Shown: positions 1 to 64,000 of the stretch, piece after piece
Layout of the letters: every line of letters starts with the position of its first letter
Numbering within the stretch: the stretch's first letter is position 1
Translations under genes and position numbers: made by a program
Notes under the pieces: model-generated
Database searches by the model: none
What the model was told of the DNA's origin: nothing
The model's input: only the letters and a program-made list of their open reading frames with translations
Assembly: GCA_041649315.1 (NCBI GenBank)
Contig: JBAZNJ010000004.1
Location: 25,060-89,059 of the forward strand
DNA from: Patescibacteria group bacterium
GTDB taxonomy: Bacteria > Patescibacteriota > Patescibacteriia > Patescibacteriales > UBA12465
Length of the DNA: 64,000 bases
Direction: 5' to 3'

Positions 1-624
1 ATCCGGATCAAGGCCAATACTTTCGGAAACGATCTGTTCGCTATTCGGCGAAAAGGAAAATTCCTGCCAATGAGCGGGCAGGGTCACCTGCTTCTTAGTC
101 GTAAAATTATACAGGATTTTGTTGCCGTCCGGATATTCAATAATCGCTCGGTCGCTATCCGGTGACCAGACGATATTTTCAGCGTTATGGAAAACTTTAT
201 CGCTTAACAAGACCGGATTACCGTCGGCATCAAGCTTATAAAATCGGCCATCGTCTTTATTATAATATTGGATTCGTCCGTCGCTTGAAAGGGTCGGATT
301 AAGCGTTGGGGAGGAAACAAGAGTAGTGGTTTTAGTGAGTCCGCCGACTGCCAGGATATTCGGTTCGTCAGCGCTCGGCGCGCCGATTCCGGGTATGCCA
401 CCCGCTTCCGGCAGTCCTTCGCCTGGTTCGCCGATTTCTTCGCCGCCCTCGCTTGGACCGGCGCTCGGCAGGCCGCTAATTTCTCCGGCCGGCAAGGTTT
501 CCGCCGGCGGGATTACGACCGCGGCGCGGAAGAAAAGAATCCAAAGAAGATAGCCGATTAAGCCGACTAAGGCCAAAAATCCAACGATTAGAAAAAATTT
601 CTTATACCTGGCGAAAAAGTTCAT
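1..624 (-). CDS. Partial CDS (3' end runs off the window): N-terminally membrane-anchored protein with TolB/PD40-like beta-propeller repeats
   Basis: Absent from the ORF track because it has no stop in the window. The reverse complement of 622-624 is ATG and the frame stays open to base 1 (208 codons). It reads MNFFARYKKFFLIVGFLALVGLIGYLLWILF (TM helix), then a G/P/E-rich linker. Then come SSDGRIQYYNKDDGRFYKLDADG, VWSPDSDRAIIEYPDGNKILY and FSFSPNSEQIV, which are PD40-like repeats. Track ORFs 204..401(-) and 326..553(+) are shadows of this frame. Confidence 0.6.
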   Translation of the reverse strand, partial: MNFFARYKKFFLIVGFLALVGLIGYLLWILFFRAAVVIPPAETLPAGEISGLPSAGPSEGGEEIGEPGEGLPEAGGIPGIGAPSADEPNILAVGGLTKTTTLVSSPTLNPTLSSDGRIQYYNKDDGRFYKLDADGNPVLLSDKVFHNAENIVWSPDSDRAIIEYPDGNKILYNFTTKKQVTLPAHWQEFSFSPNSEQIVSESIGLDPD

Positions 625-715
625 AAAGCGCTTGTTTAATGTTTCTAAATATTATATAATTAGTATATCTTAAATTAGAAGATAATTCAATTTAAATTGG
701 GATTTTTTTAATCTT

Positions 716-1783
716 ATGGGTATTTTTTCTTCAAGCCAGGAAAATCTGTTTTTAGGCGTGGACATCGGGGATTCTTCTTTAAAGATGGTTGAACTCCGGA
801 AAAAGAATCGTCGGGTTTATTTGTCTAATTATGCTTTTAGCGAAAACGTCAGTGAAATCAATTTTACGAAAATGGAGGATATTGAATATCTGGCGCGGGC
901 GATCAATAAGATAAAGTCCGAGTCCGGAATAGTGAGCAATCGGGTAACCGCCTCCTTACCGACTTTCGCGGTTTTTTCTTCAATAATCAATATCAATGTC
1001 GCTGACAAGAAAGCGTTGGCCGGGACAATTAACGAGGAGGCAAAAAAAGTGATTCCTTTGCCCTTAGAAGAAATGACCCTGGATTGGAAAATAATTCCGG
1101 ATAGGAACGGCAAAACCCCGACTAAAGGGAATATGCAGATTTTTTTAACCGGCAGTCCGAAGAAACTTGTCCGGAAATATATTGATATTTTCAAAGCGGC
1201 TAAACTTAATCTAGCGAGTTTAGAAACCGAAACCTTTTCTTTAGTCCGGTCTTTGGTTGGGAACGATAAGACGACGGTGATGATCGTGGAAATAGGCGCT
1301 AATAGTACGGATTTGTCGATAGTTAAAGAGAGCATTCCGGTTTTGAACCGGAGCTTGGCGATTTGCGGTTCGACGATTACGCGAGCACTGGCGGAAAAAA
1401 TGAATGTCCCTTTTGCCCAGGCCGAACAATTTAAATTTGATATGAGCGTCTCTTTGGAGGCCGGCGCGAAAGACGCCAATGCTGACGGAGAATTGCCGCA
1501 TTTAATGATTGAGAGCTTAGAGCCGATTATTACGGAAATTCAATATATGCTGGATTTTTTCCGGTCTCAGAATAATGGAGAAGTAGAAAAGATTATTTTA
1601 TCCGGCGGTGGCGCCTTGCTTCTGAATCTGCCGGAGTATTTATCTAAACGCCTGGATTTACAGGTCCTTGTCGGCGATCCTTGGAATCGTGTTCATTATC
1701 CAGAGGAGTTAAAGGCGGTTTTAAACGAGGTCGGGCCGCGTTTGGCAGTCGCGATCGGTTTAGCGATGCGGGAAATCGAGTAA
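716..1783 (+). CDS. pilM: Type IV pilus assembly protein PilM (actin-like ATPase fold)
   Basis: 355 aa. N-terminal LGVDIGDSSLKMVEL phosphate-binding motif and C-terminal ILSGGGALLLNLPEYL, both typical of PilM. It is the first gene of a co-directional pilMNO-pilBC cluster. Confidence 0.85.
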   Translation: MGIFSSSQENLFLGVDIGDSSLKMVELRKKNRRVYLSNYAFSENVSEINFTKMEDIEYLARAINKIKSESGIVSNRVTASLPTFAVFSSIININVADKKALAGTINEEAKKVIPLPLEEMTLDWKIIPDRNGKTPTKGNMQIFLTGSPKKLVRKYIDIFKAAKLNLASLETETFSLVRSLVGNDKTTVMIVEIGANSTDLSIVKESIPVLNRSLAICGSTITRALAEKMNVPFAQAEQFKFDMSVSLEAGAKDANADGELPHLMIESLEPIITEIQYMLDFFRSQNNGEVEKIILSGGGALLLNLPEYLSKRLDLQVLVGDPWNRVHYPEELKAVLNEVGPRLAVAIGLAMREIE

Positions 1784-1842
1784 AGGGATTTCTCGGATAC
1801 TTAAAAGAGTATTCGATGATAGCCTTATAAGAAAAGAATCAC

Positions 1843-2553
1843 ATGTCGTTATTTACCTTTAAAAAATCTAAAGGCGCTCATAAAGACAATTCTAAAGAGG
1901 GAGGCAAGGAAGAACACAGGGAAGCCGCCCGCAAAGAAGATCGCCCGGTGATTCATAAAGAGATTCGCAAAAGCAGTTTGCAGAATCCGAAAATTCTTGA
2001 GGTTAATCTTATTAAAGACGAGGCCCAGGTTTTTTTTAATTGGAATAAGAATCTTATGGCCTTGGTTTTCGTTTTATTCTTAGCGATTTTGTTTATCGCA
2101 GAAATTCATTTTGGTCTTAGCTGGTGGGAGAAGCGGGAAATTGCCCGAGCAGAGATTTTAACCGAAAGCGTCGCGGAAGTTAATCGGGAAATCGCTACGG
2201 CTAGAAATCAAGCCGCCGCCGCTTTAGCTTATAAAGACAAGTCCGCCGCTTTTAGCGAATTATTAGAAAATCATGTTTATTGGACTAACTTTTTTTCCTG
2301 GTTGGAAAAAAATACTTTAAGTTCGGTTGAGTATGCCGGTTTTTCCGGTGATTTGACCGGCATTTATTCTTTTGGCGCGACTGCCCAGGCCTTTGCCGAT
2401 GTATCCTGGCAGGTTAAGTCATTCTTGAACAATCCTTTGACTTTAGTCGCCGCGGTTGATTCGGTTTCGGCCGGCGCAGAAGACGGAGAAAATATTAGTG
2501 GCGTAAGTTTTAATCTTAATCTTGAAATTAAACCGGAAATTTTTAAGAAGTAA
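1843..2553 (+). CDS. PilN-like bitopic pilus assembly protein
   Basis: 236 aa. Charged N-terminus, a single TM helix (LMALVFVLFLAILFIAEIHF), then a coiled-coil-like segment. It sits directly after pilM. The call rests on position and topology only. Confidence 0.5.
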   Translation: MSLFTFKKSKGAHKDNSKEGGKEEHREAARKEDRPVIHKEIRKSSLQNPKILEVNLIKDEAQVFFNWNKNLMALVFVLFLAILFIAEIHFGLSWWEKREIARAEILTESVAEVNREIATARNQAAAALAYKDKSAAFSELLENHVYWTNFFSWLEKNTLSSVEYAGFSGDLTGIYSFGATAQAFADVSWQVKSFLNNPLTLVAAVDSVSAGAEDGENISGVSFNLNLEIKPEIFKK

Positions 2554-2556
2554 ATT

Positions 2557-3210
2557 ATGGCCCCGCGCAATTCTAAAAACCAGAACGCTTTAAATGCTTT
2601 TTTAAACGAGTATTTTAACGCTATTTTAGCTGTTATCTTAATTTTATTTTTAGCCGCGGCTTATTTTCTTTTTTTAGGCCCTAAATTCCAGGCCACGAAA
2701 GCGGCGATTGAAAGGAATATGGAAGAGCAGCAGCTTTTATATGAAAATCAACAGAAAAAATTAAATAATCTTAAATCAATTTTAGAATTATATAAGAAAA
2801 TAAATTCCGGCGATCTACAAAGATTTAATAGCGTTTTGCCCGATGAGTATGTGCCGGAAAAGTTATTTGGTGAATTAGAAGAGGTAATTGGCCGCGCCGG
2901 CTGGCTCCTGACTAATGTCCGAATTGGGGACCCTGGTCCGGCATATAAACCCTTATCCGGAGGTGAAGCTGATTTGGCAGCGGCTTTCAAAGATAAAAAA
3001 ATTACTTCGCTTGAATTAGAGCTTTCAATCGGTGCGGTTGATTACGCCGGCCTGAAAAGATTGTTGCGCCTATTGGAAAATAATTTACGCTTATTTGATA
3101 TTATACGGGTTGATTTTTCTCCTAGTACTGAAAGTGCCGCGATTGTTATAAGGACGTATTATTATAAAACGACGCCTAATGCTATAGAGGCGCCGGCGGA
3201 AGAGAAATAA
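2557..3210 (+). CDS. PilO-like bitopic pilus assembly protein
   Basis: 217 aa. One N-terminal TM helix (ILAVILILFLAAAYFLFLG) followed by a coiled coil (EEQQLLYENQQKKLNNLKSILELYKK). It starts 4 nt after the pilN-like gene. The call rests on position and topology. Confidence 0.5.
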   Translation: MAPRNSKNQNALNAFLNEYFNAILAVILILFLAAAYFLFLGPKFQATKAAIERNMEEQQLLYENQQKKLNNLKSILELYKKINSGDLQRFNSVLPDEYVPEKLFGELEEVIGRAGWLLTNVRIGDPGPAYKPLSGGEADLAAAFKDKKITSLELELSIGAVDYAGLKRLLRLLENNLRLFDIIRVDFSPSTESAAIVIRTYYYKTTPNAIEAPAEEK

Positions 3211-3223
3211 GACAGAAATAATT

Positions 3224-3646
3224 ATGAAAAAAAGTTATCGCGCCATTCTTTATCTTTTAGTCCTGGTGATGATCGTCGCTGGCATTCTGCTTTTTGTTTA
3301 TCGCGACCGTTTACTTGATTTTTTACAGGAGCAGGCCGATTTGGCGGCTCCGGCCGTCGCGCCTTTGGCTTTTTCTGTTTCCGTTGACGCGCTTGATACT
3401 AGTGCCTTGGATTCTCCGCAGTTTACGGCTTTAACTAATAATGTGATTGATTTTGATTTTGATAATATTTGTTATCGCCCGGCCGCCGTGGGAGCCGTTA
3501 TTACGCCATTAACGCCGTCTGTTCCCGGAGAGACCGTTGTCGGAGAAGAATCTGAGGCCGGAGAAGAATCCGGAATCAGCACCCCGATTCCGGTCCATTG
3601 CGTTAAAGGTAATAGTTTGCCTTTTCCGGTTCGGGAAGAAGAATAA
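3224..3646 (+). CDS. Small membrane-anchored protein of the pilus operon (function unknown)
   Basis: 140 aa with an N-terminal TM helix (ILYLLVLVMIVAGILLFVY), lying between the pilO-like gene and pilB. No recognisable motif. Confidence 0.5.
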   Translation: MKKSYRAILYLLVLVMIVAGILLFVYRDRLLDFLQEQADLAAPAVAPLAFSVSVDALDTSALDSPQFTALTNNVIDFDFDNICYRPAAVGAVITPLTPSVPGETVVGEESEAGEESGISTPIPVHCVKGNSLPFPVREEE

Positions 3647-3678
3647 GGTTTAGAATGAAGAAGAATAAGGTTTAGAAT
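3635..3678. repeat. Perfect 22-bp tandem duplication (2 copies) spanning the stop codon of ORF 3224..3646
   Basis: gaagaagaataaggtttagaat occurs at 3635-3656 and again at 3657-3678. The stop codon taa lies at 3644-3646 inside copy 1. Confidence 0.9.
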
Positions 3679-3693
3679 TAATTTTAAATTTTC

Positions 3694-5454
3694 ATGGATA
3701 AGAACGAAAAACTGCTCGGTTTACTGCAGGAAAAAAAGATAATTGACGCCAATCGGGCGGCGGAAATAAAGAAAACCTTAGCTAAGACCAAGGGGGATCT
3801 TGGCGCTTTTTTAATCAGCCAGAAGATTGTTGATGAGGAAAAATTAGCCGAACTTAAAGCTTCGTTGTATAACTTGGCTTATTATAATCTGATAAACGAA
3901 GAGGTCTCGGAAAAAGTGCTTAACTTTTTGCCGGAAGAAATCGCCCGGACTTATAAGATTGTCTGCTTCGGCCAGGAAGGGAAGAACCTTAAGGTCGGAT
4001 TACTTGAACCGAACCTCAAGGCCATGGAAGCGGTTAATTTTTTGGCGGCCGAAGAAGGGCTTAATGTCCAATATTTTTTAATTTCAAATGCCAGCTGGCA
4101 GAAAACCTTTAAGCAATATCAGAAACTTGAAGAAGAAATTTCCAGCGCCTTGGAAGTTAAGGCAAAAGAAGAGGGCGCGGACGAATTGGTAACGGTTAAT
4201 ACGGAGAAGGAAGATTTAAGCGATGAAAATATCAATAGCGCCCCGGTATCGCGCATCGTTTCGGTTATTATCCGGCATGCGGTTGAAGCCCGGGCTTCCG
4301 ATATCCATATTGAGCCCTATGCGAATGATAGTCGTGTTCGCTATCGGATTGATGGTATCCTTCATACGTCTTTAACTTTGCCGAAATCGATTCATAGTGC
4401 GATTATTGCCCGGATTAAAGTTTTGGCTAAATTAAAATTGGATGAAACGCGCATTCCGCAAGACGGCCGGATTCGTTTAGTAATTAATAATCGGGAAGTG
4501 GACTTCCGTATTTCGACCTTGCCGCTGGTTAATAAAGAAAAAGTGGTAATGAGAATTCTTGATGTTTCCAAAGGCGCGCCGACTTTGGAAGAATTAGGTT
4601 TTAATAATTTAGCTCTTAGCCGGATCCGCGACGGAATCAAGAAGACGAGCGGGATTTTCTTGGTGACTGGTCCGACTGGTAGCGGTAAAACTACGACTTT
4701 ATACGCGCTCTTAAATATTTTAAATCAGGAGGGGGTTAATATCTCTACGCTTGAAGATCCGATTGAATATGAAATTAAAGGAATCAATCAGGCCCAGGTG
4801 CGGCCGAAGGTCGGCTTTTCTTTCGCTAATGGCCTGCGTTCGCTTTTGCGCCAGGACCCGAATATTATCATGGTTGGTGAAATCCGTGATGAAGAGACCG
4901 CCGAATTATCGATTCATGCTTCTTTAACCGGCCATTTAGTCCTTTCAACTTTACATACCAATGATGCGCTCGGCGCGGTTTTTCGTTTATTAGACATGAA
5001 GATTGAGCGGTTTTTATTAGCTTCGACTTTAAAATCCGTGGTTGCCCAGCGTTTGACGCGCCGTCTATGCGAACATTGTAAAGCAGAAACAAAATTGTCT
5101 CCTGATGCGGTCCAGGAAATAAATGAAGCGCTTAAGAGCGCGCCCTGGGAAGCGCTTAAGGCCGAATTGCCGGAAATTAATTCGCCGGAAGAGGCAACGG
5201 GCCATTATAAAATCTATAAGGCGGTCGGTTGTAATCGTTGTGAGGGCACCGGCTATTCAAATCGGATCGCGATTTCTGAAGTGATTGAAATTAATGAGAC
5301 CTTACAGGACATGATTACCAACGGCGACAAGGATTTGAATATTGAAGCTGTAAAAAAGACCCAGGATTTTATTTCTATAAAACAAGACGGTTTTATTAAG
5401 GTTTTACAAGGTAAGACAACGATGGAAGAGGTTTTGCGGGTTATTGAGAGTTAA
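3694..5454 (+). CDS. pilB: Type IV pilus assembly ATPase PilB (GspE family)
   Basis: 586 aa. Walker A GPTGSGKTTT, Asp box IIMVGEIRD, His box LTGHLVLSTLHTND and a C-terminal tetracysteine cluster (CEHC...CNRCEGTG). The N-terminal region is T2SSE_N-like. Confidence 0.9.
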   Translation: MDKNEKLLGLLQEKKIIDANRAAEIKKTLAKTKGDLGAFLISQKIVDEEKLAELKASLYNLAYYNLINEEVSEKVLNFLPEEIARTYKIVCFGQEGKNLKVGLLEPNLKAMEAVNFLAAEEGLNVQYFLISNASWQKTFKQYQKLEEEISSALEVKAKEEGADELVTVNTEKEDLSDENINSAPVSRIVSVIIRHAVEARASDIHIEPYANDSRVRYRIDGILHTSLTLPKSIHSAIIARIKVLAKLKLDETRIPQDGRIRLVINNREVDFRISTLPLVNKEKVVMRILDVSKGAPTLEELGFNNLALSRIRDGIKKTSGIFLVTGPTGSGKTTTLYALLNILNQEGVNISTLEDPIEYEIKGINQAQVRPKVGFSFANGLRSLLRQDPNIIMVGEIRDEETAELSIHASLTGHLVLSTLHTNDALGAVFRLLDMKIERFLLASTLKSVVAQRLTRRLCEHCKAETKLSPDAVQEINEALKSAPWEALKAELPEINSPEEATGHYKIYKAVGCNRCEGTGYSNRIAISEVIEINETLQDMITNGDKDLNIEAVKKTQDFISIKQDGFIKVLQGKTTMEEVLRVIES

Positions 5455-5471
5455 GAATTATTATCTAACTT

Positions 5472-6677
5472 ATGGCCATTTTTAAATATCAAGCGACAGA
5501 CAGCCGCGGTCGGACTAAAAGAGGCAATGTGGTCGGGATTTCCGATACCGAGGCCGCCGGACGCCTGCGTAAAAAAGATTTGAAAGCGGTAAGCTTGGTT
5601 GATGTTACCGGCGGCTGGGAAAGCAAATTTTTAATGGCGATCGCGCCGATTAAAAGAAAGGACTTAGTGATTTTTTCCCGCCAGTTTTCCGTAATGATCG
5701 CGGCCAATGTTCCGGCGGCCGAAGCGTTACAGATTTTGGTCGACCAGACGGATAATATAACCTTAAAGAACATGATTGCCGAAATCGCTTTTGAAGTTGA
5801 AAGCGGTTCTTTCTTGTCTGATGCTTTTGCTAAGCGGCCGAAAACTTTCTCGGAATTTTTTGTTAACATTGTTCGTTCCGGAGAAACCTCGGGAAAATTG
5901 GATGAAGTTTTAGAATATTTGGCAGACGAGATGGAAAAAAATTATGATATGGTTTCAAAGATCCGGGGAGCGATGATTTATCCTTTATTCATTATTGCCG
6001 GCTTGGTCGGTGCCGGTGTCGTCTTGATGATTTATGTTATCCCGAATTTAACGTCAATTATTACGGAGACCGGAGCGGAAATGCCTTTTTCAACCAGGAT
6101 TATCATCGGCGCTTCGGAATTTTTTCGCGATTATCTAATTTTGATCATTATTGCTCTGATTGCTATAGCTTTCTTAATTCGTCTTTATAATAAAACCTAT
6201 GCCGGCCGCCGGAATTTTGACATTTTAAAGTTAAAGATGCCGATTTTCGGCCCGCTATTTAAATATATTTATTTAATGCGTTTCTCCCGCTCTTTATCAA
6301 CCCTGCTTAAGGGCGGCGTGACGATTACGCGCAGTTTAGAAATCGTGGCTGACGTGGTCGGCAATACGATTTATCGGGAATTAACTTTAGAAACTTTAGA
6401 GTCAATAAATGACGGGAACCCGCTGTCAACGGTTTTTGAAACTAGCGATTATGTGCCAAAAATGGTGCCGCAGATGATGGCGGTCGGCGAAAAGACCGGA
6501 AAAATCGACGAAGTTTTAGATCGGGTGACGAATTTTTATACCCGGGAAAGCACGAATATGCTTGATAATCTAAGTAAATTAATGGAACCAATCATCATGG
6601 TCTTTATGGGCGTCGGGGTCGGAATCATGGTCGCGGCGGTTTTGATGCCGATGTATAATCTAGCCAGCCAATTCTAA
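5472..6677 (+). CDS. pilC: Type IV pilus platform protein PilC (GspF family)
   Basis: 401 aa polytopic membrane protein with two GspF-type repeats (FSRQFSVMIAANVP... and FSRSLSTLLKGGVTI...). It lies directly downstream of pilB. Confidence 0.9.
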   Translation: MAIFKYQATDSRGRTKRGNVVGISDTEAAGRLRKKDLKAVSLVDVTGGWESKFLMAIAPIKRKDLVIFSRQFSVMIAANVPAAEALQILVDQTDNITLKNMIAEIAFEVESGSFLSDAFAKRPKTFSEFFVNIVRSGETSGKLDEVLEYLADEMEKNYDMVSKIRGAMIYPLFIIAGLVGAGVVLMIYVIPNLTSIITETGAEMPFSTRIIIGASEFFRDYLILIIIALIAIAFLIRLYNKTYAGRRNFDILKLKMPIFGPLFKYIYLMRFSRSLSTLLKGGVTITRSLEIVADVVGNTIYRELTLETLESINDGNPLSTVFETSDYVPKMVPQMMAVGEKTGKIDEVLDRVTNFYTRESTNMLDNLSKLMEPIIMVFMGVGVGIMVAAVLMPMYNLASQF

Positions 6678-6724
6678 GCAGTTTAGCTAATTTTTACTCT
6701 TGATAAGTTTTCCACTATAAACTA

Positions 6725-6753
6725 TTGCGCTTAAAAAGGGAAAATGTTATAAT
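6725..6753 (+). promoter_or_regulatory. Putative sigma70-type promoter with extended -10 for the pilin gene
   Basis: TTGCGC (6725-6730), a 17-nt spacer, then TGtTATAAT (6745-6753), about 30 nt upstream of the pilin ATG. Confidence 0.45.
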
Positions 6754-6785
6754 TTTAATATCAGATAATAATAAATAAAATATCT

Positions 6786-7229
6786 ATGAGACACAACAAA
6801 AAGGGCTTCACGCTCATTGAATTGTTGGTAGTTATCGCCATTATCGGCTTGCTGTCAACTCTTTCTATCTTAGCTTTGAATTCGGCGCGGGCGCGGGCAC
6901 GCGATGCCAAGCGTATTTCCGACATCAAACAGATCCAGACCGCTCTGGAAATGTATTATAATGATACGGGTGATTATCCGGAAACTGCTTCGGTTACGGC
7001 CGGTGCGACTTTAGCGAGCGATAATGGGACTTATTTGCGGGCTGTTCCGACGCCGCCCTTACCGACTGACGGTGCGTCTTGCGGAGCTGATGTTGATGAA
7101 TATACTTACGAGAAAACTGGAGATTCTGGCAGTGATTCTTCTTATACGATTGAGTATTGTTTAGGTTCGGATGTTAATGATATTACCGGGGATACCTTGC
7201 AAACGGCAACCCCGGCGGGTATTTACTAA
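6786..7229 (+). CDS. Type IV pilin (prepilin with class III signal peptide)
   Basis: 147 aa. MRHNKKG|FTLIELLVVIAIIGLLSTL is a canonical prepilin cleavage/methylation motif with Glu5. The C-terminal part is variable and contains Cys. Confidence 0.85.
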   Translation: MRHNKKGFTLIELLVVIAIIGLLSTLSILALNSARARARDAKRISDIKQIQTALEMYYNDTGDYPETASVTAGATLASDNGTYLRAVPTPPLPTDGASCGADVDEYTYEKTGDSGSDSSYTIEYCLGSDVNDITGDTLQTATPAGIY

Positions 7230-7253
7230 TATTTAGTTGATTGATTTTAAAAA

Positions 7254-7279
7254 AGAGCCGGCAACGGCTCTTTTTTTTG
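7254..7279 (+). terminator. Rho-independent terminator after the pilin gene
   Basis: Stem agagccg / cggctct with loop gcaa, followed by a T8 run. Confidence 0.75.
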
Positions 7280-7324
7280 TGAGTCGGGGTTTTATGGTAT
7301 AATTTAGATTATTATGTTAAGAAG

Positions 7325-8356
7325 ATGGGTGGGAATATGGAATTATTTTATTTTAAGAAAAAAGAAGAATTGGATGATTTTATCATCAGCCGCGCTGGCG
7401 TTGCCGGAGCGGAGTTTTTGCAATCCTGGAATTGGGGAGAGATTATGGCGCGGGAAGGCGCGGAAGTTTTGCGGGTTGGTGTTCGGCGCTTAGAAAATAT
7501 TTTAGCGGCCGCGACTTTAGTTAAAAAATCCTTGCCGCTTTTTGGTCTAAAGAAATTTTATTGGTACGCGCCGCGTGGGCCGATTGGCGGTAAAGAGGCC
7601 TTGGCGTTTTTGTTCGCGGAAATAAAGAAGAAATATCCGGCCGCAGTTTTTTTACGTTTTGAGCCGGAGGCGGCGATTATGCCGAACGTGCCAATCGTGG
7701 CGGATGGAAATCTGTCCAGCGCTCGCCGGACGCGGGATTATAATCCGGCGAAAACTTTAATTTTAGATTTAAAGAAAGACGAGACAAAATTACTCGACGA
7801 AATGAGCCAAAAGACCCGTTATAATATCCGTTTAGCCGAGAAAAAAGGCGTGGAGATCCGTTTTGGCTCGGCCGCGGATTGGCCGGAATTCCGGCGGCTT
7901 TTGCGCTTAACCGGCGCGCGCGACGGGTTTAGATTGCATGAAGAAAAACATTATCAGAGTTTGATTGCGGATAGTGTTAAGGCGGAGAGTGCGGAAAATA
8001 ATGATGGAATAAAATTATTTTTTGCCCGTTATCAAGGAAAAAATATTGCCGTCGGTTTGTTTTCTTTCTGGGGCGGCCGGGCGAGCTATTTGCACGGGGC
8101 TTCGGATAATGAATATCGAAACGTGATGGCGCCGCATTTACTTCAATTTACGGCAATAAAAGCGGCGCGGGCAAAGGGTTGTACGGCTTATGATTTTTGC
8201 GGCATTGATGAGAAAAAATGGCCGGGCGTGACGCGTTTCAAACGCGGTTTTGGCGGAAAAGTTTTAGAATTTCCCGGAACCTTTGATTTTATTTTCCGGC
8301 CTTTTGATTATAGAGTTTATGGTTTATTAAGAAAGATTAGGAGTTTTATAAAATGA
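7325..8356 (+). CDS. FemAB-family peptidoglycan interpeptide-bridge peptidyltransferase (MurM/FemX-like)
   Basis: 343 aa. Family-typical blocks were recognised by eye: YWYAPRGP, KTRYNIRLAEKKG, YLHGASD and the C-terminal RFKRGFGG. The start may be the ATG at 7337 (MELFYF). Confidence 0.7.
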   Translation: MGGNMELFYFKKKEELDDFIISRAGVAGAEFLQSWNWGEIMAREGAEVLRVGVRRLENILAAATLVKKSLPLFGLKKFYWYAPRGPIGGKEALAFLFAEIKKKYPAAVFLRFEPEAAIMPNVPIVADGNLSSARRTRDYNPAKTLILDLKKDETKLLDEMSQKTRYNIRLAEKKGVEIRFGSAADWPEFRRLLRLTGARDGFRLHEEKHYQSLIADSVKAESAENNDGIKLFFARYQGKNIAVGLFSFWGGRASYLHGASDNEYRNVMAPHLLQFTAIKAARAKGCTAYDFCGIDEKKWPGVTRFKRGFGGKVLEFPGTFDFIFRPFDYRVYGLLRKIRSFIK

Positions 8357-8361
8357 ATTTA

Positions 8362-8390
8362 AAAATCTCCCCAAGAGGAGAGATTTTTTG
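8362..8390 (+). terminator. Hairpin plus T-run after the femAB-like gene
   Basis: aaaaatctccccaagaggagagatttttt: short stem tctcc/ggaga followed by T6. Confidence 0.45.
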
Positions 8391-8460
8391 ATTTCGTAAG
8401 TATCTGAACCGTACTCGACATGTTTATTGTATCACTTTTAGGATTAAAGTCAACAATTTG

Positions 8461-8530
8461 TGGACCCGCGGGGAGTCGAACCCCGGAAACCGAATGTCGA
8501 GTACAGTCCCGAAAACCGTTTACCAGGCCC
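8461..8530 (-). other. tRNA-like element: canonical T-arm and a pairable acceptor stem, but no canonical D or anticodon arm
   Basis: Minus strand reads GGGCCTG-GTAAACGGTTTTCGGGACTGTACTCGACATTCGGTTTC-CGGGG-TTCGACT-CCCCG-CGGGTCC-A. The T stem-loop is perfect. The 5' GGGCCTG pairs with the 3' CGGGTCC over 7 bp, two of them G-U. The 38-nt middle section could not be folded into D and anticodon arms by hand. Bases 8494-8504 form an 11-bp inverted repeat with 8411-8421. Confidence 0.35.
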
Positions 8531-8604
8531 ATGTTCCCATGTTATCACTATGGTCGTGAAAAAAAGTTAAAGCTTTTCTAAAATAAATATTTATCGTTTT
8601 AAGT

Positions 8605-9102
8605 ATGCTGAGTATCAACAACACCACGAAACAAGCAATAAATTCCCAAAAAATTCAGGCCTTGGCCGGAAAGTTTTGGCGCGTTTATAAATTAGCCGAT
8701 AGGGAAGTTTCTTTGGCTTTGGTCGGGCCGGCGGCGATCCGCCGTTTAAACCGGAAGTATCGGGGAATAGATAAAGCGACTGATGTTTTGTCTTTTCCGG
8801 CGGGGCCGATTCGGGGAGAAAACACTAAATATTTAGGAGAAATCATTATTAATTTAACGGAAACAAAAAAGCTTTCTAAATATCGAGAAATGTTTGAGGA
8901 AATAGGAATGGAAGAATTTGCGGTTTTAAGCTGCCAATCTGACTTGAGTCAAAAGAAGAGGCACGCAATAGAAAATTATCTTTTTTATTTTTTATTAGTC
9001 CATGGCTTACTCCATCTTTTAGGTTATGACGATCGGAATGAAAAAAGCAGTAAGGAAATGTTAAAAATCGGCCAGAGCTTTTTGGCGCGTAATTTGCCTT
9101 AA
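8605..9102 (+). CDS. ybeY: Endoribonuclease YbeY (rRNA maturation factor)
   Basis: 165 aa. Zinc-binding motif HGLLHLLGYDD near the C-terminus and a conserved N-terminal LNRKYRGIDKATDVLSFP block. Confidence 0.8.
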   Translation: MLSINNTTKQAINSQKIQALAGKFWRVYKLADREVSLALVGPAAIRRLNRKYRGIDKATDVLSFPAGPIRGENTKYLGEIIINLTETKKLSKYREMFEEIGMEEFAVLSCQSDLSQKKRHAIENYLFYFLLVHGLLHLLGYDDRNEKSSKEMLKIGQSFLARNLP

Positions 9103-9261
9103 AATTTATTTTATAATTATTTAAAATATTAAGCCTTTAGGGTTTGACTAAATAACTCTTAAAATAATTCCTAAAATTATAAAAAAATGTTATAATTTCT
9201 TTAGAATAAAGCGGAAGTCAAACACTTGAAAAGGGTTTTGACGGCCGTTTTTAGGATAATC

Positions 9262-10725
9262 ATGATCGGAAATATCCGGAAAATTCGCTGGCTTATTTTT
9301 GGCGTTTTGTTAATCGCCGGTTTTTTCATATTTAAAAATATTCCCGTGGCCTGGGCGGCGACTTCAACGATTCGGGGCGCGGCTTGGTGGGGCGATGAGG
9401 CGCAATATCTTTATTTTGATTGCCTTGACGATTATAGCGGCGACCGGCTTGATGTTTCCGGCAATCTTTATTCTTATCCAATACCGCGCGGTTTTCATTT
9501 TTATTCCGCGCCTTGCACTAATTATCATAAGACCTCGATCGGGAATGACGGCAATCTTTTCGGCGTAGCCTGGAATTATGTTAACGGCTATGTTTCTTTC
9601 GAGGCGACGAGTACGCCGGATACGTCCGCGCCGCCGGATAATTACGCTTTTAATGTTAATTGTCCGAATTCCTGCACAGCCGGAAATAATTGCTGGGCCT
9701 GTTATAACGAGACGACCCAGCGGCTTTACGGTTGGGGGCGGGCGGTTGATGACGGAACCTGGATAAATTTAAGTAGTGCCTCGCCTTTACCGGTTCATCT
9801 TCAGTCCTGGGATTATCTTAATAATTCGGTTCTGCCCGGGCAGGGAATTGAACCGGGTGATTTTGTCGGCGATGCCGAGAGCTCGCTCGGGGATTTAAGC
9901 TTTAATTGTAAAAGCGAGGGCGGAGTCGGCAATTGTGCCGAGCGGGATTATAAAGTTTATATTAGTAATTTGCGCGTCGGCCATTTATCCGCGCCGAATT
10001 GGAGCTATTCTTCGGCTTGCGCCGATACGGCTTTGCGGGCGGTTTTAAGATGGTATGTATCGAGCGGCGAGCAGGCCGGTTATGAGATCGTGGTTAATAC
10101 GGTTGATGATTTTGATATCGGAACGAATAATTATGTCTGTTGGAGCGGCGTGAAGACGCCCTCAACCGCGACCCAATATATTATTCCGAATTCCGATCCG
10201 GGCTGTCCGGCGCTTGATTATAATACTAATTATTATTGGTGGATCCGGCTTTATTATTTAGAAGGTGAAGATTATTATCCGACCGAATGGTACCAGTTCG
10301 GCGAAGTTGACGGACATAATGGAGCGCTTGATGAACGGACTGATGGCGATCCGGATGTGAATATAAAAACTTTTACGACCTATCGCCATGAATTCCCCAG
10401 TCCCTTTTTTACCTGGAATCCCTTTGAAGTTTTAGTCGGCACGACTACGGAATTTACAAGTGATTCTTCTTATTATACCGATGCTAATCCGAATATTTCC
10501 ACGGCTTGTTCCGGTTCATTTTGTTCTTATCTCTGGTCGACCAACGACGCCGGGGCGGACATCAGCGATTTGACCGGCGCCACGACTTCAATGATTTTTT
10601 ATCGGGCAACGAATACAACCGTGACTTTAAGAGTTACGGATCCGGACGACTATTATTGTAGCCAGCCGATCATGCTTAATATAAATTACGGCCTGCCGGT
10701 TTGGCGGGAAGTTAAAGCGGAATAG
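9262..10725 (+). CDS. Secreted Cys-rich protein of unknown function with a PKD/Ig-like C-terminal segment
   Basis: The track ORF starts at TTG 9226. The ATG at 9262 gives a clean signal peptide, MIGNIRKIRWLIFGVLLIAGFFIFKNIPVAWA|ATST. The mature part has many Cys, Trp and Tyr. The C-terminus ends ...TTVTLRVTDPDDYYCS, which is PKD-like. It lies immediately upstream of the minor-pilin genes. Confidence 0.6.
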   Translation: MIGNIRKIRWLIFGVLLIAGFFIFKNIPVAWAATSTIRGAAWWGDEAQYLYFDCLDDYSGDRLDVSGNLYSYPIPRGFHFYSAPCTNYHKTSIGNDGNLFGVAWNYVNGYVSFEATSTPDTSAPPDNYAFNVNCPNSCTAGNNCWACYNETTQRLYGWGRAVDDGTWINLSSASPLPVHLQSWDYLNNSVLPGQGIEPGDFVGDAESSLGDLSFNCKSEGGVGNCAERDYKVYISNLRVGHLSAPNWSYSSACADTALRAVLRWYVSSGEQAGYEIVVNTVDDFDIGTNNYVCWSGVKTPSTATQYIIPNSDPGCPALDYNTNYYWWIRLYYLEGEDYYPTEWYQFGEVDGHNGALDERTDGDPDVNIKTFTTYRHEFPSPFFTWNPFEVLVGTTTEFTSDSSYYTDANPNISTACSGSFCSYLWSTNDAGADISDLTGATTSMIFYRATNTTVTLRVTDPDDYYCSQPIMLNINYGLPVWREVKAE

Positions 10726-10729
10726 AATT

Positions 10730-11413
10730 ATGATTAATTTTTTAAACAGAAAATTATTAACCGGAAAAATATCGTCTGCGAAGGCGACAGGAACTTTCGC
10801 TTCTAAAAAGCTAACCGCGAAAGCGGTTTATGCCGGTTGCCAGAAACTAACCGCGAAAGCAGCTTACGCCTATACTCTAATTGAAATGATCGTCAGTATC
10901 TCCGTGATAACGATGATTACGGCTTTGTTTATTGTTAATTACCGTTCGGCCGAGAAACGGACGGATATTATCATGGCCGCTCAGGCTTTAGTCGCGGATT
11001 TACATCTGGCGCAGAATAATGCCCTCGGCCTAGTTAAATATAATGAAATCGTGCCGGCTGGCGGCTGGGGAGTCAATCTAAAAGCCGGAGAAAATACTTA
11101 TATGTTGTTTGCCGATTTGGAAGCGCCGGGTGTGAGCGGCTATCTTGATTATAACGAAGGGGAGGGGGAAATCGCTTATGGCGCGCGTTTGACCAGATTG
11201 CCGGCTGGAATTACGATTGAAGAATTAAGAATCGGCGGGACTACTTCGGAAGGAGAAGTTAATGTAACTTTTTTGCCGCCTGATCCACAAACCAATATCT
11301 ATGACGGCGTAGCGACTTCAACGAGTTTAGAAATTGAATTAAAAGAAGCGCGCAATAATTCCGTTAAAACCATTCGGGTTAATTTTTTGGGTTTGATTGA
11401 GGTTTTGGATTAG
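10730..11413 (+). CDS. Pseudopilin / minor pilin (GspH/FimT-like) with an unusually long leader
   Basis: 227 aa. The hydrophobic prepilin core YTLIEMIVSISVITMITALF (Glu5 present) is preceded by about 46 aa. That leader contains a direct repeat, KKLTAKAVYA / QKLTAKAAYA. The -1 residue is Ala rather than Gly. Confidence 0.55.
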   Translation: MINFLNRKLLTGKISSAKATGTFASKKLTAKAVYAGCQKLTAKAAYAYTLIEMIVSISVITMITALFIVNYRSAEKRTDIIMAAQALVADLHLAQNNALGLVKYNEIVPAGGWGVNLKAGENTYMLFADLEAPGVSGYLDYNEGEGEIAYGARLTRLPAGITIEELRIGGTTSEGEVNVTFLPPDPQTNIYDGVATSTSLEIELKEARNNSVKTIRVNFLGLIEVLD

Positions 11414-11442
11414 GTTTTATTTTGAGTTTTTGAACAGATTTT

Positions 11443-11952
11443 ATGGCTAACTTTAGAGAAAAATTTAAGTCCGGCTTTACTTTAGTAGAAATTGTCGTGG
11501 TCTTATTCGTTATTTCGCTCGGCCTGGTCGGAGTTTTGACTTTGATTATCCAGAGCATCCAAAGCCAGAGTTATAATAAGAATAATTTGGTTGCTTATCA
11601 GTTAGCGCAAGAGGGAATAGAATTAGTTCGGAAGACACGGGACTCTAATTGGAAGGAATCATTAGAATTTGACGTTAATTTGGCCCCGGGCGAATATTAT
11701 ATGGATTATCTTGACGCGGCGCCGAACGATGCTTCGGCTGATCCGGATAATCTAACGATTTTAAGACAGGACGCGAACGGTTTTTATTTTCATGGGCCGA
11801 GCGGCTCGGGCGATCATAGCGGCTTTTCCCGCCGTTTGATTATTGAAGACCTTGACGCTGATTCGCTTCGGGTTATTGCCCGGATAAGCTGGTATGACCA
11901 TGATCGTTTTTATGAATATGATTTAGAAACGGTTTTGTACGATTGGAAATAA
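11443..11952 (+). CDS. Minor pilin (prepilin-type N-terminal cleavage/methylation domain)
   Basis: 169 aa. The N-terminus ...KFKSG|FTLVEIVVVLFVISLGLVGV is canonical. Confidence 0.75.
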   Translation: MANFREKFKSGFTLVEIVVVLFVISLGLVGVLTLIIQSIQSQSYNKNNLVAYQLAQEGIELVRKTRDSNWKESLEFDVNLAPGEYYMDYLDAAPNDASADPDNLTILRQDANGFYFHGPSGSGDHSGFSRRLIIEDLDADSLRVIARISWYDHDRFYEYDLETVLYDWK

Positions 11953-11966
11953 GGAATTTATAAAAT

Positions 11967-12533
11967 ATGGCAGAGAAAAAAATAAAAGCAAATAAAAATG
12001 CGGCCGCCTTTACTTTAATGGAAGTTATTGTTTCCGTGGCTTTATTTTCTTTAATCATCCTTTCCGCCACGCAGATTTTCAAGCTTGTAATTGATAGCCA
12101 GCGGAGCGCTTTAGCCACGCAGAATGTTCAGGAAAGCTTGAAATATTTTTTAGAAGTAACGGGCAAAGAAATCCGGATGGCTAAAAAAAATGAGGGGTTT
12201 TGCGCCGGAATTCCGGCCGATGAGATATTTCTCGTATCCAGCAACGCGCTCGGAGACACTTTAAGTTTTAAAAATTATTATGATCAGTGCGTTTCTTATT
12301 CTTTAGCCGCGGATGGCGACAATTCCCGTTTCCAGATTACCCGCGATTCAATCACGGATTTTATTTCTCCGGCCAAGATTAAGATTGCGTCTTTGCGGTT
12401 TGTTCTTGACGAAGGCGAATTTACCCAGCCGACGATTACTTTAAATCTCCGCGCCTATGCTCTTGATTTGCGTCAATTTGAATCAGAAATGATTCTTCAA
12501 ACCAGTATTGCTTCGCGGTATTATAAGGAATAA
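11967..12533 (+). CDS. Minor pilin (PilW/GspJ-like)
   Basis: 188 aa. N-terminus ...KNAAA|FTLMEVIVSVALFSLIILS, with Glu5 present and Ala at -1. Confidence 0.65.
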   Translation: MAEKKIKANKNAAAFTLMEVIVSVALFSLIILSATQIFKLVIDSQRSALATQNVQESLKYFLEVTGKEIRMAKKNEGFCAGIPADEIFLVSSNALGDTLSFKNYYDQCVSYSLAADGDNSRFQITRDSITDFISPAKIKIASLRFVLDEGEFTQPTITLNLRAYALDLRQFESEMILQTSIASRYYKE

Positions 12534-12543
12534 ATAAGGAATT

Positions 12544-12933
12544 ATGAAATATATAAACCGGAAGAATTTATTAGGTCATAAAAGCTGTTCCCGGCCAGGA
12601 AGCGCTTTGATTTTAACCATGTTTATTTTAGCCGGCATGCTCGTTATTGCCATGAGCGGTTCATATTTAGTTTTACTCGGGATAAAAGCCGGCGGCATCC
12701 AATCACAATCAATGCGCGCTTATTTTGCCGCCGAGGCCGGAATGGAGTATTTTCTTTGGGAATTAAGGCAGAACGGTTATGAACCGGACGTAGTTTCGGC
12801 GACGCCGATTATGAACGGATCTTTGCCGGCCGGCGGCGCTTATGAGATTTATTATACCGCCTATCCGCCGCTTACTTTCCGCTCAATTGGGGATTTTCAG
12901 AATGTTCGACGAAGCGTGGAAGTGAGGATGTAA
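12544..12933 (+). CDS. PilX-like minor pilus protein
   Basis: 129 aa. The N-terminal hydrophobic segment GSALILTMFILAGMLVIAMSGSYLVLLG resembles the PilX N-terminal domain. It is the last gene of the minor-pilin operon. Confidence 0.45.
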   Translation: MKYINRKNLLGHKSCSRPGSALILTMFILAGMLVIAMSGSYLVLLGIKAGGIQSQSMRAYFAAEAGMEYFLWELRQNGYEPDVVSATPIMNGSLPAGGAYEIYYTAYPPLTFRSIGDFQNVRRSVEVRM

Positions 12934-12950
12934 ATTTTTTGTAAATTTTC

Positions 12951-12979
12951 TTGGCAGGAAACCTAAAAAATGTTATAAT
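12951..12979 (+). promoter_or_regulatory. Putative promoter with extended -10 for the first tail-fibre-like gene
   Basis: TTGGCA (12951-12956), a 17-nt spacer, then TGtTATAAT (12971-12979). Confidence 0.45.
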
Positions 12980-13025
12980 TTTAAGGTAAAAATCCTTGAA
13001 AGGTTGATAAAAAATAATTAAAATA

Positions 13026-15470
13026 ATGTCCTGGCTTCCCGGAAAAAAAGTAGGGATCAGTTTTTTCGTCTTGATGATAGTCGGAGTTTTTTTCTTATCC
13101 GCGAATTGGCCGGATGCTTTGGCTTATCATGAGACCACGACTTACGAAAAACTTTTTAACGATACTTTGACTTCTGATGAATGGAATGATTTATTTGATG
13201 ATTTTGTTAATACTTGGCAGCCGGTGAGTATGAGCGGGCCTTTAGGGATCGGGATGGCCGCGCCGTCTAACGGCCGGCTAGCAATTGACGGTCGGGTTGG
13301 CATCGGAACCGCGACGCCTGATTTCACGCTTGATGTGAATACCGCCGAATTAGTCAATTACACGATTTCCGCCGGGAATAAAAGAATCGGCAATGTTGCT
13401 ATGCCGGCCGAAGATGCCGATGTCGCGACCAAGGGATATTTAGACGCCTCCTTAGAGGGCGGCTCGGGCCAGACGGTCGGGTATTGGGCATTGGATGGGA
13501 ATAATTTATTCGCGTCTTCAACGGATTGGAATGTGGGGATTGGGACGACGACTCCGGCAAATAAGCTTACCATTCAAGGTTCCGGTTCTATTGGTGGCTT
13601 TGCCGGAACGACTGCCAATGCTTATTTAAGAATAACTGACGGAACTGGAAGTATTTTCGCCGACCCTAATGAATTTTATGTCTCCGGCGGGAATTTTTAT
13701 ATGGGGACTTTGAATAATTATGATGTCAAAATTGGAGCTAATGCGGCTGAAGTAATGACTATTAAGGCTGGCGGTAACGTCGGCATCGGCACAACCGCGC
13801 CGACAGCAAAGTTGGATGTTGTTGGTTCCGCGAGAATAGGGGTTTCTAACGATGTTCCTATTAAAACTCTAACGGTTGCTGGTAATTTTAATTTTGATTC
13901 GGTGGCTAATCCGACTAATGCTGAAGTTCAAGGCATGGTTTTGACTAATGGTGGCGCGGGGAGTATCCAGGCAGGGACTTATTATTATGCGGTCGCTTAT
14001 GTGACTTCAGAGGGCGAAACTGGAGCCACGGGCCTTACTTCTTCAGGTTTTCCTTCAATTACTTTAGCGACTGATTCTCGGGTTGATATTTCTAATATCC
14101 CCATTTCTTCCGACCCGAGAGTGACTGGCCGGAAGATTTATCGCTCTCAAGCCGGGACGGTCGGGGATTATTACTATCTTTATTATATCGGAATTATAAA
14201 TAATAATACGACTACGACTTATACGGATAATAGCCCAAGAAGCACAACGGCGACTGATTGGATATATAATAAAAACAATACTACGGCGGGGATAATTTAT
14301 AGAGACGGAATTAGTATGGCGAAAATAGTTAATTATGTAACCGCTTTTGGTTCGAACGCTTTAGCTAATATTAATAGAGGTTCTACAGCCGCAGCTTTTG
14401 GTTCACAAGCTCTACAGTCTAATACGACCGGTAGTAGCAATCACGCCTTTGGACATGCTGCTTTAAGTACAGTGACTACTGGTTCTGGAAATGTTGGAAT
14501 GGGTTATGCCGCCGGGCAGGGCAATCAAATTGGGAGTTATAATGTTTCAATCGGAATGAATGCTGGAAGAAATAATACTTCTTCAAGTAATAATTATAAT
14601 ACAGGAATAGGGACAAGTGCTTTGTATGGTTTAACTACAAACAATATTTATAATACTGGCTTGGGAGCTTTTGCCGGCCAAAATTTCCAGGGTGCTTACA
14701 ATACTTTTTTAGGGGCGAATACCGGCTACCTTAGCGCGATAACTTCTATTGGTGATTATAATACTTTTATTGGTTATGATGTCGGTGATAATGCCACAAC
14801 CGGAGCGGATAATAATATTTTAATTGGGAATCAAATTGATTTGCCTGTTGCTGATGGAGATAATCAATTAAGCATCGGCAACCTTATTTTCGGCACGGGA
14901 TTAGATGGGACAGGAACGACGGTGAGTAGCGGGAATATCGGGATTGGAACGACGACGCCGGCGGTCCGTCTAGAAGTGGTTAATTCCGGGGCTAGTAATT
15001 ATACAATCATGGCCGGCGGCAAGCGCGTCGGTGATGTGGCTTTGCCGGTCGAAGATTATGATGTCGTAACTAAGGGCTATGTTGATGCGACTTTTGTTCC
15101 GGCCGGGACATCGACAATCGCGACTTTCGTCGGCGTGACCGCCAGCACCTATAACGGGAATAACGGTGGAACGGACGGTTATGCCACGGCGCATGCTATC
15201 TGCGCTCTTGAATACGCTGATTCGCATGTTTGCGCTACTTTTGAATTATTAAATTTTATGGAAAATGGCGGAACGCCACCGGCGCAAGACGCCTGGATTT
15301 TTAGCGGGCCGCCGGGATATACGGCCTTAGCGAATGATTGCGACGCCCGGACCGATAATACTTCCGCGGCTTATGGCACTTATTGGCAGAAGCCGGCGAC
15401 CGGCTATCCGGAAGGGCGCGGTTTATTGATGCAATGTAATAATTCAATTCGTTTCGCTTGTTGCCAGTAG
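13026..15470 (+). CDS. Giant surface protein A (814 aa), phage-tail-fibre-like with adhesin-head-like repeats and a Cys-containing C-terminal tip domain
   Basis: N-terminal TM/signal (ISFFVLMIVGVFFLSANWPDALA). Multiple (G)NVGIGTTxP motifs, each followed by ...KLxVxG. P-x-x-x-D-(V/A)-(A/V)-TKGY(L/V)D motifs of the kind seen in tail fibres. A run of about 14-aa repeats (AFGSNALANIN.., AFGSQALQSNTTG.., AFGHAALSTVTTG..) lies at 14341-14760. The C-terminus ends TYNGNNGG...SHVC...GPPGYTALANDC...FACCQ. Confidence 0.7.
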   Translation: MSWLPGKKVGISFFVLMIVGVFFLSANWPDALAYHETTTYEKLFNDTLTSDEWNDLFDDFVNTWQPVSMSGPLGIGMAAPSNGRLAIDGRVGIGTATPDFTLDVNTAELVNYTISAGNKRIGNVAMPAEDADVATKGYLDASLEGGSGQTVGYWALDGNNLFASSTDWNVGIGTTTPANKLTIQGSGSIGGFAGTTANAYLRITDGTGSIFADPNEFYVSGGNFYMGTLNNYDVKIGANAAEVMTIKAGGNVGIGTTAPTAKLDVVGSARIGVSNDVPIKTLTVAGNFNFDSVANPTNAEVQGMVLTNGGAGSIQAGTYYYAVAYVTSEGETGATGLTSSGFPSITLATDSRVDISNIPISSDPRVTGRKIYRSQAGTVGDYYYLYYIGIINNNTTTTYTDNSPRSTTATDWIYNKNNTTAGIIYRDGISMAKIVNYVTAFGSNALANINRGSTAAAFGSQALQSNTTGSSNHAFGHAALSTVTTGSGNVGMGYAAGQGNQIGSYNVSIGMNAGRNNTSSSNNYNTGIGTSALYGLTTNNIYNTGLGAFAGQNFQGAYNTFLGANTGYLSAITSIGDYNTFIGYDVGDNATTGADNNILIGNQIDLPVADGDNQLSIGNLIFGTGLDGTGTTVSSGNIGIGTTTPAVRLEVVNSGASNYTIMAGGKRVGDVALPVEDYDVVTKGYVDATFVPAGTSTIATFVGVTASTYNGNNGGTDGYATAHAICALEYADSHVCATFELLNFMENGGTPPAQDAWIFSGPPGYTALANDCDARTDNTSAAYGTYWQKPATGYPEGRGLLMQCNNSIRFACCQ

Positions 15471-15522
15471 TTTTTATTTTAATAATCATTAAATAAATCC
15501 ATCAAGCCCATATTTCGATCTT

Positions 15523-16860
15523 ATGTATATTGAATCAGAAAAACTGGAACTGAAAAGTACGCTTAATGAATGGCGGGAAATTATTATTTCTTTGTCGGCT
15601 TTTGCTAATAAAAATGGCGGGAAAGTAATTGTTGGTCTTGATGAAAAGGGTGAGCCGGTCGGTCTTGAAATCGGGAAGAATACGCTTGAAGATCTTGCTA
15701 ATAAGATTAAAACGCATACCGACCCGGTATTATATCCCTCAATTAACACATTGACTTTCGGCCCGGGAGAAATAATCGAGATTGAAGTTCCGGCCTCGGA
15801 CAATAAGCCGGTTTTTGCTTTTGATCGGGCTTATTTGCGCGTCGGCCGGACGAATCAGAAAATTAATAATAGCCAGTTAAGGGAACTGATCAAACGTTAT
15901 ACTTTACCGGATTTTGACCGTCGTCCGTTCGAGGGAGGAACGATTAAAACGATTGATTGGGACGAGAAATTGATGGCGGAGGCCGCAGAAAATTATGGTT
16001 TTAAATTCAAGACGCCGGGAGAATTTTTAAAAAAGATAAAAGCCGCTTCCGGCGCGCGACCGACTAATGCCGCTTATCTCTGTTTTGCTAAAAACACCGA
16101 TTCAATGTTTAACGCCTTAATTAGAGCGGCGCGATTCCAGGGGGATAGCACGGTAAAGTTTTTAGACATGAAAGATTTTGATAATAATTTAATTAGCGCG
16201 GTTAATGAAGTTATCAAGTTTATTAAACTCAATACGAGAAACGAAATAGTTATCAGCGGTCAGGCGCGCCATAAGGAGATCTGGGATTATCCGCTGGAGG
16301 CCTTAAGAGAAGCGATTATTAACGCGCTGGCACATCGGGATTATAATGATCCCGGCCAGGTTCAAATTCGGATTTTTGATAATCGTTTAGCGATTTGGAG
16401 TCCGGGCCTGTTGCCGAAAGAAATAAATATTAAGAATTTAGGCCAGGAAAGACGGTCAATCCCGCGTAATAAATTATTGGTGGAAATATTTCATAAATTA
16501 AAAATAATGGAAGTTTGGGGTAGTGGGTTCCGAAAAATTATTGATTTAACGCTCAAGAACGGCAATCCGGCGCCTGAGTTTTCGGAAATCACCGGCGCTT
16601 TCGTAATTACTTTCCGTAAAAGGGAAAAGATTGGGGGAGTAAATGGGGGAGTAAATGGGGGAGTAAATGGGGGTGTAAATGGGGGAGTAAAGTTAGTTGT
16701 TGATTTTGTCAGTCAGTATCCAGGATCAAGAACTGGAGCGATCGCTAAAGCTTTAAACAGATCGGATCGAACCGTGGAAAAATGGTTGGAGAAGCTAAAA
16801 AAGACAGACAAGATTGAATACCGCGGTAGTAGTAAAAGTGGCGGCTATTATTTAAAATAA
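15523..16860 (+). CDS. AlbA_2 (divergent AAA / Schlafen-type) + HATPase_c_4 + C-terminal wHTH putative regulator (COG2865-like)
   Basis: 445 aa. N-terminal ESEKLELKSTLNEW...AFANKNGGKVIVGLDEKGEPVGLE is the AlbA_2 signature. The central REAIINALAHRDY...IRIFDNRLAIWSPG matches the RecG-C-terminal-like HATPase_c_4 region. A (GGVN)5 linker follows, then a short wHTH-like tail. Confidence 0.75.
   Translation: MYIESEKLELKSTLNEWREIIISLSAFANKNGGKVIVGLDEKGEPVGLEIGKNTLEDLANKIKTHTDPVLYPSINTLTFGPGEIIEIEVPASDNKPVFAFDRAYLRVGRTNQKINNSQLRELIKRYTLPDFDRRPFEGGTIKTIDWDEKLMAEAAENYGFKFKTPGEFLKKIKAASGARPTNAAYLCFAKNTDSMFNALIRAARFQGDSTVKFLDMKDFDNNLISAVNEVIKFIKLNTRNEIVISGQARHKEIWDYPLEALREAIINALAHRDYNDPGQVQIRIFDNRLAIWSPGLLPKEINIKNLGQERRSIPRNKLLVEIFHKLKIMEVWGSGFRKIIDLTLKNGNPAPEFSEITGAFVITFRKREKIGGVNGGVNGGVNGGVNGGVKLVVDFVSQYPGSRTGAIAKALNRSDRTVEKWLEKLKKTDKIEYRGSSKSGGYYLK
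16633..16692 (+). repeat. 12-nt tandem repeat x5 (gggggagtaaat) encoding (GGVN)n in the AlbA_2 gene linker
   Basis: Five head-to-tail units at 16633-16692. Units 4 and 5 each carry one substitution. Confidence 0.9.
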
Positions 16861-16911
16861 ACTATGACCATTTCGGTTTTATCGCTATAATATAGTTATC
16901 GGATAATAATT

Positions 16912-19900
16912 ATGAGGGAGAAAAAGCTGTTTCTAACTTTAATCACGATAATCATCGGCCTGGCGGCCGCGGTTTCGGCGCGGGCCGGCGTTTGTCCGAC
17001 CGCCAGCCCACAGGGCGTTGGTTGCGCCAGTGAACCGAGCCAGCTTTATTATTGTGCTAGCGCCTGTCGGAGTATGGATATCGCTTATTGTCCGGAAAAT
17101 TCTTTGACCCCGGTATCTCCTTGTTCCGGCCTGGACTCTTGCGGCGTCTGCAGTACTTGCGAAACAAATTATCTCTTATGTACGGCAAGCGCCTATCCGA
17201 CCCGGAGTTGTACTTATAATGATCCGGCTCTTCATTGCGCGACTTTGACTAATTCAAATTGCAACGCCGGTCAGTGTGCTATTTGCGTTACCGGATATAC
17301 TTTATGCGCGACTGATCATACTTGTATCGCGACGCAGTCCTGCGAGCTCTGGGAAACTTTTAATGCTTGTACTAACGCTTGCGAAGGCGCGGCCCCGACA
17401 TTGAAATTGAATTATAATTCAGTTAACGCCAGTAATTATATTATCCAAAGCTCAAGTCCGGTTCTTTCTATTCCGCCTTCGGGTTTGGTCGGAATCGGAA
17501 CGACGGAGCCTGGGTATTTATTTGATGTCAACGGACTTGGTAATTTTGATGATTTTGTCCGCGGTGTTACGCCGCTTGATACTGACGATTATGCTTTAGC
17601 GACCGTCGAATACGTTAATTCCTTTTCCGGCGGCGGCCTCTGGGGCGGGGAAGCGGCCGGAAATATTTGGAATTTGAATAGCGGGAACATCGGGATTGGA
17701 ACGACTGCACCGGAAGGAATATTACATTTAACCGAGGCACCTGGGGCAGCATCTTCTGTCATGTATAATGATGTCTATACGACTTTTGCCTCAGGTTCTC
17801 CGGTTTATATGTATAGAAAATCAAACAGTAATACTTTAGGGGTAAAAACAGCAACAAATAATGGAAATAGATTAGGCCTTTTTGGTTGGCAGGGCGTAGA
17901 TAGTGGTTCTAATTTTGATTATGGAGCGGCGATTACTGTATATCAGGATGGTACAGCAGGTACACGCGTTCCTGCTCGGTTGGAGCTTTATACATTTAGT
18001 GATTCAGCATCTAATAGTCCGCAATTGGTATTAGCCCCGAATGGCAACGTCGGAATCGGGACGACCGCGCCGGGGGCAAAATTGGATATTCGTGGTGTGA
18101 ATGCCAACTTTTGGAATATTAGTGGGACCGCTAATGGTAATTACGCGAATGCAGTATTTGGTGAAGGTGTGAGCGCCGGCCAATATGCTGAGTTTATAAG
18201 ATATAGTAACGCATCCCCGGTTGGTGTTTTTCCGGGGGATTTTATTGTGGCAAATCTTAATAAGAAGATTATATTTTCGACCGCGTATTCAGGTGGGTAT
18301 AGAGGAGATTTAGTAGTAAATAGTACCGGCAACGTCGGAATCGGAACAACCGCGCCGGGATATTTGCTCGACGTCAACGGTCTTGGTAATTTTGAAAACT
18401 GGGCTTATGGACTTACCCCTTTAGATACCGATGACTACGCCTTAACAACCGTCGAATACGTCAATGCGGTTGTCGACGCGTCCAGTGGCGGTTTTTGGGA
18501 CGGAGAACTGACCAGTAATATTTGGAGCTTGAATAGCGGGAATGTGGGCATCGGGACGACGGACCCGGGACAAAAGCTGGATTTAGTCGGCAGTATAAAT
18601 TTAGAAAACACGACTTCGGCCACGACCGGTATAATTTATAAAAATAGCACGATTTTCCTCCATAATTTCCAGCATCCGACCGGCGGTGGCGCCGTGCCGA
18701 CAGGTCGCAACACTTTCCTAGGGGTCGAAGCCGGCAACCTGACTATGGGTTCGACCGCGACTAACGCCAACCATGCCTCTTTCAATACTGGAATCGGTTA
18801 TGGCTCAATGCTGGCCAATACCATCGGTCAGCGTAATTCAGCCCTGGGTTATTATTCTCTCTACCAAAATACTTCCGGTAATTATAATTCCGCCTTCGGT
18901 TATACTTCTTTATATTCTAATTCCACCGGAAGCCATAATGCGGCCTTCGGTTATAGCTCTTTAACTTCGACGACCGGCAGTTATAACTCCGGCTTCGGTT
19001 CGCAGGCTTTGACGGCGAATATCAGTGGGACTTATAACTCCGCTTTCGGCTATAATGCCTTAGCATCCAATTCTACCGGTGCTTATAATTCTGCTTTTGG
19101 CGCCAGTGCTCTAAATAATACTACTGGCGGATATAACTCCGCTGTTGGTTATAGTGCCATGAACGCTAATAATGCCGGTCAGCGTAATTCAGTGTTAGGA
19201 TATGCAGCTTTGTCCGGCAACACTACTGGTAATTATAATATCGCTTTAGGTCATGCCGCCGGTTCTTATATCGCCAATGGCTCGACCGGCAACACGACTT
19301 CTGATTATTCCGTTTATCTTGGTTCTAATACTAAGGCTCTAATTGACAATGGACAGAATGAGATAGTTATTGGTTATGATGCTACCGGCATCGGATCAAA
19401 TTCAGTTGTTTTAGGAAACGATAGCATTGTCCGAACCGCACTTAAAGGTTCGGTCGGTATCGGAACGACGGAACCGGGGTCATTACTCGACGTCAACGGG
19501 CTTGGTAATTTTGAAGATTTTGTTACTGGCGTAACGCCAAACGATACCTCGGATTATCATTTAACGACTGTCGAATATGTTAACGCAGTTGTTGGTTTAG
19601 CTGGCGGCGGACTTTGGAGCGGAGAATTGGCCGGTAATATTTGGAGTTTGAACAGCGGGAATGTTGGGATAGGGACGACGAACCCGGTCGGGAAACTTGA
19701 TGTCAATGGTAGCTTGATTTTCTCGGGTTCTACCCCGACGATAAGGTCGGATACCGCCGATGGTAGTGATAATAAACGGCTCGGCCTTTCCGGTGGCGGC
19801 GGCATAACTATTAATCAAGGCGCTTATCTGTTGGCCCATGGCAACGAATACGCGACTGACGCCGGTGCTTTATGGCTTGTTTCCGGAGATGTTTCCGGGA

Positions 19901-20724
19901 GCTATATAGATTTAAGACCAAAAGGAAATACGGGAATAAGGGTTAATGAAAGCGGTCTTGTCGGTATCGGGACAACTGCGCCGAATGTTAATCTTGATAT
20001 AGCCCCGGCCGCTTCTGATGCCTCTTTAAGAATCCACGCTCGAACCAGCACGACGCCGGTCGCTTCCTTGGAATTAGTTAGGGGCCCGAGCGTGACGACT
20101 TTCGGGAGCGGCGCTTATGGCCAATATCGGTTCAGGAATGATTCAGCCACGTTATTTGTCGATTACGGAATCAATGACGCGATTTCTCAAAGATTAACTA
20201 TCAACTCCTCCGGCAACGTCGGCATCGGAACGACGGATCCGGGATCATTGCTCGACGTCAACGGCCTTGGAAATTTTGAAGATTTTGTTACTGGTATAAC
20301 TCCTGATGACACCTCTGATTATCATTTAACGACTGTTGAATATGTTAACGACGCTATTGCCGCAAGCGGCGGTGGAATGGCGAGTTTTTCCGCCTCGACG
20401 GGAACGACCTACAACGGTTCTCAGGGCGGCTACACTTCAGCTAATGCGCTTTGTAATACCGCTGATCCTGGCAGCCATGTTTGTACGTCCGAAGAAATGT
20501 TGTATACAATCAATAGTGGTTCGGGTTCTAGTATTCCGGCTAATACGACTTTTTGGATCTCTAACGGACCGCCGGCTTATACGGCTAATGCTAATGATTG
20601 CCAGGGCTGGACGAGTTCGGCTTCTGGCGATTATGGAACGGTCTGGATTAAGCTGGCGAGCGGTGACGGCTTTGGCGCTTTGAATAAATGTAATTTAACC
20701 TATAAATTTGCCTGTTGTAAGTAA
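16912..20724 (+). CDS. Giant surface protein B (1270 aa), tail-fibre-like with a Cys-rich N-terminal domain, four copies of an ~80-aa module, adhesin-head-like repeats and the same C-terminal tip domain as protein A
   Basis: Signal peptide (LTLITIIIGLAAAVSARA). An N-terminal region of about 130 aa with more than 20 Cys. The module GIGTTxPGxLxDVNGLGNFxDFVxGxTPxDTxDYxLxTVEYVN...GNIWxLNSGNVGIGTT recurs near nt 17481, 18325, 19448 and 20213. Repeats of the form NSAFGYxALxSNxTG span 18780-19330. The C-terminus is TYNGSQGG...SHVC...GPPAYTANANDC...FACCK. Confidence 0.7.
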   Translation: MREKKLFLTLITIIIGLAAAVSARAGVCPTASPQGVGCASEPSQLYYCASACRSMDIAYCPENSLTPVSPCSGLDSCGVCSTCETNYLLCTASAYPTRSCTYNDPALHCATLTNSNCNAGQCAICVTGYTLCATDHTCIATQSCELWETFNACTNACEGAAPTLKLNYNSVNASNYIIQSSSPVLSIPPSGLVGIGTTEPGYLFDVNGLGNFDDFVRGVTPLDTDDYALATVEYVNSFSGGGLWGGEAAGNIWNLNSGNIGIGTTAPEGILHLTEAPGAASSVMYNDVYTTFASGSPVYMYRKSNSNTLGVKTATNNGNRLGLFGWQGVDSGSNFDYGAAITVYQDGTAGTRVPARLELYTFSDSASNSPQLVLAPNGNVGIGTTAPGAKLDIRGVNANFWNISGTANGNYANAVFGEGVSAGQYAEFIRYSNASPVGVFPGDFIVANLNKKIIFSTAYSGGYRGDLVVNSTGNVGIGTTAPGYLLDVNGLGNFENWAYGLTPLDTDDYALTTVEYVNAVVDASSGGFWDGELTSNIWSLNSGNVGIGTTDPGQKLDLVGSINLENTTSATTGIIYKNSTIFLHNFQHPTGGGAVPTGRNTFLGVEAGNLTMGSTATNANHASFNTGIGYGSMLANTIGQRNSALGYYSLYQNTSGNYNSAFGYTSLYSNSTGSHNAAFGYSSLTSTTGSYNSGFGSQALTANISGTYNSAFGYNALASNSTGAYNSAFGASALNNTTGGYNSAVGYSAMNANNAGQRNSVLGYAALSGNTTGNYNIALGHAAGSYIANGSTGNTTSDYSVYLGSNTKALIDNGQNEIVIGYDATGIGSNSVVLGNDSIVRTALKGSVGIGTTEPGSLLDVNGLGNFEDFVTGVTPNDTSDYHLTTVEYVNAVVGLAGGGLWSGELAGNIWSLNSGNVGIGTTNPVGKLDVNGSLIFSGSTPTIRSDTADGSDNKRLGLSGGGGITINQGAYLLAHGNEYATDAGALWLVSGDVSGSYIDLRPKGNTGIRVNESGLVGIGTTAPNVNLDIAPAASDASLRIHARTSTTPVASLELVRGPSVTTFGSGAYGQYRFRNDSATLFVDYGINDAISQRLTINSSGNVGIGTTDPGSLLDVNGLGNFEDFVTGITPDDTSDYHLTTVEYVNDAIAASGGGMASFSASTGTTYNGSQGGYTSANALCNTADPGSHVCTSEEMLYTINSGSGSSIPANTTFWISNGPPAYTANANDCQGWTSSASGDYGTVWIKLASGDGFGALNKCNLTYKFACCK

Positions 20725-20745
20725 TAATTGTATAATTATTAAAGT

Positions 20746-23025
20746 ATGAAACGAAAATTATTATTCTTTATCTCCATATTTTTCACCTTAGTATTAGCTT
20801 TTTCCGCAGAAGCTGCTACTTCGCCACGCGGTTGCGAAACTGATACTATGAAAAGCGGAGTATTTTGTAATTGGGCGGAGTTGAAATCATGGTGTGATGG
20901 GAATACTCTTGTTTGCGCGGTAGAATCGACTGAGGATTGTCCGGCTAACCCAACAGGAGGCACATATACTTTTAGTTGTAATATTAATGATTGCATTCTT
21001 AGTTGTACCACGGGGTATACTAAATGTTCCGAAACCTGTAAATTAAATGTTTCTGTCCCGTCGAATTGTACTTCTTTTAATCAGTGTACGGAGGTTTGTT
21101 CGGCTTGCGCACAGGGTTATGAGCTTATTAGCGGTTCCTGTGTTGGAGCGACTTTAAAATTAAGTAGTAGCTCTGTCGGGGCTTCTAACTATATATTCCA
21201 AAGTTCAACCCCCTCTTTATCAATATTAGCTTCAGGCGATGTTGGTGTTGGAAAGATTGATCAAACATACAAACTTGACGTCAACGGCCTCGGTAATTTT
21301 AATGATTTTGTTACCGGTCTAACCCCGATGGACACACAGACCAACGCTTTTGCGACTGTTGATTATGTTAATACTTATGCCGGCGGAAGCGGTAGTGAAT
21401 TTTGGGATGGGGAGGTGACCGGGGATATCTGGAATTTAAATAGCGGGAATGTCGGGATTGGGACGAATAGTCCTTACTCTACATTACATTTAAATGTAGG
21501 GAGCGCGGGAGCCTTACAAATTTCAGCCGGAGCCGACAGTGGAGCATTTTTACAAAGTGGTGGGACGGCAGAATTCCATTTGATAGGCGGGGCAAAATAT
21601 ACTTCTTATTCTTCTCCAAATTTTATATATACCGCAAAATCAACTGCGTTTGGGGGTATTTATAGTGGAGGAGGAAATTTATATTTTTCAACTGGAACCG
21701 GCTTAACAGCTGGAAATACGTTTAATCAAAATGATTACAGAAGAATGATTATTAATTCTTCCGGCAACGTCGGGATTGGGACGATGGCGCCGGGAGCATT
21801 ATTAACGGTTAGTAGATCGGCCACACCAATTATTAGTTTAGAGGAAAGCGGACAAGCAGCTAATAATAAGATTTGGCAGGTTAGGCAGAATGGTGGATTA
21901 TTTCAGATAGTGGCCGGCAATGACGCCTACTCGGGTTCCCATAAAGGGATTGAAATTACGAGAAGTGCGACCGTCGGCTATGTCGGTAATATCAATTTTT
22001 ATACCTCTACCAGTCAACCAAGGATGACTATCTTGGAGACCGGCAACGTCGGGATAGCAACGACGGATCCGGGAACGCATCTTGAGGTTAGCCAGGGCAC
22101 TTATAGTTTGCCGGCTACTATCGGTAGTGTACAAACCGGCAGTTTGCGCTTAAGTGCTCGTACTAGCGGCAATGTCGTTCTTGACATGGGCGTTTCCAAT
22201 CCTCCGGTTGCTTCCTGGATTCAGTCAACCAATCGCGGGTCATTGGATGCCGCTTATCCTTTATTCCTTAATCCTAATGGCGGCAATGTCGGCATCGGCA
22301 CGACGACGCCGGGATCTAATAGGTTAAGTGTTAATGGCGTAGGAAATTTTGATGGTTTTGTTTATGGTGATACTCCGAACGATACTGATGACTATGCCTT
22401 AACGACTGTAGAGTATGTTAATGAGCTTTTTACTGGTGTTCCTGGCGGTACTCCTGATGCCGGCGGCTACTTGCCGCTTATCGGGGGAATGATGAAAGGT
22501 GATATTACTATGGAAGAATGGACTAGTGATGACCCCCCAGAATTTGTAGAAAAGCATAATATTACAGGAATTAACGAATTAGAGGCTGAAAAAATCACTG
22601 CCGCTACCATTGACCCTCTCTACACTCTTAACAAAACCAATTACGCGACTTTTGTTGCTTCTATTGTCGGCGGAGTGAAAGAAGAATATACCGGCAAGAT
22701 TAAGATTCGGAAAGCGGTTATGGCGCCTACGGGTCGGGAATATGAAGCAATAATTGATTTCGCGTCGGCCGAAGAAGGAAGCGAGCCCTGGGTTTGGTAC
22801 CAGGTTGTTGATTTTGCGCCGGATAATGTCGAGGCCTTTATTACCCCTTATGGCAAATTCGCCAATACTTATTATTTTATTGACGGCGAACGCTTGGTTT
22901 TCCGGGCCGATCGTCCGGTGGAAGTTTCTTATCGCTTGATTGGCAAGCGCTTTGACTGGCGCGACTGGCCGCTTAAGCCGTTTGATCAGAGCGGGAAGGG
23001 CCTTGAAGTTAAACTGATAAAATAA
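20746..23025 (+). CDS. Giant surface protein C (759 aa), tail-fibre-like; N-terminus homologous to protein B, with a different C-terminal domain
   Basis: Signal peptide (LLFFISIFFTLVLAFSAEA). The Cys-rich N-terminus and TLKLSSSSVGASNYIFQSS parallel TLKLNYNSVNASNYIIQSS in protein B. GNVGIGT motifs and the DVNGLGNFNDFVTGLTP module are present. The C-terminal ~200 aa (GGYLPLIGGMMKGDITM...) is unrelated to the A/B tip. Confidence 0.7.
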   Translation: MKRKLLFFISIFFTLVLAFSAEAATSPRGCETDTMKSGVFCNWAELKSWCDGNTLVCAVESTEDCPANPTGGTYTFSCNINDCILSCTTGYTKCSETCKLNVSVPSNCTSFNQCTEVCSACAQGYELISGSCVGATLKLSSSSVGASNYIFQSSTPSLSILASGDVGVGKIDQTYKLDVNGLGNFNDFVTGLTPMDTQTNAFATVDYVNTYAGGSGSEFWDGEVTGDIWNLNSGNVGIGTNSPYSTLHLNVGSAGALQISAGADSGAFLQSGGTAEFHLIGGAKYTSYSSPNFIYTAKSTAFGGIYSGGGNLYFSTGTGLTAGNTFNQNDYRRMIINSSGNVGIGTMAPGALLTVSRSATPIISLEESGQAANNKIWQVRQNGGLFQIVAGNDAYSGSHKGIEITRSATVGYVGNINFYTSTSQPRMTILETGNVGIATTDPGTHLEVSQGTYSLPATIGSVQTGSLRLSARTSGNVVLDMGVSNPPVASWIQSTNRGSLDAAYPLFLNPNGGNVGIGTTTPGSNRLSVNGVGNFDGFVYGDTPNDTDDYALTTVEYVNELFTGVPGGTPDAGGYLPLIGGMMKGDITMEEWTSDDPPEFVEKHNITGINELEAEKITAATIDPLYTLNKTNYATFVASIVGGVKEEYTGKIKIRKAVMAPTGREYEAIIDFASAEEGSEPWVWYQVVDFAPDNVEAFITPYGKFANTYYFIDGERLVFRADRPVEVSYRLIGKRFDWRDWPLKPFDQSGKGLEVKLIK

Positions 23026-23027
23026 AG

Positions 23028-23120
23028 TTAAAGTAGAGCTAAAGTAGAGTTAAAGTAGAGTTAAAGTAAATCATAATTTTAAATCATAATTTTAGAAATT
23101 TTAGATCATAATTTTTAAAA
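23028..23120. repeat. Two adjacent short intergenic tandem-repeat arrays
   Basis: (t/c)taaagtagag occurs about 3.5 times (23028-23068). It is followed by aaatcataatttt / aaatcataatttt / agatcataattttt (to about 23120). Confidence 0.8.
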
Positions 23121-23177
23121 ACTAATATAATAACCTTGGCGCGCTTTTTCATTCTCAAAGCCGCCGACCATAAAAAT

Positions 23178-23852
23178 ATGGAAAACAAATCAAAAAAAAT
23201 CTTAATTATCGCTGTTTTAGTAATCGCTTTGGCGGCCGTGATTACTTTAGCCTTCCTCCAAGGCCGAAAAAGTTCAGAGACGACTGTGCCAACCGTAAGC
23301 CGTCCGGCGGCGGTTCAGACCGGTGTTGACGGCGTTGCTTTAACTGAAGACGGGGACTATGCGCCGACTGAGGCTAATGCTTGGAATGAAAATGAGGCCT
23401 TGGCTGAAGCAGTGGTCGTCGTGCCCGGGGCTAATCCGATCGCGAAAGACAATACCGTCTTGACCGCGGCCGGAGAAGTCGCCCGCAATGACGCTATGCC
23501 GTCCGCGCCGGATGCGCCGCGCCAGACCCAATCGCTTGATGCGGAAAAATTGCCGGCGGAAGTAATCAGATTAGAAATCAGCGCCGCAACCGGTTATGTT
23601 CCGAATGAATTCACGGTCAAAGCCGGTGCGCCGATAACGATTTCCCTTACCAACAATGAGCCCGAGAAAGGTTCGCATGGTTTCGTCTTTCTGGATCAGG
23701 AAAATTTGTCCGCTATTGCCATGTCGGTCCGGCCGGGCGAAACCCGCGCGATTACTTTTAACGCTCCGACCGAGCCGGGTGAATACGGTTTTCGTTGCGG
23801 CATCCCGGGGCATAGCACGCGCGGAGAGGTTGGTACGATGATTGTAGAATAG
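23178..23852 (+). CDS. Membrane-anchored cupredoxin-domain protein (putative type-1 copper site)
   Basis: The track start at 23136 is TTG. The ATG at 23178 (MENKSKKILIIAVLVIALAAVITLAF) matches the paralog's start context. The C-terminal domain is FTVKAGAPITISLTNNEPEKGSHGFVF...GEYGFRCGIPGHSTRGEVGTMIVE, with a His...Cys-x4-His...Met ligand pattern. Confidence 0.65.
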   Translation: MENKSKKILIIAVLVIALAAVITLAFLQGRKSSETTVPTVSRPAAVQTGVDGVALTEDGDYAPTEANAWNENEALAEAVVVVPGANPIAKDNTVLTAAGEVARNDAMPSAPDAPRQTQSLDAEKLPAEVIRLEISAATGYVPNEFTVKAGAPITISLTNNEPEKGSHGFVFLDQENLSAIAMSVRPGETRAITFNAPTEPGEYGFRCGIPGHSTRGEVGTMIVE

Positions 23853-23999
23853 TATTCGCGTAATAACATCGGTAGCGGATGAACTTAGTGCGCCACGCCG
23901 GTAGCCGACTAGGATTGTTGATTAGGATTATGGTTATAAATAATTTACATAAAAAACATCTGTCCGCGTCTTAAAAGTCGTGGCCGGACCATTAAAAAT

Positions 24000-24668
24000 A
24001 TGGAGAATAAAACAAAAAAAACATTAGTTATGCTCGGTGTGCTGGTTGTTTTGGCAATAATCATTATCGCGATTGCTGCTCAGAACAAAAAAGCGGTTGA
24101 ACCGACGCCGGAGGAATTAGGCCTGAAGCCCTATAACGACCAGACCGCGGTTGAAGCGCCGGGCGGACCGGAAGGCACGCCGATTGACGAGGGGGATTTA
24201 GCCGAGCCGATGGTTAACGAAGTTTTGAAAGACGCGGTCGTAGCCGCCCCGGGCGCTAACCCGATTACTACAGAAGATAAGGTCGTTACTTCGTTCGGCG
24301 AGGAAACCCGGAACGATGTTGAGATAGCTTCGCCTCTTGCTCCGGCCCAGACCGGCCCGATTTCTAAAGAAGACCTGGCGGCGACGGCAATTAATCTTGA
24401 AATCAGTGCGGCCGGCTATAGCCCGAATGAATTTAGGGTCAAGGCCGGTGCACCGGTAACGATTTCTCTTACCGGTATTGATTCCGCTCATACCATTGTC
24501 TTTGAAGACCCGTCGCTGTCGGCTATCGCCATTGGCGTTTATAAGAACGAGACCCGGGCGATTACTTTTAACGCGCCGGCCCAGAAAGGCGAATATGTTT
24601 TCTATTGCAATGTTGGCGGCGTGATTCATAAGAATCGCGGCGAAGTCGGAAAGATGATTGTGGAGTAA
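24000..24668 (+). CDS. Membrane-anchored cupredoxin-domain protein (paralog of 23178..23852)
   Basis: 222 aa with the same architecture. The C-terminal domain is FRVKAGAPVTISLTGIDSAHTIVF...GEYVFYCNVGGVIHKNRGEVGKMIVE. Confidence 0.65.
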   Translation: MENKTKKTLVMLGVLVVLAIIIIAIAAQNKKAVEPTPEELGLKPYNDQTAVEAPGGPEGTPIDEGDLAEPMVNEVLKDAVVAAPGANPITTEDKVVTSFGEETRNDVEIASPLAPAQTGPISKEDLAATAINLEISAAGYSPNEFRVKAGAPVTISLTGIDSAHTIVFEDPSLSAIAIGVYKNETRAITFNAPAQKGEYVFYCNVGGVIHKNRGEVGKMIVE

Positions 24669-24717
24669 TTATTAAATAAAGTTTGTTTCATGTTTGTCGT
24701 GATTTGTTGATAACGCA

Positions 24718-24746
24718 AAAACGCCCTTAGGAAAAGGGCGTTTTGC
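24718..24746 (+). terminator. Rho-independent terminator after the cupredoxin pair
   Basis: Stem aacgccctt / aagggcgtt with loop agga, followed by a T run. Confidence 0.7.
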
Positions 24747-24965
24747 TTGTTTTAGGCGGTAAAAAATGCTATATTTTAAGGGTGGTTAATGAGTATTAGT
24801 TCAGCCGGTTCGAGACCCTGCGCAAAACCGTGTCTGGCGTTTGTAGTTTTAGACTGGTGTGAGTCGCTGATTATTGTAATGTATAATTAGATATATCTTT
24901 TTAAGCACTGGATGCCATAAAAGTTATATAAAACGCTAAATCCCTTGACTTTCGGCTAAAAATAA

Positions 24966-25018
24966 TATACATTGTCAATGTATAAAATAAGCAAATAATA
25001 TACACTGCCAATGTATAT
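24966..25018. promoter_or_regulatory. Two related palindromic boxes upstream of the DUF4143 ATPase gene (candidate operator)
   Basis: tatacattgTcaatgtata (24966-24984, perfect 9-bp arms) and atatacactgCcaatgtatat (24998-25018, one mismatch). Their centres are about 33 bp apart, 45-95 bp upstream of the ATG at 25063. Confidence 0.4.
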
Positions 25019-25062
25019 TATTAAAAAGCTGAAAAAATGTCTATTATTTAAAAGTCAAAAAT

Positions 25063-26310
25063 ATGATAAATAAAAATATTATTAAAGAAGTCGTGCTTGA
25101 GCAAAATTTTTTATTTAGGAAAAAGGGTGTTTATTTAAAGAGGGGCTTGGCGGAAAATAGTCTAAAAACAAAAAAGATATTTATTATAACCGGTATCAGG
25201 CGTTCCGGAAAATCAACCCTACTCAAACAAATCTCGCAAAACTATCAAGATTTTTATTATTTAAATTTTGAAGATGAGCGGCTTTTGAATTTTAAAAGCT
25301 CGGATTTTAATTATTTACTTGAAGTTTTTATTGAGCTTTACGGTGGACAAAAGGTTTTTTTGTTCGATGAAATTCAATATATTAAAGGCTGGGAAAAATT
25401 CGTCGGGCGGCTGTTTGCAAATGGTTATAAAATTTTTATTACCGGAAGCAGCGCGAATTTATTAAGTCGCGAGCTCGGAACGGCTTTAACCGGCCGTCAT
25501 TTAAAAATGGAATTATATCCTTTTAGCTTTAAAGAATATTTGGCTTATTTTAATTTAAGTAAATTTAATTTAAATTTAACGGAAGATAGGGCAAAACTTA
25601 AAAAATATTTTAAGGATTATTTAGAATATGGCGGTTTTCCGGAAATTTTAGAGAGCAAGGATAAAAACGAGCTGTCCCAATTATACCAAGACGTTTTAGT
25701 TAAAGATTTATTGGTTAGATTTAAAATAAAAGACGACAAGGCTTTTAGAGAATTAGTCTTATATTTAATGTCTAATATTGGAACGCCGGTAAGTTTTAAT
25801 AATTTAAAAAAAATTCTCGGCTTTAAAAGTGTGAGCCAGGTTAAAAATTATGTCGCTTATTTAGAAGAAGCTTATTTGGTCTTTTTGCTTTATAAATACG
25901 ATTTTTCTTTAGGCAAGCAGATGATAAATGATCGGAAAGTTTATGGTATAGACGCGGGGATGATAAAAGCGGTTTCGTTTAGATTTTCTGAAAATAGCGG
26001 TCGTTATTTAGAAAATTTAGTTTTTTTGGAATTAAAAAGAAAAGAGAAGGAAATTTATTATCATAAAAGCGATTACGAATGTGATTTCATAGTCAGAAAA
26101 GGTTTAAAAATAGCCGAAGCAATCCAGGTAACGGAAAATTTAAATATAAATAATAACGAGCGGGAGATAAACGGATTAGTTTCGGCTTTGAAAAAATATA
26201 ATTTAAAAGAGGGCCTGATCTTAACGAGCGACTTAGAAGAGGATAGAAAGCTTGGTGATTTTAAAATAAAAATTAGGCCAATTTGGAAGTGGCTTTTAGC
26301 CCACGATTAG
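25063..26310 (+). CDS. AAA+ ATPase with DUF4143 domain (COG1373-like)
   Basis: 415 aa. Walker A GIRRSGKST, Walker B VFLFDEIQY, then ITGSSANLL...GR. The C-terminal region is DUF4143-like and ends in a PD-(D/E)xK-like CDFIV. The gene is visibly more AT-rich than its neighbours. Confidence 0.75.
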   Translation: MINKNIIKEVVLEQNFLFRKKGVYLKRGLAENSLKTKKIFIITGIRRSGKSTLLKQISQNYQDFYYLNFEDERLLNFKSSDFNYLLEVFIELYGGQKVFLFDEIQYIKGWEKFVGRLFANGYKIFITGSSANLLSRELGTALTGRHLKMELYPFSFKEYLAYFNLSKFNLNLTEDRAKLKKYFKDYLEYGGFPEILESKDKNELSQLYQDVLVKDLLVRFKIKDDKAFRELVLYLMSNIGTPVSFNNLKKILGFKSVSQVKNYVAYLEEAYLVFLLYKYDFSLGKQMINDRKVYGIDAGMIKAVSFRFSENSGRYLENLVFLELKRKEKEIYYHKSDYECDFIVRKGLKIAEAIQVTENLNINNNEREINGLVSALKKYNLKEGLILTSDLEEDRKLGDFKIKIRPIWKWLLAHD

Positions 26311-26313
26311 TTT

Positions 26314-28251
26314 ATGCCTCAAAAAAAATTGACTCATCCCATAACTACATCCAAAACTAGCCCCAAGGCTAAATTAATGGCGCGAAAAACCAATCGTCAG
26401 GATAATATTTTATTGGCGGTTTCCTCGGTCGTAATGCTGGCGCTTGTTTATTTGGCGGCTCTTAATATTTTTTCTTGGCAAGCTTCTTTAGCTCCGGGCG
26501 AAGATCGGAGTTTTTTTGCTATTTTTAAAGATTCGGATTCGGGTTCGCCTTTAGCCGGAACGCCGGAAAATGAACAATCATCGGATATTTCAAAATTATC
26601 TTCGGAGGAAGTTAATAATTTTAATATTAATCATTTTAATCAAAATTCGGACGCAGGAGGCAATTCTAATTCCGGCTCAAAGCCGTCTTCGGGTTCGGAT
26701 GAGCCCGGGGGAGATGATTTAACAGGCGAGGGGGAGACAGAAATAGGCCAGGAAGGCGCGCAATCCGGAACCGGTGAAATCCAGACCGGAGCCGGAACCG
26801 GCACGTCGTCTGAATCAAGCCCAGCGTCCGGAGGTTCTTCCGGGTCAGGACAAATATTAGAGCCCGCGCAAGAATCAGAACCGGAGTCGATGCCAGAACC
26901 AACATCAGAACCTATTCAAGAGCCAAACCCAGAACCGGAGCCGATAATTGAGCCGATTTTAGAGCCAGAATCCGTTCCCGAACCTGCGGAATTCATTCCG
27001 GATTTTGTTCAGGAACCCGAGCCGGAGCCGGTTCAGGGACCCGAACCAGAGCCCGCCCCGACTCTGGTTTTCGGCAGTTTTTTTAATACCTTTTCTTCCG
27101 ATGCCGCCTTAAATTTAAGCCGAACCGACCTTTATCAGGATACGCGGGCAACCGCGATGATCTTTGAGCCGGATTATAGCTGGCAAGAAGCCGCGAGCGT
27201 TCCGGCCGGTGATTTTTCTTCGCCCGCGCCGAACAGTTTTACCGGCCCCTATCTTGACCGGCGCTGTTTGAACGCGAATTGTTTAGAACAACGATGGAAC
27301 GAGCTTTACTATAATAATGAAGCATTAGCCTATCCGTCTGAAGTGGACGCCTTTGTGGCCGGCGGCGGAGAAGTCGCGGCGGTTTCTTTTTTTACTTTAA
27401 GCGAGCGCTGGGTTGTCGGTTTTACTTTAAAGAAGGGAAGCGGCTATCAGGGTTTTGCCTATTATTTTGACGGACAATCTTTCACGCCGATTATTACCGC
27501 CTCAACTACGGCCAGGGTATCGTCGTCCTATTTCGGCCTTTTCGGCGGCGGCGGCACTGAGGACGATTTCTTGCTCATCTATGGCGCTTATAAAGGAATC
27601 GCTTATCGCGTTCGTGGGGGAAATTTAACTGACATTAGCAAATTTTTTGATATAAGAGCGATGATTGGCGGCTTTAAACCCGAAGCCATCCGCCTTGTCC
27701 GCGACGACAGCGCGCTTTGGTATGTTTATAGCTCGACTCTGTCCCGGCAGATTCTTATCAAGCTTTGGCAGAACGGCGGTTCCGAAATAGCGGGCGAAAC
27801 TATTTTCAGGAACGAATTAGCCGTTTTTGAATCAGTCATTTTTAAATTAAAAAGCTCCGGAACGAGCGAAGTAGTTTTGTCGGCCAAAGCTTCAAGCAGT
27901 GGTGTTGACGCCTGGTATTCATTTACTGATCGCGGTTTTAAGAATAATAGTTTAGCCGCACTTGAATTCGATCCGGTTTCCCGCAGTCGCGGCGATATTG
28001 AAATTGAAAAAATCTCCGCCAGTCGCTTAGCGCTTGACGCGCCGAGCTTGGCCTTGAGCGGGGAAGCGGGGATAAAATTTCTGTTTTCTTCCGACGGCGT
28101 TAATTGGCAGACGCTTCCTTTAGGCGCTGATATCACTTTCCCGACCGGAAAAATCGCCAGCTTTTTCCTCCGGGTCGTTTTCCCGTCTTTTATTGATAAA
28201 TTCTATTCGCCTTTCTTAGACAGCGTGACTTTTAATTATTATTATCATTAA
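26314..28251 (+). CDS. Large membrane-anchored protein with a P/E/S-rich low-complexity spacer and a C-terminal globular region (unknown function)
   Basis: 645 aa. TM helix [23 protein letters not shown] region of about 170 aa rich in (EP)n and SG, such as [24 protein letters not shown]. About 400 aa with no recognised motif follow. An alternative start is ATG 26377 (MARKTNRQ). Confidence 0.6.
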
Positions 28252-28278
28252 AAACATTTATTCCATCGTTTAATTTTT

Positions 28279-29673
28279 ATGAACAATAAAGAACTTGATT
28301 TTCTAATCCAGGAGGGAGAGGGATTCAATCTGGAATTTAAGGAAAACTATAATTCAGATATTGCCAAAGAAATTTGCGCCATGGCTAACGCTAATGGCGG
28401 AAAGATTTTAATTGGCGTAACTGACGACGGAAAAATGAAGCCGGTCGTATTGAGTAATAAGATGAAATCGGAAATTCAGGACTTGGTACGAAAATTCGAT
28501 CCGAGTTTTTCGGTGGGCCTAAGCGAATTTAATGGAATAATTATTATTGACGTGCCAGAAGGAAAGAAGAAGCCCTATTCTACCGGAGGAAAATTTTATA
28601 TGCGCCAAGGCGCTTGTAGCCAACAGCTTTCGCGAGATGAAATTAAAAGCTTTTTTATCAAAGAGGGTTTAGTTCGTTTTGATGAAATGTCTAATAGCAA
28701 ATTTAATTTTGCGGAAGATTTCAACGAGAAGGCGTTTCAGAATTTTCTAAAAATGTCTGGAATTAATAATGATCTAAGCCGGGAGGAAATTTTGCGTAAT
28801 TTAAAATTGTTGGATGACGGTAATTTAAAAAATGCCGGCGTACTTCTTTTTTGCAAGGAAGCGACAAGGCATATCGGAAGCGCGACCATTATCTGTTCGG
28901 CTTTTCAGGGCAATGATAAGGTAAAAATTATTGATAGTAAGAAATTTGATGCAGATTTATTTTCTAATTTTGAAGAAGCATATAAGTTCTTAACTTATCG
29001 CCTAAATACCGAATATATTATTACTGGCGGAGCGAGAATTGAAAAATTGGAATTGCCGGAAAAGGCTATTCGTGAAGCAATTTTAAACGCGATTGCTCAT
29101 CGTGATTATTTTTCCACTTCCAAAATTCAGATTCATATTTTTTCTGATCGGGTGGAAATAAATAATCCAGGCGGGTTAGTAGGCAACATAAAAGTTGAGG
29201 ATTTATATAAAAGAAGTTTTCCTAGAAACAATCTTTTATTCGGCCTTATGCAAAGGATGGATTTAGTTGAAGAAATTGGATCGGGATTGATGAGAATCAA
29301 CCAGATGATGGAAGAATATTTATTACCGAGTCCGATAATAAAAGCAGATGATAGTCTTGGATTTGAAATTACGTTTAAGAGGCCGGATTTGCAGGAAATG
29401 AGCATTGAGCAAAGAATGGAAGAATATAAGAGGGTGGGTAAAAAGGTGGGTCAAAAGGTGGGTGAAAAGGTGGGTGAAAAGTTATCCGATAATCAAAGAA
29501 AAATTATTGAGTTAATCAAAAAAAATAGTAATATATCAATTGTAGATTTAGCCAAGAGTGTTGGTATTGCTGAAAAAAATATTGAAGAAAATTTAAAGAA
29601 ACTTAAAAGTAGAGATATTGTCAAAAGGATCGGACCAGCTAAAGGTGGGCATTGGGAAATTATAGAGAGATAA
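28279..29673 (+). CDS. AlbA_2 + HATPase_c_4 + wHTH putative regulator (paralog of 15523..16860)
   Basis: 464 aa. N-terminal EGEGFNLEFKENYNSDIAKEICAMANANGGKILIGVTDDGK. The central block is REAILNAIAHRDY...IHIFSDRVEINNPG. A (KVGx)4 linker precedes the C-terminal wHTH (IVDLAKSVGIAEKNIEENLKKLKSRDIVKR). Confidence 0.75.
   Translation: MNNKELDFLIQEGEGFNLEFKENYNSDIAKEICAMANANGGKILIGVTDDGKMKPVVLSNKMKSEIQDLVRKFDPSFSVGLSEFNGIIIIDVPEGKKKPYSTGGKFYMRQGACSQQLSRDEIKSFFIKEGLVRFDEMSNSKFNFAEDFNEKAFQNFLKMSGINNDLSREEILRNLKLLDDGNLKNAGVLLFCKEATRHIGSATIICSAFQGNDKVKIIDSKKFDADLFSNFEEAYKFLTYRLNTEYIITGGARIEKLELPEKAIREAILNAIAHRDYFSTSKIQIHIFSDRVEINNPGGLVGNIKVEDLYKRSFPRNNLLFGLMQRMDLVEEIGSGLMRINQMMEEYLLPSPIIKADDSLGFEITFKRPDLQEMSIEQRMEEYKRVGKKVGQKVGEKVGEKLSDNQRKIIELIKKNSNISIVDLAKSVGIAEKNIEENLKKLKSRDIVKRIGPAKGGHWEIIER
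29433..29480 (+). repeat. 12-nt tandem repeat x4 (ggtgggtNaaaa) encoding (KVGx)n in the second AlbA_2 gene linker
   Basis: Four head-to-tail units at 29433-29480 that differ only at position 8 (a/c/g/g). Confidence 0.9.
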
Positions 29674-29832
29674 GCGGGATAGGAGAGGGATTAGGAGGAA
29701 AGTGCGGAAAAAAATAACCAAAAAAAGAAATAGAATATTTAAATTTGGACATTGGCTTCATTTCCGATTATTATAAAAATTTATAAGAAAAAGAAATGAA
29801 ATATCCAGATCAATCCGCTTAGCTATTTGCCC

Positions 29833-29862
29833 TTGTCCTATTTGTATAAAAAGTGCTATAAT
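29833..29862 (+). promoter_or_regulatory. Putative promoter with extended -10 for tail-fibre-like gene D
   Basis: TTGTCC (29833-29838), an 18-nt spacer, then TGcTATAAT (29854-29862), about 30 nt upstream of ATG 29894. Confidence 0.4.
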
Positions 29863-29893
29863 TTAAATATATTAGTCAACTAAATTTAGCTAT

Positions 29894-32800
29894 ATGTTGA
29901 AGAAAAAACTTCTAATTTTGAGCTTATCCGGCTTCTTGATTTTGGCCGGTTTTTTGATTGCCGGCCAGGTACGGGCTTTAACCGACGGCGTCTGGAATGA
30001 CGAAGGCAATGTCGGTATCGGGACGACGGATCCGGGGACGTATCGGTTGAATGTTAGCGGAGATGCGAATTTTAACACCCTATATGTCGATCAGGTGAAA
30101 TTATTAGATCTTCCCTCAAACAATCCGGAACGCGGTCCTTGGAATCCGATCTGGAATATTGCCGGCAGCAGCAAGCCGCTTTATTTTGATGAAGAATTTT
30201 CCGGGGGCAATAATGGCGTCACGGTTTATAATAACGCCGGCGGCTCAGCCGTAACGATTACCCGTTTAACCGGACAAATCGGAGTACCGAATTCTACGGG
30301 GGTAATGTTAAGGATATCTTATGATGGTGTCGGGCCGGTCTCCCCTAATTTTGGCGGTTTTGTTTTATCTTTTACGTCCTCGGCCAACAAGACTTACGTC
30401 CAAAGATTTCGGGCTAAGTTGCCAGTTGGTAAAACTTTAAATATTAACGAAAATTCCCAAGGGACTAACAACACCTCCTACTGGCTAACTAGTAATGTCG
30501 GTACCGGCAAATGGGAAGATTATATTAGGATTTCTCATGCCGGCAATACCGGAACTTTTTCTTCCGGCGGGCATGTTTCGGTTTCCGGCGGCTCTGGTGC
30601 TTTTGATTGGTATTTGGCCTCGGCTAACGTCTATGAAGTGAATACGCCGATAATCGCCAGTGCCAATACTTGGCGATCCGTGCAAGATTTTGCTAGTACT
30701 ATCCGTGGCGAAGGGTCCGGTACCTATACGGCCGTACCCGGTGCTGGTACTGATTCAGTGAGTAATGCCGCTTTAGTCATTGATCGAGGGGATTATATTT
30801 ATACCGAAGGCAACGGATATCTAAGAGGCCTTATTGGCGGAGATTCGAGTGGAAATATAATTATTGGTCAAACCGGAACAACTCTAGTGCCTTCCATAAG
30901 TCTTCGCGCCGGTAGCGCAGGATATATTACTCTTTATTCCGGGGGGTCGGAAACCATGCGAGTAACCGGCAATAGTGTTGGCATCGGGACGACGAATCCG
31001 GCGCAAACGCTCTCCGTCGCCGGTACTGGTTCGTTTACGGGCGTAGTTTCCGGCGTGGTTCCGACTGCCGACAGTCATTTCGTGACTAAGGGGTATGGTG
31101 ACGCCGCTTATGCCCCGATTGCTTCCTCTTTTTGGGCCGCTTCCGGAAATGATATATATAATACTAATTCTGGCGATACTAGTCGGGTTCTAATCGGAGA
31201 AACAACCCCGATTTCTTCCACTAGTTCTTATACTAAGCTCAGTATTCTCGGTACCGGCATGGGAGGGCGGGATACTAATGCCAATAGTACTCAAAAATGG
31301 TTCCGCTATTTCGGCGGCCACTATACTAATACCGAGGAGCCGGTTACCGGTTTAATGGTCGGTTCGGGTTCAGCTGCTAACACTGTAAATATCGGCGGCG
31401 GAACCGGCGCCGGGAACGCCGCAACCCAAATAAATTTTTATACCGCCGCTAACACTACAACATTAACGGGCTCTGTTAGAATGGTTATTAATTCCTCCGG
31501 CAATGTCGGCATCGGGACGACGAATCCGACCAGGTTGTTAGAGGTTAAAAAAGCATCTGTCGGAGAAATTGCTTTTTTTAATGATGGTACGCAGGGATTA
31601 TTATTGCAAACATCTTCTGGGGTAGGGAGCGTTATAGGATATAATGGTGCTTCATATAATGCCATTGATATAAGAACCGTGGCTGGTGTTGGAAGTGGGG
31701 TATATTTATCAACCTCCGGCAACGTCGGCATCGGGACGACCGCGCCAGGATATCCCCTGGAAGTAGCTGGTAGTGTCTATGCTAACAACGGCTGGTTCAG
31801 AAGCAGTGGTTCGAATGGTTGGTATAGTGAGACTTATGGCGGAGGTTGGTACATGTCAGATGCTACCTGGATTAGAACCTATGGATCTAAAAGTATTTAT
31901 CAGAATGCCGGTACGCTCCGAACCGACGGGACGCTCCAAGTCGGATCAGCCGGCGCAACATTAAATGTGTCTAGCGGCGGGAATTTTGCTTATAACACTA
32001 GTACTTTATTCGCCAATACCTCCGGCAACGTCGGCATCGGGACCGTTAGCCCATCTAATATTCTACACATTGAAGGCGCTGATGGATCTGGACCTACAAT
32101 AACCGGTGTCACATTACAATTACGATCTAATACCGGCGCAACATCTGGTCGTGGCGGATCTTTAATTTTTGGTGATACAGGTGTTGCCGCACGAGCTATG
32201 ATTAAGGGTATGTTTACCGGACCTGCAAGCGGCGGCTCTTTAGCTTTTTCTACTAATTCCAGCGCTAATATTTTATCAGAACATTTACGAATAGATGCGG
32301 CTGGCTCCGTCGGTATCGGGACGACGGCACCGGAAACTAAATTACATGTCGCGGATGGGCCGCTGACTTTATCGACCGCCACTACCCAGCATTACTATAA
32401 TGTCGCTGATTATTCTTCGGGCGCTAACACTACTGGGACGATGGTCGTAACCTTGCCGAAATACGGTTCCTCCACTATGTTAAGGGTTAAGATTAGCGGT
32501 TATGATTATTCGACCGGCAAAGGCGCTTGGGAAGTTATTATTAGTGGCTATAACTATTCAGATCATAATTGGCATAATTACAGCGTGGAATTTACTGGCA
32601 CCCCGCCCTTTACTCAGGCCCGACTAGCCAATAACGGGACGAATGACTTGATTCTTTTAGGTACGACTGCTACCTCTTGGCAATATCCGAAAGTTACGAT
32701 CAGCGAAGTGATTTCCGGTTTTGGTAGCATTACTAATTGGGGAACCGGCTGGTCTATGGCCGTGACGACTTCAGAACCCACCTTATATAATATCCGAACT

Positions 32801-34261
32801 TTAACCCCGAAAACTTTTGTCAACGCTTCTGGAAATCTTGGTATCGGGACGACGAATCCGGTACAGACGCTCTCCGTCGCCGGTACCGGCTCTTTTACAG
32901 GTACGGTTTCGGGCGTAACCCCGACGGCTGCTACCCATCTCGCGACGAAGGACTATGTGGATACGACGATAGCGGGAGCGGGGGGCGGGTGGATAATAAC
33001 TAGTGGCAAGTTATATTCCACACATACCGGATCGACGCAATTTGCCGGAGGGTCGTATATTGCTCAATCTAGCGCGAGAGTGCTGATTGCCGCCGCTAGC
33101 ACTTCGTTAACCGCCAACGAACAGCCGTTGACTCTATTGGAGACGAGTTCCATCGCGACAGATTCCGGAACAGGTATAAGTTTCAATGGATATATCGAAG
33201 GATCCGTGATTCCCAGGGCTGCAATTTTCGGCCGTAAAGCCGATTCTTCTTCCACTAGCACTGCCGGTTACCTCCAATTTGCGACTCGTGCAGTGACAGG
33301 AGATATGACGGAACGGATGCGGATAACAGAGAACGGTCATGTAAACATTATAGGAAATTCTGCGTATGCGGTTTTAAATTTAGAAAACGATAATGGAAGC
33401 ATAAGTTTAAATGAAGGTTTGGGAACAATTTATTTTAAGGGTTATATGTCTAGCGACAGCACCCATCGAACTGGGGCTATGATTAGGGCAGTTTCCTCAG
33501 TAGATCAAGATTGGACTTCTGGAAATACTGTTAATGACGCGCCTACTGTTTTAAAATTTTACGCCCAAAGCAACGGAAGTGGTGAGACCGCTCTTACCAA
33601 TGCAGCGCTTTCTATCCTCTCTTCAGCGAACGGTATCGCTAGAGTTGGGGTTGGTGATTGGACTTCATTAGATTCAACACAGAGAAATTTACATCGTGAA
33701 TATGTTGCATTAGCTGTTTACCCTAATGTCAGCGCAACGTATTCATTTTCCGCGCCAGGGTGTACTAGTTGTTCGGTAATATCAGAGATGGCGCCAGTTT
33801 CAGAGATGCCTAAGAATGGAGATGTTATGTGTATTGACCCGGGCACTGGAGAGATAGAAAGATGCAGAGAGGATAAAAGTGATTTTGTTAAAGGAATAGC
33901 TCAAGAAAAGGCCGAGTCGATTATGCGCTTAGGCTGTAGCGATACGACAAAAGAAGAAGGGGGATCTAATTATCAAGTAATAGGCGTGATGGATCCTAGC
34001 GGTTGGAGGAAAAACCCTTCTTGTAATGGTTGGTATCCTATCGCCTTGATTGGTTTGTCGGAAGAAACTAATGTAGTATGTCGTTCCCCTAAAGGGAAGC
34101 GACTTGGTTATGGGGATATCTTAGTTACTTCCGATGTCCCAGGGAGATTAAGACCATTAGACAAGAATGAGGATGTTAGTTCCTTCCAAATTGTAGGAAG
34201 AGCGAGTACTATATGTTCTCTAGATAAGGAGTTAGATTCGATTCATGTTTGGATAAATTAA
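29894..34261 (+). CDS. Giant surface protein D (1455 aa), tail-fibre-like with a distinct C-terminal domain
   Basis: Signal/TM (LLILSLSGFLILAGFLIAGQVRA). At least eight GN(V/L)GIGTTxP motifs. SVAGTGSFTG.VSGV.PTA..H..TK.Y.D is repeated twice. The C-terminal ~230 aa (CTSCSVISEMAP...CIDPGTGEIERC...) is unrelated to tips A, B or C. Confidence 0.7.
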   Translation: MLKKKLLILSLSGFLILAGFLIAGQVRALTDGVWNDEGNVGIGTTDPGTYRLNVSGDANFNTLYVDQVKLLDLPSNNPERGPWNPIWNIAGSSKPLYFDEEFSGGNNGVTVYNNAGGSAVTITRLTGQIGVPNSTGVMLRISYDGVGPVSPNFGGFVLSFTSSANKTYVQRFRAKLPVGKTLNINENSQGTNNTSYWLTSNVGTGKWEDYIRISHAGNTGTFSSGGHVSVSGGSGAFDWYLASANVYEVNTPIIASANTWRSVQDFASTIRGEGSGTYTAVPGAGTDSVSNAALVIDRGDYIYTEGNGYLRGLIGGDSSGNIIIGQTGTTLVPSISLRAGSAGYITLYSGGSETMRVTGNSVGIGTTNPAQTLSVAGTGSFTGVVSGVVPTADSHFVTKGYGDAAYAPIASSFWAASGNDIYNTNSGDTSRVLIGETTPISSTSSYTKLSILGTGMGGRDTNANSTQKWFRYFGGHYTNTEEPVTGLMVGSGSAANTVNIGGGTGAGNAATQINFYTAANTTTLTGSVRMVINSSGNVGIGTTNPTRLLEVKKASVGEIAFFNDGTQGLLLQTSSGVGSVIGYNGASYNAIDIRTVAGVGSGVYLSTSGNVGIGTTAPGYPLEVAGSVYANNGWFRSSGSNGWYSETYGGGWYMSDATWIRTYGSKSIYQNAGTLRTDGTLQVGSAGATLNVSSGGNFAYNTSTLFANTSGNVGIGTVSPSNILHIEGADGSGPTITGVTLQLRSNTGATSGRGGSLIFGDTGVAARAMIKGMFTGPASGGSLAFSTNSSANILSEHLRIDAAGSVGIGTTAPETKLHVADGPLTLSTATTQHYYNVADYSSGANTTGTMVVTLPKYGSSTMLRVKISGYDYSTGKGAWEVIISGYNYSDHNWHNYSVEFTGTPPFTQARLANNGTNDLILLGTTATSWQYPKVTISEVISGFGSITNWGTGWSMAVTTSEPTLYNIRTLTPKTFVNASGNLGIGTTNPVQTLSVAGTGSFTGTVSGVTPTAATHLATKDYVDTTIAGAGGGWIITSGKLYSTHTGSTQFAGGSYIAQSSARVLIAAASTSLTANEQPLTLLETSSIATDSGTGISFNGYIEGSVIPRAAIFGRKADSSSTSTAGYLQFATRAVTGDMTERMRITENGHVNIIGNSAYAVLNLENDNGSISLNEGLGTIYFKGYMSSDSTHRTGAMIRAVSSVDQDWTSGNTVNDAPTVLKFYAQSNGSGETALTNAALSILSSANGIARVGVGDWTSLDSTQRNLHREYVALAVYPNVSATYSFSAPGCTSCSVISEMAPVSEMPKNGDVMCIDPGTGEIERCREDKSDFVKGIAQEKAESIMRLGCSDTTKEEGGSNYQVIGVMDPSGWRKNPSCNGWYPIALIGLSEETNVVCRSPKGKRLGYGDILVTSDVPGRLRPLDKNEDVSSFQIVGRASTICSLDKELDSIHVWIN

Positions 34262-34289
34262 ACCTCAAACCATTTTTTTAAGGTATTTA

Positions 34290-34320
34290 AAAAGCTATTC
34301 CTAAATAGGAATAGCTTTTT
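34290..34320. terminator. Bidirectional hairpin terminator between convergent genes
   Basis: Stem aagctattcc / ggaatagctt with loop taaata, flanked by an A-run upstream and a T-run downstream. It lies between the stop of 29894..34261 (+) and the stop of 34329..35144 (-). Confidence 0.75.
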
Positions 34321-34328
34321 CGTTTCAT

Positions 34329-35144
34329 TTATTCAAGCTTGATCAGGTTTTTGTTTTCTATGTTGTTATAAAGCGTGTGGTTTCCGTCCCACTTTTTCAT
34401 AGCAACTCCAGAAAATAAAGCGATATCACGATAGATTTCCGTCCCATCCGATAGAAAAGTTTCGAATTGAAAGCTGATTTTGGAATTACGGAATATATCC
34501 TCTTGGTCTTTCCTAATAGGGATGATTAAGGTGGAAGAATCGCTATAATTATTATAACTCATTAATGAATCGCCACTTATTATTTTTGTAATGAAAATTT
34601 TTTCCTCTAAATAATTTCTTGCCGTATCGACCACTATAATAATTTCCCCTTTGTATATTTTTACTAATTTTCTGATTATGGTGTATCCTGCGGGAGGGTG
34701 TAAGATCGCTCTAATCGTAAATGGTTTATATTTTTGATTTTCGATATCATTTTCATTAATAATGACCAATAATACGATGTTTTTATCGTGGACGAGTCTC
34801 AGGCCAGAAAAATAACTGATTTTTTCGTAGGAATTAGTATCATCGTTTATGACGCATCGGCATTTTATATCGACTTCAATCTCTGGGCCAGTATAGTAAC
34901 TATCGGGAAGCTTGGTTTTTAGTGGCATTTCCGGAGCAGGGTACATAAAGGATAATGGTTGGGAATTACTACCCACGTTGGTAATCTCTAAAGATACTTC
35001 GGTTAATGTGTAGCTTGAAGGGATTCGGATCTCAGAAGTTAGTATTCCTTTATCTTCATCTTTTTTACAACCAGAATTTAAGAATAATATCATGAGGCCT
35101 ACTATAGCTAGAAAATTCAGGTATTTTTTTGTTTTTGTTTTCAT
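34329..35144 (-). CDS. Lipoprotein of unknown function
   Basis: 271 aa. Signal plus lipobox MKTKTKKYLNFLAIVGLMILFLNSG|C. AT-rich gene with no recognised domain. Confidence 0.65.
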   Translation of the reverse strand: MKTKTKKYLNFLAIVGLMILFLNSGCKKDEDKGILTSEIRIPSSYTLTEVSLEITNVGSNSQPLSFMYPAPEMPLKTKLPDSYYTGPEIEVDIKCRCVINDDTNSYEKISYFSGLRLVHDKNIVLLVIINENDIENQKYKPFTIRAILHPPAGYTIIRKLVKIYKGEIIIVVDTARNYLEEKIFITKIISGDSLMSYNNYSDSSTLIIPIRKDQEDIFRNSKISFQFETFLSDGTEIYRDIALFSGVAMKKWDGNHTLYNNIENKNLIKLE

Positions 35145-35171
35145 CTCATATAAATTTTAAAGGTTATTAAA

Positions 35172-35306
35172 TAATTTAATTATCTGTTAAATATCCGGTA
35201 GGTGCCTATTAATTTTTAACGGCATAATCGCTTGTTTTTTAACATTTTTATCGCCGTAACGATTGCTCTCAGAAGAGAACCGGAAACTTAACAGATAATT
35301 AAATTA
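35172..35306. repeat. MITE-like element: 27-bp terminal inverted repeats (25/27 match) enclosing ~81 bp
   Basis: The left arm is taatttaattatctgttaaatatccgg (35172-35198). The right arm is ccggaaacttaacagataattaaatta (35280-35306). Its reverse complement, taatttaattatctgttaagtttccgg, differs from the left arm at 2 positions. The element is intergenic, between divergent genes. Confidence 0.6.
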
Positions 35307-35457
35307 GGCCTTTAAATTGTTTTTTAATGAACTTAATTTTTATAAGAAAATTATATCATATTTATATTTCTTTGTCAAATAATACCTCTTGACGCGATAA
35401 TATATTAATAGTATACTTAAATTAAAGATTTATGATTACTCATTATTACATATCCAT

Positions 35458-36861
35458 ATGATTACTAGGCAAGAATTAAGTTTGAAAAATGAATGGTGGG
35501 TTAATAGCCGATATAAGGTTGAAGAAGCTAAGTTCCCTAAACGCGATTTGTTTGCGATTATTGGAGATAATCTCGAACATCCATTAATGCTTAATATAGT
35601 CGGCCTAAGACGGGTTGGTAAAAGCACCATATTAAGACAGATAATTGGAAAATTACTTGATCTTAAAGTTGAGCCAACTAATATTTTCTATTTCCTTTTT
35701 GATTATTCCAGCCAGATACAAAAACCCGAATTTTTAGATGAAGTTTTATCAGTTTACTTTAAAGAAGTGCTTAATAAGCCGAGCTTGTCTTTGAATGAAA
35801 AAGTTTATGTGTTGTTAGATGAGGTCCAATATATTGAAGATTGGCAATCAATCTTAAAGCGTTACTATGATTTATCAGGTAAGAAAATTAAATTTATAGT
35901 TACTGGATCGCAAAGTATTTTATTAAAGGGGAAATATCGAGAAAGTTTAGCCGGCCGGATTTTTGATTATTATTTGCCGCCGTTGTCATTTAGAGAGTTT
36001 GTTAGAATTAATGATAGTGACGTTAAAATGTTTAAACCATTCGATCTGACAGAGTTGCCCGACGTTTACGGCGAGTTAAGTTCATATAACGCTTATTATG
36101 GTTCAAAAATAACCGAACTAAGCAGAGAATATATAATCACCGGTCAATTCCCGGAAATCAGACAATTGCCGACGCTTGAAAAAAAACAGGAGTATATAGC
36201 CGAGTCAGTGATTGGCAAAGTTATTGATGACTGCATTAGGATCTTTAATATTGAGAAGATTGATGAATTTAAATTAATAGTGAAGCATGTTTTGAATAAT
36301 GTGAGTTCGGTTTTTGAACAAGTAAATGTCGGACGGGAAATCGCCGTATCCCGTTTGACTTTAGATAAATATTTAGAATATTTAAGAAATAGTTATATTT
36401 TTGAGATATTATACAAGTATCATAAGAGTCCGATTAAGCGCGGTCGTATTTTAAAAAAAGTTTATACGCCGTGCATTAATTTCACTTGTGCTTTAAATCA
36501 TTATAAGGAAAGTCATATTGATGAAGTCCCTCAAGCTTTTGGTAAGATAATTGAAAATGTAGTTTACAATACTTTGAATCAAAAATATAAGGGTAGCCAG
36601 ATGGCCGAAGCTTTGAGTTTTTGGCGTCAAGGGGAAAAAGAAATTGATTTTTTACTTAACCAAAATGGAAAGCAATTGCCGATTGAAGTTAAATTTTCGA
36701 ATAACATCAATCCGAAGGATATAGCGCCGACTACTGATTTTATGAAAAAGAAAACGATAAAATACGGGGTTATTGTTACTAGAAGTGAATTGAATAAGAA
36801 GGAAATAAACGGGCAGGTCCTGTATTATATCCCTTATTACCTAATTTTAATGATGATTTAA
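35458..36861 (+). CDS. AAA+ ATPase with DUF4143 domain (second, divergent copy)
   Basis: 467 aa. Walker A GLRRVGKST, Walker B VYVLLDEVQY, then VTGSQSILL...GR. The C-terminus is DUF4143-like and carries EIDFLL. The gene is AT-rich. Confidence 0.75.
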   Translation: MITRQELSLKNEWWVNSRYKVEEAKFPKRDLFAIIGDNLEHPLMLNIVGLRRVGKSTILRQIIGKLLDLKVEPTNIFYFLFDYSSQIQKPEFLDEVLSVYFKEVLNKPSLSLNEKVYVLLDEVQYIEDWQSILKRYYDLSGKKIKFIVTGSQSILLKGKYRESLAGRIFDYYLPPLSFREFVRINDSDVKMFKPFDLTELPDVYGELSSYNAYYGSKITELSREYIITGQFPEIRQLPTLEKKQEYIAESVIGKVIDDCIRIFNIEKIDEFKLIVKHVLNNVSSVFEQVNVGREIAVSRLTLDKYLEYLRNSYIFEILYKYHKSPIKRGRILKKVYTPCINFTCALNHYKESHIDEVPQAFGKIIENVVYNTLNQKYKGSQMAEALSFWRQGEKEIDFLLNQNGKQLPIEVKFSNNINPKDIAPTTDFMKKKTIKYGVIVTRSELNKKEINGQVLYYIPYYLILMMI

Positions 36862-36955
36862 AATAAGAATTATCGATGATTAACGCCCCCTAATTTCTTA
36901 TAGGTTGTAGTCGATAGCTGTATAGTAAGATTATTTATGTCTTAATGCGATCTAT

Positions 36956-36984
36956 TTGCCCCCTATTTTAAAATCTGCTATAAT
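36956..36984 (+). promoter_or_regulatory. Putative promoter with extended -10
   Basis: TTGCCC (36956-36961), a 17-nt spacer, then TGcTATAAT (36976-36984), 30 nt upstream of ATG 37015. Confidence 0.45.
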
Positions 36985-37014
36985 ATCAGCAGATAAATTA
37001 AATAAAAAATCAAT

Positions 37015-37218
37015 ATGAAAAAAACCTTAATCGCGCCGATTTTGACCGGCTTAGTTTTACTGGTCATCGCGGCCATGTTCGTTTATTTTTATCTTCAGCT
37101 AAACCGCCTGGAGAAAAAAACGATCGCTTTACAGACAACTATCGTAAGCGATACGGAGCAAGTTAACGCGGTGATTAACTTTTTAAATTCTAATCTCAAT
37201 GCGCAAACTAATCAATAA
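37015..37218 (+). CDS. Small single-pass membrane protein (unknown function)
   Basis: 67 aa. TM helix IAPILTGLVLLVIAAMFVYFY, then a coiled-coil-like tail ending VINFLNSNLNAQ. It is a paralog of the next ORF. Confidence 0.55.
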   Translation: MKKTLIAPILTGLVLLVIAAMFVYFYLQLNRLEKKTIALQTTIVSDTEQVNAVINFLNSNLNAQTNQ

Positions 37219-37276
37219 TAATAAAAAAAGCGCGCCGGCGCCGGTTTCCGTCCGCCAGGCCGCTAAGACAAAAAAT

Positions 37277-37507
37277 ATGAAAAAAGAAATGACCCTTCCT
37301 TTAATTGCCGGTATCGTGCTCGGCGCCTTATTAATGCTTTTTTGGCAGTTCAATGTCCGCCTAAATAGCGTCCGGGCCGCCGTGACCCAGCTTGACCAGG
37401 CGACCGCTCAGAACACCAAGAACTTAAACGACGTTATTACCTTCTTAAACAACGCTTCCGGCGCTAACCAATCGGCCGGGCAAGAGGCCCCGGTTGTTAC
37501 GGAGTAA
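37277..37507 (+). CDS. Small single-pass membrane protein (paralog of 37015..37218)
   Basis: The track ORF starts at 37199. The ATG at 37277 (MKKEMTLPLIAGIVLGALLMLFW...) matches the paralog's MKKT start. The tail is ...DVITFLNNASGANQ. Confidence 0.5.
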   Translation: MKKEMTLPLIAGIVLGALLMLFWQFNVRLNSVRAAVTQLDQATAQNTKNLNDVITFLNNASGANQSAGQEAPVVTE

Positions 37508-37583
37508 TCGGATCGAGTTTTTTAGTAGATACATAAAAGCAATTAACCCTGTGATTTTGTCGCGGGGAGTAAATACGAAAAAT

Positions 37584-37612
37584 ACAAAACCCTGCCTTTG
37601 GTGGGGTTTTGT
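37584..37612 (+). terminator. Hairpin (acaaaaccc / gggttttgt) downstream of the small membrane protein genes
   Basis: 9-bp stem with an 11-nt loop. The T-tract is part of the stem. A degenerate second copy lies at about 37690-37720. Confidence 0.4.
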
Positions 37613-37735
37613 GATATAATACTGAATATTGAACGATAATTAGAGTTAAAAGTAAGAATTTATCTCATGTTTAGATCTATTACGAAAAATATACAATCCT
37701 GTTTTTAGCGGATTTTGTGCGGATTTTATGGGATA

Positions 37736-37764
37736 TTGACTAATAACTAGAAATAATGTATAAT
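37736..37764 (+). promoter_or_regulatory. Putative promoter of the abiEi/abiEii operon
   Basis: TTGACT (37736-37741), a 17-nt spacer, then TGTATAAT (37757-37764), 30 nt upstream of the start codon. Confidence 0.5.
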
Positions 37765-37794
37765 GGAAGTATGATTATTTCTTACTTCCGTTAG

Positions 37795-38376
37795 ATGTTT
37801 ATGGATAATTTAACCGCTAAACTATATCAATCACCAAAAACCGTCTTAACTATTAAGGACTTAGCTTTGATTTGGCGCGAGAATAATTCAGATAATCTAA
37901 AGGCCAAGGTTTCTTATTATGTTAAGCAAGGAGTTTTAATCCGCCTAACTCGCGGCGTTTTTGTTAAAGATCGGGAGTATAATCCGAAAGAATTAGCCAC
38001 AAGTTTATACACCCCGTCATATATCAGCTTTGAAACAGCTTTACGGCAAGCTGGAATGATTTTCCAATATTATGAAACAATTTTTGTCGCTTCAAAATGG
38101 CCGAAGAATCTGGAAATAGATGGTCATAAGATTGCTTTTCGGAAACTTAAAGACGAGGTACTTTTTAATCCGAGCGGCGTAATCAGTAAGGATAATTATA
38201 ATCTGGCGACACCAGAACGGGCTTTTTTGGATATGATTTATATCGCGCCCAATTATTATTTTGATAATCTTGGGCCGCTTGACTGGGAAAAATGCGCCCG
38301 CTTAGTCAAGATTTATAATAATAAGCAATTAATAAAAAGAGTGGACGAATACCATAAAATTTATGCTCAATCATGA
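37795..38376 (+). CDS. abiEi: AbiEi-family antitoxin / transcriptional regulator (type IV TA)
   Basis: 193 aa. The N-terminal wHTH pattern ...LTIKDLALIW...SYYVKQGVLIRLTRGVF and the YISFETAL block are typical of AbiEi. It overlaps the downstream toxin gene by 14 nt. Confidence 0.7.
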   Translation: MFMDNLTAKLYQSPKTVLTIKDLALIWRENNSDNLKAKVSYYVKQGVLIRLTRGVFVKDREYNPKELATSLYTPSYISFETALRQAGMIFQYYETIFVASKWPKNLEIDGHKIAFRKLKDEVLFNPSGVISKDNYNLATPERAFLDMIYIAPNYYFDNLGPLDWEKCARLVKIYNNKQLIKRVDEYHKIYAQS

Positions 38377-39076
38377 AAAACATCAATTAATAATGGGGAA
38401 GATTCTAAAGGATATTTATTCCGATATTTCCATTAGCTCGGCTTTGGGTTTTAAGGGCGGGACTTGCGCTTATTTTTTTTATGAATTGCCGCGTTTTTCC
38501 GTGGATTTGGATTTTGATTTATTAACCGAGGATGCGTCCGACCGGGAAGAAATTTTTAAGAAAATTGTGAATATTTTAGAGAAATATGGAGAAGTCAAGG
38601 ATAAGCGCGTTAAAAGATTTACGATTTTTGCTCTGCTTTCCTATGGCGACGAGGAGCATAATATTAAGGTGGAAATTAATATGAGAAAATTAGCGGCCGA
38701 TATCCGGAAGCGTTATGAACTTAAAGAGTATCTCGGCATTTCGTTATTAGCGGCCAAACCCGAACATTTGTTTGCCGGAAAGTTAATCGCCCTCACTTCA
38801 AGAAGTAAGCCGGCGATGCGGGATATCTATGATGTTTATCATTTCGCTAATAACGATTGGAGCATTGATGAGGAAGTAGTTATGGTTATGACCGGCAAAA
38901 CGGTTAAGGAACAATTGGCGGATTGTCTGGCTTTTGTAGAGAAAGTTGATAATAATGAGATTTTACATGGTTTGGGCGAATTAGTTAAAAGCGAAAAAGA
39001 AAAAGATTGGGTTAGGCAACATTTGAAAAAAGAAGCGATCTTCATGTTGAAACTTTATTTACAATCTTTTAAATAA
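38363..39076 (+). CDS. abiEii: AbiEii/AbiGii-family nucleotidyltransferase toxin (DUF1814)
   Basis: 237 aa. The N-terminal FKGGTCAYFFYELPRFSVDLDFDL matches the GG(T/S)...R.S.D.D nucleotidyltransferase motif of AbiEii. Confidence 0.75.
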   Translation: MLNHEKHQLIMGKILKDIYSDISISSALGFKGGTCAYFFYELPRFSVDLDFDLLTEDASDREEIFKKIVNILEKYGEVKDKRVKRFTIFALLSYGDEEHNIKVEINMRKLAADIRKRYELKEYLGISLLAAKPEHLFAGKLIALTSRSKPAMRDIYDVYHFANNDWSIDEEVVMVMTGKTVKEQLADCLAFVEKVDNNEILHGLGELVKSEKEKDWVRQHLKKEAIFMLKLYLQSFK

Positions 39077-39093
39077 TAATTTATAAAAATCAC

Positions 39094-41226
39094 ATGACCC
39101 GTTCCGAGGCGCAAAAACGGATTGAGAAACTTAAGGCGGAAATTGACGCTCATCGCTATAATTACCATGTTTTAGACCAAGAAACGATTTCATCGGCGGC
39201 TTTAGATTCTTTAAAGCACGAAATCTTTCGTTTAGAAAACGACTGGCCGGGCTTAGTGACCCCGGATTCGCCGACTCAAAGGGTAGCTGGCGCGCCTTTG
39301 GAAAAATTTAAGAAAACCGCGCATAGCGAACCGATGATTTCGCTGTTTGATGCCTTTAGTGAGGAGGATATGCGCGCTTGGGCCGAGCGGAACGCTAATT
39401 ATTTAAAGCGGGATTTTGCGCCCGAGTATTATGCCGAATTAAAATTAGACGGCTTGGCGATAAATTTAAGATATGAGAAAGGGTTTTTGATTTCCGCGGC
39501 AACCCGGGGTGATGGCCGGGTCGGGGAAGAAGTGATTAGTAATGTTCGGACGATCGCCAGCATACCTTTGAAACTGCGGCGGCCGAGCGAGAAAGAATTG
39601 GCCGGCTTGGGCTTAAGCGTTGTCGAGGTTAAGCGTGTTTTAGACCTGGTTGATTCCGGCCGGATCGAGATTCGCGGGGAAGCGATAATGACTAAAAATG
39701 TTTTTGAACGCCTGAATAAGAAATACGCGCGTTTAGGCCAGGCGCTACTGGCTAATACCCGCAACGCCGTAGCCGGTTCAATTCGTCAGCTGGATGCAAA
39801 AATAGCGGCCGAACGGAAATTGGACTTCTATGCTTATGATTTATTATTGAATGGTTTGGAGCGCGGCAATGTTGTCGCGCGACGGGATCAGGCGGATCAG
39901 CTCGCTAATCTGTTCGGTTTAAAAACTTTGCGTCAGAATCGGCGCGCCCGGGGCTTAGAAGAAATTTTTGTTTTTTATCAGGAGATAGAAAAGAAACGCG
40001 AGCGTCTGCCTTTCCATATTGACGGCATTGTCGTGAAAATTAATGATTTAAAAATGTGGCCGATACTCGGAATTGTCGGCAAAGCGCCGCGCTATATGAT
40101 GGCCTATAAATTTTCCGCCGAACAGGCAACGACGAAAGTTCGGGCTGTGGCTTGGCAGGTCGGACGGACCGGCGCGCTCACGCCGACCGCGCTCTTAGAA
40201 TCGGTTAGGGTCGGCGGGGCCTTAATTAGCCGTTCAACTTTACATAATTTTGACGAAATTAAGCGATTGGATTTAAGAATCGGTGACACGGTTATTATTG
40301 AACGTTCCGGCGACGTGATTCCGAAAGTCATTAAGGTTTTGAAAAATCTGCGGGACGGGAAAGAAAAGAAAATCAGTCCGCCCGCGGTTTGTCCGATGTG
40401 CGGCGGCCGAGTTGTGCGAGAGGATGGGGAAGTCGCTTATCGTTGCGCCGACCGGCGCTGTTATGCCGTCGCTTTAAGGCAGATAATTCATTTTGTTTCT
40501 AAAGGCGCGGCTGATCTTGAGGGACTCGGGCCGAAAGTGATTGAACAATTTATGACCGCGGGGCTGATTAAAGACGCGGCGGATTTATATTTTCTTCGCC
40601 GGGAAGATTTACTTAGCTTAGAACGTTTTGCTGAAAAGAAAGCAGATAATATTTTAGCGATGATCGCGGCCCGGCGCGAATTATCTTTAGCTCGGTTTAT
40701 CTACGGCCTGGGAATCCGTCATGTCGGCGAAGAGACCGCGGAATTATTAGCCGGGACTTTAGAGCTTAAGATAGCCGGAGGATCGGCTATGGGCAAAATA
40801 AAGGTTCCGGAATTAATTAGAGTTTTTCAAAAATTAAAAACAGATGATTTGGAAAAATTTAGCGATATTGGCCCGATTGTGGCGGAAAGCATCGTTGAAT
40901 TTTGGCAAGATAAGCATAATTTAAAGATTTTAGAGAAATTTGACCGGGCCGGTATAGTTTTACTAATGAGCGAGAAAACGGCGCCTGGCGGCCAAAATAG
41001 GCCATTAAAAGACCAAATTTTCGTCCTAACCGGCGCTTTAGCTGGTTTGACAAGGGGGGAAGCGAAAGATAAAATAAAAGAGTTGGGCGGGAAAGTAAAG
41101 GATAGTGTAAGTCGGGAAACGGATTATGTCGTTGCCGGCGCCGACCCGGGCTCTAAGTATGAGCGGGCGAAGCAATTAGGGGTTAAAATTTTAAATGAGG
41201 AGGAATTTTTGAAGATGTTAAAATAG
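39094..41226 (+). CDS. ligA: NAD-dependent DNA ligase LigA
   Basis: 710 aa. Adenylation motif ELKLDGLA, OB fold, a Zn-finger CPMCGGRVVREDGEVAYRCADRRC, HhH repeats and a C-terminal BRCT (FVLTGALAGLTRGEAKDKIKELGGKV). Confidence 0.95.
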   Translation: MTRSEAQKRIEKLKAEIDAHRYNYHVLDQETISSAALDSLKHEIFRLENDWPGLVTPDSPTQRVAGAPLEKFKKTAHSEPMISLFDAFSEEDMRAWAERNANYLKRDFAPEYYAELKLDGLAINLRYEKGFLISAATRGDGRVGEEVISNVRTIASIPLKLRRPSEKELAGLGLSVVEVKRVLDLVDSGRIEIRGEAIMTKNVFERLNKKYARLGQALLANTRNAVAGSIRQLDAKIAAERKLDFYAYDLLLNGLERGNVVARRDQADQLANLFGLKTLRQNRRARGLEEIFVFYQEIEKKRERLPFHIDGIVVKINDLKMWPILGIVGKAPRYMMAYKFSAEQATTKVRAVAWQVGRTGALTPTALLESVRVGGALISRSTLHNFDEIKRLDLRIGDTVIIERSGDVIPKVIKVLKNLRDGKEKKISPPAVCPMCGGRVVREDGEVAYRCADRRCYAVALRQIIHFVSKGAADLEGLGPKVIEQFMTAGLIKDAADLYFLRREDLLSLERFAEKKADNILAMIAARRELSLARFIYGLGIRHVGEETAELLAGTLELKIAGGSAMGKIKVPELIRVFQKLKTDDLEKFSDIGPIVAESIVEFWQDKHNLKILEKFDRAGIVLLMSEKTAPGGQNRPLKDQIFVLTGALAGLTRGEAKDKIKELGGKVKDSVSRETDYVVAGADPGSKYERAKQLGVKILNEEEFLKMLK

Positions 41227-41230
41227 TTTT

Positions 41231-41518
41231 ATGTCTATAACTAATGATGAAATAAAATATGTTGCCGGACTCGCGCGCTTAGAATTAAGCGCGGCGGAAA
41301 TAAAAAAATTTAGCGGCCAGCTGAACGGAATTTTAGAATACATCGGCCAATTAAAAGGCGTTGATACGACGCGGGTTAAGGCCGCGGTTTCGGCCAGCGG
41401 ATTAATGGATGTCTGGCGGACGGATGAAATTAAAGAATGGCCGCGCGACGAAGTCGAGGCGGCGTTAAATCAGGGCGAGCTTGAAGGTGGACGGATTCGG
41501 GTTAAGCGGGTTTTGTAA
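41231..41518 (+). CDS. gatC: Asp/Glu-tRNA amidotransferase subunit C
   Basis: 95 aa. Contains VAGLARLELSAAEIKKFSGQLNGILEYIGQL. It lies directly upstream of gatA. Confidence 0.9.
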   Translation: MSITNDEIKYVAGLARLELSAAEIKKFSGQLNGILEYIGQLKGVDTTRVKAAVSASGLMDVWRTDEIKEWPRDEVEAALNQGELEGGRIRVKRVL

Positions 41519-41526
41519 AATAAAAA

Positions 41527-43068
41527 ATGTCTTTAAATAAACTTACAATCAAAGAAGCGCGGGGGAAATTAGATAGTGGCGAAATAACGGCGCTTGATTT
41601 GACGCGTGCCTGCCTGGCGCGGATTAAGGAAGTCGATGGGGAAATTCATGCTTGTTTATCTATTTGCGAAAAAGAAGCTTTGGTCGCGGCGGAAGAAGCG
41701 GACAAACGGCTTAAAGCCGGCGAGACTGGAGATCTTTTGGGTATACCGTATTTATGTAAGGATAATATAATGACTAAGGGCTTAAAAACCACAGCCGCTT
41801 CAAAGATTTTAGAAAATTATGTCGCGCCTTATGACGCGACCGTGATTGAAAAATTAAAAGAGGCCGGGTCGGTCCTGCTCGGCAAGACGAATCTTGACGA
41901 ATTTGCGCATGGCGCCTCTACGGAAAATTCCGCTTACGGTCCGACGAAAAATCCGCGCGATTTAAGCCGGGTACCGGGCGGTTCGTCCGGCGGCAGTGCG
42001 GCCGCAGTGGCCGCGGATATGTGTATTTTTGCCATTGGTTCCGATACCGGTGGCTCAATCCGTTATCCAGCCAGTTTCTGCGGCGTAATCGGTCTTAAGC
42101 CGAGCTATGGCCGGGTTTCCCGCTTCGGTCTTTTGTCAATGACTTCCTCGACCGATGTTATCGGTCCGCTTGCTAAAACCGCTTATGATGCTGCTTTAGT
42201 CCTAAAACATATCGCTGGCGCAGACGAACGGGATGCGACCAGCGCGCCGGAGGCGGCCGGACATTATGAAAAAGAAATGTTTCGGAACGCTGGTTTGGAT
42301 GAAGTTATGGCTGATTATGTTGAACCGGAAAAAGATAATGCCGGAGAACAAGATGGATTGCGCTTGAAGGGGCTGAAAGTCGGTCTGCCGAAAGAATATT
42401 TTTTAAAGGAATTAAAACCGGAAGTCGCCGCGCAAATTAAAAAAGCCGGAGAGAAATTAGTTGCGGCCGGTGCGGAATTAGTGGAAATTAGTTTACCGTA
42501 TACAAAATATGTCGTGCCGACTTATTATATTATTACGCCGGCGGAAATAAGTTCTAATTTAGCGCGTTTTGACGGCATCGGCTGGGGCTTGTCCGCTCCA
42601 GAAGCGTCCGGTCTCCAGGAATTTTATCAAGCGAATCGCGGAATCGGTTTCGGTCCGGAAGCGAAGCGCCGCATTATGCTCGGAACCTATGCTTTAAGCG
42701 CCGGCTATTATGATGCTTATTATAAAAAAGCCCAGGCCGTTCGGGCCTTGATTGCCGAAGATTTTTCCCGGGCCTTTGAAAAAGTTGATTTAATATTGAC
42801 GCCGACCGCCCCGCATCCGGCTTTCAAGCTCGGCCAGCAGGTTGATGATCCCTTAGCTATGTATCTTGAAGATATTTTCGTGGCCGGCGCGTCTTTAGCC
42901 GGCTTGCCCGCGGTTTCTGTTCCGGCCGGGGAGGTAGCGGTAGCGGATGGTGGAAAAGATATTGACGGAAAGCCGGCGGCGGCTATGCCGGTCGGGGCGC
43001 AAATTATCGGTCCGCGCTTGAAAGAAGGCCTGGTTTTACGGGCGGCTGGAGTGTTAGAAAGGGAATAA
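41527..43068 (+). CDS. gatA: Asp/Glu-tRNA amidotransferase subunit A (amidase family)
   Basis: 513 aa. Amidase signature GGSSGGSAAAVA...GSDTGGSIR. An insertion of about 30 aa sits near residue 250 and another near the C-terminus. No gatB follows in the window. Confidence 0.9.
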   Translation: MSLNKLTIKEARGKLDSGEITALDLTRACLARIKEVDGEIHACLSICEKEALVAAEEADKRLKAGETGDLLGIPYLCKDNIMTKGLKTTAASKILENYVAPYDATVIEKLKEAGSVLLGKTNLDEFAHGASTENSAYGPTKNPRDLSRVPGGSSGGSAAAVAADMCIFAIGSDTGGSIRYPASFCGVIGLKPSYGRVSRFGLLSMTSSTDVIGPLAKTAYDAALVLKHIAGADERDATSAPEAAGHYEKEMFRNAGLDEVMADYVEPEKDNAGEQDGLRLKGLKVGLPKEYFLKELKPEVAAQIKKAGEKLVAAGAELVEISLPYTKYVVPTYYIITPAEISSNLARFDGIGWGLSAPEASGLQEFYQANRGIGFGPEAKRRIMLGTYALSAGYYDAYYKKAQAVRALIAEDFSRAFEKVDLILTPTAPHPAFKLGQQVDDPLAMYLEDIFVAGASLAGLPAVSVPAGEVAVADGGKDIDGKPAAAMPVGAQIIGPRLKEGLVLRAAGVLERE

Positions 43069-43079
43069 TTTATAAATAT

Positions 43080-43823
43080 ATGAAAAAGAATCTAGAAATT
43101 CTTTTGATAATAACGATGTTTGTCGTTACAATCGCCGCGTTAATTATAATTTTCAGCCGGCCAAAACCCGTGCCGTCCGTACCGGTGGAAGTAAGGCCAG
43201 AGCCGGAGGAGATAATTAAAGATTTCCAAAGCGCTCGGGCACAGAGCTATGCCGCAGTTAAAGAATTAGACGCGGACGGGAATGATAAGATTATCGGGTC
43301 AATAGAGGCGCCGCTTAAGATTTTTGTTTATGAAAATTATCTTGATCTTTATAGCGCGAATTTAGCGGAAACATTGGAGCGGATTAAAGAAGAAGAGGCG
43401 GAACAAGTCGCTTTAGTCGTCCGTCCCTATGCCGTCGACGGATCTTTAGCGGCTAAACAGGCGGCCTCGGCCGTAGATTGCGCCGGCGAAGCCGGGAAGT
43501 GGGCGGAAATGCGGGATTTATTATTTATTAAGACGAAAAACGGAGGGTTTGATCTGAGCCGGCTTTTAGATTATGCCCGGGAAATCGGTTTGGACGAAAA
43601 AGATTTTTCCGCCTGCTTGACTAAAAATGAAAAATCAGAAAAAATAGAGAAGTTAACGGCAGAAGCGGAAGATTATCTGGTTCAAGGTACGCCGACTATT
43701 TTTATCGGCGATGAGATGATTTTAGGCGCCCGGCCTTATGATGATTTTATTGATTCAAATGGAGATAAGATTGAAGGATTAAAGGCGGTGGTGGCGAAAA
43801 GCTTGCAGAAGATAGTGGATTAG
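43080..43823 (+). CDS. DsbA-fold (thioredoxin-like) membrane-anchored protein lacking the CxxC active site
   Basis: 247 aa. N-terminal TM helix. Family-typical VDCAGEAGKWAEM and GTPTIFIGDEMILGARPYDDF blocks. The position where the family has F-x-C-P-x-C reads YENYLDLYSANL, with no Cys. Confidence 0.55.
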   Translation: MKKNLEILLIITMFVVTIAALIIIFSRPKPVPSVPVEVRPEPEEIIKDFQSARAQSYAAVKELDADGNDKIIGSIEAPLKIFVYENYLDLYSANLAETLERIKEEEAEQVALVVRPYAVDGSLAAKQAASAVDCAGEAGKWAEMRDLLFIKTKNGGFDLSRLLDYAREIGLDEKDFSACLTKNEKSEKIEKLTAEAEDYLVQGTPTIFIGDEMILGARPYDDFIDSNGDKIEGLKAVVAKSLQKIVD

Positions 43824-43880
43824 AAAATTATAATATTTTTAATTTTTTTAAATTCAGGATTTTTAATTTATATAAAAATT

Positions 43881-43967
43881 GGAGAGATGCGAGAGTGGTT
43901 TAATCGGCAGACCTGGAAAGTCTGTGTATTCGCAAGGGTACCGAGGGTTCGAATCCCTCTCTCTCCG
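43881..43967 (+). tRNA. tRNA-Ser (anticodon GGA), class II with long variable arm, no encoded CCA
   Basis: Hand-folded. Acceptor GGAGAGA/TCTCTCC. D stem CGA/TCG. Anticodon stem CAGAC/GTCTG with loop CTGGAAA. An 18-nt variable arm. T stem GAGGG/CCCTC with loop TTCGAAT. Discriminator G. Confidence 0.9.
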
Positions 43968-43994
43968 CAACATCGTGCTAGCACGAGGTAGTTT

Positions 43995-44024
43995 AAAACA
44001 GAGCTTTTAAAAGCTCTGTTTTTA
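43995..44024 (+). terminator. Perfect palindromic hairpin plus T-run downstream of tRNA-Ser
   Basis: aacagagctttt / aaaagctctgtt, followed by ttt. Confidence 0.7.
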
Positions 44025-44062
44025 ATTGGGAAAAAGCTAGTTTTTCCTTAAAATAAGCTATT

Positions 44063-44109
44063 TGACAACTTATGTCATTTTTTGACATTTTTATAAAATA
44101 TGTTAAAAT
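44063..44109 (+). promoter_or_regulatory. Promoter with phased TGACA/TGTCA half-sites upstream of the excisionase-type HTH gene
   Basis: Half-sites tgaca (44063-67), tgtca (44073-77) and tgaca (44083-87) sit at exact 10-bp spacing. atgtca-N5-tgacat forms an inverted repeat. The -35 TTGACA (44082-87) is followed by a 16-nt spacer, then TGtTAAAAT (44101-09). Confidence 0.5.
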
Positions 44110-44145
44110 TTATATAAAGAAAAGATAAATAAATTCTAAACTTTT

Positions 44146-44328
44146 ATGAGCGACCGAATAGAAAAACTTTTAACCATAGAGGAAGTAGCTGATATTTTGA
44201 GAGTGAGCACCAGAACTATTGTTAGGTATATAGAATCAGGAAAATTAAAAGCTTCTAAGATAGGTGTTTGGCGAATTAAGGAATCCGATGTTCACCTGTT
44301 TTTAGAGGAAACAAGTAATAAAAAATAA
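44146..44328 (+). CDS. Excisionase-family (MerR-like) HTH DNA-binding protein
   Basis: 60 aa. LLTIEEVADILRVSTRTIVRYIESGKLKASKIGVWRIKESDVHLFLEE is the classic 'DNA binding domain, excisionase family' pattern. Confidence 0.75.
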   Translation: MSDRIEKLLTIEEVADILRVSTRTIVRYIESGKLKASKIGVWRIKESDVHLFLEETSNKK

Positions 44329-44340
44329 GATTTAAATATT

Positions 44341-45915
44341 ATGGCTAATAATTTGAATAATTCTAAAGAACAAGAACGATCAGAGCTCCATCGAGCTATT
44401 TGGCAGATTGCTAATGACTTGCGAGGTAGTGTTGATGGTTGGGATTTTAAGCAGTATGTTCTTGGGATGCTCTTCTATCGTTTTATCAGCGAAAATCTTA
44501 CTAATTACATAAATGCTGATGAGCGCCGAACTGGCAAAAAAGATTTTGATTATGCCGTTATTTCTGACAAAGAAGCAGAATTTGGTCGTGTTGACACGGT
44601 AAAAGAAAAAGGTTTTTATATTTTGCCAAGTGAATTATTTGTAAATGTTTGTAAAAATGCACGTAATAATACAAATCTTAACGAAACTTTAGCCGAAGTA
44701 TTTCGCAATATTGAGAATTCAGCTAAAGGTGTAGATAGTGAAGATGATTTAAAAGGTCTTTTTGATGATATTGATATTAACTCTAAAAAATTAGGTAATA
44801 CTGTAGAACAAAGAAATCAAAAATTAGCCAAACTTTTGGAATCTATTGGTAATCTTCGTCTTGGTAATTATTCTGATAATACTATCGATGCGTTCGGCGA
44901 CGCTTATGAGTTTTTAATGACTATGTACGCCTCAAATGCTGGAAAGTCTGGTGGCGAGTTTTACACTCCTCAAGAAGTTGCCGAGCTTTTGGCAGAAATA
45001 ACTACAGTTGGGAAAAAAGAAGTTAATAAAGTATATGATCCTTGTTGTGGGTCTGGCTCTCTTCTTCTTAAGTTTGCCAAGGTTCTTGGAAAAGAAAATG
45101 TTAGACTTGGTTTTTATGGGCAAGAAATTAATATTACCACTTTCAATCTTTGTCGTATTAACATGTTTTTGCACGATATCAATTATAACCATTTCGATAT
45201 CGAGTTAGGAGACACATTAACTGATCCAAAACATTGGGACGATGAGCCATTTGACGCGATTGTTTCTAATCCCCCTTATTCTATTAATTGGGAAGGTGAT
45301 GCTAATCCGTTATTAATTAATGATCCGCGTTTTTCTCCTGCTGGCGTATTAGCCCCAAAAAGTAAGGCTGATTTAGCATTTATCATGCACATGCTTTCAT
45401 GGCTTTCGACTAGCGGAACAGCTGCAATTGTTGAATTTCCCGGAGTTTTATATCGTGGCGGAGCGGAACAAAAAATTCGTAAATATTTAGTTGATAATAA
45501 TTATATTGATACTGTAATTCAGTTGCCTCCAGATTTATTTTTTGGCGTAACGATTGCTACTTGTATTATTGTTCTTAAAAAAAGCAAGAAAGATAATAAA
45601 ACGTTGTTTATTGATGCTTCAAAAGAATTTGTTAGGGGTGGAAATAAAAATAAGTTAAGTGAAGAAAATCGTCTTAAGATTTTAGACACCTTTACTACTC
45701 GTAAAGATGCAGAATATTTTGCTAAATTAGTTGATAATAAAACCATCGCTGATAATGATTATAATATTGCTGTCTCTAGTTATGTCGTTAGTGAGGATAC
45801 TCGAGAGATAGTTGATGTTATAGAGCTTAATGAAAAAATCTCTAAGATTGTTGTTAGACAAAGTGAATTACGTGCGGCGATTGATAAGATTGTTGAAGAG
45901 ATTGAAAGCAAATAA
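44341..45915 (+). CDS. hsdM: Type I restriction-modification system methyltransferase subunit HsdM
   Basis: 524 aa. The N-terminal HsdM_N region has LWQIANDLRG-like IWQIANDLRGSVD. AdoMet motif VYDPCCGSGSLL and catalytic NPPY (VSNPPYS). Confidence 0.95.
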   Translation: MANNLNNSKEQERSELHRAIWQIANDLRGSVDGWDFKQYVLGMLFYRFISENLTNYINADERRTGKKDFDYAVISDKEAEFGRVDTVKEKGFYILPSELFVNVCKNARNNTNLNETLAEVFRNIENSAKGVDSEDDLKGLFDDIDINSKKLGNTVEQRNQKLAKLLESIGNLRLGNYSDNTIDAFGDAYEFLMTMYASNAGKSGGEFYTPQEVAELLAEITTVGKKEVNKVYDPCCGSGSLLLKFAKVLGKENVRLGFYGQEINITTFNLCRINMFLHDINYNHFDIELGDTLTDPKHWDDEPFDAIVSNPPYSINWEGDANPLLINDPRFSPAGVLAPKSKADLAFIMHMLSWLSTSGTAAIVEFPGVLYRGGAEQKIRKYLVDNNYIDTVIQLPPDLFFGVTIATCIIVLKKSKKDNKTLFIDASKEFVRGGNKNKLSEENRLKILDTFTTRKDAEYFAKLVDNKTIADNDYNIAVSSYVVSEDTREIVDVIELNEKISKIVVRQSELRAAIDKIVEEIESK

Positions 45916-45916
45916 T

Positions 45917-46408
45917 ATGGAAAAAGATATTTTATCCATTAAACAGCAAACTAGATTAGCTTTACCAACAGATAATTCATATTTATTTGGATTGGGTGTT
46001 GCCTTGTATGGATTCAACTCTATTAGTAGTTTTATGACTGAAATTATTTGTCATATTGACGATAGTCAAAATAGAACTAGATTATTAGATTTAACATCTG
46101 GAGAAGTTCTGAATATATTTCGGCAAACATTGAAAAATATAAAGTCTAAAAAACAATACAAAAGTATTTATACAATTATGAATGATGTGGCGAATATTTT
46201 CGAAATATTAAATTCAGAACGAACTGATTTTGTTCATGCTTATCCTATTACCAACAGAAGTAATGAGCAGATTTTACATCGCAGAAAGGATGAGAAGGGA
46301 AAATATTTTGAAGTAGACAATAATTTTTTAGATAGCTTTATTTCCCGATTGCATGATGTGAGTAGTGGATTATATAAAATACGTGCAATTGTAAAACCAC
46401 AAATTTAA
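45917..46408 (+). CDS. Small protein embedded between hsdM and hsdS; predicted all-alpha with an Rx4H motif (possible HEPN-like)
   Basis: The track ORF starts at 45830 inside hsdM. The ATG at 45917, 1 nt after the hsdM stop, gives 163 aa. The motif ILNSE-R-TDFV-H-AYP places Arg102 and His107 in Rx4H spacing. No other recognisable motif. Confidence 0.5.
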   Translation: MEKDILSIKQQTRLALPTDNSYLFGLGVALYGFNSISSFMTEIICHIDDSQNRTRLLDLTSGEVLNIFRQTLKNIKSKKQYKSIYTIMNDVANIFEILNSERTDFVHAYPITNRSNEQILHRRKDEKGKYFEVDNNFLDSFISRLHDVSSGLYKIRAIVKPQI

Positions 46409-46412
46409 TTGT

Positions 46413-47585
46413 ATGCATATTAATCAATCAAAAATTGAAGGGCTAATATCGGAACTTTGTCCAAAGGGTGTAGAAGTTTTTGGTTTAGGATCTATTTGTA
46501 AAATTGAAACAGGGAGGTTAAATGCCAATGCTGCTGTTGCAGGTGGTGATTATTTATTTTTTACAACCGCTAAAGAAATTAGCAAGATAGATAAATACCG
46601 ATGGGATACGGAAGCGTTACTTGTTGCTGGTAATGCGAATGTCGGTGATGTGAAACATTATATAGGAAAATTTGAAGCATATCAGAGAACTTATGTGTTA
46701 ACAAATTTTTTTAAGAAGATAAATGTTCGTTTTTTATATTTTGTTTTAAAAAATAATTTACAAGAATTTTTAAAAAGCAATTCAAATAGTGCGGCAATGA
46801 CTTATATTGTTTTATCTACGCTTGAAAACTTTAGAATCCCCGTCCCACCCCTCCCAATTCAAGAAGAAATTGTTAAAATTCTTGATAATTTTACAGAGCT
46901 GGAAGTAGAGCTGGAAGCAGAGCTGGAAGCAAGAAAAAATCAGTATGAACATTATAGGAACAAATTATTAACTTTTGGAAATGATATTGAATATAATAAT
47001 TTGGAACATATTTTTAATTTTAAAAATGGTTATACACCCTCAAAAGCAAAATCTAAATATTGGGAAAATGGAGATATACCATGGTTTAGAATGGAAGACA
47101 TAAGGAGTAACGGTAGAATTCTTGATAAATCGATACAATGTGTTAATAGATCTGGAGTAAAAGGAAAGGGTGTTTTTCCTAAAGATTCAATTATTGTAGC
47201 AACATCAGCAACGATTGGAGAGCATGCTTTAATTACTATACCTCATTTAACAAATCAGAGGTTTGTTTCTCTGTCTATAAAAGATGAATTAAAACAAAAA
47301 TTGAATATTAAATTTTTATTTTATTATTTTTTTGTAATAGATGAATGGTGTTTAAAAAATACAACTAAATCAAGCTTTTCGTCAGTAGATATGAATGGTT
47401 TTAGAAAATTTCCAATTCCAATTCCACCTATATCCGAACAAGAACGAATTGTTTCAACCCTTGATAAATTTGATGCGTTAGTAAATGATATTTCAATTGG
47501 TCTGCCAGCTGAACTTAAAGCTCGTCGTCAACAATATGAATATTATAGAAATAAACTTTTAACTTTCAAAGAATATGTCGGTTAA
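46413..47585 (+). CDS. hsdS: Type I R-M specificity subunit HsdS
   Basis: 390 aa. Two target-recognition domains are separated by a conserved coiled-coil helix, ...LEVELEAELEARKNQYEHYRNKLLTF. The C-terminal helix is similar: LPAELKARRQQYEYYRNKLLTF. Confidence 0.9.
   Translation: MHINQSKIEGLISELCPKGVEVFGLGSICKIETGRLNANAAVAGGDYLFFTTAKEISKIDKYRWDTEALLVAGNANVGDVKHYIGKFEAYQRTYVLTNFFKKINVRFLYFVLKNNLQEFLKSNSNSAAMTYIVLSTLENFRIPVPPLPIQEEIVKILDNFTELEVELEAELEARKNQYEHYRNKLLTFGNDIEYNNLEHIFNFKNGYTPSKAKSKYWENGDIPWFRMEDIRSNGRILDKSIQCVNRSGVKGKGVFPKDSIIVATSATIGEHALITIPHLTNQRFVSLSIKDELKQKLNIKFLFYYFFVIDEWCLKNTTKSSFSSVDMNGFRKFPIPIPPISEQERIVSTLDKFDALVNDISIGLPAELKARRQQYEYYRNKLLTFKEYVG
46896..46931 (+). repeat. 12-nt tandem repeat x3 (gagctggaagNa) in the central conserved region of hsdS
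   Basis: gagctggaagta, gagctggaagca, gagctggaagca, encoding ELEV-ELEA-ELEA. Confidence 0.9.
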
Positions 47586-50500
47586 TAATAAATACAATTT
47601 AGTTGCGGAGAGTACGCAGAGCACAGTTGTGGCTGAATATACTCCAAATGGAAAAAGAATCTCTGATTATCAAAGTGAGGCTGAATTAGAGAGTGCTTTT
47701 ATAGAACAGCTAAAAACTCAGGCTTATGAATATGTGGCCATAACCTCTGAGGCTGATTTAGTTTTGAATTTACGTAAGCAATTAGAGAAGTTAAATAATT
47801 TTAATTTTACTGACAGCGAATGGGATAATTTTTTTAATAGTGAAATTTCTAACCCTAATCAAAATATAGAAGATAAAACCGCGACCATTCAGGAAGATCA
47901 TATAAAAAACTTAGTTCGTGAAAATGGTTCAATAAAGAATGTTTATCTTTTAAAGAAGGATAATATTCATGATAATAATCTTCAGATTATTAATCAGTAT
48001 GCCACTGAGGATGGGCAAAGAGCTAATCGTTACGATGTTACAATTCTTGTTAATGGTTTACCTCTAATTCATGTTGAACTTAAACGTCGTGGAGTAGCTA
48101 TTCAGGAAGCCTTTAATCAAATTAATCGTTATCAGAGAGAAAGTTTTTGGGCTTCATCTGGTCTTTTCGAATATGTGCAATTGTTTGTAATTTCAAACGG
48201 CACTCATACAAAATATTATAGCAACACTACAAGATATCAGCATATCAAAGACTCTAATGATGGTGCTTCTAAGAAAGGTAAGCGCACTAGCAGCAGTTTT
48301 GAGTTTACTAGTTGGTGGGCTGATGCTACCAATAAACCAATTACTGATTTAATGGATTTTGCTAAGACATTTTTTTCTAAGCATGCTGTTTTAAATATTT
48401 TGACTAAATATTGCGTTTTTACGACTGACCACTTACTTTTAGTAATGCGTCCCTATCAAATTGTGGCTACTGAAAAGATATTGAATAGAATAGAAATAAG
48501 TACTAATTATAAAAAACTTGGCACCGTTGAGGCAGGTGGATATATTTGGCATACAACTGGCTCTGGAAAAACTTTGACTAGTTTTAAAACTGCTCAATTG
48601 GCTAGTAAATTGCCATATATTGATAAGGTTTTGTTTGTTGTCGATCGTAAGGATTTGGATTATCAGACAATGAAAGAGTATGATAAATTTGCCAAAGGAG
48701 CAGCTAATAGTAATACCAGTACAGCTATTTTAAAAAAGCAATTAGAAGATCCTAATGCTAATATTATTATTACTACTATTCAAAAACTGGATAGATTTAT
48801 TGGAAAAAATAAAGGGCATAATATTTTTGATGGTCATGTAGTTATTATATTTGATGAATGTCATCGATCCCAGTTTGGTGAAATGCATGCGGCTATTACT
48901 AAAGCCTTTAATAATTACCACCTTTTTGGTTTTACCGGTACTCCTATTTTTGCGATTAATTCTTCTTCTGGTGGGCGGATTGATTTTAAGACTACAGAGC
49001 AAGCCTTTGGTGAAAAATTACATGCCTATACTATTGTTAACGCTATTGCTGATAAAAATGTTTTACCATTTAAGGTCGATTATATTTCCACAGTTAAAGA
49101 GGCTGAAAATATTGAGGATAAAAAGGTTAGTGATATTGATCGAGAAGCAATTTTAGCCGCTCCTGAGCGCTTAGAAAATATTGTTCGCTATATTTGTGAA
49201 CACTTTGATCAAAAAACTAAACGCAATAGTTTTTATAAAATAAAAGAGAGAAGGTTGGCTGGATTTAATTCTATTTTTGCCGTTTCCTCTATTGATGTTG
49301 CAAAAAAGTATTATGCTGAATTTAAAAAACAACTTTTAGATTTACCAAGTGATAAGCGTCTTAAAATTGCGATAATTTATAGTTTTGGGGTTAATGATGA
49401 AGATGCCGATGGTTTAGTTGACGAAAATTTAGAGGACACTAGCGGACTAGATCTTAGTTCAAGAGATTTCTTAGAAAATGCGATTATTGATTACAATTCA
49501 ATCTTTGGTACTTCTTATGACACTTCATCTGATAAATTCCAAAATTATTATAAAGATGTCAGCCAAAGAGTAAAGGATAGAGAAGTTGATATTTTGATTG
49601 TAGTTAATATGTTTTTAACTGGCTTTGATGCCACCACTTTAAATACTCTATGGGTTGATAAAAATTTAAGATTGCACGGATTACTACAAGCCTATTCTCG
49701 CACGAATCGTATTTTAAATAGTGTTAAAACTTTTGGTAACATTGTTTGTTTTCGTAATTTAGAGAAAGCTACCAACGAATCAATTTCATTATTTGGTGAT
49801 AAAGAGGCTAGTGGCATTGTTTTGCTTAAATCTTATGCTGAATATTACAATGGCTATAAAGATGGTAATAAAGAAGTTCGAGGATATGTCAGCTTAGTTG
49901 ATGAATTAATGGAGAAATTTCCAGTTAGCGTTAGGATTGACAGCGAACTAGCTCAAAAAGAGTTTATTAAACTTTATAGCAATATTTTGCGTTTACGAAA
50001 TATTTTAACAACTTTTGACGAGTTTTCTAAAGATGAAATTTTTACAGAATATGATATTCAAGATTATCACAGCATGTATATTGATTTGTATAATGAATTT
50101 CGTAAAGCTAAAGAAAGCGAAAAAGAAAATGTTAATGATGATGTCGTGTTTGAAATGGAGCTTATTAAACAGGTCGACATTAATATTGATTATATCTTGG
50201 GATTAATTAAAAAATACCACGAAGATCATACCAAAAATCGAGAAATATTGGTTGATATTAATAAAGCGATTGATGCCAGCGTTGAATTAAGAAATAAAAA
50301 GGATTTGATCAATCAATTTATTTCCTCGCTCGATATTAATTCTGTTGTTGATGCGGACTGGCAGAGTTTTATGAATAAGAAAAAAGTTGAGGAGCTTGAA
50401 CAGATTATTAAAACTGAAGAACTCGATTATGAGGCTACGTATAAGTTTATTAAAAATTCCTTTAGAGATGGTTCAATTGCAGTTTCGGGTACGGCTATAA

Positions 50501-50649
50501 CTAAAGTTTTACCGCCAGTATCTCGATTTTCGCCAGATGGCGAACGAACAAAGAAGCGTGAAACTGTCTTAACAAAATTGACTAGCTTTTTTGAAAGGTT
50601 TTTTGATATTTCTGATGTAAAATTTTTCGACGGTAATCTAAAAAAGTAA
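47575..50649 (+). CDS. hsdR: Type I R-M restriction subunit HsdR (SF2 helicase/translocase + nuclease)
   Basis: 1024 aa. The N-terminal PD-(D/E)xK region reads RYDVTILVNGLPLIHVELKR. Helicase motif I HTTGSGKT, motif II IIFDECHRS and motif VI QAYSRTNR. It overlaps hsdS by 11 nt. Confidence 0.95.
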   Translation: MSVNNKYNLVAESTQSTVVAEYTPNGKRISDYQSEAELESAFIEQLKTQAYEYVAITSEADLVLNLRKQLEKLNNFNFTDSEWDNFFNSEISNPNQNIEDKTATIQEDHIKNLVRENGSIKNVYLLKKDNIHDNNLQIINQYATEDGQRANRYDVTILVNGLPLIHVELKRRGVAIQEAFNQINRYQRESFWASSGLFEYVQLFVISNGTHTKYYSNTTRYQHIKDSNDGASKKGKRTSSSFEFTSWWADATNKPITDLMDFAKTFFSKHAVLNILTKYCVFTTDHLLLVMRPYQIVATEKILNRIEISTNYKKLGTVEAGGYIWHTTGSGKTLTSFKTAQLASKLPYIDKVLFVVDRKDLDYQTMKEYDKFAKGAANSNTSTAILKKQLEDPNANIIITTIQKLDRFIGKNKGHNIFDGHVVIIFDECHRSQFGEMHAAITKAFNNYHLFGFTGTPIFAINSSSGGRIDFKTTEQAFGEKLHAYTIVNAIADKNVLPFKVDYISTVKEAENIEDKKVSDIDREAILAAPERLENIVRYICEHFDQKTKRNSFYKIKERRLAGFNSIFAVSSIDVAKKYYAEFKKQLLDLPSDKRLKIAIIYSFGVNDEDADGLVDENLEDTSGLDLSSRDFLENAIIDYNSIFGTSYDTSSDKFQNYYKDVSQRVKDREVDILIVVNMFLTGFDATTLNTLWVDKNLRLHGLLQAYSRTNRILNSVKTFGNIVCFRNLEKATNESISLFGDKEASGIVLLKSYAEYYNGYKDGNKEVRGYVSLVDELMEKFPVSVRIDSELAQKEFIKLYSNILRLRNILTTFDEFSKDEIFTEYDIQDYHSMYIDLYNEFRKAKESEKENVNDDVVFEMELIKQVDINIDYILGLIKKYHEDHTKNREILVDINKAIDASVELRNKKDLINQFISSLDINSVVDADWQSFMNKKKVEELEQIIKTEELDYEATYKFIKNSFRDGSIAVSGTAITKVLPPVSRFSPDGERTKKRETVLTKLTSFFERFFDISDVKFFDGNLKK

Positions 50650-50653
50650 ATAT

Positions 50654-51946
50654 ATGGCCAAGAAAAATGTTAAAGGCGAATATTTATATAAAGAAAATAA
50701 AACTAAAAAAGTATTTTATTTTCGTGATGATTTGCAAAAAATAAATATAATTTCCAGAATCGTTTTTAAAAATAAAAAACACGAAATCCATTATCCTTTT
50801 TCTAAAGACGGAAGACAGAAATATAATTATATTAAAGAAATATCTTATAATGGATTATCAAGTCCTCTTCCTAGAGGATTAATTAAGGACTCAAAATTAG
50901 GATATGGATTTACAAAAGTGCTATCACCTATAATTTATCAGATAGATAGGGTTCTTAAGCCTAATAAATTAGAAGTTTCAAATAATGGCAAAACAAGAAT
51001 AGACAAAAAAACATTATATATCAGTTATGCGGAACTAAATAAGGTGTACCCCAAAATTGATTCATTGCTTCAGCGACATTCAAAAGAAAAAGAGGTGACT
51101 GCACAAAAATTTCTATCCTTATTTTTCCCAAAAAACTTTAAAGATCTTAAAGACACGTATATTAAAGGAACTTTATACTCGATAATCTCTGATCAAGTTA
51201 AAGATGATGTAAAAAAAATATCTAAAGATGACTTTGACTCAATATTGGGGTTAACTTTAAGAGAATTAAAAAATCAAGGAGTAGAATCTAAGAAGGTGGT
51301 GTTGGAAACAAGAGAAAAAATTGAAAGGCGCTTTTTAGAAGACGCGATCATTTATTTTCAAAAACTATCACAAAGAAAACTTGACAATAATAAATTGGAG
51401 AAAGACTGGGAAAAATTTCTTATAGAAAATCCATGGATTATTTCTAATTTATTTGCAACACCCGTGTTCTTTTTTCAGAATCAAGCATACGTTGGCGGGA
51501 AAGAAATAAACAATTCTAATGGAAAGGTTACTGATTTTCTTTATAAAAATGAATTCACTGATAATATTGCTGTTATTGAGCTAAAAACGCATAAGACCAA
51601 TTTATTATCGTCTAAACCATACAGGGGCAAGGACGTCTATTCATTATCAGTAGAGCTTTCGGGCGCAGTTAATCAAGTTTTAAACCAGCGACAGAATTTA
51701 ATTCAAGAGTTTATAAAACTTAGAACTAAAGATGAGTGGTTTGAATCTTATAATCCAAAGTGTCTAGTTATTGCTGGTAGTATTGCTGACTTACCAAAAA
51801 ATGGAGCTAAAACTTTCGATATTTTTAGAAATAGCTTGCAGGGTGTGGAAATAATTACTTTCGATGAGTTACTTAAGAAACTCGAATTTTTTAATGTGTT
51901 AATTAAAGGCGGTAAGAAAAAAAGAGGGCGAGAAAAAAGGTTTTAA
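50654..51946 (+). CDS. Shedu-like protein (C-terminal DUF4263 PD-(D/E)xK nuclease domain, SduA-type) with an unassigned N-terminal region
   Basis: 430 aa. The C-terminal ~180 aa reads EKDWEKFLIENPWIISNLF...KVTDFLYKNEFTDNIAVIELKTHKT...AVNQVLNQRQNL...CLVIAGSIADL...EIITFDELL. This matches the DUF4263 pattern (D...E-x-K, Q-x-x-x-Y-like helix, ...TYDEL). It starts 5 nt after hsdR. Confidence 0.65.
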   Translation: MAKKNVKGEYLYKENKTKKVFYFRDDLQKINIISRIVFKNKKHEIHYPFSKDGRQKYNYIKEISYNGLSSPLPRGLIKDSKLGYGFTKVLSPIIYQIDRVLKPNKLEVSNNGKTRIDKKTLYISYAELNKVYPKIDSLLQRHSKEKEVTAQKFLSLFFPKNFKDLKDTYIKGTLYSIISDQVKDDVKKISKDDFDSILGLTLRELKNQGVESKKVVLETREKIERRFLEDAIIYFQKLSQRKLDNNKLEKDWEKFLIENPWIISNLFATPVFFFQNQAYVGGKEINNSNGKVTDFLYKNEFTDNIAVIELKTHKTNLLSSKPYRGKDVYSLSVELSGAVNQVLNQRQNLIQEFIKLRTKDEWFESYNPKCLVIAGSIADLPKNGAKTFDIFRNSLQGVEIITFDELLKKLEFFNVLIKGGKKKRGREKRF

Positions 51947-51981
51947 GAAAGTAAGAAAAATATATTAAGTATAATTAAGAT

Positions 51982-52194
51982 ATGAAAAAATATAAAATTT
52001 ATTTTGATAGAGACGGTATTGAGCCAGCGGAAATTGTAATTACCGGGGAAGGTAATAATTGTCGAGTTGGCGCTGTAAGAGTGCAACATGAAACCATCTT
52101 TTTTAATTGCCAAGGAACTCTTGAAAATATATTAAAAAAAATTAGTGATAAACTAGGAAAATATGGTATTAAAAAAATAGAACCTATAATATAG
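51982..52194 (+). CDS. Small hypothetical protein (70 aa)
   Basis: The ORF lies between the Shedu-like gene and the PD-(D/E)xK/DUF5655 gene on the same strand. No recognisable motif. Confidence 0.4.
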   Translation: MKKYKIYFDRDGIEPAEIVITGEGNNCRVGAVRVQHETIFFNCQGTLENILKKISDKLGKYGIKKIEPII

Positions 52195-52218
52195 TTATAT
52201 TCTTAATTAATAAAAATT

Positions 52219-53136
52219 ATGCCACTTTTTAAACAGGATAGTAATAAATTATCCATCATTCAAGAAAAAAATATTGATCTAGAAAAAACAGTTCAAAAAT
52301 TAACTGAAAGTAATTTGGATAATATTTTTAGTTTGGAATTTGTTAGCACTGAATTTGCTTTGCATAACTTTAGAATTGACACCTTAGCCTTTGATCAAGA
52401 AAATAATTCTTTTGTTATTATAGAGTATAAAAGAGATCGAAGTTTCAGTGTTATTGATCAGGGTTATGCTTATTTGGCTTTAATGCTTAATAATAAGGCA
52501 GATTTTATTTTAGAATATAATGAGAAAACAAAGAATAGTCTAAAGAGGGACGATGTTGATTGGTCGCAGTCTAAGGTTATTTTTGTGGCAAATTCCTTTA
52601 CGTCTTATCAGATGAATGCGATTAATTTTAAAGATTTGCCGATAGAGCTTTGGGAAGTGAAAATGTATGATAATGATGTAGTTTTATATAACCAGTTATT
52701 ATCTCAAGACTCTAAAGAATCAATAAAAACTATTACTAAAAATAAAACTATAAATAAGGTAAGTAGCGAAGTTAAGGTGTATACGCTAGAGGATCATCTT
52801 AGCATTCCAGAAGATATAAAAAACCTATTTTTTGCTTTAAGAGAAAAAATTTTATCGCTTAGTGATTCCGTGGAAGAAAGACCTAAACAAAATTATGTGG
52901 CCTATCGATTAAAGAATGCTTTTGCCTATGTTCATAATCAACAGTCAAAAATAAAAATTCATTTGGAAATAAGAAAAAAAGATTTGGACGATCCAAAAAA
53001 TATGGCTAGAAATGTTGAAGGAATTGGACATCATGGCGGAGGAGAGACTGAGGTTATTTTAAATAGGTCTGAAGATTTAAATTACGTTTTTCTGCTAATA
53101 GAACAGGCTTATAATAGGATATCTAAAAAATCTTAA
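52219..53136 (+). CDS. PD-(D/E)xK nuclease-like N-terminal domain + DUF5655-like C-terminal domain protein
   Basis: 305 aa. FRIDTLAFDQENNSFVIIEYKRD...IDQG fits a D...E-x-K...Q nuclease core. The C-terminal ERPKQNYVAYRLKNAFAYVHNQQSKIKIHLEI resembles DUF5655. Its stop codon overlaps the stop of the convergent recombinase gene. Confidence 0.55.
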   Translation: MPLFKQDSNKLSIIQEKNIDLEKTVQKLTESNLDNIFSLEFVSTEFALHNFRIDTLAFDQENNSFVIIEYKRDRSFSVIDQGYAYLALMLNNKADFILEYNEKTKNSLKRDDVDWSQSKVIFVANSFTSYQMNAINFKDLPIELWEVKMYDNDVVLYNQLLSQDSKESIKTITKNKTINKVSSEVKVYTLEDHLSIPEDIKNLFFALREKILSLSDSVEERPKQNYVAYRLKNAFAYVHNQQSKIKIHLEIRKKDLDDPKNMARNVEGIGHHGGGETEVILNRSEDLNYVFLLIEQAYNRISKKS

Positions 53137-54416
53137 TTAATTAGAACAGTTTTATTTTGAAGTAGTATTTTCCCGTTTAAACACGTAAGTAATTCTCGTT
53201 TCTCTTGATCATCACCCTCCTGTAGTAAAAACTTGATATAATTTTTAACATCGACGTCGCTCACGTCGATGTTTTGATTTTTGCCAGTCGCCATTATTTG
53301 AAATTTCTTAAATCTTTTTATTTCTCCTTCAATTTTATCTTGAACTGGTAACTTCTTGAAATCTAATTTCTCAACCTGCTTTTGTAATTGTTTTATTAAG
53401 TCTTCTTCGCTGATATAACCCGACTTACAATTTTTATCTTTTGCTTTGGTACAGCCATAATAAATATGACGGTTAAAACCTCCATTTTTTAATTTCTTAA
53501 ATTTTTCTGTTGCTGATATTCCTGAACCACATAAACCACAGGTCATAATTTTGGTAAAAGCGAATTCAATATTTTCTCGTCTAACTAATTGGGAATTCTT
53601 CATTTGATCTTGAACTAAATCAAATAATTCCTTGGTTATCAGTGGCTCGTGTTTGCCTTGATACCAATTACCACTGCCTCGGGGATATTCAAAGGGGCCA
53701 TAGTAGAAAGTATTTTCAAGAAGACGGTAGATATTTCCTAAACTTAAATGCTTTTTTCCTAGCGCGGTTCTAAAATTTAAATCAAATCGTAACCAATTAT
53801 AAATCTTTCGGCCTGACCATTTTTCATAAGCGACTTTTTCAAACATCTGTCTGATAACGTGGCCCCTGTCTGGGTCGATCAAACATTGTCCCTTATGATC
53901 AACTTGTTTTTCTTTAAAGTAACCAGTCGGCGGGCAAGTCGGCCATAAACCTTTTTCACATCTAGCTCTTAAACCTCTTTTGACGTTTATGCCACGATTA
54001 TCATTTTCGAGTTTTGCTTGAGAACATAGAATCATGAGCAGAAACTTTTCGTTTGGAGAATTACTAAATGTTTGGCCAAAGGTGCGAATACTCATTAATT
54101 TCTTCTCATCCATTAAATCAACTAAGGATCCTAAGTCACCAGCATTTCTTGAAAGTCTATCAGGTGCCCAGGTTAAAATAGCGTTAAATTTCTCTTCAGC
54201 TATGTCTTTTAATAACTCCTTAAAGATGGGGCGATTGCCAGAATCTTTGGCGGACTTTGATTCTCGTCTAATATCAACGATTTCCAAATTTTCTCTTTCA
54301 GCAATTTGAAGCATTTCCTTAACCTGTGAATCGATTGATTGGACTTGTCGCTCGTCTGATTCAGTACTCTTTCTAGCATAAAGACAGTATTTTAGCTCAG
54401 TTTCTAATGGAGGCAT
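53133..54416 (-). CDS. Large serine recombinase (resolvase domain + recombinase domain + zinc ribbon)
   Basis: 427 aa. The N-terminal CLYARKSTESDERQVQSIDSQ carries the catalytic Ser motif, followed by DRLSRN. The C-terminal Zn ribbon is CGLCGSGISA...YYGC. Confidence 0.85.
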   Translation of the reverse strand: MPPLETELKYCLYARKSTESDERQVQSIDSQVKEMLQIAERENLEIVDIRRESKSAKDSGNRPIFKELLKDIAEEKFNAILTWAPDRLSRNAGDLGSLVDLMDEKKLMSIRTFGQTFSNSPNEKFLLMILCSQAKLENDNRGINVKRGLRARCEKGLWPTCPPTGYFKEKQVDHKGQCLIDPDRGHVIRQMFEKVAYEKWSGRKIYNWLRFDLNFRTALGKKHLSLGNIYRLLENTFYYGPFEYPRGSGNWYQGKHEPLITKELFDLVQDQMKNSQLVRRENIEFAFTKIMTCGLCGSGISATEKFKKLKNGGFNRHIYYGCTKAKDKNCKSGYISEEDLIKQLQKQVEKLDFKKLPVQDKIEGEIKRFKKFQIMATGKNQNIDVSDVDVKNYIKFLLQEGDDQEKRELLTCLNGKILLQNKTVLIN

Positions 54417-54486
54417 ATGATTTAATAGTTAATTATTAGTTAAATCTACGCCTCCATTAATGACACACTTTTAAGGTTCTGCTAAG

Positions 54487-54538
54487 CAGCTAGCTGTTGG
54501 TAACTTGTCGATAACTTTTCCTTTAATATTAAAGGAAA
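54487..54538. promoter_or_regulatory. Palindromes in the terL-recombinase intergenic region (candidate protein-binding site or terminator)
   Basis: cagctagctg (54487-54496) is a 10-bp perfect palindrome. tttcctttaatattaaaggaaa (54517-54538) is a 22-bp perfect palindrome lying 3 nt downstream of the terL stop. Confidence 0.35.
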
Positions 54539-54540
54539 TA

Positions 54541-56013
54541 TTACCAATATAAGGTATAAACTCTTGGTGGATTAGGGCGTTTATCCAGTAAACTGTGGGC
54601 CAAATTAACAAAAGCATCAGCTAGATCATCATGTTTTTCAACTCCAAAATGAACTATTTGTTGGATTAACTCTTCAGCCCCTTTTCTTGGAAATAGTATT
54701 TGCCCGTTTTTAATCATATTAGCTGTCAGAACAAGTCGGGTGCGTTTATCTTGGCTTCCTGGGTGTGTAGTCATGACATTGCCAATCCCCTCAACTTTTA
54801 ACTGTTGAGGAAGAGCTTTTTGATAAGCGACATCTTCCACGACCAACCTGACGAGATCATAATCCTTTTTATAACTCTCATACATAACCTTGCAGGTATC
54901 GATGGTTTCGGGGAAGTTAAGCCGTCTATTGATTATCTTCGGCAGAATATAAATTTTGTATCCTGTTTTCGTTTCAAATAGTAACCCAGGCACCATGGCT
55001 GTATAATCAGCGACGGAACTTTGAGAGATAGCAGGATCAATACCGATTCTAACTTCAAGATGTGATTTATATCCGCCGTACATATCCATTCTTTCTGGAA
55101 TCTCATCATAATAATTAATCCATTCAGGGTAAATAGCTTGGTCATCACTGGGAACAATATTTAACAGATATTCTTGTTGCCAAGTAATCTCATTGCCAAC
55201 TTTTTTCCGCTCGGCTTCAATATCTTTATCGGTTGGGTATTTACCAGGCCACAAGCAAATACCTTTTTTATTGATTAACGGGTAGAAAAGGAAATTGCCA
55301 TCAATAATTTCTTTTTCCTTTTCTTCTTTTAATCTCATAAGCAAAGAATCTTCATGTAAGAGGTTTCCCACTATAACCAGTCTTGTGTCCTTATCGCCAG
55401 CAGGAATAACCTCGCTCTTAAGCCATTGATAGGTTTTATTGCGGCCATCTCTGGTTTTGGTTGAGCTAATATCTTCCACATCATCGCAAATAATCAAATC
55501 AGGCCGATTTTCGTAATGTCTAATACCTCTAATACTTTGATCAACAGAAGCGACGGTAATTCTGGCATCAGTATTTGAAAAGACAATTGATTGAGCGCCC
55601 CATTCATCGCTATTTTCTCGAAATGGGCCCAAGTCTTTTTTAAGTAGGTCATTATCTTCTAATTCTCGGCGCAGATTCATCATGTGTTGTTTAGCTTGCG
55701 CTTGGGTTTGACAGAAAATAACGACAAACTTCTTTTGCTGTTTGCCGAGTATCGCCCAAATCGGATAAGCGGCGGTAATAATAGTTGATTTGCCTGATCC
55801 TCTAAAAGCCACCACAAACAAATTTTCTTTGTGACTGGATTCAATTAAAGAAATTATGTTTTTCTGAAAATCCGCTGTTTCATATTTAACATAATGGGCG
55901 TAGTAGAAGTGAAAGAAATAAGAAAAACTTTCCCTAGTTATCGCCGTTCTTATTTTCTTGTCCTGGGTCATTTGCTCCACCATTTCTTGTGGAATCATCT
56001 TGTTTACTATCAT
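54541..56013 (-). CDS. terL: Phage terminase large subunit (TerL)
   Basis: 490 aa. Walker A AFRGSGKST and a Walker B-like LIICDDVED. The C-terminal RNaseH-like nuclease region has an acidic residue pattern (VVEDVAYQ..., HDDLADAF). Confidence 0.8.
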   Translation of the reverse strand: MIVNKMIPQEMVEQMTQDKKIRTAITRESFSYFFHFYYAHYVKYETADFQKNIISLIESSHKENLFVVAFRGSGKSTIITAAYPIWAILGKQQKKFVVIFCQTQAQAKQHMMNLRRELEDNDLLKKDLGPFRENSDEWGAQSIVFSNTDARITVASVDQSIRGIRHYENRPDLIICDDVEDISSTKTRDGRNKTYQWLKSEVIPAGDKDTRLVIVGNLLHEDSLLMRLKEEKEKEIIDGNFLFYPLINKKGICLWPGKYPTDKDIEAERKKVGNEITWQQEYLLNIVPSDDQAIYPEWINYYDEIPERMDMYGGYKSHLEVRIGIDPAISQSSVADYTAMVPGLLFETKTGYKIYILPKIINRRLNFPETIDTCKVMYESYKKDYDLVRLVVEDVAYQKALPQQLKVEGIGNVMTTHPGSQDKRTRLVLTANMIKNGQILFPRKGAEELIQQIVHFGVEKHDDLADAFVNLAHSLLDKRPNPPRVYTLYW

Positions 56014-56428
56014 ATGTGTTTGTATTATTAATTATTAATTGCTCATCGGCTGGTAATAGTTTTGCCAGTTTCAAAGCATGTTTTACTACTTCTGCTTGAG
56101 CAGGAGTTAGTTCGTCGGTATCTTCCGTTTTGGAAGTTACCTCAATCTTATCTTTAAACCTCGGATTGCGATGTCTAAGCCAAAAGCTGATCGCTGACCA
56201 ATTCTTTTCTTTAATCATTGTTAAGAGTTGGCTTTCGCTCATGTCGTTTACTAGAGCCTCACCTTCGGCTAAGGCCTCATCCATTACTTTCGAGAATTTT
56301 TTGTCCTCTCGTTTCCAGCGATAAATGCTGTTACGAGATACACCTGATTTTTCACAGGCGACTAAAACGATAGGCACTTTCTTAAGCTCGTTAAAGAAAG
56401 CTTCTTGTAATCGGCTTTTCTTAGACAT
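55934..56428 (-). CDS. Terminase small subunit-like HTH protein
   Basis: 164 aa. N-terminal HTH (VACEKSGVSRNSIYRWKREDKKF). It sits immediately upstream of terL and overlaps it by 80 nt if both annotated starts are used. Confidence 0.55.
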   Translation of the reverse strand: MSKKSRLQEAFFNELKKVPIVLVACEKSGVSRNSIYRWKREDKKFSKVMDEALAEGEALVNDMSESQLLTMIKEKNWSAISFWLRHRNPRFKDKIEVTSKTEDTDELTPAQAEVVKHALKLAKLLPADEQLIINNTNTYDSKQDDSTRNGGANDPGQENKNGDN

Positions 56429-57701
56429 GCTCCACCACCTCCTTTCTGCCTGTTAATTTTCGATATCTTGCTATCGCCAAATCACAGAAAATTGGCTCAA
56501 GTTCTATCGCATAAACTTTCCTTTTTAATTGCTCACCAGCAATAATGGTGCTGGCTGATCCCGAGAAAGAATCAAGAATAATATCTCCAGGCTTAGTACA
56601 GCGCCTTATAGCCTTTTCGTAGAGCTTTGGGGGCTTACTGGTGGCATGTTCGTAATCTTTACCTGAAATACGCTTGGTAAGCCAAATATCTAAAGAATCA
56701 TAGATATCTTCAAACATTTCATTACCAGTACCAAGCTCTTTGTTTAATACCTCGTTATAGTTTTTAATATCAGAATTGATATATGGCTTGCCTTTAACCC
56801 CATAAACGGCAGGTTCATAACACTTATTGAAAGCAATTTTAGGAGTAGGGTTTTGTGAATTTTTAAGCCACAAACAAACTCGCTTATTTATTATTCCTAG
56901 TTCTCGATATAACTCTTGAAATAAGCCGATATATGTTTGGTCGCACCAGTAAAATACATGGCAGTCATTTTTAGTGTTCGGCAAAGCGGCTAAAAGAGAA
57001 TTCTTAATAAACTGCTTATATTCTTCATAACTTCTATTGTCATTAACCGTTCCGCCATAATCATTTTTACCGCCAATGCCTTTGGAATAGTCTAATTTAA
57101 TGTTATAGACTGGATCAGAAAATATCATTGAGGCCCTGTCATTACCAAATAATCTTTTTAGGTTATCGGGGTTGGTAGAATCGCCACAAAGTAGGCGATG
57201 TTCGCCTAAATGTATTAGGTCACCTGGTTTAGTTTTTGGTGTCTTTATCTTTTTTAACTCTGCCTCAACATCAAAGTCCTCATCTTTTACTTCTAATTCT
57301 TTATCCCAGAAATAAGATAAATCGACTTGATCAAAACCAATATCAACTAAGAGGTCTAGGTCAAATGTCTTTAACTTTTCAAAATCCCAATCACCACCTA
57401 AAGCGTTGCTGGAAATAAGATATCTTTTAGTCTCATCTTCGGTTAGTTGACGATTAGGGATCCTAACATCAATTAGCTCCTCACCTCTGCCAAGGATTTG
57501 AAGGGCCTTAACTCGCTGGTGGCCGGCCAAAATTTTGCCAGTTAAGTCGATGGCTGGAATTTCGACTAAATTAAATTTAGCCAAACTTTTCTTAAGATCA
57601 GACATTTGTTTATCACTGATCTTTCTAGGGTTAACATCTTGGGGAACAAGATCGTTAACTCTTTTTTGCACTGTGTGCCATTGGAGTTTTTCTGCTTTCA
57701 T
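56421..57701 (-). CDS. ParB-like nuclease domain fused to an N4/N6 DNA methyltransferase
   Basis: 426 aa. The N-terminus has a ParB-like NPRKISDKQMSDLKKSL...GHQRVKAL. The methyltransferase motif IV variant is SDPVYN. The C-terminal AdoMet motif is ILDSFSGSASTIIAG. Confidence 0.8.
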   Translation of the reverse strand: MKAEKLQWHTVQKRVNDLVPQDVNPRKISDKQMSDLKKSLAKFNLVEIPAIDLTGKILAGHQRVKALQILGRGEELIDVRIPNRQLTEDETKRYLISSNALGGDWDFEKLKTFDLDLLVDIGFDQVDLSYFWDKELEVKDEDFDVEAELKKIKTPKTKPGDLIHLGEHRLLCGDSTNPDNLKRLFGNDRASMIFSDPVYNIKLDYSKGIGGKNDYGGTVNDNRSYEEYKQFIKNSLLAALPNTKNDCHVFYWCDQTYIGLFQELYRELGIINKRVCLWLKNSQNPTPKIAFNKCYEPAVYGVKGKPYINSDIKNYNEVLNKELGTGNEMFEDIYDSLDIWLTKRISGKDYEHATSKPPKLYEKAIRRCTKPGDIILDSFSGSASTIIAGEQLKRKVYAIELEPIFCDLAIARYRKLTGRKEVVEHV

Positions 57702-57788
57702 ATTATTAAAATTAATTATGATTTGTATAAATTTTTGAAAGAGTTAAGGCCCTCAAACTAAATACAATTTAATTTTAATAACAAAAAA

Positions 57789-57812
57789 CAGGACTGTCCT
57801 TGCAGTCCTGTT
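57789..57812 (-). terminator. Hairpin terminator downstream of 57837..58505(-)
   Basis: Stem caggactg / cagtcctg with an 8-nt loop, flanked by an A-run on the + strand (a T-run on the - strand). Confidence 0.65.
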
Positions 57813-57836
57813 AATTCATGCTATTTCTATCTATTT

Positions 57837-58505
57837 CTACTTTTTTGACGAAAAATCAGATGGATAAATATCGTCAATTTCAGCTTTTTTCATATCATCT
57901 CTGGTTATTGGATTCCGAAATTCAGTAGCCTTTAATGATATGTTTGGAAAAAATAGTTTTTTAATATTTCCTTTAAATCCAAGGTCATTAATTATTTGGT
58001 CGAATTTTTTAACCATTTTACTATTCTTGTATTTGGCAAATTCTCCAGACGTTATTTTTTTATTTGGATTATTTACTATAAACATTGCGAAGTAATCATT
58101 TTCACTATCAAAGCGTGGCTTTGCTATAATTATTTCATTAACTTTTAATTTTCTATTTTCATAAGTGGCATGCAAAATAGCATTGGATTCGTTGAATATT
58201 AAATAATCGTTTAATTTATTGTCTTCCACATATTTTTTAAAGCCATCTAATAATTTTACCTCCACAGCTTGTCCGATCGGCTTTAATGCTTTATACATCA
58301 AGGTGTCCATATCATTCCTTACGGCTCTGTTATCCAGTATTTCTATTAATTTATTTTTGCGTAAAGTAATTAAGGTGGAGTTAATTTCTGAGTCAGATAA
58401 TCCAGAAAATTCAGTTCTTTGTATTACAACAATATCATCATCGGTAATTTGGTGAAACTTTAGTAAAATTAAGATTATTTGTCTTTTGATTTCCGCTCCT
58501 GTCAT
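57837..58505 (-). CDS. Hypothetical protein (222 aa), possible wHTH regulator
   Basis: Clean ORF, divergent from the 939-aa gene. The N-terminal ~60 aa (IILILLKFHQ...SEINSTLITLRKNKLIEIL) looks wHTH-like. The rest is unassigned. Confidence 0.5.
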   Translation of the reverse strand: MTGAEIKRQIILILLKFHQITDDDIVVIQRTEFSGLSDSEINSTLITLRKNKLIEILDNRAVRNDMDTLMYKALKPIGQAVEVKLLDGFKKYVEDNKLNDYLIFNESNAILHATYENRKLKVNEIIIAKPRFDSENDYFAMFIVNNPNKKITSGEFAKYKNSKMVKKFDQIINDLGFKGNIKKLFFPNISLKATEFRNPITRDDMKKAEIDDIYPSDFSSKK

Positions 58506-58619
58506 ATATTTTTTTACATCATTATGCTAATATTATAGTATATTTGACTAAATATTACTATAAATGCCTACATCTTAAAATAACAGGGTAGTTAGTATTA
58601 TTTTTTTCTTAACTTTTTT

Positions 58620-61439
58620 ATGCATTCCAAACTTCAAACAATTATTATTAACTCAATAAATGCTAATAACCAAACTTGTTTTGCTGGGATTATTTGTGCA
58701 AATGAAATATTTATTGTTATTTATGGTGTTATTTTTACAATGGTAATTTCTTTGGGTGTTTACATCTACGGATTGCAAAATAAAGGTGAAAAAATAACAT
58801 TAATTAAAAATACAAAGATAAAACAAGTTATTAGATATTGTTTGATATTTTTTTCTATAAGTTTTTTGTCATTGCCAGGCATAATTTATGAGTTTGTAAA
58901 TTTTTTACTGGTTGCGGTAGTACTTTATAACATTTTCAAAGCCTTTACTGAGATCTTTGCGTTTAATGAAAACGAACTTTCTGGCGAAATGGCTGTTAGA
59001 AAATTTAAAGAAGGTGTAATTCAAGATAAGCTTAAGGAATTTGAAAATATTAAGATTAAAAATGATATTTTTAAAAAATCTGTTGAAGATAAAAATGATA
59101 TATCAGTAGAAAGATTTTTATTCGATGAAAACAAGGATGCTTACCATTTTATTCGTGCGCAAAATTCTGGTTTTATTGTCGACATTAACCTAAACGTTCT
59201 TTCTTCGAAAGAGATTGATGGAGTTTCTTCGAAAGAGATTGATGGAGTTTCTTCAAAAGAGATTGATGAAGTTTTTTCGAAAAAAAATTCTTATTACATT
59301 CCTTATAATATTTCAAATGGTGCTCCGGTTGCTTTTGATAGTATTATTTTGGGCGTAAAGAAAGAGGAGGGACAAAAAATAGACGAAGAAAGATTGCGCT
59401 CTTTCATTTCTATTAGCGAAAAATACGAAAACCCAACTTCATATTTGGAAGCTGAAATGAGAACTTATTATTCTGAAATGTTTTCACTCATTAAAATAGA
59501 AGATACAAAAAGTCTTGAATTAAAACTTGAAGAATTTTCAAACTTTGTGAATCATTTTACAAATAGAGCTGAGTCATACGCGGATTTAATCCAATTTATT
59601 AATGATGATATTGTTTTTCCTTTACAAAGATTTTCGTTCAAACGAACTGAAATCGATTGTATTAGGGAAATGGTTTCTTTTTCGCTAAGCTATGTCTACC
59701 AATCACTTGATAAAAAATCAATTCAAACGTTTAATATTTTCTTAAGAAATGTTAGTCATGCTTTTTATCAGTCATTTAGTCTTAGTGTCGAAAAACAGAA
59801 TGAATTTAGTGATATATATTTTAGATGGTTAAATGAAATAGCAAAATATTCAATTAAACCAAAAATACAAAAAGGTGAAGATTATAATGAATATGTAATT
59901 AACTTTCTATCAAGTCTTAACGGATCATTGAAGGTTGCTTTTGATAATAAGAACATTGGAGCCTTCTCTAAAACTTTAGAACTATTAAATAATTCGTTCT
60001 CACGTGAGAATTATGAACACGATGAAGATAATTTATTAGATGAATTAGTGTTAACAAAAAAAGCCGTAATCTTTGGTTTTACTTCTTGGGCATATAAGTA
60101 TTATCAAGAAAGAAAAGATGAGGATTTCTACAAAAAAGCTCTCGCTGAGTTGTTGGTTGCGTTGCAAAAAGACCGTGTTTATTATTATGGAAATGTTCAG
60201 GATGACATAAATTATTACCTTTTAGTTTATTTGAAAGCAATAAAAATATCAGGAGAAAAGGGATCGTTTGGCTGGGATAGTTGGGGAATGCCAGAAGGGG
60301 TAGTATATACCGTTACTATACATAACGACGCGAAGAATTTACTTATAGATAGAATTCTTAGTACAATTATCAATAACCAAGCTCTAGAAATAGATATAAA
60401 AGCCGGAAGTTATAATGACGAGCTTTCTCTTATTAAGGAGGGCGATCAGCAGTTTGATCCGCTATTTGGAAAAAATAAGTTATCTTTCATTGCAACAATT
60501 GATCTTGATGACGAAAAATTTGCCCTCGCAAAAGCAAAATTATATGAAATATTCTCTCAATTAAGTTTAAAATATAATGAAGAAGTAAAAATAAAATTAA
60601 TCGATCAACCTCTTGATGATGGTAAGTTTGAGAAATTTGCTGAAGAGAATTTTAAGTCATATGAAAAATCGCGTATTCTGTACAGAATTAAGAAATTTAT
60701 TAAAGATGATGTTAAAAAAGTAGATGGTTTTGGTTACAACATGTTACTTCACAAAGAGCAGTTTGTTGAGGATACAAACATTCATTATTCAAATGAAAGC
60801 CAATTTGGTGAAAATCTTGCCCAATCAGAAGATAATAAGATTTTGGAGTCTATCTATAAAGATTTTGAAGATATTGTTGCTATAAAAAAAGATAAAATTT
60901 GGAAAAATATTCAAGCAGAAGAAAATTTATCAGCGATTGTTATTTGGACTAATGGACATTTTTTTATTGAAGACACTAATCCAGACAACTTTAAACCACA
61001 CTGGAAAGAAGATGATTTAGGAGAAGACAGGGGTTATCATTATCAGGGGTCAATAAACGGTACTCCTGTATACTTTGTATATAAATTAAAAGAGTATAAA
61101 AAATATGCCGACACCCTCTTTATTTTTAAACAGGATCCTTTTTCTGTTAAAGAGTTTGAAATTATAGAAGATCAAAATATTGATCAGGCTAATTTTAAGT
61201 TCAAAAAAAGTGAAAAAAATTGTTTGAATCTTTCTGTTACAAATTTATCTTCTCTTAACGAAGAAAGGACAAAGATTGTGGAAAAATGGATAGAATTAAA
61301 TCCAGGAAGCATAGCCGACAAGAACGCGGAGATTGAAAAATTAAAAACAAAAGTAGTCTTTAAATTTTACAAAGGACTGTCTATCGGAGATGTCAAAGTT
61401 ATTGATTCAAATACTAAAATATTTCATATTACTAAATAA
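58620..61439 (+). CDS. Large orphan protein (939 aa) with an N-terminal multi-TM anchor and a long soluble region of unknown function
   Basis: About four predicted TM helices lie in the first ~110 aa (FAGIICANEIFIVIYGVIFTMVISLGVYIY; VIRYCLIFFSISFLSLPGIIY; FVNFLLVAVVLYNIF). About 830 aa follow with no Walker, nuclease, protease or HTH motif recognisable by eye. A 3x (SSKEIDGV) repeat is present. Very AT-rich. Confidence 0.6.
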   Translation: MHSKLQTIIINSINANNQTCFAGIICANEIFIVIYGVIFTMVISLGVYIYGLQNKGEKITLIKNTKIKQVIRYCLIFFSISFLSLPGIIYEFVNFLLVAVVLYNIFKAFTEIFAFNENELSGEMAVRKFKEGVIQDKLKEFENIKIKNDIFKKSVEDKNDISVERFLFDENKDAYHFIRAQNSGFIVDINLNVLSSKEIDGVSSKEIDGVSSKEIDEVFSKKNSYYIPYNISNGAPVAFDSIILGVKKEEGQKIDEERLRSFISISEKYENPTSYLEAEMRTYYSEMFSLIKIEDTKSLELKLEEFSNFVNHFTNRAESYADLIQFINDDIVFPLQRFSFKRTEIDCIREMVSFSLSYVYQSLDKKSIQTFNIFLRNVSHAFYQSFSLSVEKQNEFSDIYFRWLNEIAKYSIKPKIQKGEDYNEYVINFLSSLNGSLKVAFDNKNIGAFSKTLELLNNSFSRENYEHDEDNLLDELVLTKKAVIFGFTSWAYKYYQERKDEDFYKKALAELLVALQKDRVYYYGNVQDDINYYLLVYLKAIKISGEKGSFGWDSWGMPEGVVYTVTIHNDAKNLLIDRILSTIINNQALEIDIKAGSYNDELSLIKEGDQQFDPLFGKNKLSFIATIDLDDEKFALAKAKLYEIFSQLSLKYNEEVKIKLIDQPLDDGKFEKFAEENFKSYEKSRILYRIKKFIKDDVKKVDGFGYNMLLHKEQFVEDTNIHYSNESQFGENLAQSEDNKILESIYKDFEDIVAIKKDKIWKNIQAEENLSAIVIWTNGHFFIEDTNPDNFKPHWKEDDLGEDRGYHYQGSINGTPVYFVYKLKEYKKYADTLFIFKQDPFSVKEFEIIEDQNIDQANFKFKKSEKNCLNLSVTNLSSLNEERTKIVEKWIELNPGSIADKNAEIEKLKTKVVFKFYKGLSIGDVKVIDSNTKIFHITK
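59210..59281 (+). repeat. 24-nt tandem repeat x3 inside the 939-aa gene
   Basis: tcttcgaaagagattgatggagtt x2 is perfect. A third unit, tcttcaaaagagattgatgaagtt, has 2 substitutions. The array encodes SSKEIDGV-SSKEIDGV-SSKEIDEV. Confidence 0.9.
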
Positions 61440-61451
61440 AAAATTATCTTT

Positions 61452-61730
61452 ATGCTAAAAATATTCAAAAGGAGACGGCATGAAATAAATGAAAGTAATC
61501 AATTTCAACATCTTCCGGGGGTATATTATTCTAAAGAATTATCGGATAAAGATAAAAATTTTATTAAATCAATGAATGGCTATAATAATTCTGCCCAAAC
61601 GCCAATGCTCGTTGATAAAATATGCGTTTTAACAAATGAAATAAAGAATTTAAATACAGCCACGACAATATTTTCAACCGCTCTCGTTATTTTTGCAATA
61701 ATTCAAATCATAATATCACTTAATAATTAA
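61452..61730 (+). CDS. Small protein with C-terminal TM helix (92 aa)
   Basis: Starts 13 nt after the 939-aa gene. The C-terminal TM helix is TTIFSTALVIFAIIQIIISL. Confidence 0.45.
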   Translation: MLKIFKRRRHEINESNQFQHLPGVYYSKELSDKDKNFIKSMNGYNNSAQTPMLVDKICVLTNEIKNLNTATTIFSTALVIFAIIQIIISLNN

Positions 61731-61740
61731 TATACGTTAT

Positions 61741-62163
61741 ATGTCTAAAAAACAAATTATTCAACTTGTGGTTCTGACATTTTTTCTTTATTTAGGGGTT
61801 TTCTTTATGAAGGATAGTGAATATTTTGAGTACTATGATATTTATGGACTAATGACTTTAATAATTTTGTCTGGCTCATATGTTGTATATAGTAAACAAG
61901 ACAATAAATTTACCGAATATTTTAGAATATTTTTATATGCAATTTTAGCAGTTTTAATTTATATATTTTTAGATAACAACGTTTTCTTTTCTTCGTATCA
62001 TTTTTATACCGAAGTGATGAGCTACAAACCGCTGGAAGCTTTATATATAATATTTACTGGTTTTGATTTTATTTATGTATTAATGATTTCTGCTTTGTTA
62101 TTATTTAATAAACCTAAAAAATATAAGGAATTTAAGTTAGGTTTTTTTACTATTAAAATATAA
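61741..62163 (+). CDS. Small polytopic membrane protein (140 aa, ~4 TM)
   Basis: Starts 11 nt after the preceding ORF. The hydrophobic segments are IIQLVVLTFFLYLGVFF, GLMTLIILSGSYVVY, IFLYAILAVLIYIFL and YIIFTGFDFIYVLMISALLLF. Confidence 0.5.
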   Translation: MSKKQIIQLVVLTFFLYLGVFFMKDSEYFEYYDIYGLMTLIILSGSYVVYSKQDNKFTEYFRIFLYAILAVLIYIFLDNNVFFSSYHFYTEVMSYKPLEALYIIFTGFDFIYVLMISALLLFNKPKKYKEFKLGFFTIKI

Positions 62164-62202
62164 ATATTTTAAATAATTAGTTTTTATAAATTATCTAAAA
62201 AT

Positions 62203-62234
62203 AAAAATACCGCCCTCGACCTAGGCGGTATTTT
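62203..62234 (+). terminator. Rho-independent terminator after the orphan block
   Basis: Stem aataccgcc / ggcggtatt with a 9-nt loop, followed by a T-rich run. Confidence 0.7.
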
Positions 62235-62312
62235 ATTAAAAAATTCTAAATTATCTTGCCCTGTATTGCTCGCATTTCTGCGATTGTGACCAACAAAATA
62301 ATAAAGAATAAT

Positions 62313-62513
62313 TTATCGTCTGTGTTGAATTTGTTCTATTCGGTTTTCTTCTAAATACTTAATAATGTCTTTCTCGGAAAAACGTAGAACCCCATTTATT
62401 TTGTAGAAAGGAATCTTTCTGCCCTCTACGATTCTATAGGCAGTAGTTTGGGATATGTTGAATAGTTTGCTTAGATCCTTTATGGATAAAAGCTTTAAGT
62501 CATTTAAATCCAT
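62313..62513 (-). CDS. Excisionase-family (MerR-like) HTH DNA-binding protein (second copy, divergent)
   Basis: 66 aa. LLSIKDLSKLFNISQTTAYRIVEGRKIPFYKINGVLRFSEKDIIKYLEE shows the same family pattern as 44146..44328. Confidence 0.7.
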   Translation of the reverse strand: MDLNDLKLLSIKDLSKLFNISQTTAYRIVEGRKIPFYKINGVLRFSEKDIIKYLEENRIEQIQHRR

Positions 62514-62619
62514 ATTTTAATAATAAGTTAATATTCATATATTATATCTCAGTTTGCCTTTTATTTAAAATAGACTAATATAAAATAAAGCCCTTTATAG
62601 AGGGGGTAAAATATAATAA

Positions 62620-63063
62620 ATGCTCTCAATCGGCGATACATGTTCAATGCTTTTAATTCCGCTGTCATCTTCGGTGTCGTCTTTTGTTTGGCAGATAATT
62701 TATTTTTTGTGGTCATGGAACGGTTTTTGGATTCTGGTCGGTTTAGTCATTTGGACTGTCGTGGAGTTATTTACCCGGAATGGGAAATTTCATTATAATT
62801 CAGAAAACGGTTTTTCTCCTGCCTTTAATATATTTGTTGGCAGCGGACTGTATTGGGGGACACAATCCTTACTTCTTATCCTGTTGGAAAAATTGTTTGG
62901 TGAGTCGGTTTATTGTTTTGTCTGGCCATATCCAGTTCATTTGATTATCTTTGCTTCCACTGGTATTATTTTACATGTTACGGGTTTTTGGCCTTATCTT
63001 AAGGATCCAGGGGCCAAACGATCACACAAAAGAGGTAAACGTAGTCATAAACGAAGGATTTAA
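62620..63063 (+). CDS. Polytopic membrane protein with basic C-terminal tail (unknown function)
   Basis: 147 aa with about 4 TM helices. The C-terminus is KRSHKRGKRSHKRRI, a duplicated basic heptad. Confidence 0.5.
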   Translation: MLSIGDTCSMLLIPLSSSVSSFVWQIIYFLWSWNGFWILVGLVIWTVVELFTRNGKFHYNSENGFSPAFNIFVGSGLYWGTQSLLLILLEKLFGESVYCFVWPYPVHLIIFASTGIILHVTGFWPYLKDPGAKRSHKRGKRSHKRRI

Positions 63064-63336
63064 CATATTTATTAAAGTTACAACTATCTGTAACTTTATA
63101 CATCATACTTGTGTCACTTTTGTCACTTTTTAAGAAAAACAATAGCGCACGAGGATCTTATTTATTAAAGACTTAAAAAAGCACCGAAAAGCCTTGCTGG
63201 GCTTGCCGAAATTACGGTTCCAGCCCGAGGTAGCCCGCTAATAAAAATAAGGTCTATAGCCTTATTTTTTGTTATTTTAATATGTATTGACAATTAATTT
63301 AAAATGCAATACAATGCAAATATAATATATAATAAT

Positions 63337-63621
63337 ATGACTACTAAAAACAATGAACAGATTCAGATTAGAATTGATTCTAAAACTAAAAATGAAGCAA
63401 AAAAGATTTTGGATAGTTTGGGCATGGATATGAGCTCGGCTATAAAAATCTTTTTTCGCCAAGTCATAAATGCTAAAAATTTTCCTTGTGAGCTAAGAGG
63501 AGAAAATGGATTTACTTTACGGAACGCCGAGGTTTTACGTAAATCAATTATCGATGCAAAAAATAGCAACAAATCTTTTAATAAGGGATCGTTACTCATT
63601 AAAGATGCTTTGCATGATTGA
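63337..63621 (+). CDS. RelB/DinJ-family antitoxin
   Basis: The track ORF starts at 63304. The ATG at 63337 gives MTTKNNEQIQIRIDSKTKNEAKKILDSLGMDMSSAIKIFFRQV, the ribbon-helix-helix DinJ pattern. It ends 3 nt before the toxin gene. Confidence 0.75.
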   Translation: MTTKNNEQIQIRIDSKTKNEAKKILDSLGMDMSSAIKIFFRQVINAKNFPCELRGENGFTLRNAEVLRKSIIDAKNSNKSFNKGSLLIKDALHD

Positions 63622-63624
63622 TTT

Positions 63625-63897
63625 ATGTTCAGGCTAAAATATTCCAACCGTTTCAAGAAAGATCTAAGGCTTTATAAAAAGAATAGGGCAGTGCTTATTG
63701 AATTAGAGAAAGTTTTGGATATTTTGATTAAAGGAGGTAATTTACCCTTGAAAAACGCTAATCATCGTTTAGTTGGAGAATTTAAAGATTGTTTTGAGTG
63801 TCATATAAGGCCGGACATTCTTTTAATTTACAAAATAGAAAAATTAGAGATAACTATTTTATTGTTGAGAATCGGTTCACATTCAAAACTTTTTTAA
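63625..63897 (+). CDS. YafQ/RelE-family mRNA interferase toxin
   Basis: 90 aa. YSNRFKKDLRLYKK...L...PLKNANHRLVGEFKDCFECHIRPDILLIYKIE...LLLRIGSHSKLF matches the YafQ-type pattern. Confidence 0.75.
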   Translation: MFRLKYSNRFKKDLRLYKKNRAVLIELEKVLDILIKGGNLPLKNANHRLVGEFKDCFECHIRPDILLIYKIEKLEITILLLRIGSHSKLF

Positions 63898-63958
63898 GAA
63901 TAATATAATAGAGAATCAGTCCAGCTACATTTCACCCTCTCCGCCCGTAAAACAAAAT

Positions 63959-63977
63959 ACCCCAAAGGGGTGTTTTT
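63959..63977 (+). terminator. Short hairpin plus T-run downstream of the TA pair
   Basis: acccc-aaa-ggggt followed by gttttt. Confidence 0.4.
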
Positions 63978-64000
63978 AAAAAGTGATTTTTAAATGACAT

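Follow-up and report, generated by a model that had tools for sequence, protein, structure and literature searches.

A probable Type 1 Shedu immune nuclease in the defence cargo of a Patescibacteria prophage

Shedu proteins of Type 1 are generally laid out as an N-terminal domain, a helical linker and a C-terminal nuclease (Gu et al., 10.1101/2023.08.10.552793; Loeff et al., 10.1101/2023.08.10.552762). The SduA protein of B. cereus B4264 (PDB 8TI8, 8TI9 and 8TIA), which is assigned to Type 1A by Gu et al., has this domain order, and its residues D249 and E264 have been found experimentally to be required for defence (Gu et al., 10.1101/2023.08.10.552793). The SduA protein of E. coli KTE10 (PDB 8PS4, 8PS5 and 8PS6), a long Type I form with an N-domain, an α-helical linker and a C-terminal DUF4263 domain, recognizes free dsDNA ends (Loeff et al., 10.1101/2023.08.10.552762). 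In their survey, Gu et al. (10.1101/2023.08.10.552793) defined 79 families among 5,401 N-terminal regions of Type 1, mostly without homologues in the PDB. The NRF1 fold of Type 1B, with 1,594 instances including E. coli PD-T4-8, has a β1-β2-α1-β3-β4-β5-α2 core with a positively charged surface or basic cavity and is without homologues in the PDB. The same survey placed 602 of 5,499 Shedu loci inside restriction-modification (R-M) systems, Type I systems among them.

Here we describe a gene, sduA, from a stretch of 64,000 nucleotides of a Patescibacteria (CPR) genome (referred to as the window). Taken together, our analyses make it highly probable that sduA encodes a Type 1 Shedu immune nuclease that is predicted to be catalytically intact, that has an N-terminal region of a known subtype, and that is carried as prophage cargo in a string with a Type I system and PDC-S18. 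The parts of the gene and its product are as follows.

50654..51946, + strand: sduA, long-form (Type 1) Shedu immune nuclease of 430 aa (ORF, Pfam SduA_C, PADLOC SduA, identical NCBI protein)
50654..50809, + strand: four-stranded N-terminal β-meander, residues 1–52, specific to the subfamily (AF2, alignment, hhalign)
50810..51118, + strand: conserved core of the N-domain, the presumed sensor, residues 53–155 (AF2, alignment, hhalign)
51119..51388, + strand: helical linker from N-domain to nuclease, residues 156–245 (AF2, hhalign)
51389..51907, + strand: DUF4263 / SduA_C nuclease domain of the PD-(D/E)xK type, residues 246–418 (Pfam, phmmer, Foldseek, alignment)
51398–51400, + strand: motif I, E249 (codon checked, alignment to 8TI8)
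51533–51535, + strand: motif II, D294 (codon checked, alignment to 8TI8)
51578–51586, + strand: motif III, E309/K311 (codons checked, alignment to 8TI8)
51674–51676, + strand: motif IV, Q341 (codon checked, alignment to 8TI8)
51908..51943, + strand: short basic tail GGKKKRGREKRF, residues 419–430, predicted to be disordered

The ORF listing gives sduA as a single ORF with an ATG start. A homologue search with its product returned 296 protein clusters at E ≤ 1e-3; one database protein is 100% identical to it, and full-length relatives are 37–81% identical, so that the ORF is real, far beyond chance. RefSeq members of the family include proteins of Kangiella, Aquaticitalea lipolytica and Seonamhaeicola sediminis, and in the Kangiella and Seonamhaeicola cassettes sduA is located within the Type I operon. 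At NCBI the identical protein, from a Patescibacteria MAG, is named 'Shedu immune nuclease family protein'. The first-pass annotation had proposed a Shedu-like DUF4263 nuclease, and this assignment was confirmed: the Pfam model SduA_C (PF14082) matched residues 247–407 over its whole 159-position length (model positions 2–159; E = 7.3e-23), scoring 81.9 bits where the curated cut-off is 27. Fourteen PADLOC SduA models matched the protein as well, the best being PDLC00384 (residues 67–420, E = 9.4e-77), and phmmer aligned it to B. cereus SduA (8TI8) with E = 3e-31. When the full-length AF2 model was compared with the PDB using Foldseek, 8TI9_B/C was recovered at E = 2–3e-12, with a TM score (target) of 0.79–0.80 and an rmsd of 3.3–3.7 Å; 8TI8 was matched as well. 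The product of sduA is an ordinary new member of the Shedu family and not a new kind.

The strings that had been quoted in support of a catalytic D…E-x-K arrangement were all found in the translated ORF, namely the NPW motif (ENPW, residues 258–261), the D…IAVIELK stretch (VTDFLYKNEFTDNIAVIELKTHK, residues 292–314), the Q-rich helix (GAVNQVLNQRQNLIQE, residues 337–352) and the terminal ITFDELL (EIITFDELLK, residues 399–408), and the arrangement itself is borne out by Pfam, PADLOC, phmmer, alignment and Foldseek. In a residue-by-residue phmmer alignment, E249, D294, E309, K311 and Q341 correspond to E204, D249, E264, K266 and Q295 of B. cereus SduA, and all five are unchanged in each of 44 aligned homologues. 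With all four PD-(D/E)xK motifs present, the nuclease is predicted to be catalytically intact. The two nuclease domains are ~45% identical over 177 aligned residues and have in common the residues of motifs I–IV as well as a GGK loop. In window SduA this conserved loop (residues 281–283) lies ahead of D294, is modelled with low pLDDT and resembles the loop of motif II that is mobile in B. cereus Shedu. The C-terminal tail lies outside the conserved alignment consensus, and the pLDDT of its residues 420–430 is below 50.

The remainder of the product conforms to the Type 1 long form: in the AF2 model a globular segment (residues 1–155) is followed by helices (173–239) and then by the nuclease (246–418). 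Thus, in place of the single N-terminal region of ~250 aa that had been supposed, the model has a basic globular domain of ~155 aa and a helical linker of ~90 aa. The β-meander (strands 7–14, 18–25, 30–38 and 43–46, pLDDT > 90) is conserved inside the subfamily, where H46 and P48 vary little or not at all. The core, predicted to have the topology β-β-α-β-β-β-long α, carries a KY…LPxGxxK….GYGF motif in which alignment showed G75, G83 and G85 to be invariant and K56, Y57, L72, P73, K78 and F86 to be nearly invariant. The linker helices (173–182, 191–205 and 210–239) are modelled with lower confidence, and D193 is invariant in the alignment. The lysine-rich character reported for this region is real, since lysine makes up 16.7% of the N-terminal 245 aa and the quoted string YFRDDLQKINIISRIVFKNKKHEIHYPF occurs at residues 22–49. 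Residues 1–160 have a pI of 9.95 and a net charge of about +20, and on these values nucleic-acid binding by the N-domain is plausible.

Because Foldseek searches with the full-length model were dominated by the nuclease and uninformative on the N-domain, we modelled residues 1–160 alone (pLDDT 94.7, AF2). The resulting model had no significant match in the PDB (best E = 0.78) or in BFVD (best E = 0.54); the ODP sensor, Acb4 and cystatin-like folds, with TM < 0.3, were dismissed as noise. Pfam and NCBIfam offer no model for residues 1–246, and an HxlR match in this region (E = 0.012; 15.9 bits, with the cut-off at 20.8) was below threshold and was taken as chance. To this extent the earlier statement that the N-terminal region matches nothing recognizable was correct; it does not extend to PADLOC, where PDLC00384, an SduA model of 2023, covers residues 67–420.

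A confidently modelled domain with neither a family model nor a fold match might be a new kind of sensor and mark a Shedu subtype of its own. Two further findings would fit this reading: in PDB sequence and profile searches B. cereus SduA is aligned through the nuclease alone and E. coli SduA is missed, and residues 1–52 cannot be aligned to the nearest catalogued subtype. Nevertheless, we regard a new subtype as very unlikely. In addition to the PADLOC match, profile comparisons against the PDLC00384-type family by hhalign were significant for the N-domain alone, with the nuclease removed (96.8%, E = 2.3e-10, residues 53–147), for the linker alone (97%, E = 8e-11) and for the whole protein (100%, E = 4e-65, alignment from residue 41). 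Furthermore, BLASTP aligned residues 67–410 to WP_004883043.1 with 31% identity (E = 3e-44), and WP_004883043.1 matches PDLC00384 end to end (E = 7.5e-182). NCBI and UniRef already list the identical protein, along with many relatives, as Shedu, the architecture is found in at least 223 species genomes, and most of the 79 N-terminal families of Gu et al. likewise lack PDB homologues. The proposal of a new N-domain, which was to fall if the domain belonged to an already described Shedu subtype, is therefore not upheld at the level of the PADLOC and NCBI catalogues, and the match to PDLC00384 together with the profile comparisons argues that the new-subtype reading is largely refuted. Judged from these comparisons, the region from about residue 53 onwards is homologous to the catalogued PDLC00384-type N-region, from which it has diverged.

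Homology to the PDLC00384 type could not be detected at the extreme N-terminus. Residues 1–66, compared by hhalign with residues 1–107 of that family, aligned over only 12 columns (31.7% probability), and the PDLC00384 alignment begins at query residue 67 and model position 109, with no homology found for model positions 1–108. The subfamily of window SduA is thus a sister group with a common core and not a straightforward member of the PDLC00384 type. The two groups (the second including PDLC00380, and exemplified by WP_004883043.1) have an identical three-part architecture and the LPxGxxK….G.G and KY motifs in common. However, the PDLC00384 type has ~77 residues ahead of the core with no detectable counterpart to the first ~52 residues of window SduA, the window family is ~40 aa shorter, and it occurs mainly in Bacteroidota and CPR, whereas the PDLC00384 type is proteobacterial. 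WP_004883043.1 itself, a protein of 469 aa that NCBI names 'Shedu immune nuclease family protein', is carried by conjugative IncHI1A/IncP plasmids found in E. coli, Citrobacter, Klebsiella and Salmonella; relatives also occur in Pseudomonas, Xanthomonas, Burkholderia and Caulobacter.

The full-length architecture of window SduA was found in species-representative genomes (at least 223) of Bacteroidota, CPR, Proteobacteria, Acidobacteria and archaea. The N-domain (phmmer, residues 1–160) occurs in 72 clusters at 50% identity, and complete members are all ~412–443 aa long with the domain at the N-terminus. We considered whether the domain might be a portable module that is also attached to other effectors, but exhaustive phmmer searches returned proteins of Shedu length (~420 aa) or fragments, and the shorter matches contained no other Pfam domain.

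Comparison with the two characterized Shedu proteins indicates that neither N-domain provides a ready model for that of window SduA. The N-terminal 240 residues have no sequence or profile similarity to those of B. cereus SduA, and Foldseek with the N-domain model returned no match of the sPC4/Whirly/MRP type; the β-β-β-β-α fold of this type found in Type 1A (residues 1–117 of B. cereus SduA) was therefore not recognized. Moreover, Y315 of the B. cereus octamer interface lies in an insertion that is absent from window SduA (phmmer alignment), so the octamer-activation model may not transfer, and we have not adopted it. Like that of window SduA, the N-domain of E. coli SduA has no structural homologues outside Shedu. 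The profile of the window family did not detect E. coli SduA in the PDB, even in the nuclease domain, and 8PS4 was reached in PDB sequence searches only by way of the plasmid Shedu of the WP_004883043.1 type (E = 1e-7). Structures 8PS4, 8PS5 and 8PS6 were absent from the Foldseek matches of the N-domain, 8PS4 being confirmed as present for the PDB sequence set and not for the Foldseek library, and with a best Foldseek E of 0.78 similarity to the end clamp of E. coli SduA (residues 1–145, 8PS6) was not found. In addition, no counterpart is evident for Trp25, which stacks on the DNA end in E. coli SduA; over residues 1–160 the subfamily consensus is devoid of Trp. Since the N-domain model matches no E. 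coli SduA structure and no sPC4/Whirly protein, the mechanism of the DNA-end clamp cannot be transferred by homology. The order of elements predicted for residues 62–155, the basicity of residues 1–160 and the lack of a PDB match agree with the NRF1 fold of Type 1B as far as a comparison of published descriptions goes, and window SduA has an extra four-stranded N-terminal sheet relative to that fold.

By analogy with B. cereus and E. coli Shedu, SduA would assemble into a homotetramer through its nuclease domains, and the N-domain and linker would hold the nuclease in an auto-inhibited state. Binding of the basic N-domain to an infection-associated nucleic-acid structure might then release the nuclease, such that the invading DNA is cut and the host is not killed; free DNA ends or single-stranded DNA would be the most plausible ligand. 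By itself, sduA of the window matters little, being one more annotated Shedu in the defence cargo of a Patescibacteria prophage. Together with its proteobacterial sister on IncHI plasmids, which are clinically common, the N-domain family has a confidently predicted fold and no solved relative, and so this large Shedu class has some value for the study of sensing mechanisms. The homologue on E. coli plasmids would provide a far easier experimental entry than the CPR gene.

The genes surrounding sduA are the following.

43881..43968, + strand: tRNA-Ser(GGA) (ARAGORN, composition profile)
44146–44328, + strand: HTH_17 protein (ORF, Pfam HTH_17)
44341–45915, + strand: hsdM (ORF, conserved in loci L006–L010 by tblastn)
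45917–46408, + strand: ORF of 163 aa without assignment
46413–47585, + strand: hsdS (ORF, conserved in loci L006–L010 by tblastn)
47575..50649, + strand: hsdR, Type I restriction R subunit of 1024 aa (Pfam, PADLOC, junction sequence)
51982–52194, + strand: ORF of 70 aa with no matches
52219–53136, + strand: PDC-S18 / DUF5655 candidate defence protein (PADLOC PDC-S18, E = 1.8e-116; Pfam DUF5655, E = 2e-12)
53133–54416, − strand: large serine recombinase (Pfam Resolvase/Recombinase/Zn_ribbon_recom)
54541–56013, − strand: large terminase (Pfam Terminase_6C/6N)
55934–56428, − strand: HTH protein of the prophage backbone
56421–57701, − strand: N6/N4 DNA methylase (Pfam N6_N4_Mtase)

These genes place sduA as cargo on a low-G+C prophage beside a tRNA-Ser gene, in a defence-cargo region. 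The G+C content falls from ~45% to ~30% at the tRNA-Ser(GGA) boundary, and this tRNA gene is likely to be the integration site of the element. A search from 43800 to 64000 for a direct repeat of the tRNA-Ser 3′ end (duplication of an att site) revealed only short A+T-rich chance repeats, and the element probably extends past the window. The prophage backbone (53133..57701, − strand) is also present in a Paceibacterota MAG (loci L004/L013), with 82–92% amino-acid identity. The location of sduA on an element with a terminase and a serine recombinase, as well as the match of its nuclease domain to PHROG 38147 (a phage family of unknown function, E = 1e-34), would fit a nuclease that serves the prophage itself, for instance in degradation of host or competitor DNA or in replication or recombination, and does not act in immunity. 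We consider this most improbable: the flanking Type I and PDC-S18 genes are typical of a defence-cargo region, relatives lie in chromosomal defence islands in a non-phage context, both characterized Shedu proteins are defence nucleases, and the 121 prophage Shedu genes of Gu et al. (10.1101/2023.08.10.552793) were read as defence or superinfection exclusion.

The link to hsdR that had been claimed for sduA was substantiated as co-orientation on the + strand, with the sduA ATG located 4 nt past the hsdR stop codon and no terminator-like site at the junction. Nor is there such a site between sduA and the downstream genes for the 70-aa ORF and PDC-S18, and the best predicted σ70-like site of the region (44082–44109) is upstream of the HTH gene. 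HsdR contains six Pfam domains of Type I R subunits, including HSDR_N, SWI2_SNF2, ResIII, T1R_D3-like and EcoR124_C, and matches PADLOC REase_I with 1160 bits. In the closest relatives (76–81% identity) the HTH–hsdM–hsdS–hsdR–sduA cassette recurs with an hsdR–sduA gap of 3 nt, and HsdM, HsdS, HsdR and SduA are conserved in loci L006–L010 (tblastn). Linkage to Type I genes holds for relatives of at least 72% identity and for about 14–19% of distant members; hsdM and hsdR were both detected within 7 kb of sduA at no fewer than 11 of 80 distant family loci, where sduA often lies between hsdM/S and hsdR. We rejected Type I linkage as a universal trait of the family, and the linkage is not obligatory, because relatives at 54–56% identity are not beside Type I R-M genes and instead adjoin genes for GmrSD, an EcoRI-type methylase or TIR proteins.

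This arrangement raises the possibility that SduA is an accessory of the Type I system, with linear ends made by HsdR being sensed by the Shedu N-domain such that the two enzymes act in series. Consistent with this possibility are the short, conserved hsdR–sduA spacing, the recognition of free dsDNA ends by E. coli SduA and the recurrence of the family in unrelated Type I operons of several phyla (loci L021, L022, L024, L049, L068, L076, L085/86 and L090). HsdR of these operons is only 23–43% identical to that of the window, which points to repeated independent association with this Shedu subfamily. Even so, an accessory role appears unlikely: at about 65 of the 80 family loci no Type I genes were detected within 7 kb, the relatives at 54–56% identity are beside the other genes named above, transplanted Shedu proteins function as single genes, the N-domain is unlike the clamp with which E. 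coli SduA binds DNA ends, and clustering of defence genes has causes besides physical cooperation. Most likely, the tight linkage of hsdR and sduA reflects the co-expression of complementary defences, and action of Shedu on linear ends from Type I restriction is speculation. Recurrent placement of the subfamily in Type I R-M operons provides a concrete case in which cooperation of restriction with Shedu can be tested. In a combined, two-step version that we think distinctly unlikely, the β-meander of ~50 residues would retune sensing, and DNA ends or translocation intermediates made by HsdR would trigger Shedu. This version leans on the conserved 3–4-nt hsdR–sduA junction in CPR prophages and on the independent Type I insertions elsewhere.

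The sduA gene is the sole ORF at its position, and the sequence strings previously quoted for it are all present in its product (residues 22-49, 258-261, 292-314, 337-352 and 399-408). It directly follows a Type I restriction gene:

47575..50649, + strand: hsdR, with six Type I R-subunit Pfam domains
50654..51946, + strand: sduA, 430 aa, ATG start

The identification of sduA as a Shedu gene proved correct. In particular, residues 247-407 align with PF14082 (SduA_C, formerly DUF4263) along the full length of the model at 81.9 bits (Pfam cut-off 27), 14 PADLOC SduA models match the protein, and a phmmer search of a PDB sequence copy in which the E. coli SduA entry 8PS4 was present matched B. cereus SduA (8TI8/8TI9; E = 3e-31). 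Consistent with these matches, the AlphaFold2 model of sduA, made with a 44-sequence alignment, fits 8TI9 (Foldseek E = 2e-12, TM 0.8). The printed phmmer alignment, read against the motifs listed by Gu et al. (bioRxiv 10.1101/2023.08.10.552793) with PDB numbering offset by +2, gave the following correspondence:

Motif I: B. cereus E204, sduA E249
GGK loop: B. cereus K238, sduA G281-G282-K283
Motif II: B. cereus D249, sduA D294
Motif III: B. cereus E264 and K266, sduA E309 and K311
Motif IV: B. cereus Q295, sduA Q341

The protein thus carries an intact PD-(D/E)xK Shedu nuclease in a Type 1 architecture, and because these residues are invariant or nearly so in 44 homologues (36-81% identity), we predict that the nuclease is active. 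The stretch containing the GGK loop (271-300) has a pLDDT of ~50 in the AlphaFold2 model, reminiscent of B. cereus Shedu, whose activity is gated by a mobile motif II loop (Gu et al.).

The N-terminal ~250 aa, which the first-pass annotation treated as a single region, form two pieces in the AlphaFold2 model, a compact domain and a linker:

Residues 1-155: compact N-domain, pLDDT 94.7 when predicted alone
Residues 7-46: four N-terminal strands (beta-meander)
Residues 62-66 and 76-86: strands
Residues 91-101: helix
Residues 105-124: three strands
Residues 125-155: long helix
Residues ~156-245: helical linker, lower confidence
After the linker: nuclease domain

The N-domain is strongly basic (pI 9.95, net charge about +20) and conserved, with P48, G75, G83 and G85 invariant across the subfamily and H46, K56, Y57, L72, P73, K78 and F86 nearly so. 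Searches with the N-domain model found no significant structural neighbour (best E = 0.78 in the PDB and 0.54 in BFVD). The PDB matches included neither an sPC4/Whirly fold nor the clamp N-domain of E. coli SduA (Loeff et al., bioRxiv 10.1101/2023.08.10.552762), and we rejected the Type 1A sPC4/Whirly domain and the clamp as candidates. In the classification of Gu et al., 5,401 N-terminal regions of Type 1 Shedu proteins fall into 79 clusters and eight classes; Type 1B, the second-largest class, has the NRF1 fold. The shared core of sduA (residues ~62-155) is basic, lacks PDB homologues and runs beta-beta-alpha-beta-beta-beta-alpha, and in these respects it fits their description of NRF1; membership in Type 1B, judged from description only, is plausible, with the chances evenly balanced.

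The N-domain had also been read as new, a view that did not survive comparison with public sequences. An identical Patescibacteria MAG protein is listed at NCBI as 'Shedu immune nuclease family protein'; sduA is thus already annotated as Shedu in public databases. Among the matches listed, more than 100 relatives, with named sources including Kangiella, Aquaticitalea, Seonamhaeicola, Mucilaginibacter and Marivirga, cover 92-100% of its length at 36-81% identity, and when a single genome was scanned for each species, 223 genomes encoded relatives, spread over Bacteroidota, CPR, Proteobacteria, Acidobacteria, Spirochaetia, Cyanobacteria and several archaea. An exhaustive phmmer search with residues 1-160 alone returned 72 clusters at 50% identity. 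Because the domain was found only N-terminally in complete proteins of ~412-443 aa, or in shorter fragments in which we found no other Pfam domain, the search indicates that it is Shedu-specific and not a portable module.

Moreover, the 2023 PADLOC model PDLC00384 aligns with sduA residues 67-420. This model fits the Shedu protein of enterobacterial IncHI plasmids, WP_004883043.1, end to end (E = 7.5e-182), and that protein is 31% identical to sduA over residues 67-410. Profile-profile comparison of the two families gave a probability of 100% (E = 4e-65), with the alignment starting at residue 41. To keep the nuclease from driving the score, we repeated the comparison with truncated alignments. 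The N-domain alone still matched (96.8%, E = 2.3e-10; sduA residues 53-147 against 78-190), as did the linker alone (97%, E = 8e-11), whereas residues 1-66 alone had no significant match to the PDLC00384-type family. Because N-domain and linker match without the nuclease, these profiles place sduA in a sister group of this large, catalogued subtype; the two share the N-domain core and linker, and only the first ~50 residues of sduA, which form the beta-meander, are lineage-specific.

The proposed linkage of sduA to hsdR was borne out. The genes are co-directional and separated by 4 nt; no terminator-like site was found between the HTH gene at 44146 and position 53136, where the PDC-S18 gene ends, and the region's best promoter-like site (44082-44109) lies upstream of the HTH gene. 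The closest relatives (L006-L010, 76-81% identical) retain an hsdM-hsdS-hsdR-sduA block with an hsdR-sduA gap of 3 nt, preceded by an HTH gene where the contig reaches far enough (L006) and followed by differing genes. In at least 11 of 80 more distant loci, hsdM and hsdR both lie no more than 7 kb from sduA. There, sduA often lies between hsdM/hsdS and hsdR (L021, L022, L024, L049, L068, L076, L085, L086 and L090; in L085 its stop is only ~6 nt from the hsdR start), in Kangiella, Balneolales, Seonamhaeicola, Flavobacteriaceae, Methanosarcinales, Pacearchaeota, Saccharibacteria and Parcubacteria. Because HsdR at the distant loci is only 23-43% identical to HsdR of the window, these arrangements imply that the subfamily has associated repeatedly with Type I systems. 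Indeed, Gu et al. counted 602 of 5,499 Shedu genes inside restriction-modification systems, Type I included, and 121 in prophages. On E. coli plasmid pECO-109b (NZ_CP026208.1, 80877-86332), the sister-subtype Shedu gene closely follows a RelB/DinJ antitoxin gene and is itself followed by AAA ATPase and ATP-dependent helicase genes, a Gabija-like pair by annotation.

By analogy with the B. cereus and E. coli proteins, sduA would tetramerise through its nuclease domains and be auto-inhibited by the N-domain and linker; binding of an infection-specific nucleic-acid feature by the basic N-domain would activate the nuclease, which would cleave invading DNA while the host survives. We would not extend the B. 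cereus octamer model to sduA, since it lacks the Y315 segment in the phmmer alignment. That Shedu acts on DNA ends made by HsdR is an attractive idea that we consider improbable. The remaining interest concerns the Shedu class in general rather than this locus: a large subtype, including a member on common enterobacterial plasmids, has a sensor fold without a solved structure and a recurrent association with Type I restriction.

The tightly spaced sduA and Type I genes lie on a prophage. Around position 44,000, directly after a tRNA gene, a G+C of ~45% gives way to ~30%. The low-G+C segment, a prophage-like element, includes a region of defence cargo; we found no att repeat for it in the window. 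Its + strand carries, in order, HTH_17, hsdM, an unassigned ORF, hsdS, hsdR, sduA, a short ORF and PDC-S18/DUF5655, and its - strand encodes a large serine recombinase, a large terminase, an HTH protein and an N6/N4 DNA methylase. Features flanking hsdR and sduA are:

43881-43968: tRNA-Ser(GGA), at the G+C boundary
45917-46408, + strand: 163-aa ORF (from the ATG just past the hsdM stop), between hsdM and hsdS
51982-52194, + strand: 70-aa ORF upstream of PDC-S18, no match in any library
52219-53136, + strand: PDC-S18 candidate defence protein, near full-length PADLOC match (E = 1.8e-116)

The same backbone occurs in a Paceibacterota MAG (L004/L013), where the methylase is 88%, the terminase 82% and the recombinase 92% identical. 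Because its cargo there differs, with a 56%-identical sduA but no Type I genes, the recombinase-proximal end is apparently a hotspot for cargo in a CPR phage family (43881-64000; L004/L013; L016). The 163-aa ORF is unassigned in Pfam, NCBIfam, PHROG and PADLOC, with sub-threshold dUTPase_2 and PD-T4-9_A signals only; in related cassettes its place is taken by a different 194-aa gene (L009) or is empty (L006), and the hsdM-hsdS position seems to be a slot of variable content in the Type I operon. The PDC-S18 protein has a C-terminal DUF5655 (Pfam) and weak N-terminal NucS/HSDR_N-like signals. In locus L087, a 45%-identical homologue (5279-6163) immediately precedes a distant sduA.

Elsewhere in the window, a 939-aa ORF (58620-61439, + strand), which has no Pfam or PHROG match, contains three tandem copies of the 24-nt unit TTTCTTCGAAAGAGATTGATGGAG at 59200-59282. 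Other low-G+C patches (30-35%) at 25001-26000, 29001-30000 and 34001-37000, within the ~45% G+C part, may be further horizontally acquired segments.

Follow-up and report, generated by a model that had tools for sequence, protein, structure and literature searches.

Satellite-like islands with a complete terminase and a large serine recombinase at tRNA genes of Patescibacteria

In known phage satellites, packaging is redirected by TerS, by cos sites or by Rpp, or else a terminase is encoded alongside capsid genes (PMC10690885). Both terminase subunits are encoded by the cf-PICIs and by the Streptomyces satellites MulchRoom and MiniFlayer (PMC10690885), as they are by the islands described here. 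The copy that we examined lies in a stretch of 64,000 nucleotides from a Patescibacteria group bacterium (GCA_041649315.1, JBAZNJ010000004.1:25060-89059; hereafter, the window). An earlier note on this DNA had described a minus-strand string of four genes (ParB-methyltransferase [MTase], TerS-like protein, TerL and large serine recombinase) as an integration and packaging module without virion structural genes at 53133-57701. All four genes are where the note had placed them, with intact, tightly packed and overlapping ORFs (MTase and TerS by 8 nt, TerS and TerL by 50 to 80 nt, depending on the start chosen) and with the reported gap of 124 bp between TerL and recombinase. The unit, however, is not these 4.6 kb but a whole island of ~20 kb (Table 1).

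Core genes, cargo and boundaries of the window island

The ParB-like part of the MTase corresponds to a phrog_620 match over residues 7 to 149, and the two PHROGs matched by the TerS-like protein are both annotated as terminase small subunit. Public gene calls start TerL at 55983, giving a protein of 480 aa. Its Walker A, Walker B and nuclease acidic residues, which define the ATPase and the RNase H-like nuclease of a TerL, are invariant in an alignment of 18 sequences (G72/K75/S76/T77, D177/D178/E180, D326, E393/D394, D462/D463). An AlphaFold2 model has as its best Foldseek matches the TerLs of PhiV-1, D6E, HK97, P74-26, G20c and T4; as modeled, the fold is that of phage TerL. The only recombinase of the island has Resolvase, Recombinase and Zn_ribbon_recom domains and a YARKST catalytic motif in its translation. 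At the sequence level, these three domains and a short attP with inverted half-sites (see below) are those of a large serine recombinase, and we presume the protein to be the integrase/excisionase of the island. Across the module, dN/dS ranges from 0.01 to 0.16 at dS of 0.5 to 2 (TerL, 0.009 to 0.07; recombinase, 0.02 to 0.035). By these ratios, the module is under strong purifying selection and appears to have retained its function.

Table 1. Features of the island and its flanks, in window coordinates
Feature	Position	Strand	Basis or remark
tRNA-Ser(GGA), integration target	43881-43968	+	ARAGORN; Rfam tRNA, 55 bits
AT-rich island, one element	~43950-63944		~20 kb; adjoins the tRNA-Ser(GGA) 3' end via a conserved palindromic arm
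attL B-arm/core	43950-43968	+	last 19 nt of tRNA-Ser(GGA), CGAATCCCTCTCTCTCCGC
P' arm, element terminus	43969-43990	+	palindrome AACATCGTGCTAGCACGAGGTA, touching the tRNA 3' end
Terminator-like hairpin	43995-44022		3' of P' arm
60-aa HTH_17 protein	44146-44328	+	excisionase-family fold
Type I restriction-modification cargo	44341-50649	+	Pfam, PADLOC
HsdM	44341-45915	+
192-aa ORF	45830-46408	+
HsdS	46413-47585	+
HsdR	47575-50649	+
Shedu SduA nuclease, cargo	50654-51946	+	PF14082, E 7e-23; PADLOC SduA, E 9e-77
PDC-S18/DUF5655 candidate defence protein, cargo	52219-53136	+	PADLOC PDLC04945, E 2e-116; PF18899
Large serine recombinase	53133-54416	-	PF00239 + PF07508 + PF13408; phrog_95 integrase, E 8e-62
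TerL, ATPase + RNase H-like nuclease domain	54541-56013	-	phrog_38, E 3e-82; Terminase_6C; PF17289
TerS-like HTH protein	55934-56428	-	phrog_4044, E 4e-12; phrog_309, E 2e-9
ParB-like domain fused to N6/N4 DNA methyltransferase	56421-57701	-	PF01555, E 1e-28; phrog_498, E 9e-84
Variable region	57837-63063	both	no family match except one HTH_17
222-aa ORF	57837-58505	-
939-aa membrane-anchored protein	58620-61439	+
92-aa and 140-aa ORFs			precede HTH_17
HTH_17	62313-62513	-
147-aa ORF			follows HTH_17
Conserved non-coding end block	63074-63270	+	core in ~40 loci
End block, inverted repeat	63077-63094		GTTACA-N6-TGTAAC
End block, direct repeat	63112-63126		TGTCACTTT, two copies
End block, two C[AC]CGAGG boxes	63148, 63224		match the box of the P' arm
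End block, terminator-like hairpin	63245-63270
RelB/YafQ toxin-antitoxin pair	63304-63897	+	Pfam annotations on L001
Degenerate attR remnant	63933-63944	+	CACCCTCTCCGC; right end of island
Host-type terminator hairpin	63954-63977		after attR remnant

Because the stop codons of the recombinase and PDC-S18 genes overlap by 3 nt, no element end lies at 53133. On the tRNA side, the sequence of the P' arm is the same in eight relatives (L008, L010-L013, L015, L020 and L044), and variants with compensatory changes are found in L023, L087, L049 and L080-L084. Toward the other side, the core of the end block lies 2.5 to 8 kb upstream of the MTase in constant orientation. The C[AC]CGAGG motif has only three occurrences in the island, two of them in this block and one in the P' arm. 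Rfam gives no match to the block and RNAalifold predicts zero pairs; we therefore rejected a structured RNA and read the block as DNA sites, which could serve as a pac site, an operator or an accessory site for recombination.

The 3' end of the tRNA has no simple exact repeat elsewhere in the window, and the attR remnant was recognized only by comparison with relatives. It has the layout of the intact attR of L011 and L012 (core, then host terminator hairpin) but lacks their CTCGTGAC P arm and arm hairpin; the RelB/YafQ pair sits where relatives have the GC-rich attR arm (compared with L011, L012 and L125). In a 99.9%-identical contig that extends past the window, GC content is back to the host level just beyond the window end, the next genes encode a 223-aa protein and a polysaccharide flippase, and 2.9 kb of additional sequence, where the earlier note had suggested looking, contains no virion or lysis gene. 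The window copy has thus kept its genes and its tRNA-side end intact and lost its far-side recombination arm. Without that arm, the place of which RelB/YafQ now occupies, this copy is probably anchored in the chromosome and immobilized; as its attR is degenerate and it does not carry the CI-like repressor of many relatives, it may no longer be able to excise.

The 60-aa HTH_17 protein was considered as a recombination directionality factor and not adopted, because it co-occurs only with the type I restriction-modification cassette (tblastn); it is also found at the junction of contig L125, described below, to which a homologue of the 140-aa protein is likewise adjacent. Apart from HTH_17, the variable-region ORFs have no match in Pfam, PHROG or PADLOC and are singletons or near-singletons among 86 loci. 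Most of what occupies the variable slots across the family is anti-phage defence.

Conservation and mobility of the family

The order MTase, TerS, TerL, 0.03 to 8 kb of cargo and recombinase recurs in ~80 loci of Patescibacteria genomes and in 35 IMG/VR contigs, with TerL 39 to 99% identical across loci and with more than 4000 TerL homologues. Among 86 loci, the MTase is upstream of TerS in 79, TerS is directly upstream of TerL in 81, and 61 have the recombinase downstream of TerL; contig ends account for most of the missing genes, and all those present are on the TerL strand in the same order. The window island is one copy of a widespread integrative island family of Patescibacteria, with elements of 13 to 20 kb. 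When the ORFs of 81 non-redundant loci were clustered, no family was recurrent beyond the four core genes, a repressor and a 135-aa ORF. The repressor, an S24 LexA/CI-like protein, is divergent from the core block in 32 loci. No conserved replication family is among the recurrent clusters, helicases occurring only as sporadic cargo, and the primase or replicase with ori that forms the replication module of a PICI-like satellite was not found.

Neither Pfam nor PHROGs gives a head, tail, portal or lysis family match for any ORF of the AT-rich region. In relatives, structural genes are absent from the precomputed Pfam annotations of three elements and from every co-directional ORF after TerL; they are also absent, among the 25 commonest families listed, from 102 cargo ORFs of 15 delimited elements, where weak structural matches may have gone unlisted. 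A portal-like gene does not follow TerL in any relative's locus examined; of the 81 non-redundant loci, 28 have the recombinase as the next gene and 47 have a convergent ORF there.

Relatives adjoin tRNA-Ser (TGA/CGA/GCT), tRNA-Asp, tRNA-Gln, tRNA-Glu and tRNA-Trp genes in the same orientation, the tRNA-Ser targets having four different anticodons across the family. At least four relatives (L011, L012, L030 and L087) carry tRNA-like repeats of 19 to 21 nt at the far end, and L053 is a fifth with the same far-end site. Element L015, at a tRNA-Ser gene, and element L020, at a tRNA-Asp gene, share 99.97% identity over 16.4 kb. In metagenome contig L125, a predicted attP-type junction connects the right end of a window-like element to its left end. 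This junction could also represent tandem copies rather than a circle; tandem or multiple copies do occur in the family. The reconstructed attP is ~46 bp long and has inverted outer motifs (CTCGTG...CACGAG). Because of the tRNA-adjacent ends, the far-end repeats, the presence of one element at two tRNAs and the junction contig, the island family is demonstrably mobile and site-specific. As a whole, the family fits an element that integrates and excises by means of its own integrase, the attR of the window copy being degenerate.

The attP pattern has no match in IMG/VR, none of the relatives' loci collected has terminal direct repeats (a sign of a circular contig), and an empty-site search with the flanking DsbA-like protein returned only one 1.2-kb contig. 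An 18-mer of the end motif yielded 19 matches in IMG/VR and no lead to a helper phage: two are family elements, and the rest are TGTCACTTT-rich repeats in contigs without the module, two of which show only weak TerL similarity (26 to 29%). In the literature on CPR terminases, serine recombinases, satellites and PICIs we found no published description of such islands, in agreement with the earlier note's statement that they had not been characterized in CPR-type bacteria.

Packaging by the islands' own terminase and its alternatives

A satellite-like element is the best available reading of these islands. Because they combine a full terminase and an integrase with defence cargo and have no shell genes, the islands, judged from their gene content, probably move inside capsids supplied by other phages. 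We favor, with moderate confidence, a model in which this tRNA-integrating family packages its own DNA with its own terminase into the procapsids of helper phages. Upon induction, the core block would be expressed, many relatives having the divergent LexA/CI-type, autocleavable repressor upstream of it, and the recombinase would excise the island as a circle. TerS would then bind an island-specific site, for which the end block (63074-63247) is the candidate, and the island TerL would pump island DNA into procapsids of a co-resident or infecting helper phage, while the MTase would pre-modify the packaged DNA against restriction in the next host. An island of this kind would act as a phage satellite with a substitute for the entire terminase of its helper, not for TerS alone. 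Counting against this reading is the distance of the TerL family from deposited phage TerLs (~27% identity at most), which bears on compatibility with a helper portal. So do the lack of a conserved replication module, in contrast to classical PICIs, the tandem-copy reading of the L125 junction, and the missing repressor and attR arm of the window copy count against it. The element that the earlier note had called satellite-like or decayed thus belongs to an intact, conserved, mobile and capsid-less family, for which we infer packaging and dependence on a helper phage.

That same distance, together with an island packed with defence systems, an MTase coupled to TerS and TerL and the absence of conserved replication genes, would also suit a different role, in which the recombinase mobilizes the island and the MTase-TerS-TerL block is a phage-derived interference or defence module rather than a transfer device. 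The block would, for example, hijack or jam the procapsids of infecting phages, or cut concatemers that lack methylation, with self DNA protected by the MTase, and the island would spread otherwise, e.g., by natural transformation. We consider this unlikely. Neither TerS nor TerL matches a PADLOC model or is part of a known defence system in PADLOC; a ParB-MTase directly upstream of terS is ordinary phage late-gene order, and phrog_498 and the TerS PHROGs are phage families. Furthermore, the ATPase and nuclease motifs are kept complete, as in packaging enzymes, and the link to an inducible CI-type switch and a recombinase fits mobilization.

Still less probable is an autonomous virus or GTA-like agent whose structural proteins are divergent island ORFs or are encoded at a separate chromosomal locus. 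Structural genes would need to be conserved, and the clustering of 81 loci shows no further core-linked family; the unannotated ORFs of the window are singletons, and elements as small as ~13.6 kb exist. The locus also differs from a gene transfer agent in having no structural cluster, in having a recombinase and att sites, and in moving. Many island ORFs nonetheless have no family match (e.g., those for the 939-aa and 222-aa proteins) and CPR phages are poorly covered in databases; in addition, a Saccharibacteria phage without identifiable capsid is mentioned in the literature (PMC6509639, citing Dudek et al. 2017). Finally, chance loss of structural and lysis genes from a now cryptic prophage is hardly credible and is rejected for the family, the earlier note having argued against simple decay from the intact ORFs: although the genes are of phage type and, in the window copy, the far-end att site is degenerate and a toxin-antitoxin module is present, as is common in fossils, purifying selection is strong, no structural genes are left over, the same gene set and order persist in more than 110 loci from many Patescibacteria lineages with no portal- or capsid-bearing intermediate, and there are both a recent transfer between genomes and a junction contig.

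We tentatively propose a wider claim, that these islands may form an undescribed, ancient and abundant CPR-specific satellite class, which has its own TerS and TerL with a protective MTase and no capsid, enters tRNA 3' ends by means of a serine recombinase and an attP arm mimicking the tRNA 3' end, and is a main vehicle of defence systems between CPR genomes. CPR bacteria (Patescibacteria) constitute a large share of bacterial diversity and are mostly unculturable, and very little is known of their phage biology or their mobile elements. With more than 4000 TerL homologues, the family would rank among the commonest CPR mobile elements. It offers a possible explanation for the spread of restriction, Shedu, Thoeris, CBASS-like and other defence systems in genomes with little spare coding capacity, and would add to satellite biology a missing configuration, the full terminase without capsid. 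The islands also provide recombinase engineering with a set of large serine recombinases whose natural att sites in tRNA genes are well delimited, and place the orphan LOOT RNA motif (RF03000) in a genomic context.

Comparison with known elements

Defence islands that target tRNA genes and tycheposon-like cargo elements appear to resemble the family in tRNA adjacency, defence-rich variable slots and wide distribution; the islands described here would differ in their conserved terminase and methyltransferase core and in a serine rather than tyrosine recombinase. With serine-integrase temperate phages (phiC31, Bxb1, A118, SPbeta) they share the domain architecture of the recombinase and an attP of ~46 bp with inverted outer motifs, and their MTase-TerS-TerL order is typical of phage late operons. 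Unlike in these phages, the portal-to-lysis genes are absent in every island member, and the islands use a tRNA 3' end as attB, their P arm being tRNA-like.

The satellites that encode both terminase subunits, the cf-PICIs and MulchRoom/MiniFlayer, additionally encode head-tail connectors, a major capsid protein, a portal and a protease or scaffold, none of which is present in the window or its relatives. Also close are the PICIs/SaPIs and PICMI-type minimal satellites. Unlike those, the islands have no recognizable primase/replicase or capsid-size redirection genes. They are likewise integrated elements without virion structural and lysis genes, site-specific islands of 13 to 20 kb that have their own packaging-specificity protein (TerS), a phage-type repressor in many members, accessory and defence cargo, and tandem copies. 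To this common plan, the Patescibacteria islands add a complete TerL, a large serine recombinase in place of a tyrosine integrase, and tRNA 3' ends as targets.

Gene content and conservation of the core module

The GC content of the window is host-like (~0.44) and falls to ~0.30 in an AT-rich block that extends from ~44 kb to the window's end. Within this block, the earlier note had claimed an integration and packaging module of four intact minus-strand genes without virion genes, either satellite-like or a decayed prophage. ORF calling and family matches recovered all four ORFs, which encode a ParB-like/N6-N4 methyltransferase (MTase), a TerS-like HTH protein, TerL, and a large serine recombinase (see the table), together with the described gene overlaps and the 124-bp gap between the TerL and recombinase genes. 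The palindrome in this gap could be a promoter or operator of the recombinase. The claimed absence of virion genes also holds, as no ORF of the AT-rich block matched a head, portal, tail, or lysis family. Its remaining genes encode an HTH_17 protein, a type I RM system, Shedu SduA, a PDC-S18/DUF5655 protein, and a RelB/YafQ pair, and several further ORFs match no family. Nor are there structural genes in the 2.9 kb past the window's end, as read from a 99.9%-identical contig (L001), where GC content returns to ~0.44 and the genes encode a 223-aa protein and a polysaccharide flippase.

More than 4000 homologues of TerL were found (E <= 1e-10). The best 120 of them are 64-94% identical and lie on contigs of up to 860 kb, and their named sources are Patescibacteria lineages (e.g., Pacebacteria, Komeilibacteria, Taylorbacteria, and Gracilibacteria). 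The closest deposited phage TerL is ~27% identical. Of 86 loci (80 from a survey with one genome for each GTDB species, plus six others), 81 have TerS, 79 have MTase, and 61 have the recombinase, with the missing cases mostly at contig ends; gene order and the strand of TerL are kept in almost all cases. Complete genomes with the island include OY970181.1, OY970175.1, and JBLYPX010000001.1. The gene following TerL in 81 non-redundant loci is the recombinase (28 loci), a convergent ORF (47 loci), or, in only 5 loci, another co-directional ORF. An Ltp lipoprotein is encoded by one of the scanned co-directional ORFs; those from IMG/VR loci include genes for a reverse transcriptase, RM enzymes, a transposase, and a ribonucleotide reductase. 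A few of the scanned ORFs match no family, and none is a portal gene.

Gene order is also unchanged in 35 IMG/VR contigs whose TerL is just 39-62% identical, some of which have in-frame TGA codons, as expected of code-25 lineages. Precomputed Pfam neighbourhoods of three distant TerL homologues show an N6_N4 MTase, a small HTH ORF, TerL, 0-8 kb of opposite-strand cargo, and a large serine recombinase, with no structural genes annotated. Under translation table 11, TerL appears split into two ORFs in six IMG/VR loci (L100, L101, L103, L105, L106, and L119), and TerS is often uncalled; this pattern suits in-frame TGA codons putatively decoded as glycine under code 25 (Gracilibacteria/Absconditabacteria) better than it does pseudogenes. 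Some loci with the element (L009, L010, L012, L014, L019, L056, L069, and L070) are binned as non-CPR taxa (Gammaproteobacteria, Dysgonamonadaceae, Nanoarchaeia, Omnitrophota, Bdellovibrionales, or Flavobacteriaceae), labels that more likely reflect mis-binning or unreliable naming than true hosts.

Coordinates of features in the window and in related loci
Feature	Location	Strand	Size	Description
Large serine recombinase	window, within 53133-57701	minus	427 aa	Resolvase, Recombinase, Zn_ribbon_recom; phrog_95 (E 8e-62)
TerL	window, within 53133-57701	minus	490 aa	phrog_38 (E 3e-82); Terminase_6C
TerS-like HTH protein	window, within 53133-57701	minus	164 aa	terminase-small-subunit PHROGs 4044 and 309
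ParB-like/N6-N4 MTase	window, within 53133-57701	minus	426 aa	phrog_498, phrog_620
TerL-recombinase gap	window 54417-54540		124 bp	palindrome CAGCTAGCTG, similar to GCTAGC centre of att arm
P' arm	window 43969-43990			AACATCGTGCTAGCACGAGGTA
Far-end remnant	window 63933-63944			CACCCTCTCCGC
Conserved non-coding block	window 63074-63270
AAA_14/DUF4143 ATPase	window 25063-26310			AT-rich patch
ORF	window 26314-28251		645 aa	no Pfam match (E <= 0.001)
Schlafen AlbA_2, HATPase_c_4, wHTH protein	window 28279-29673			AT-rich patch
ORF	window 29894-34261		1455 aa	no Pfam match (E <= 0.001)
AAA_14/DUF4143 ATPase	window 35458-36861			AT-rich patch
AbiEii toxin and upstream partner	window 37795-39076		partner 193 aa	AT-rich patch
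LOOT RNA (RF03000)	L002 12687-12816	minus
LOOT RNA (RF03000)	L003 12218-12337	minus
LOOT RNA (RF03000)	L030 12246-12373	minus
LOOT RNA (RF03000)	L048 12026-12147	minus
LOOT RNA (RF03000)	L063 12000-12114	minus
GC-rich arm by attR	L011 3425-3560		~130 nt
GC-rich arm by attR	L012 241-400		~130 nt
GC-rich arm by attR	L030 1587-1720		~130 nt
GC-rich arm by attR	L125 560-680		~130 nt
tRNA-Ser and adjoining element arms	L124 2311-2620
Shared element	L015 3372-19806; L020 1-16435		16,435 bp	99.97% identical

Insertion at tRNA genes and mobility

The AT-rich block begins directly 3′ of tRNA-Ser(GGA). In relatives, a tRNA gene lies 3-10 kb past the recombinase with its 3′ end always toward the element; these tRNAs are tRNA-Ser (anticodons TGA, CGA, and GCT), tRNA-Asp, Gln, Glu, and Trp. 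Directly after every such tRNA there is a conserved palindromic arm (P' arm), whose window version is identical in nine relatives and has compensatory variants in more distant members. At the far end, the tRNA 3′ end is repeated over 19-21 nt in four loci (L011, L012, L030, and L087), and L053 has the same P arm and tRNA-like core. Preceding the far-end site are a GC-rich hairpin of ~130 nt (L011, L012, and L030) and a CTCGTGAC motif (clear in L012 and L053). The GC-rich arm has the reverse complement of the tRNA-like core at its start and the core at its end, forming a long hairpin; elements with different tRNA targets conserve its motifs GAGAAAGCCGGAG and GAGGCGGGGTCG.

The far-end repeats delimit elements of 13.6-18.6 kb. 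Joining the two ends reconstructs an attP of ~46 bp whose outer motifs are inverted (CTCGTG...CACGAG), as expected of a serine integrase, and a predicted layout of CTCGTGAC-CGAATCCCTNCCTCTCCGC-AACATCGTGCTAGCACGAG. We found the predicted junction in two public metagenome contigs, L124 and L125. The right end of L125 carries a homologue of the 140-aa ORF, the end motif, arm, and core, and its left end carries the P' arm, HTH_17, and hsdM. The contig thus links the two ends of a window-like element and represents a circular or tandem form. L124 has an intact tRNA-Ser that retains its own terminator, and beyond it lie the GC-rich arm, tRNA-like core, and P' arm of an element; attB-like and attP-like sites thus lie side by side, which simple integration does not explain.

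One element is shared, nearly identically, by two different MAGs (L015 and L020), at tRNA-Ser(TGA) in one and at tRNA-Asp(GTC) in the other, and the identity ends 5 nt into the tRNA. This identity shows that transfer was recent and puts the crossover at the very 3′ terminus of the tRNA. With the crossover there, the far-end repeat is a tRNA-like P arm brought by the element. The recombinase, in turn, tolerates related tRNA 3′ ends. Tandem or multiple copies also occur: L029 has three arms, L121 has two modules, one contig has two copies (L113/L114), and one MAG has copies on two contigs (L069/L078).

The tRNA-side end of the window copy is intact. Its far end is reduced to a short remnant followed by a host-type terminator hairpin, and RelB/YafQ stand in place of the CTCGTGAC arm and GC-rich hairpin. 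A LexA/CI-type repressor, divergent from the core block in 32 relatives, is also absent. Given the loss of the far-end arm and the lack of this repressor, we infer that the window copy is no longer able to excise precisely, despite its four intact core genes.

Cargo genes and conserved non-coding features

For the 102 non-core ORFs of 15 delimited elements, the matches listed are to MmeI/Eco57I-type RM enzymes, Shedu, Thoeris ThsA and ThsB, SMODS/SAVED proteins, a reverse transcriptase, Schlafen-like helicases, superinfection-exclusion proteins, and metal transporters, and no head, tail, or lysis families are among them. Upstream of the island, the host region holds other small insertions of a defence- or TA-like kind, in the form of AT-rich patches (see the table).

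A non-coding block near the far end, at 63074-63247 (63074-63270 with the adjoining hairpin), is strongly conserved in ~40 loci, 2.5-8 kb upstream of MTase and always in the same orientation. It contains an inverted repeat (GTTACA-N6-TGTAAC), two copies of the direct repeat TGTCACTTT, and two boxes of the form C[AC]CGAGG. The P' arm has a matching box, and the island has no sites of this form other than these three. As RNA, the block has neither an Rfam match nor a consensus fold. We read it as protein-binding DNA, a candidate pac site, operator, or set of accessory recombination sites. In five related elements, a LOOT RNA (70-95 bits) lies between the cargo gene following TerL and the serine recombinase. 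The motif is absent from the window, and the elements give this orphan RNA a genomic context.

Alternative readings and comparison with known satellites

The best reading of the module is a satellite-like integrative island that brings a complete terminase of its own plus a protective methyltransferase and would take capsids from another phage. The earlier note's satellite-like interpretation stands as regards the conserved module and the absence of virion genes; its helper phage and the encapsidation of the island are the parts that we infer. That the MTase-TerS-TerL block instead serves phage interference or defence, and not transfer, we regard as unlikely. Still less probable is that structural genes lie elsewhere or went unrecognised. 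Besides the four core genes, only the repressor and a 135-aa ORF recur widely, which argues against hidden structural genes and leaves no conserved replication module.

In comparisons with eight close relatives (synonymous divergence of 0.5-2), dN/dS is 0.02-0.035 for the recombinase, 0.009-0.07 for TerL, 0.03-0.16 for TerS, and 0.03-0.05 for MTase. The Walker A, Walker B, and nuclease acidic residues of TerL do not vary in an 18-sequence alignment, and the best matches of its AlphaFold2 model (pLDDT 70) are solved phage large terminases. Together, these results rule out decay of the four core genes, in line with the earlier note's argument against simple decay, and for the family as a whole a decayed prophage is all but excluded.

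Targeted full-text searches found no published description of this satellite-like element family. Known satellites have no terminase, or just TerS or Rpp, or TerS and TerL together with capsid genes (PMC10690885). In contrast, the island family has both TerS and TerL and no capsid genes, a configuration that is therefore new among satellites.
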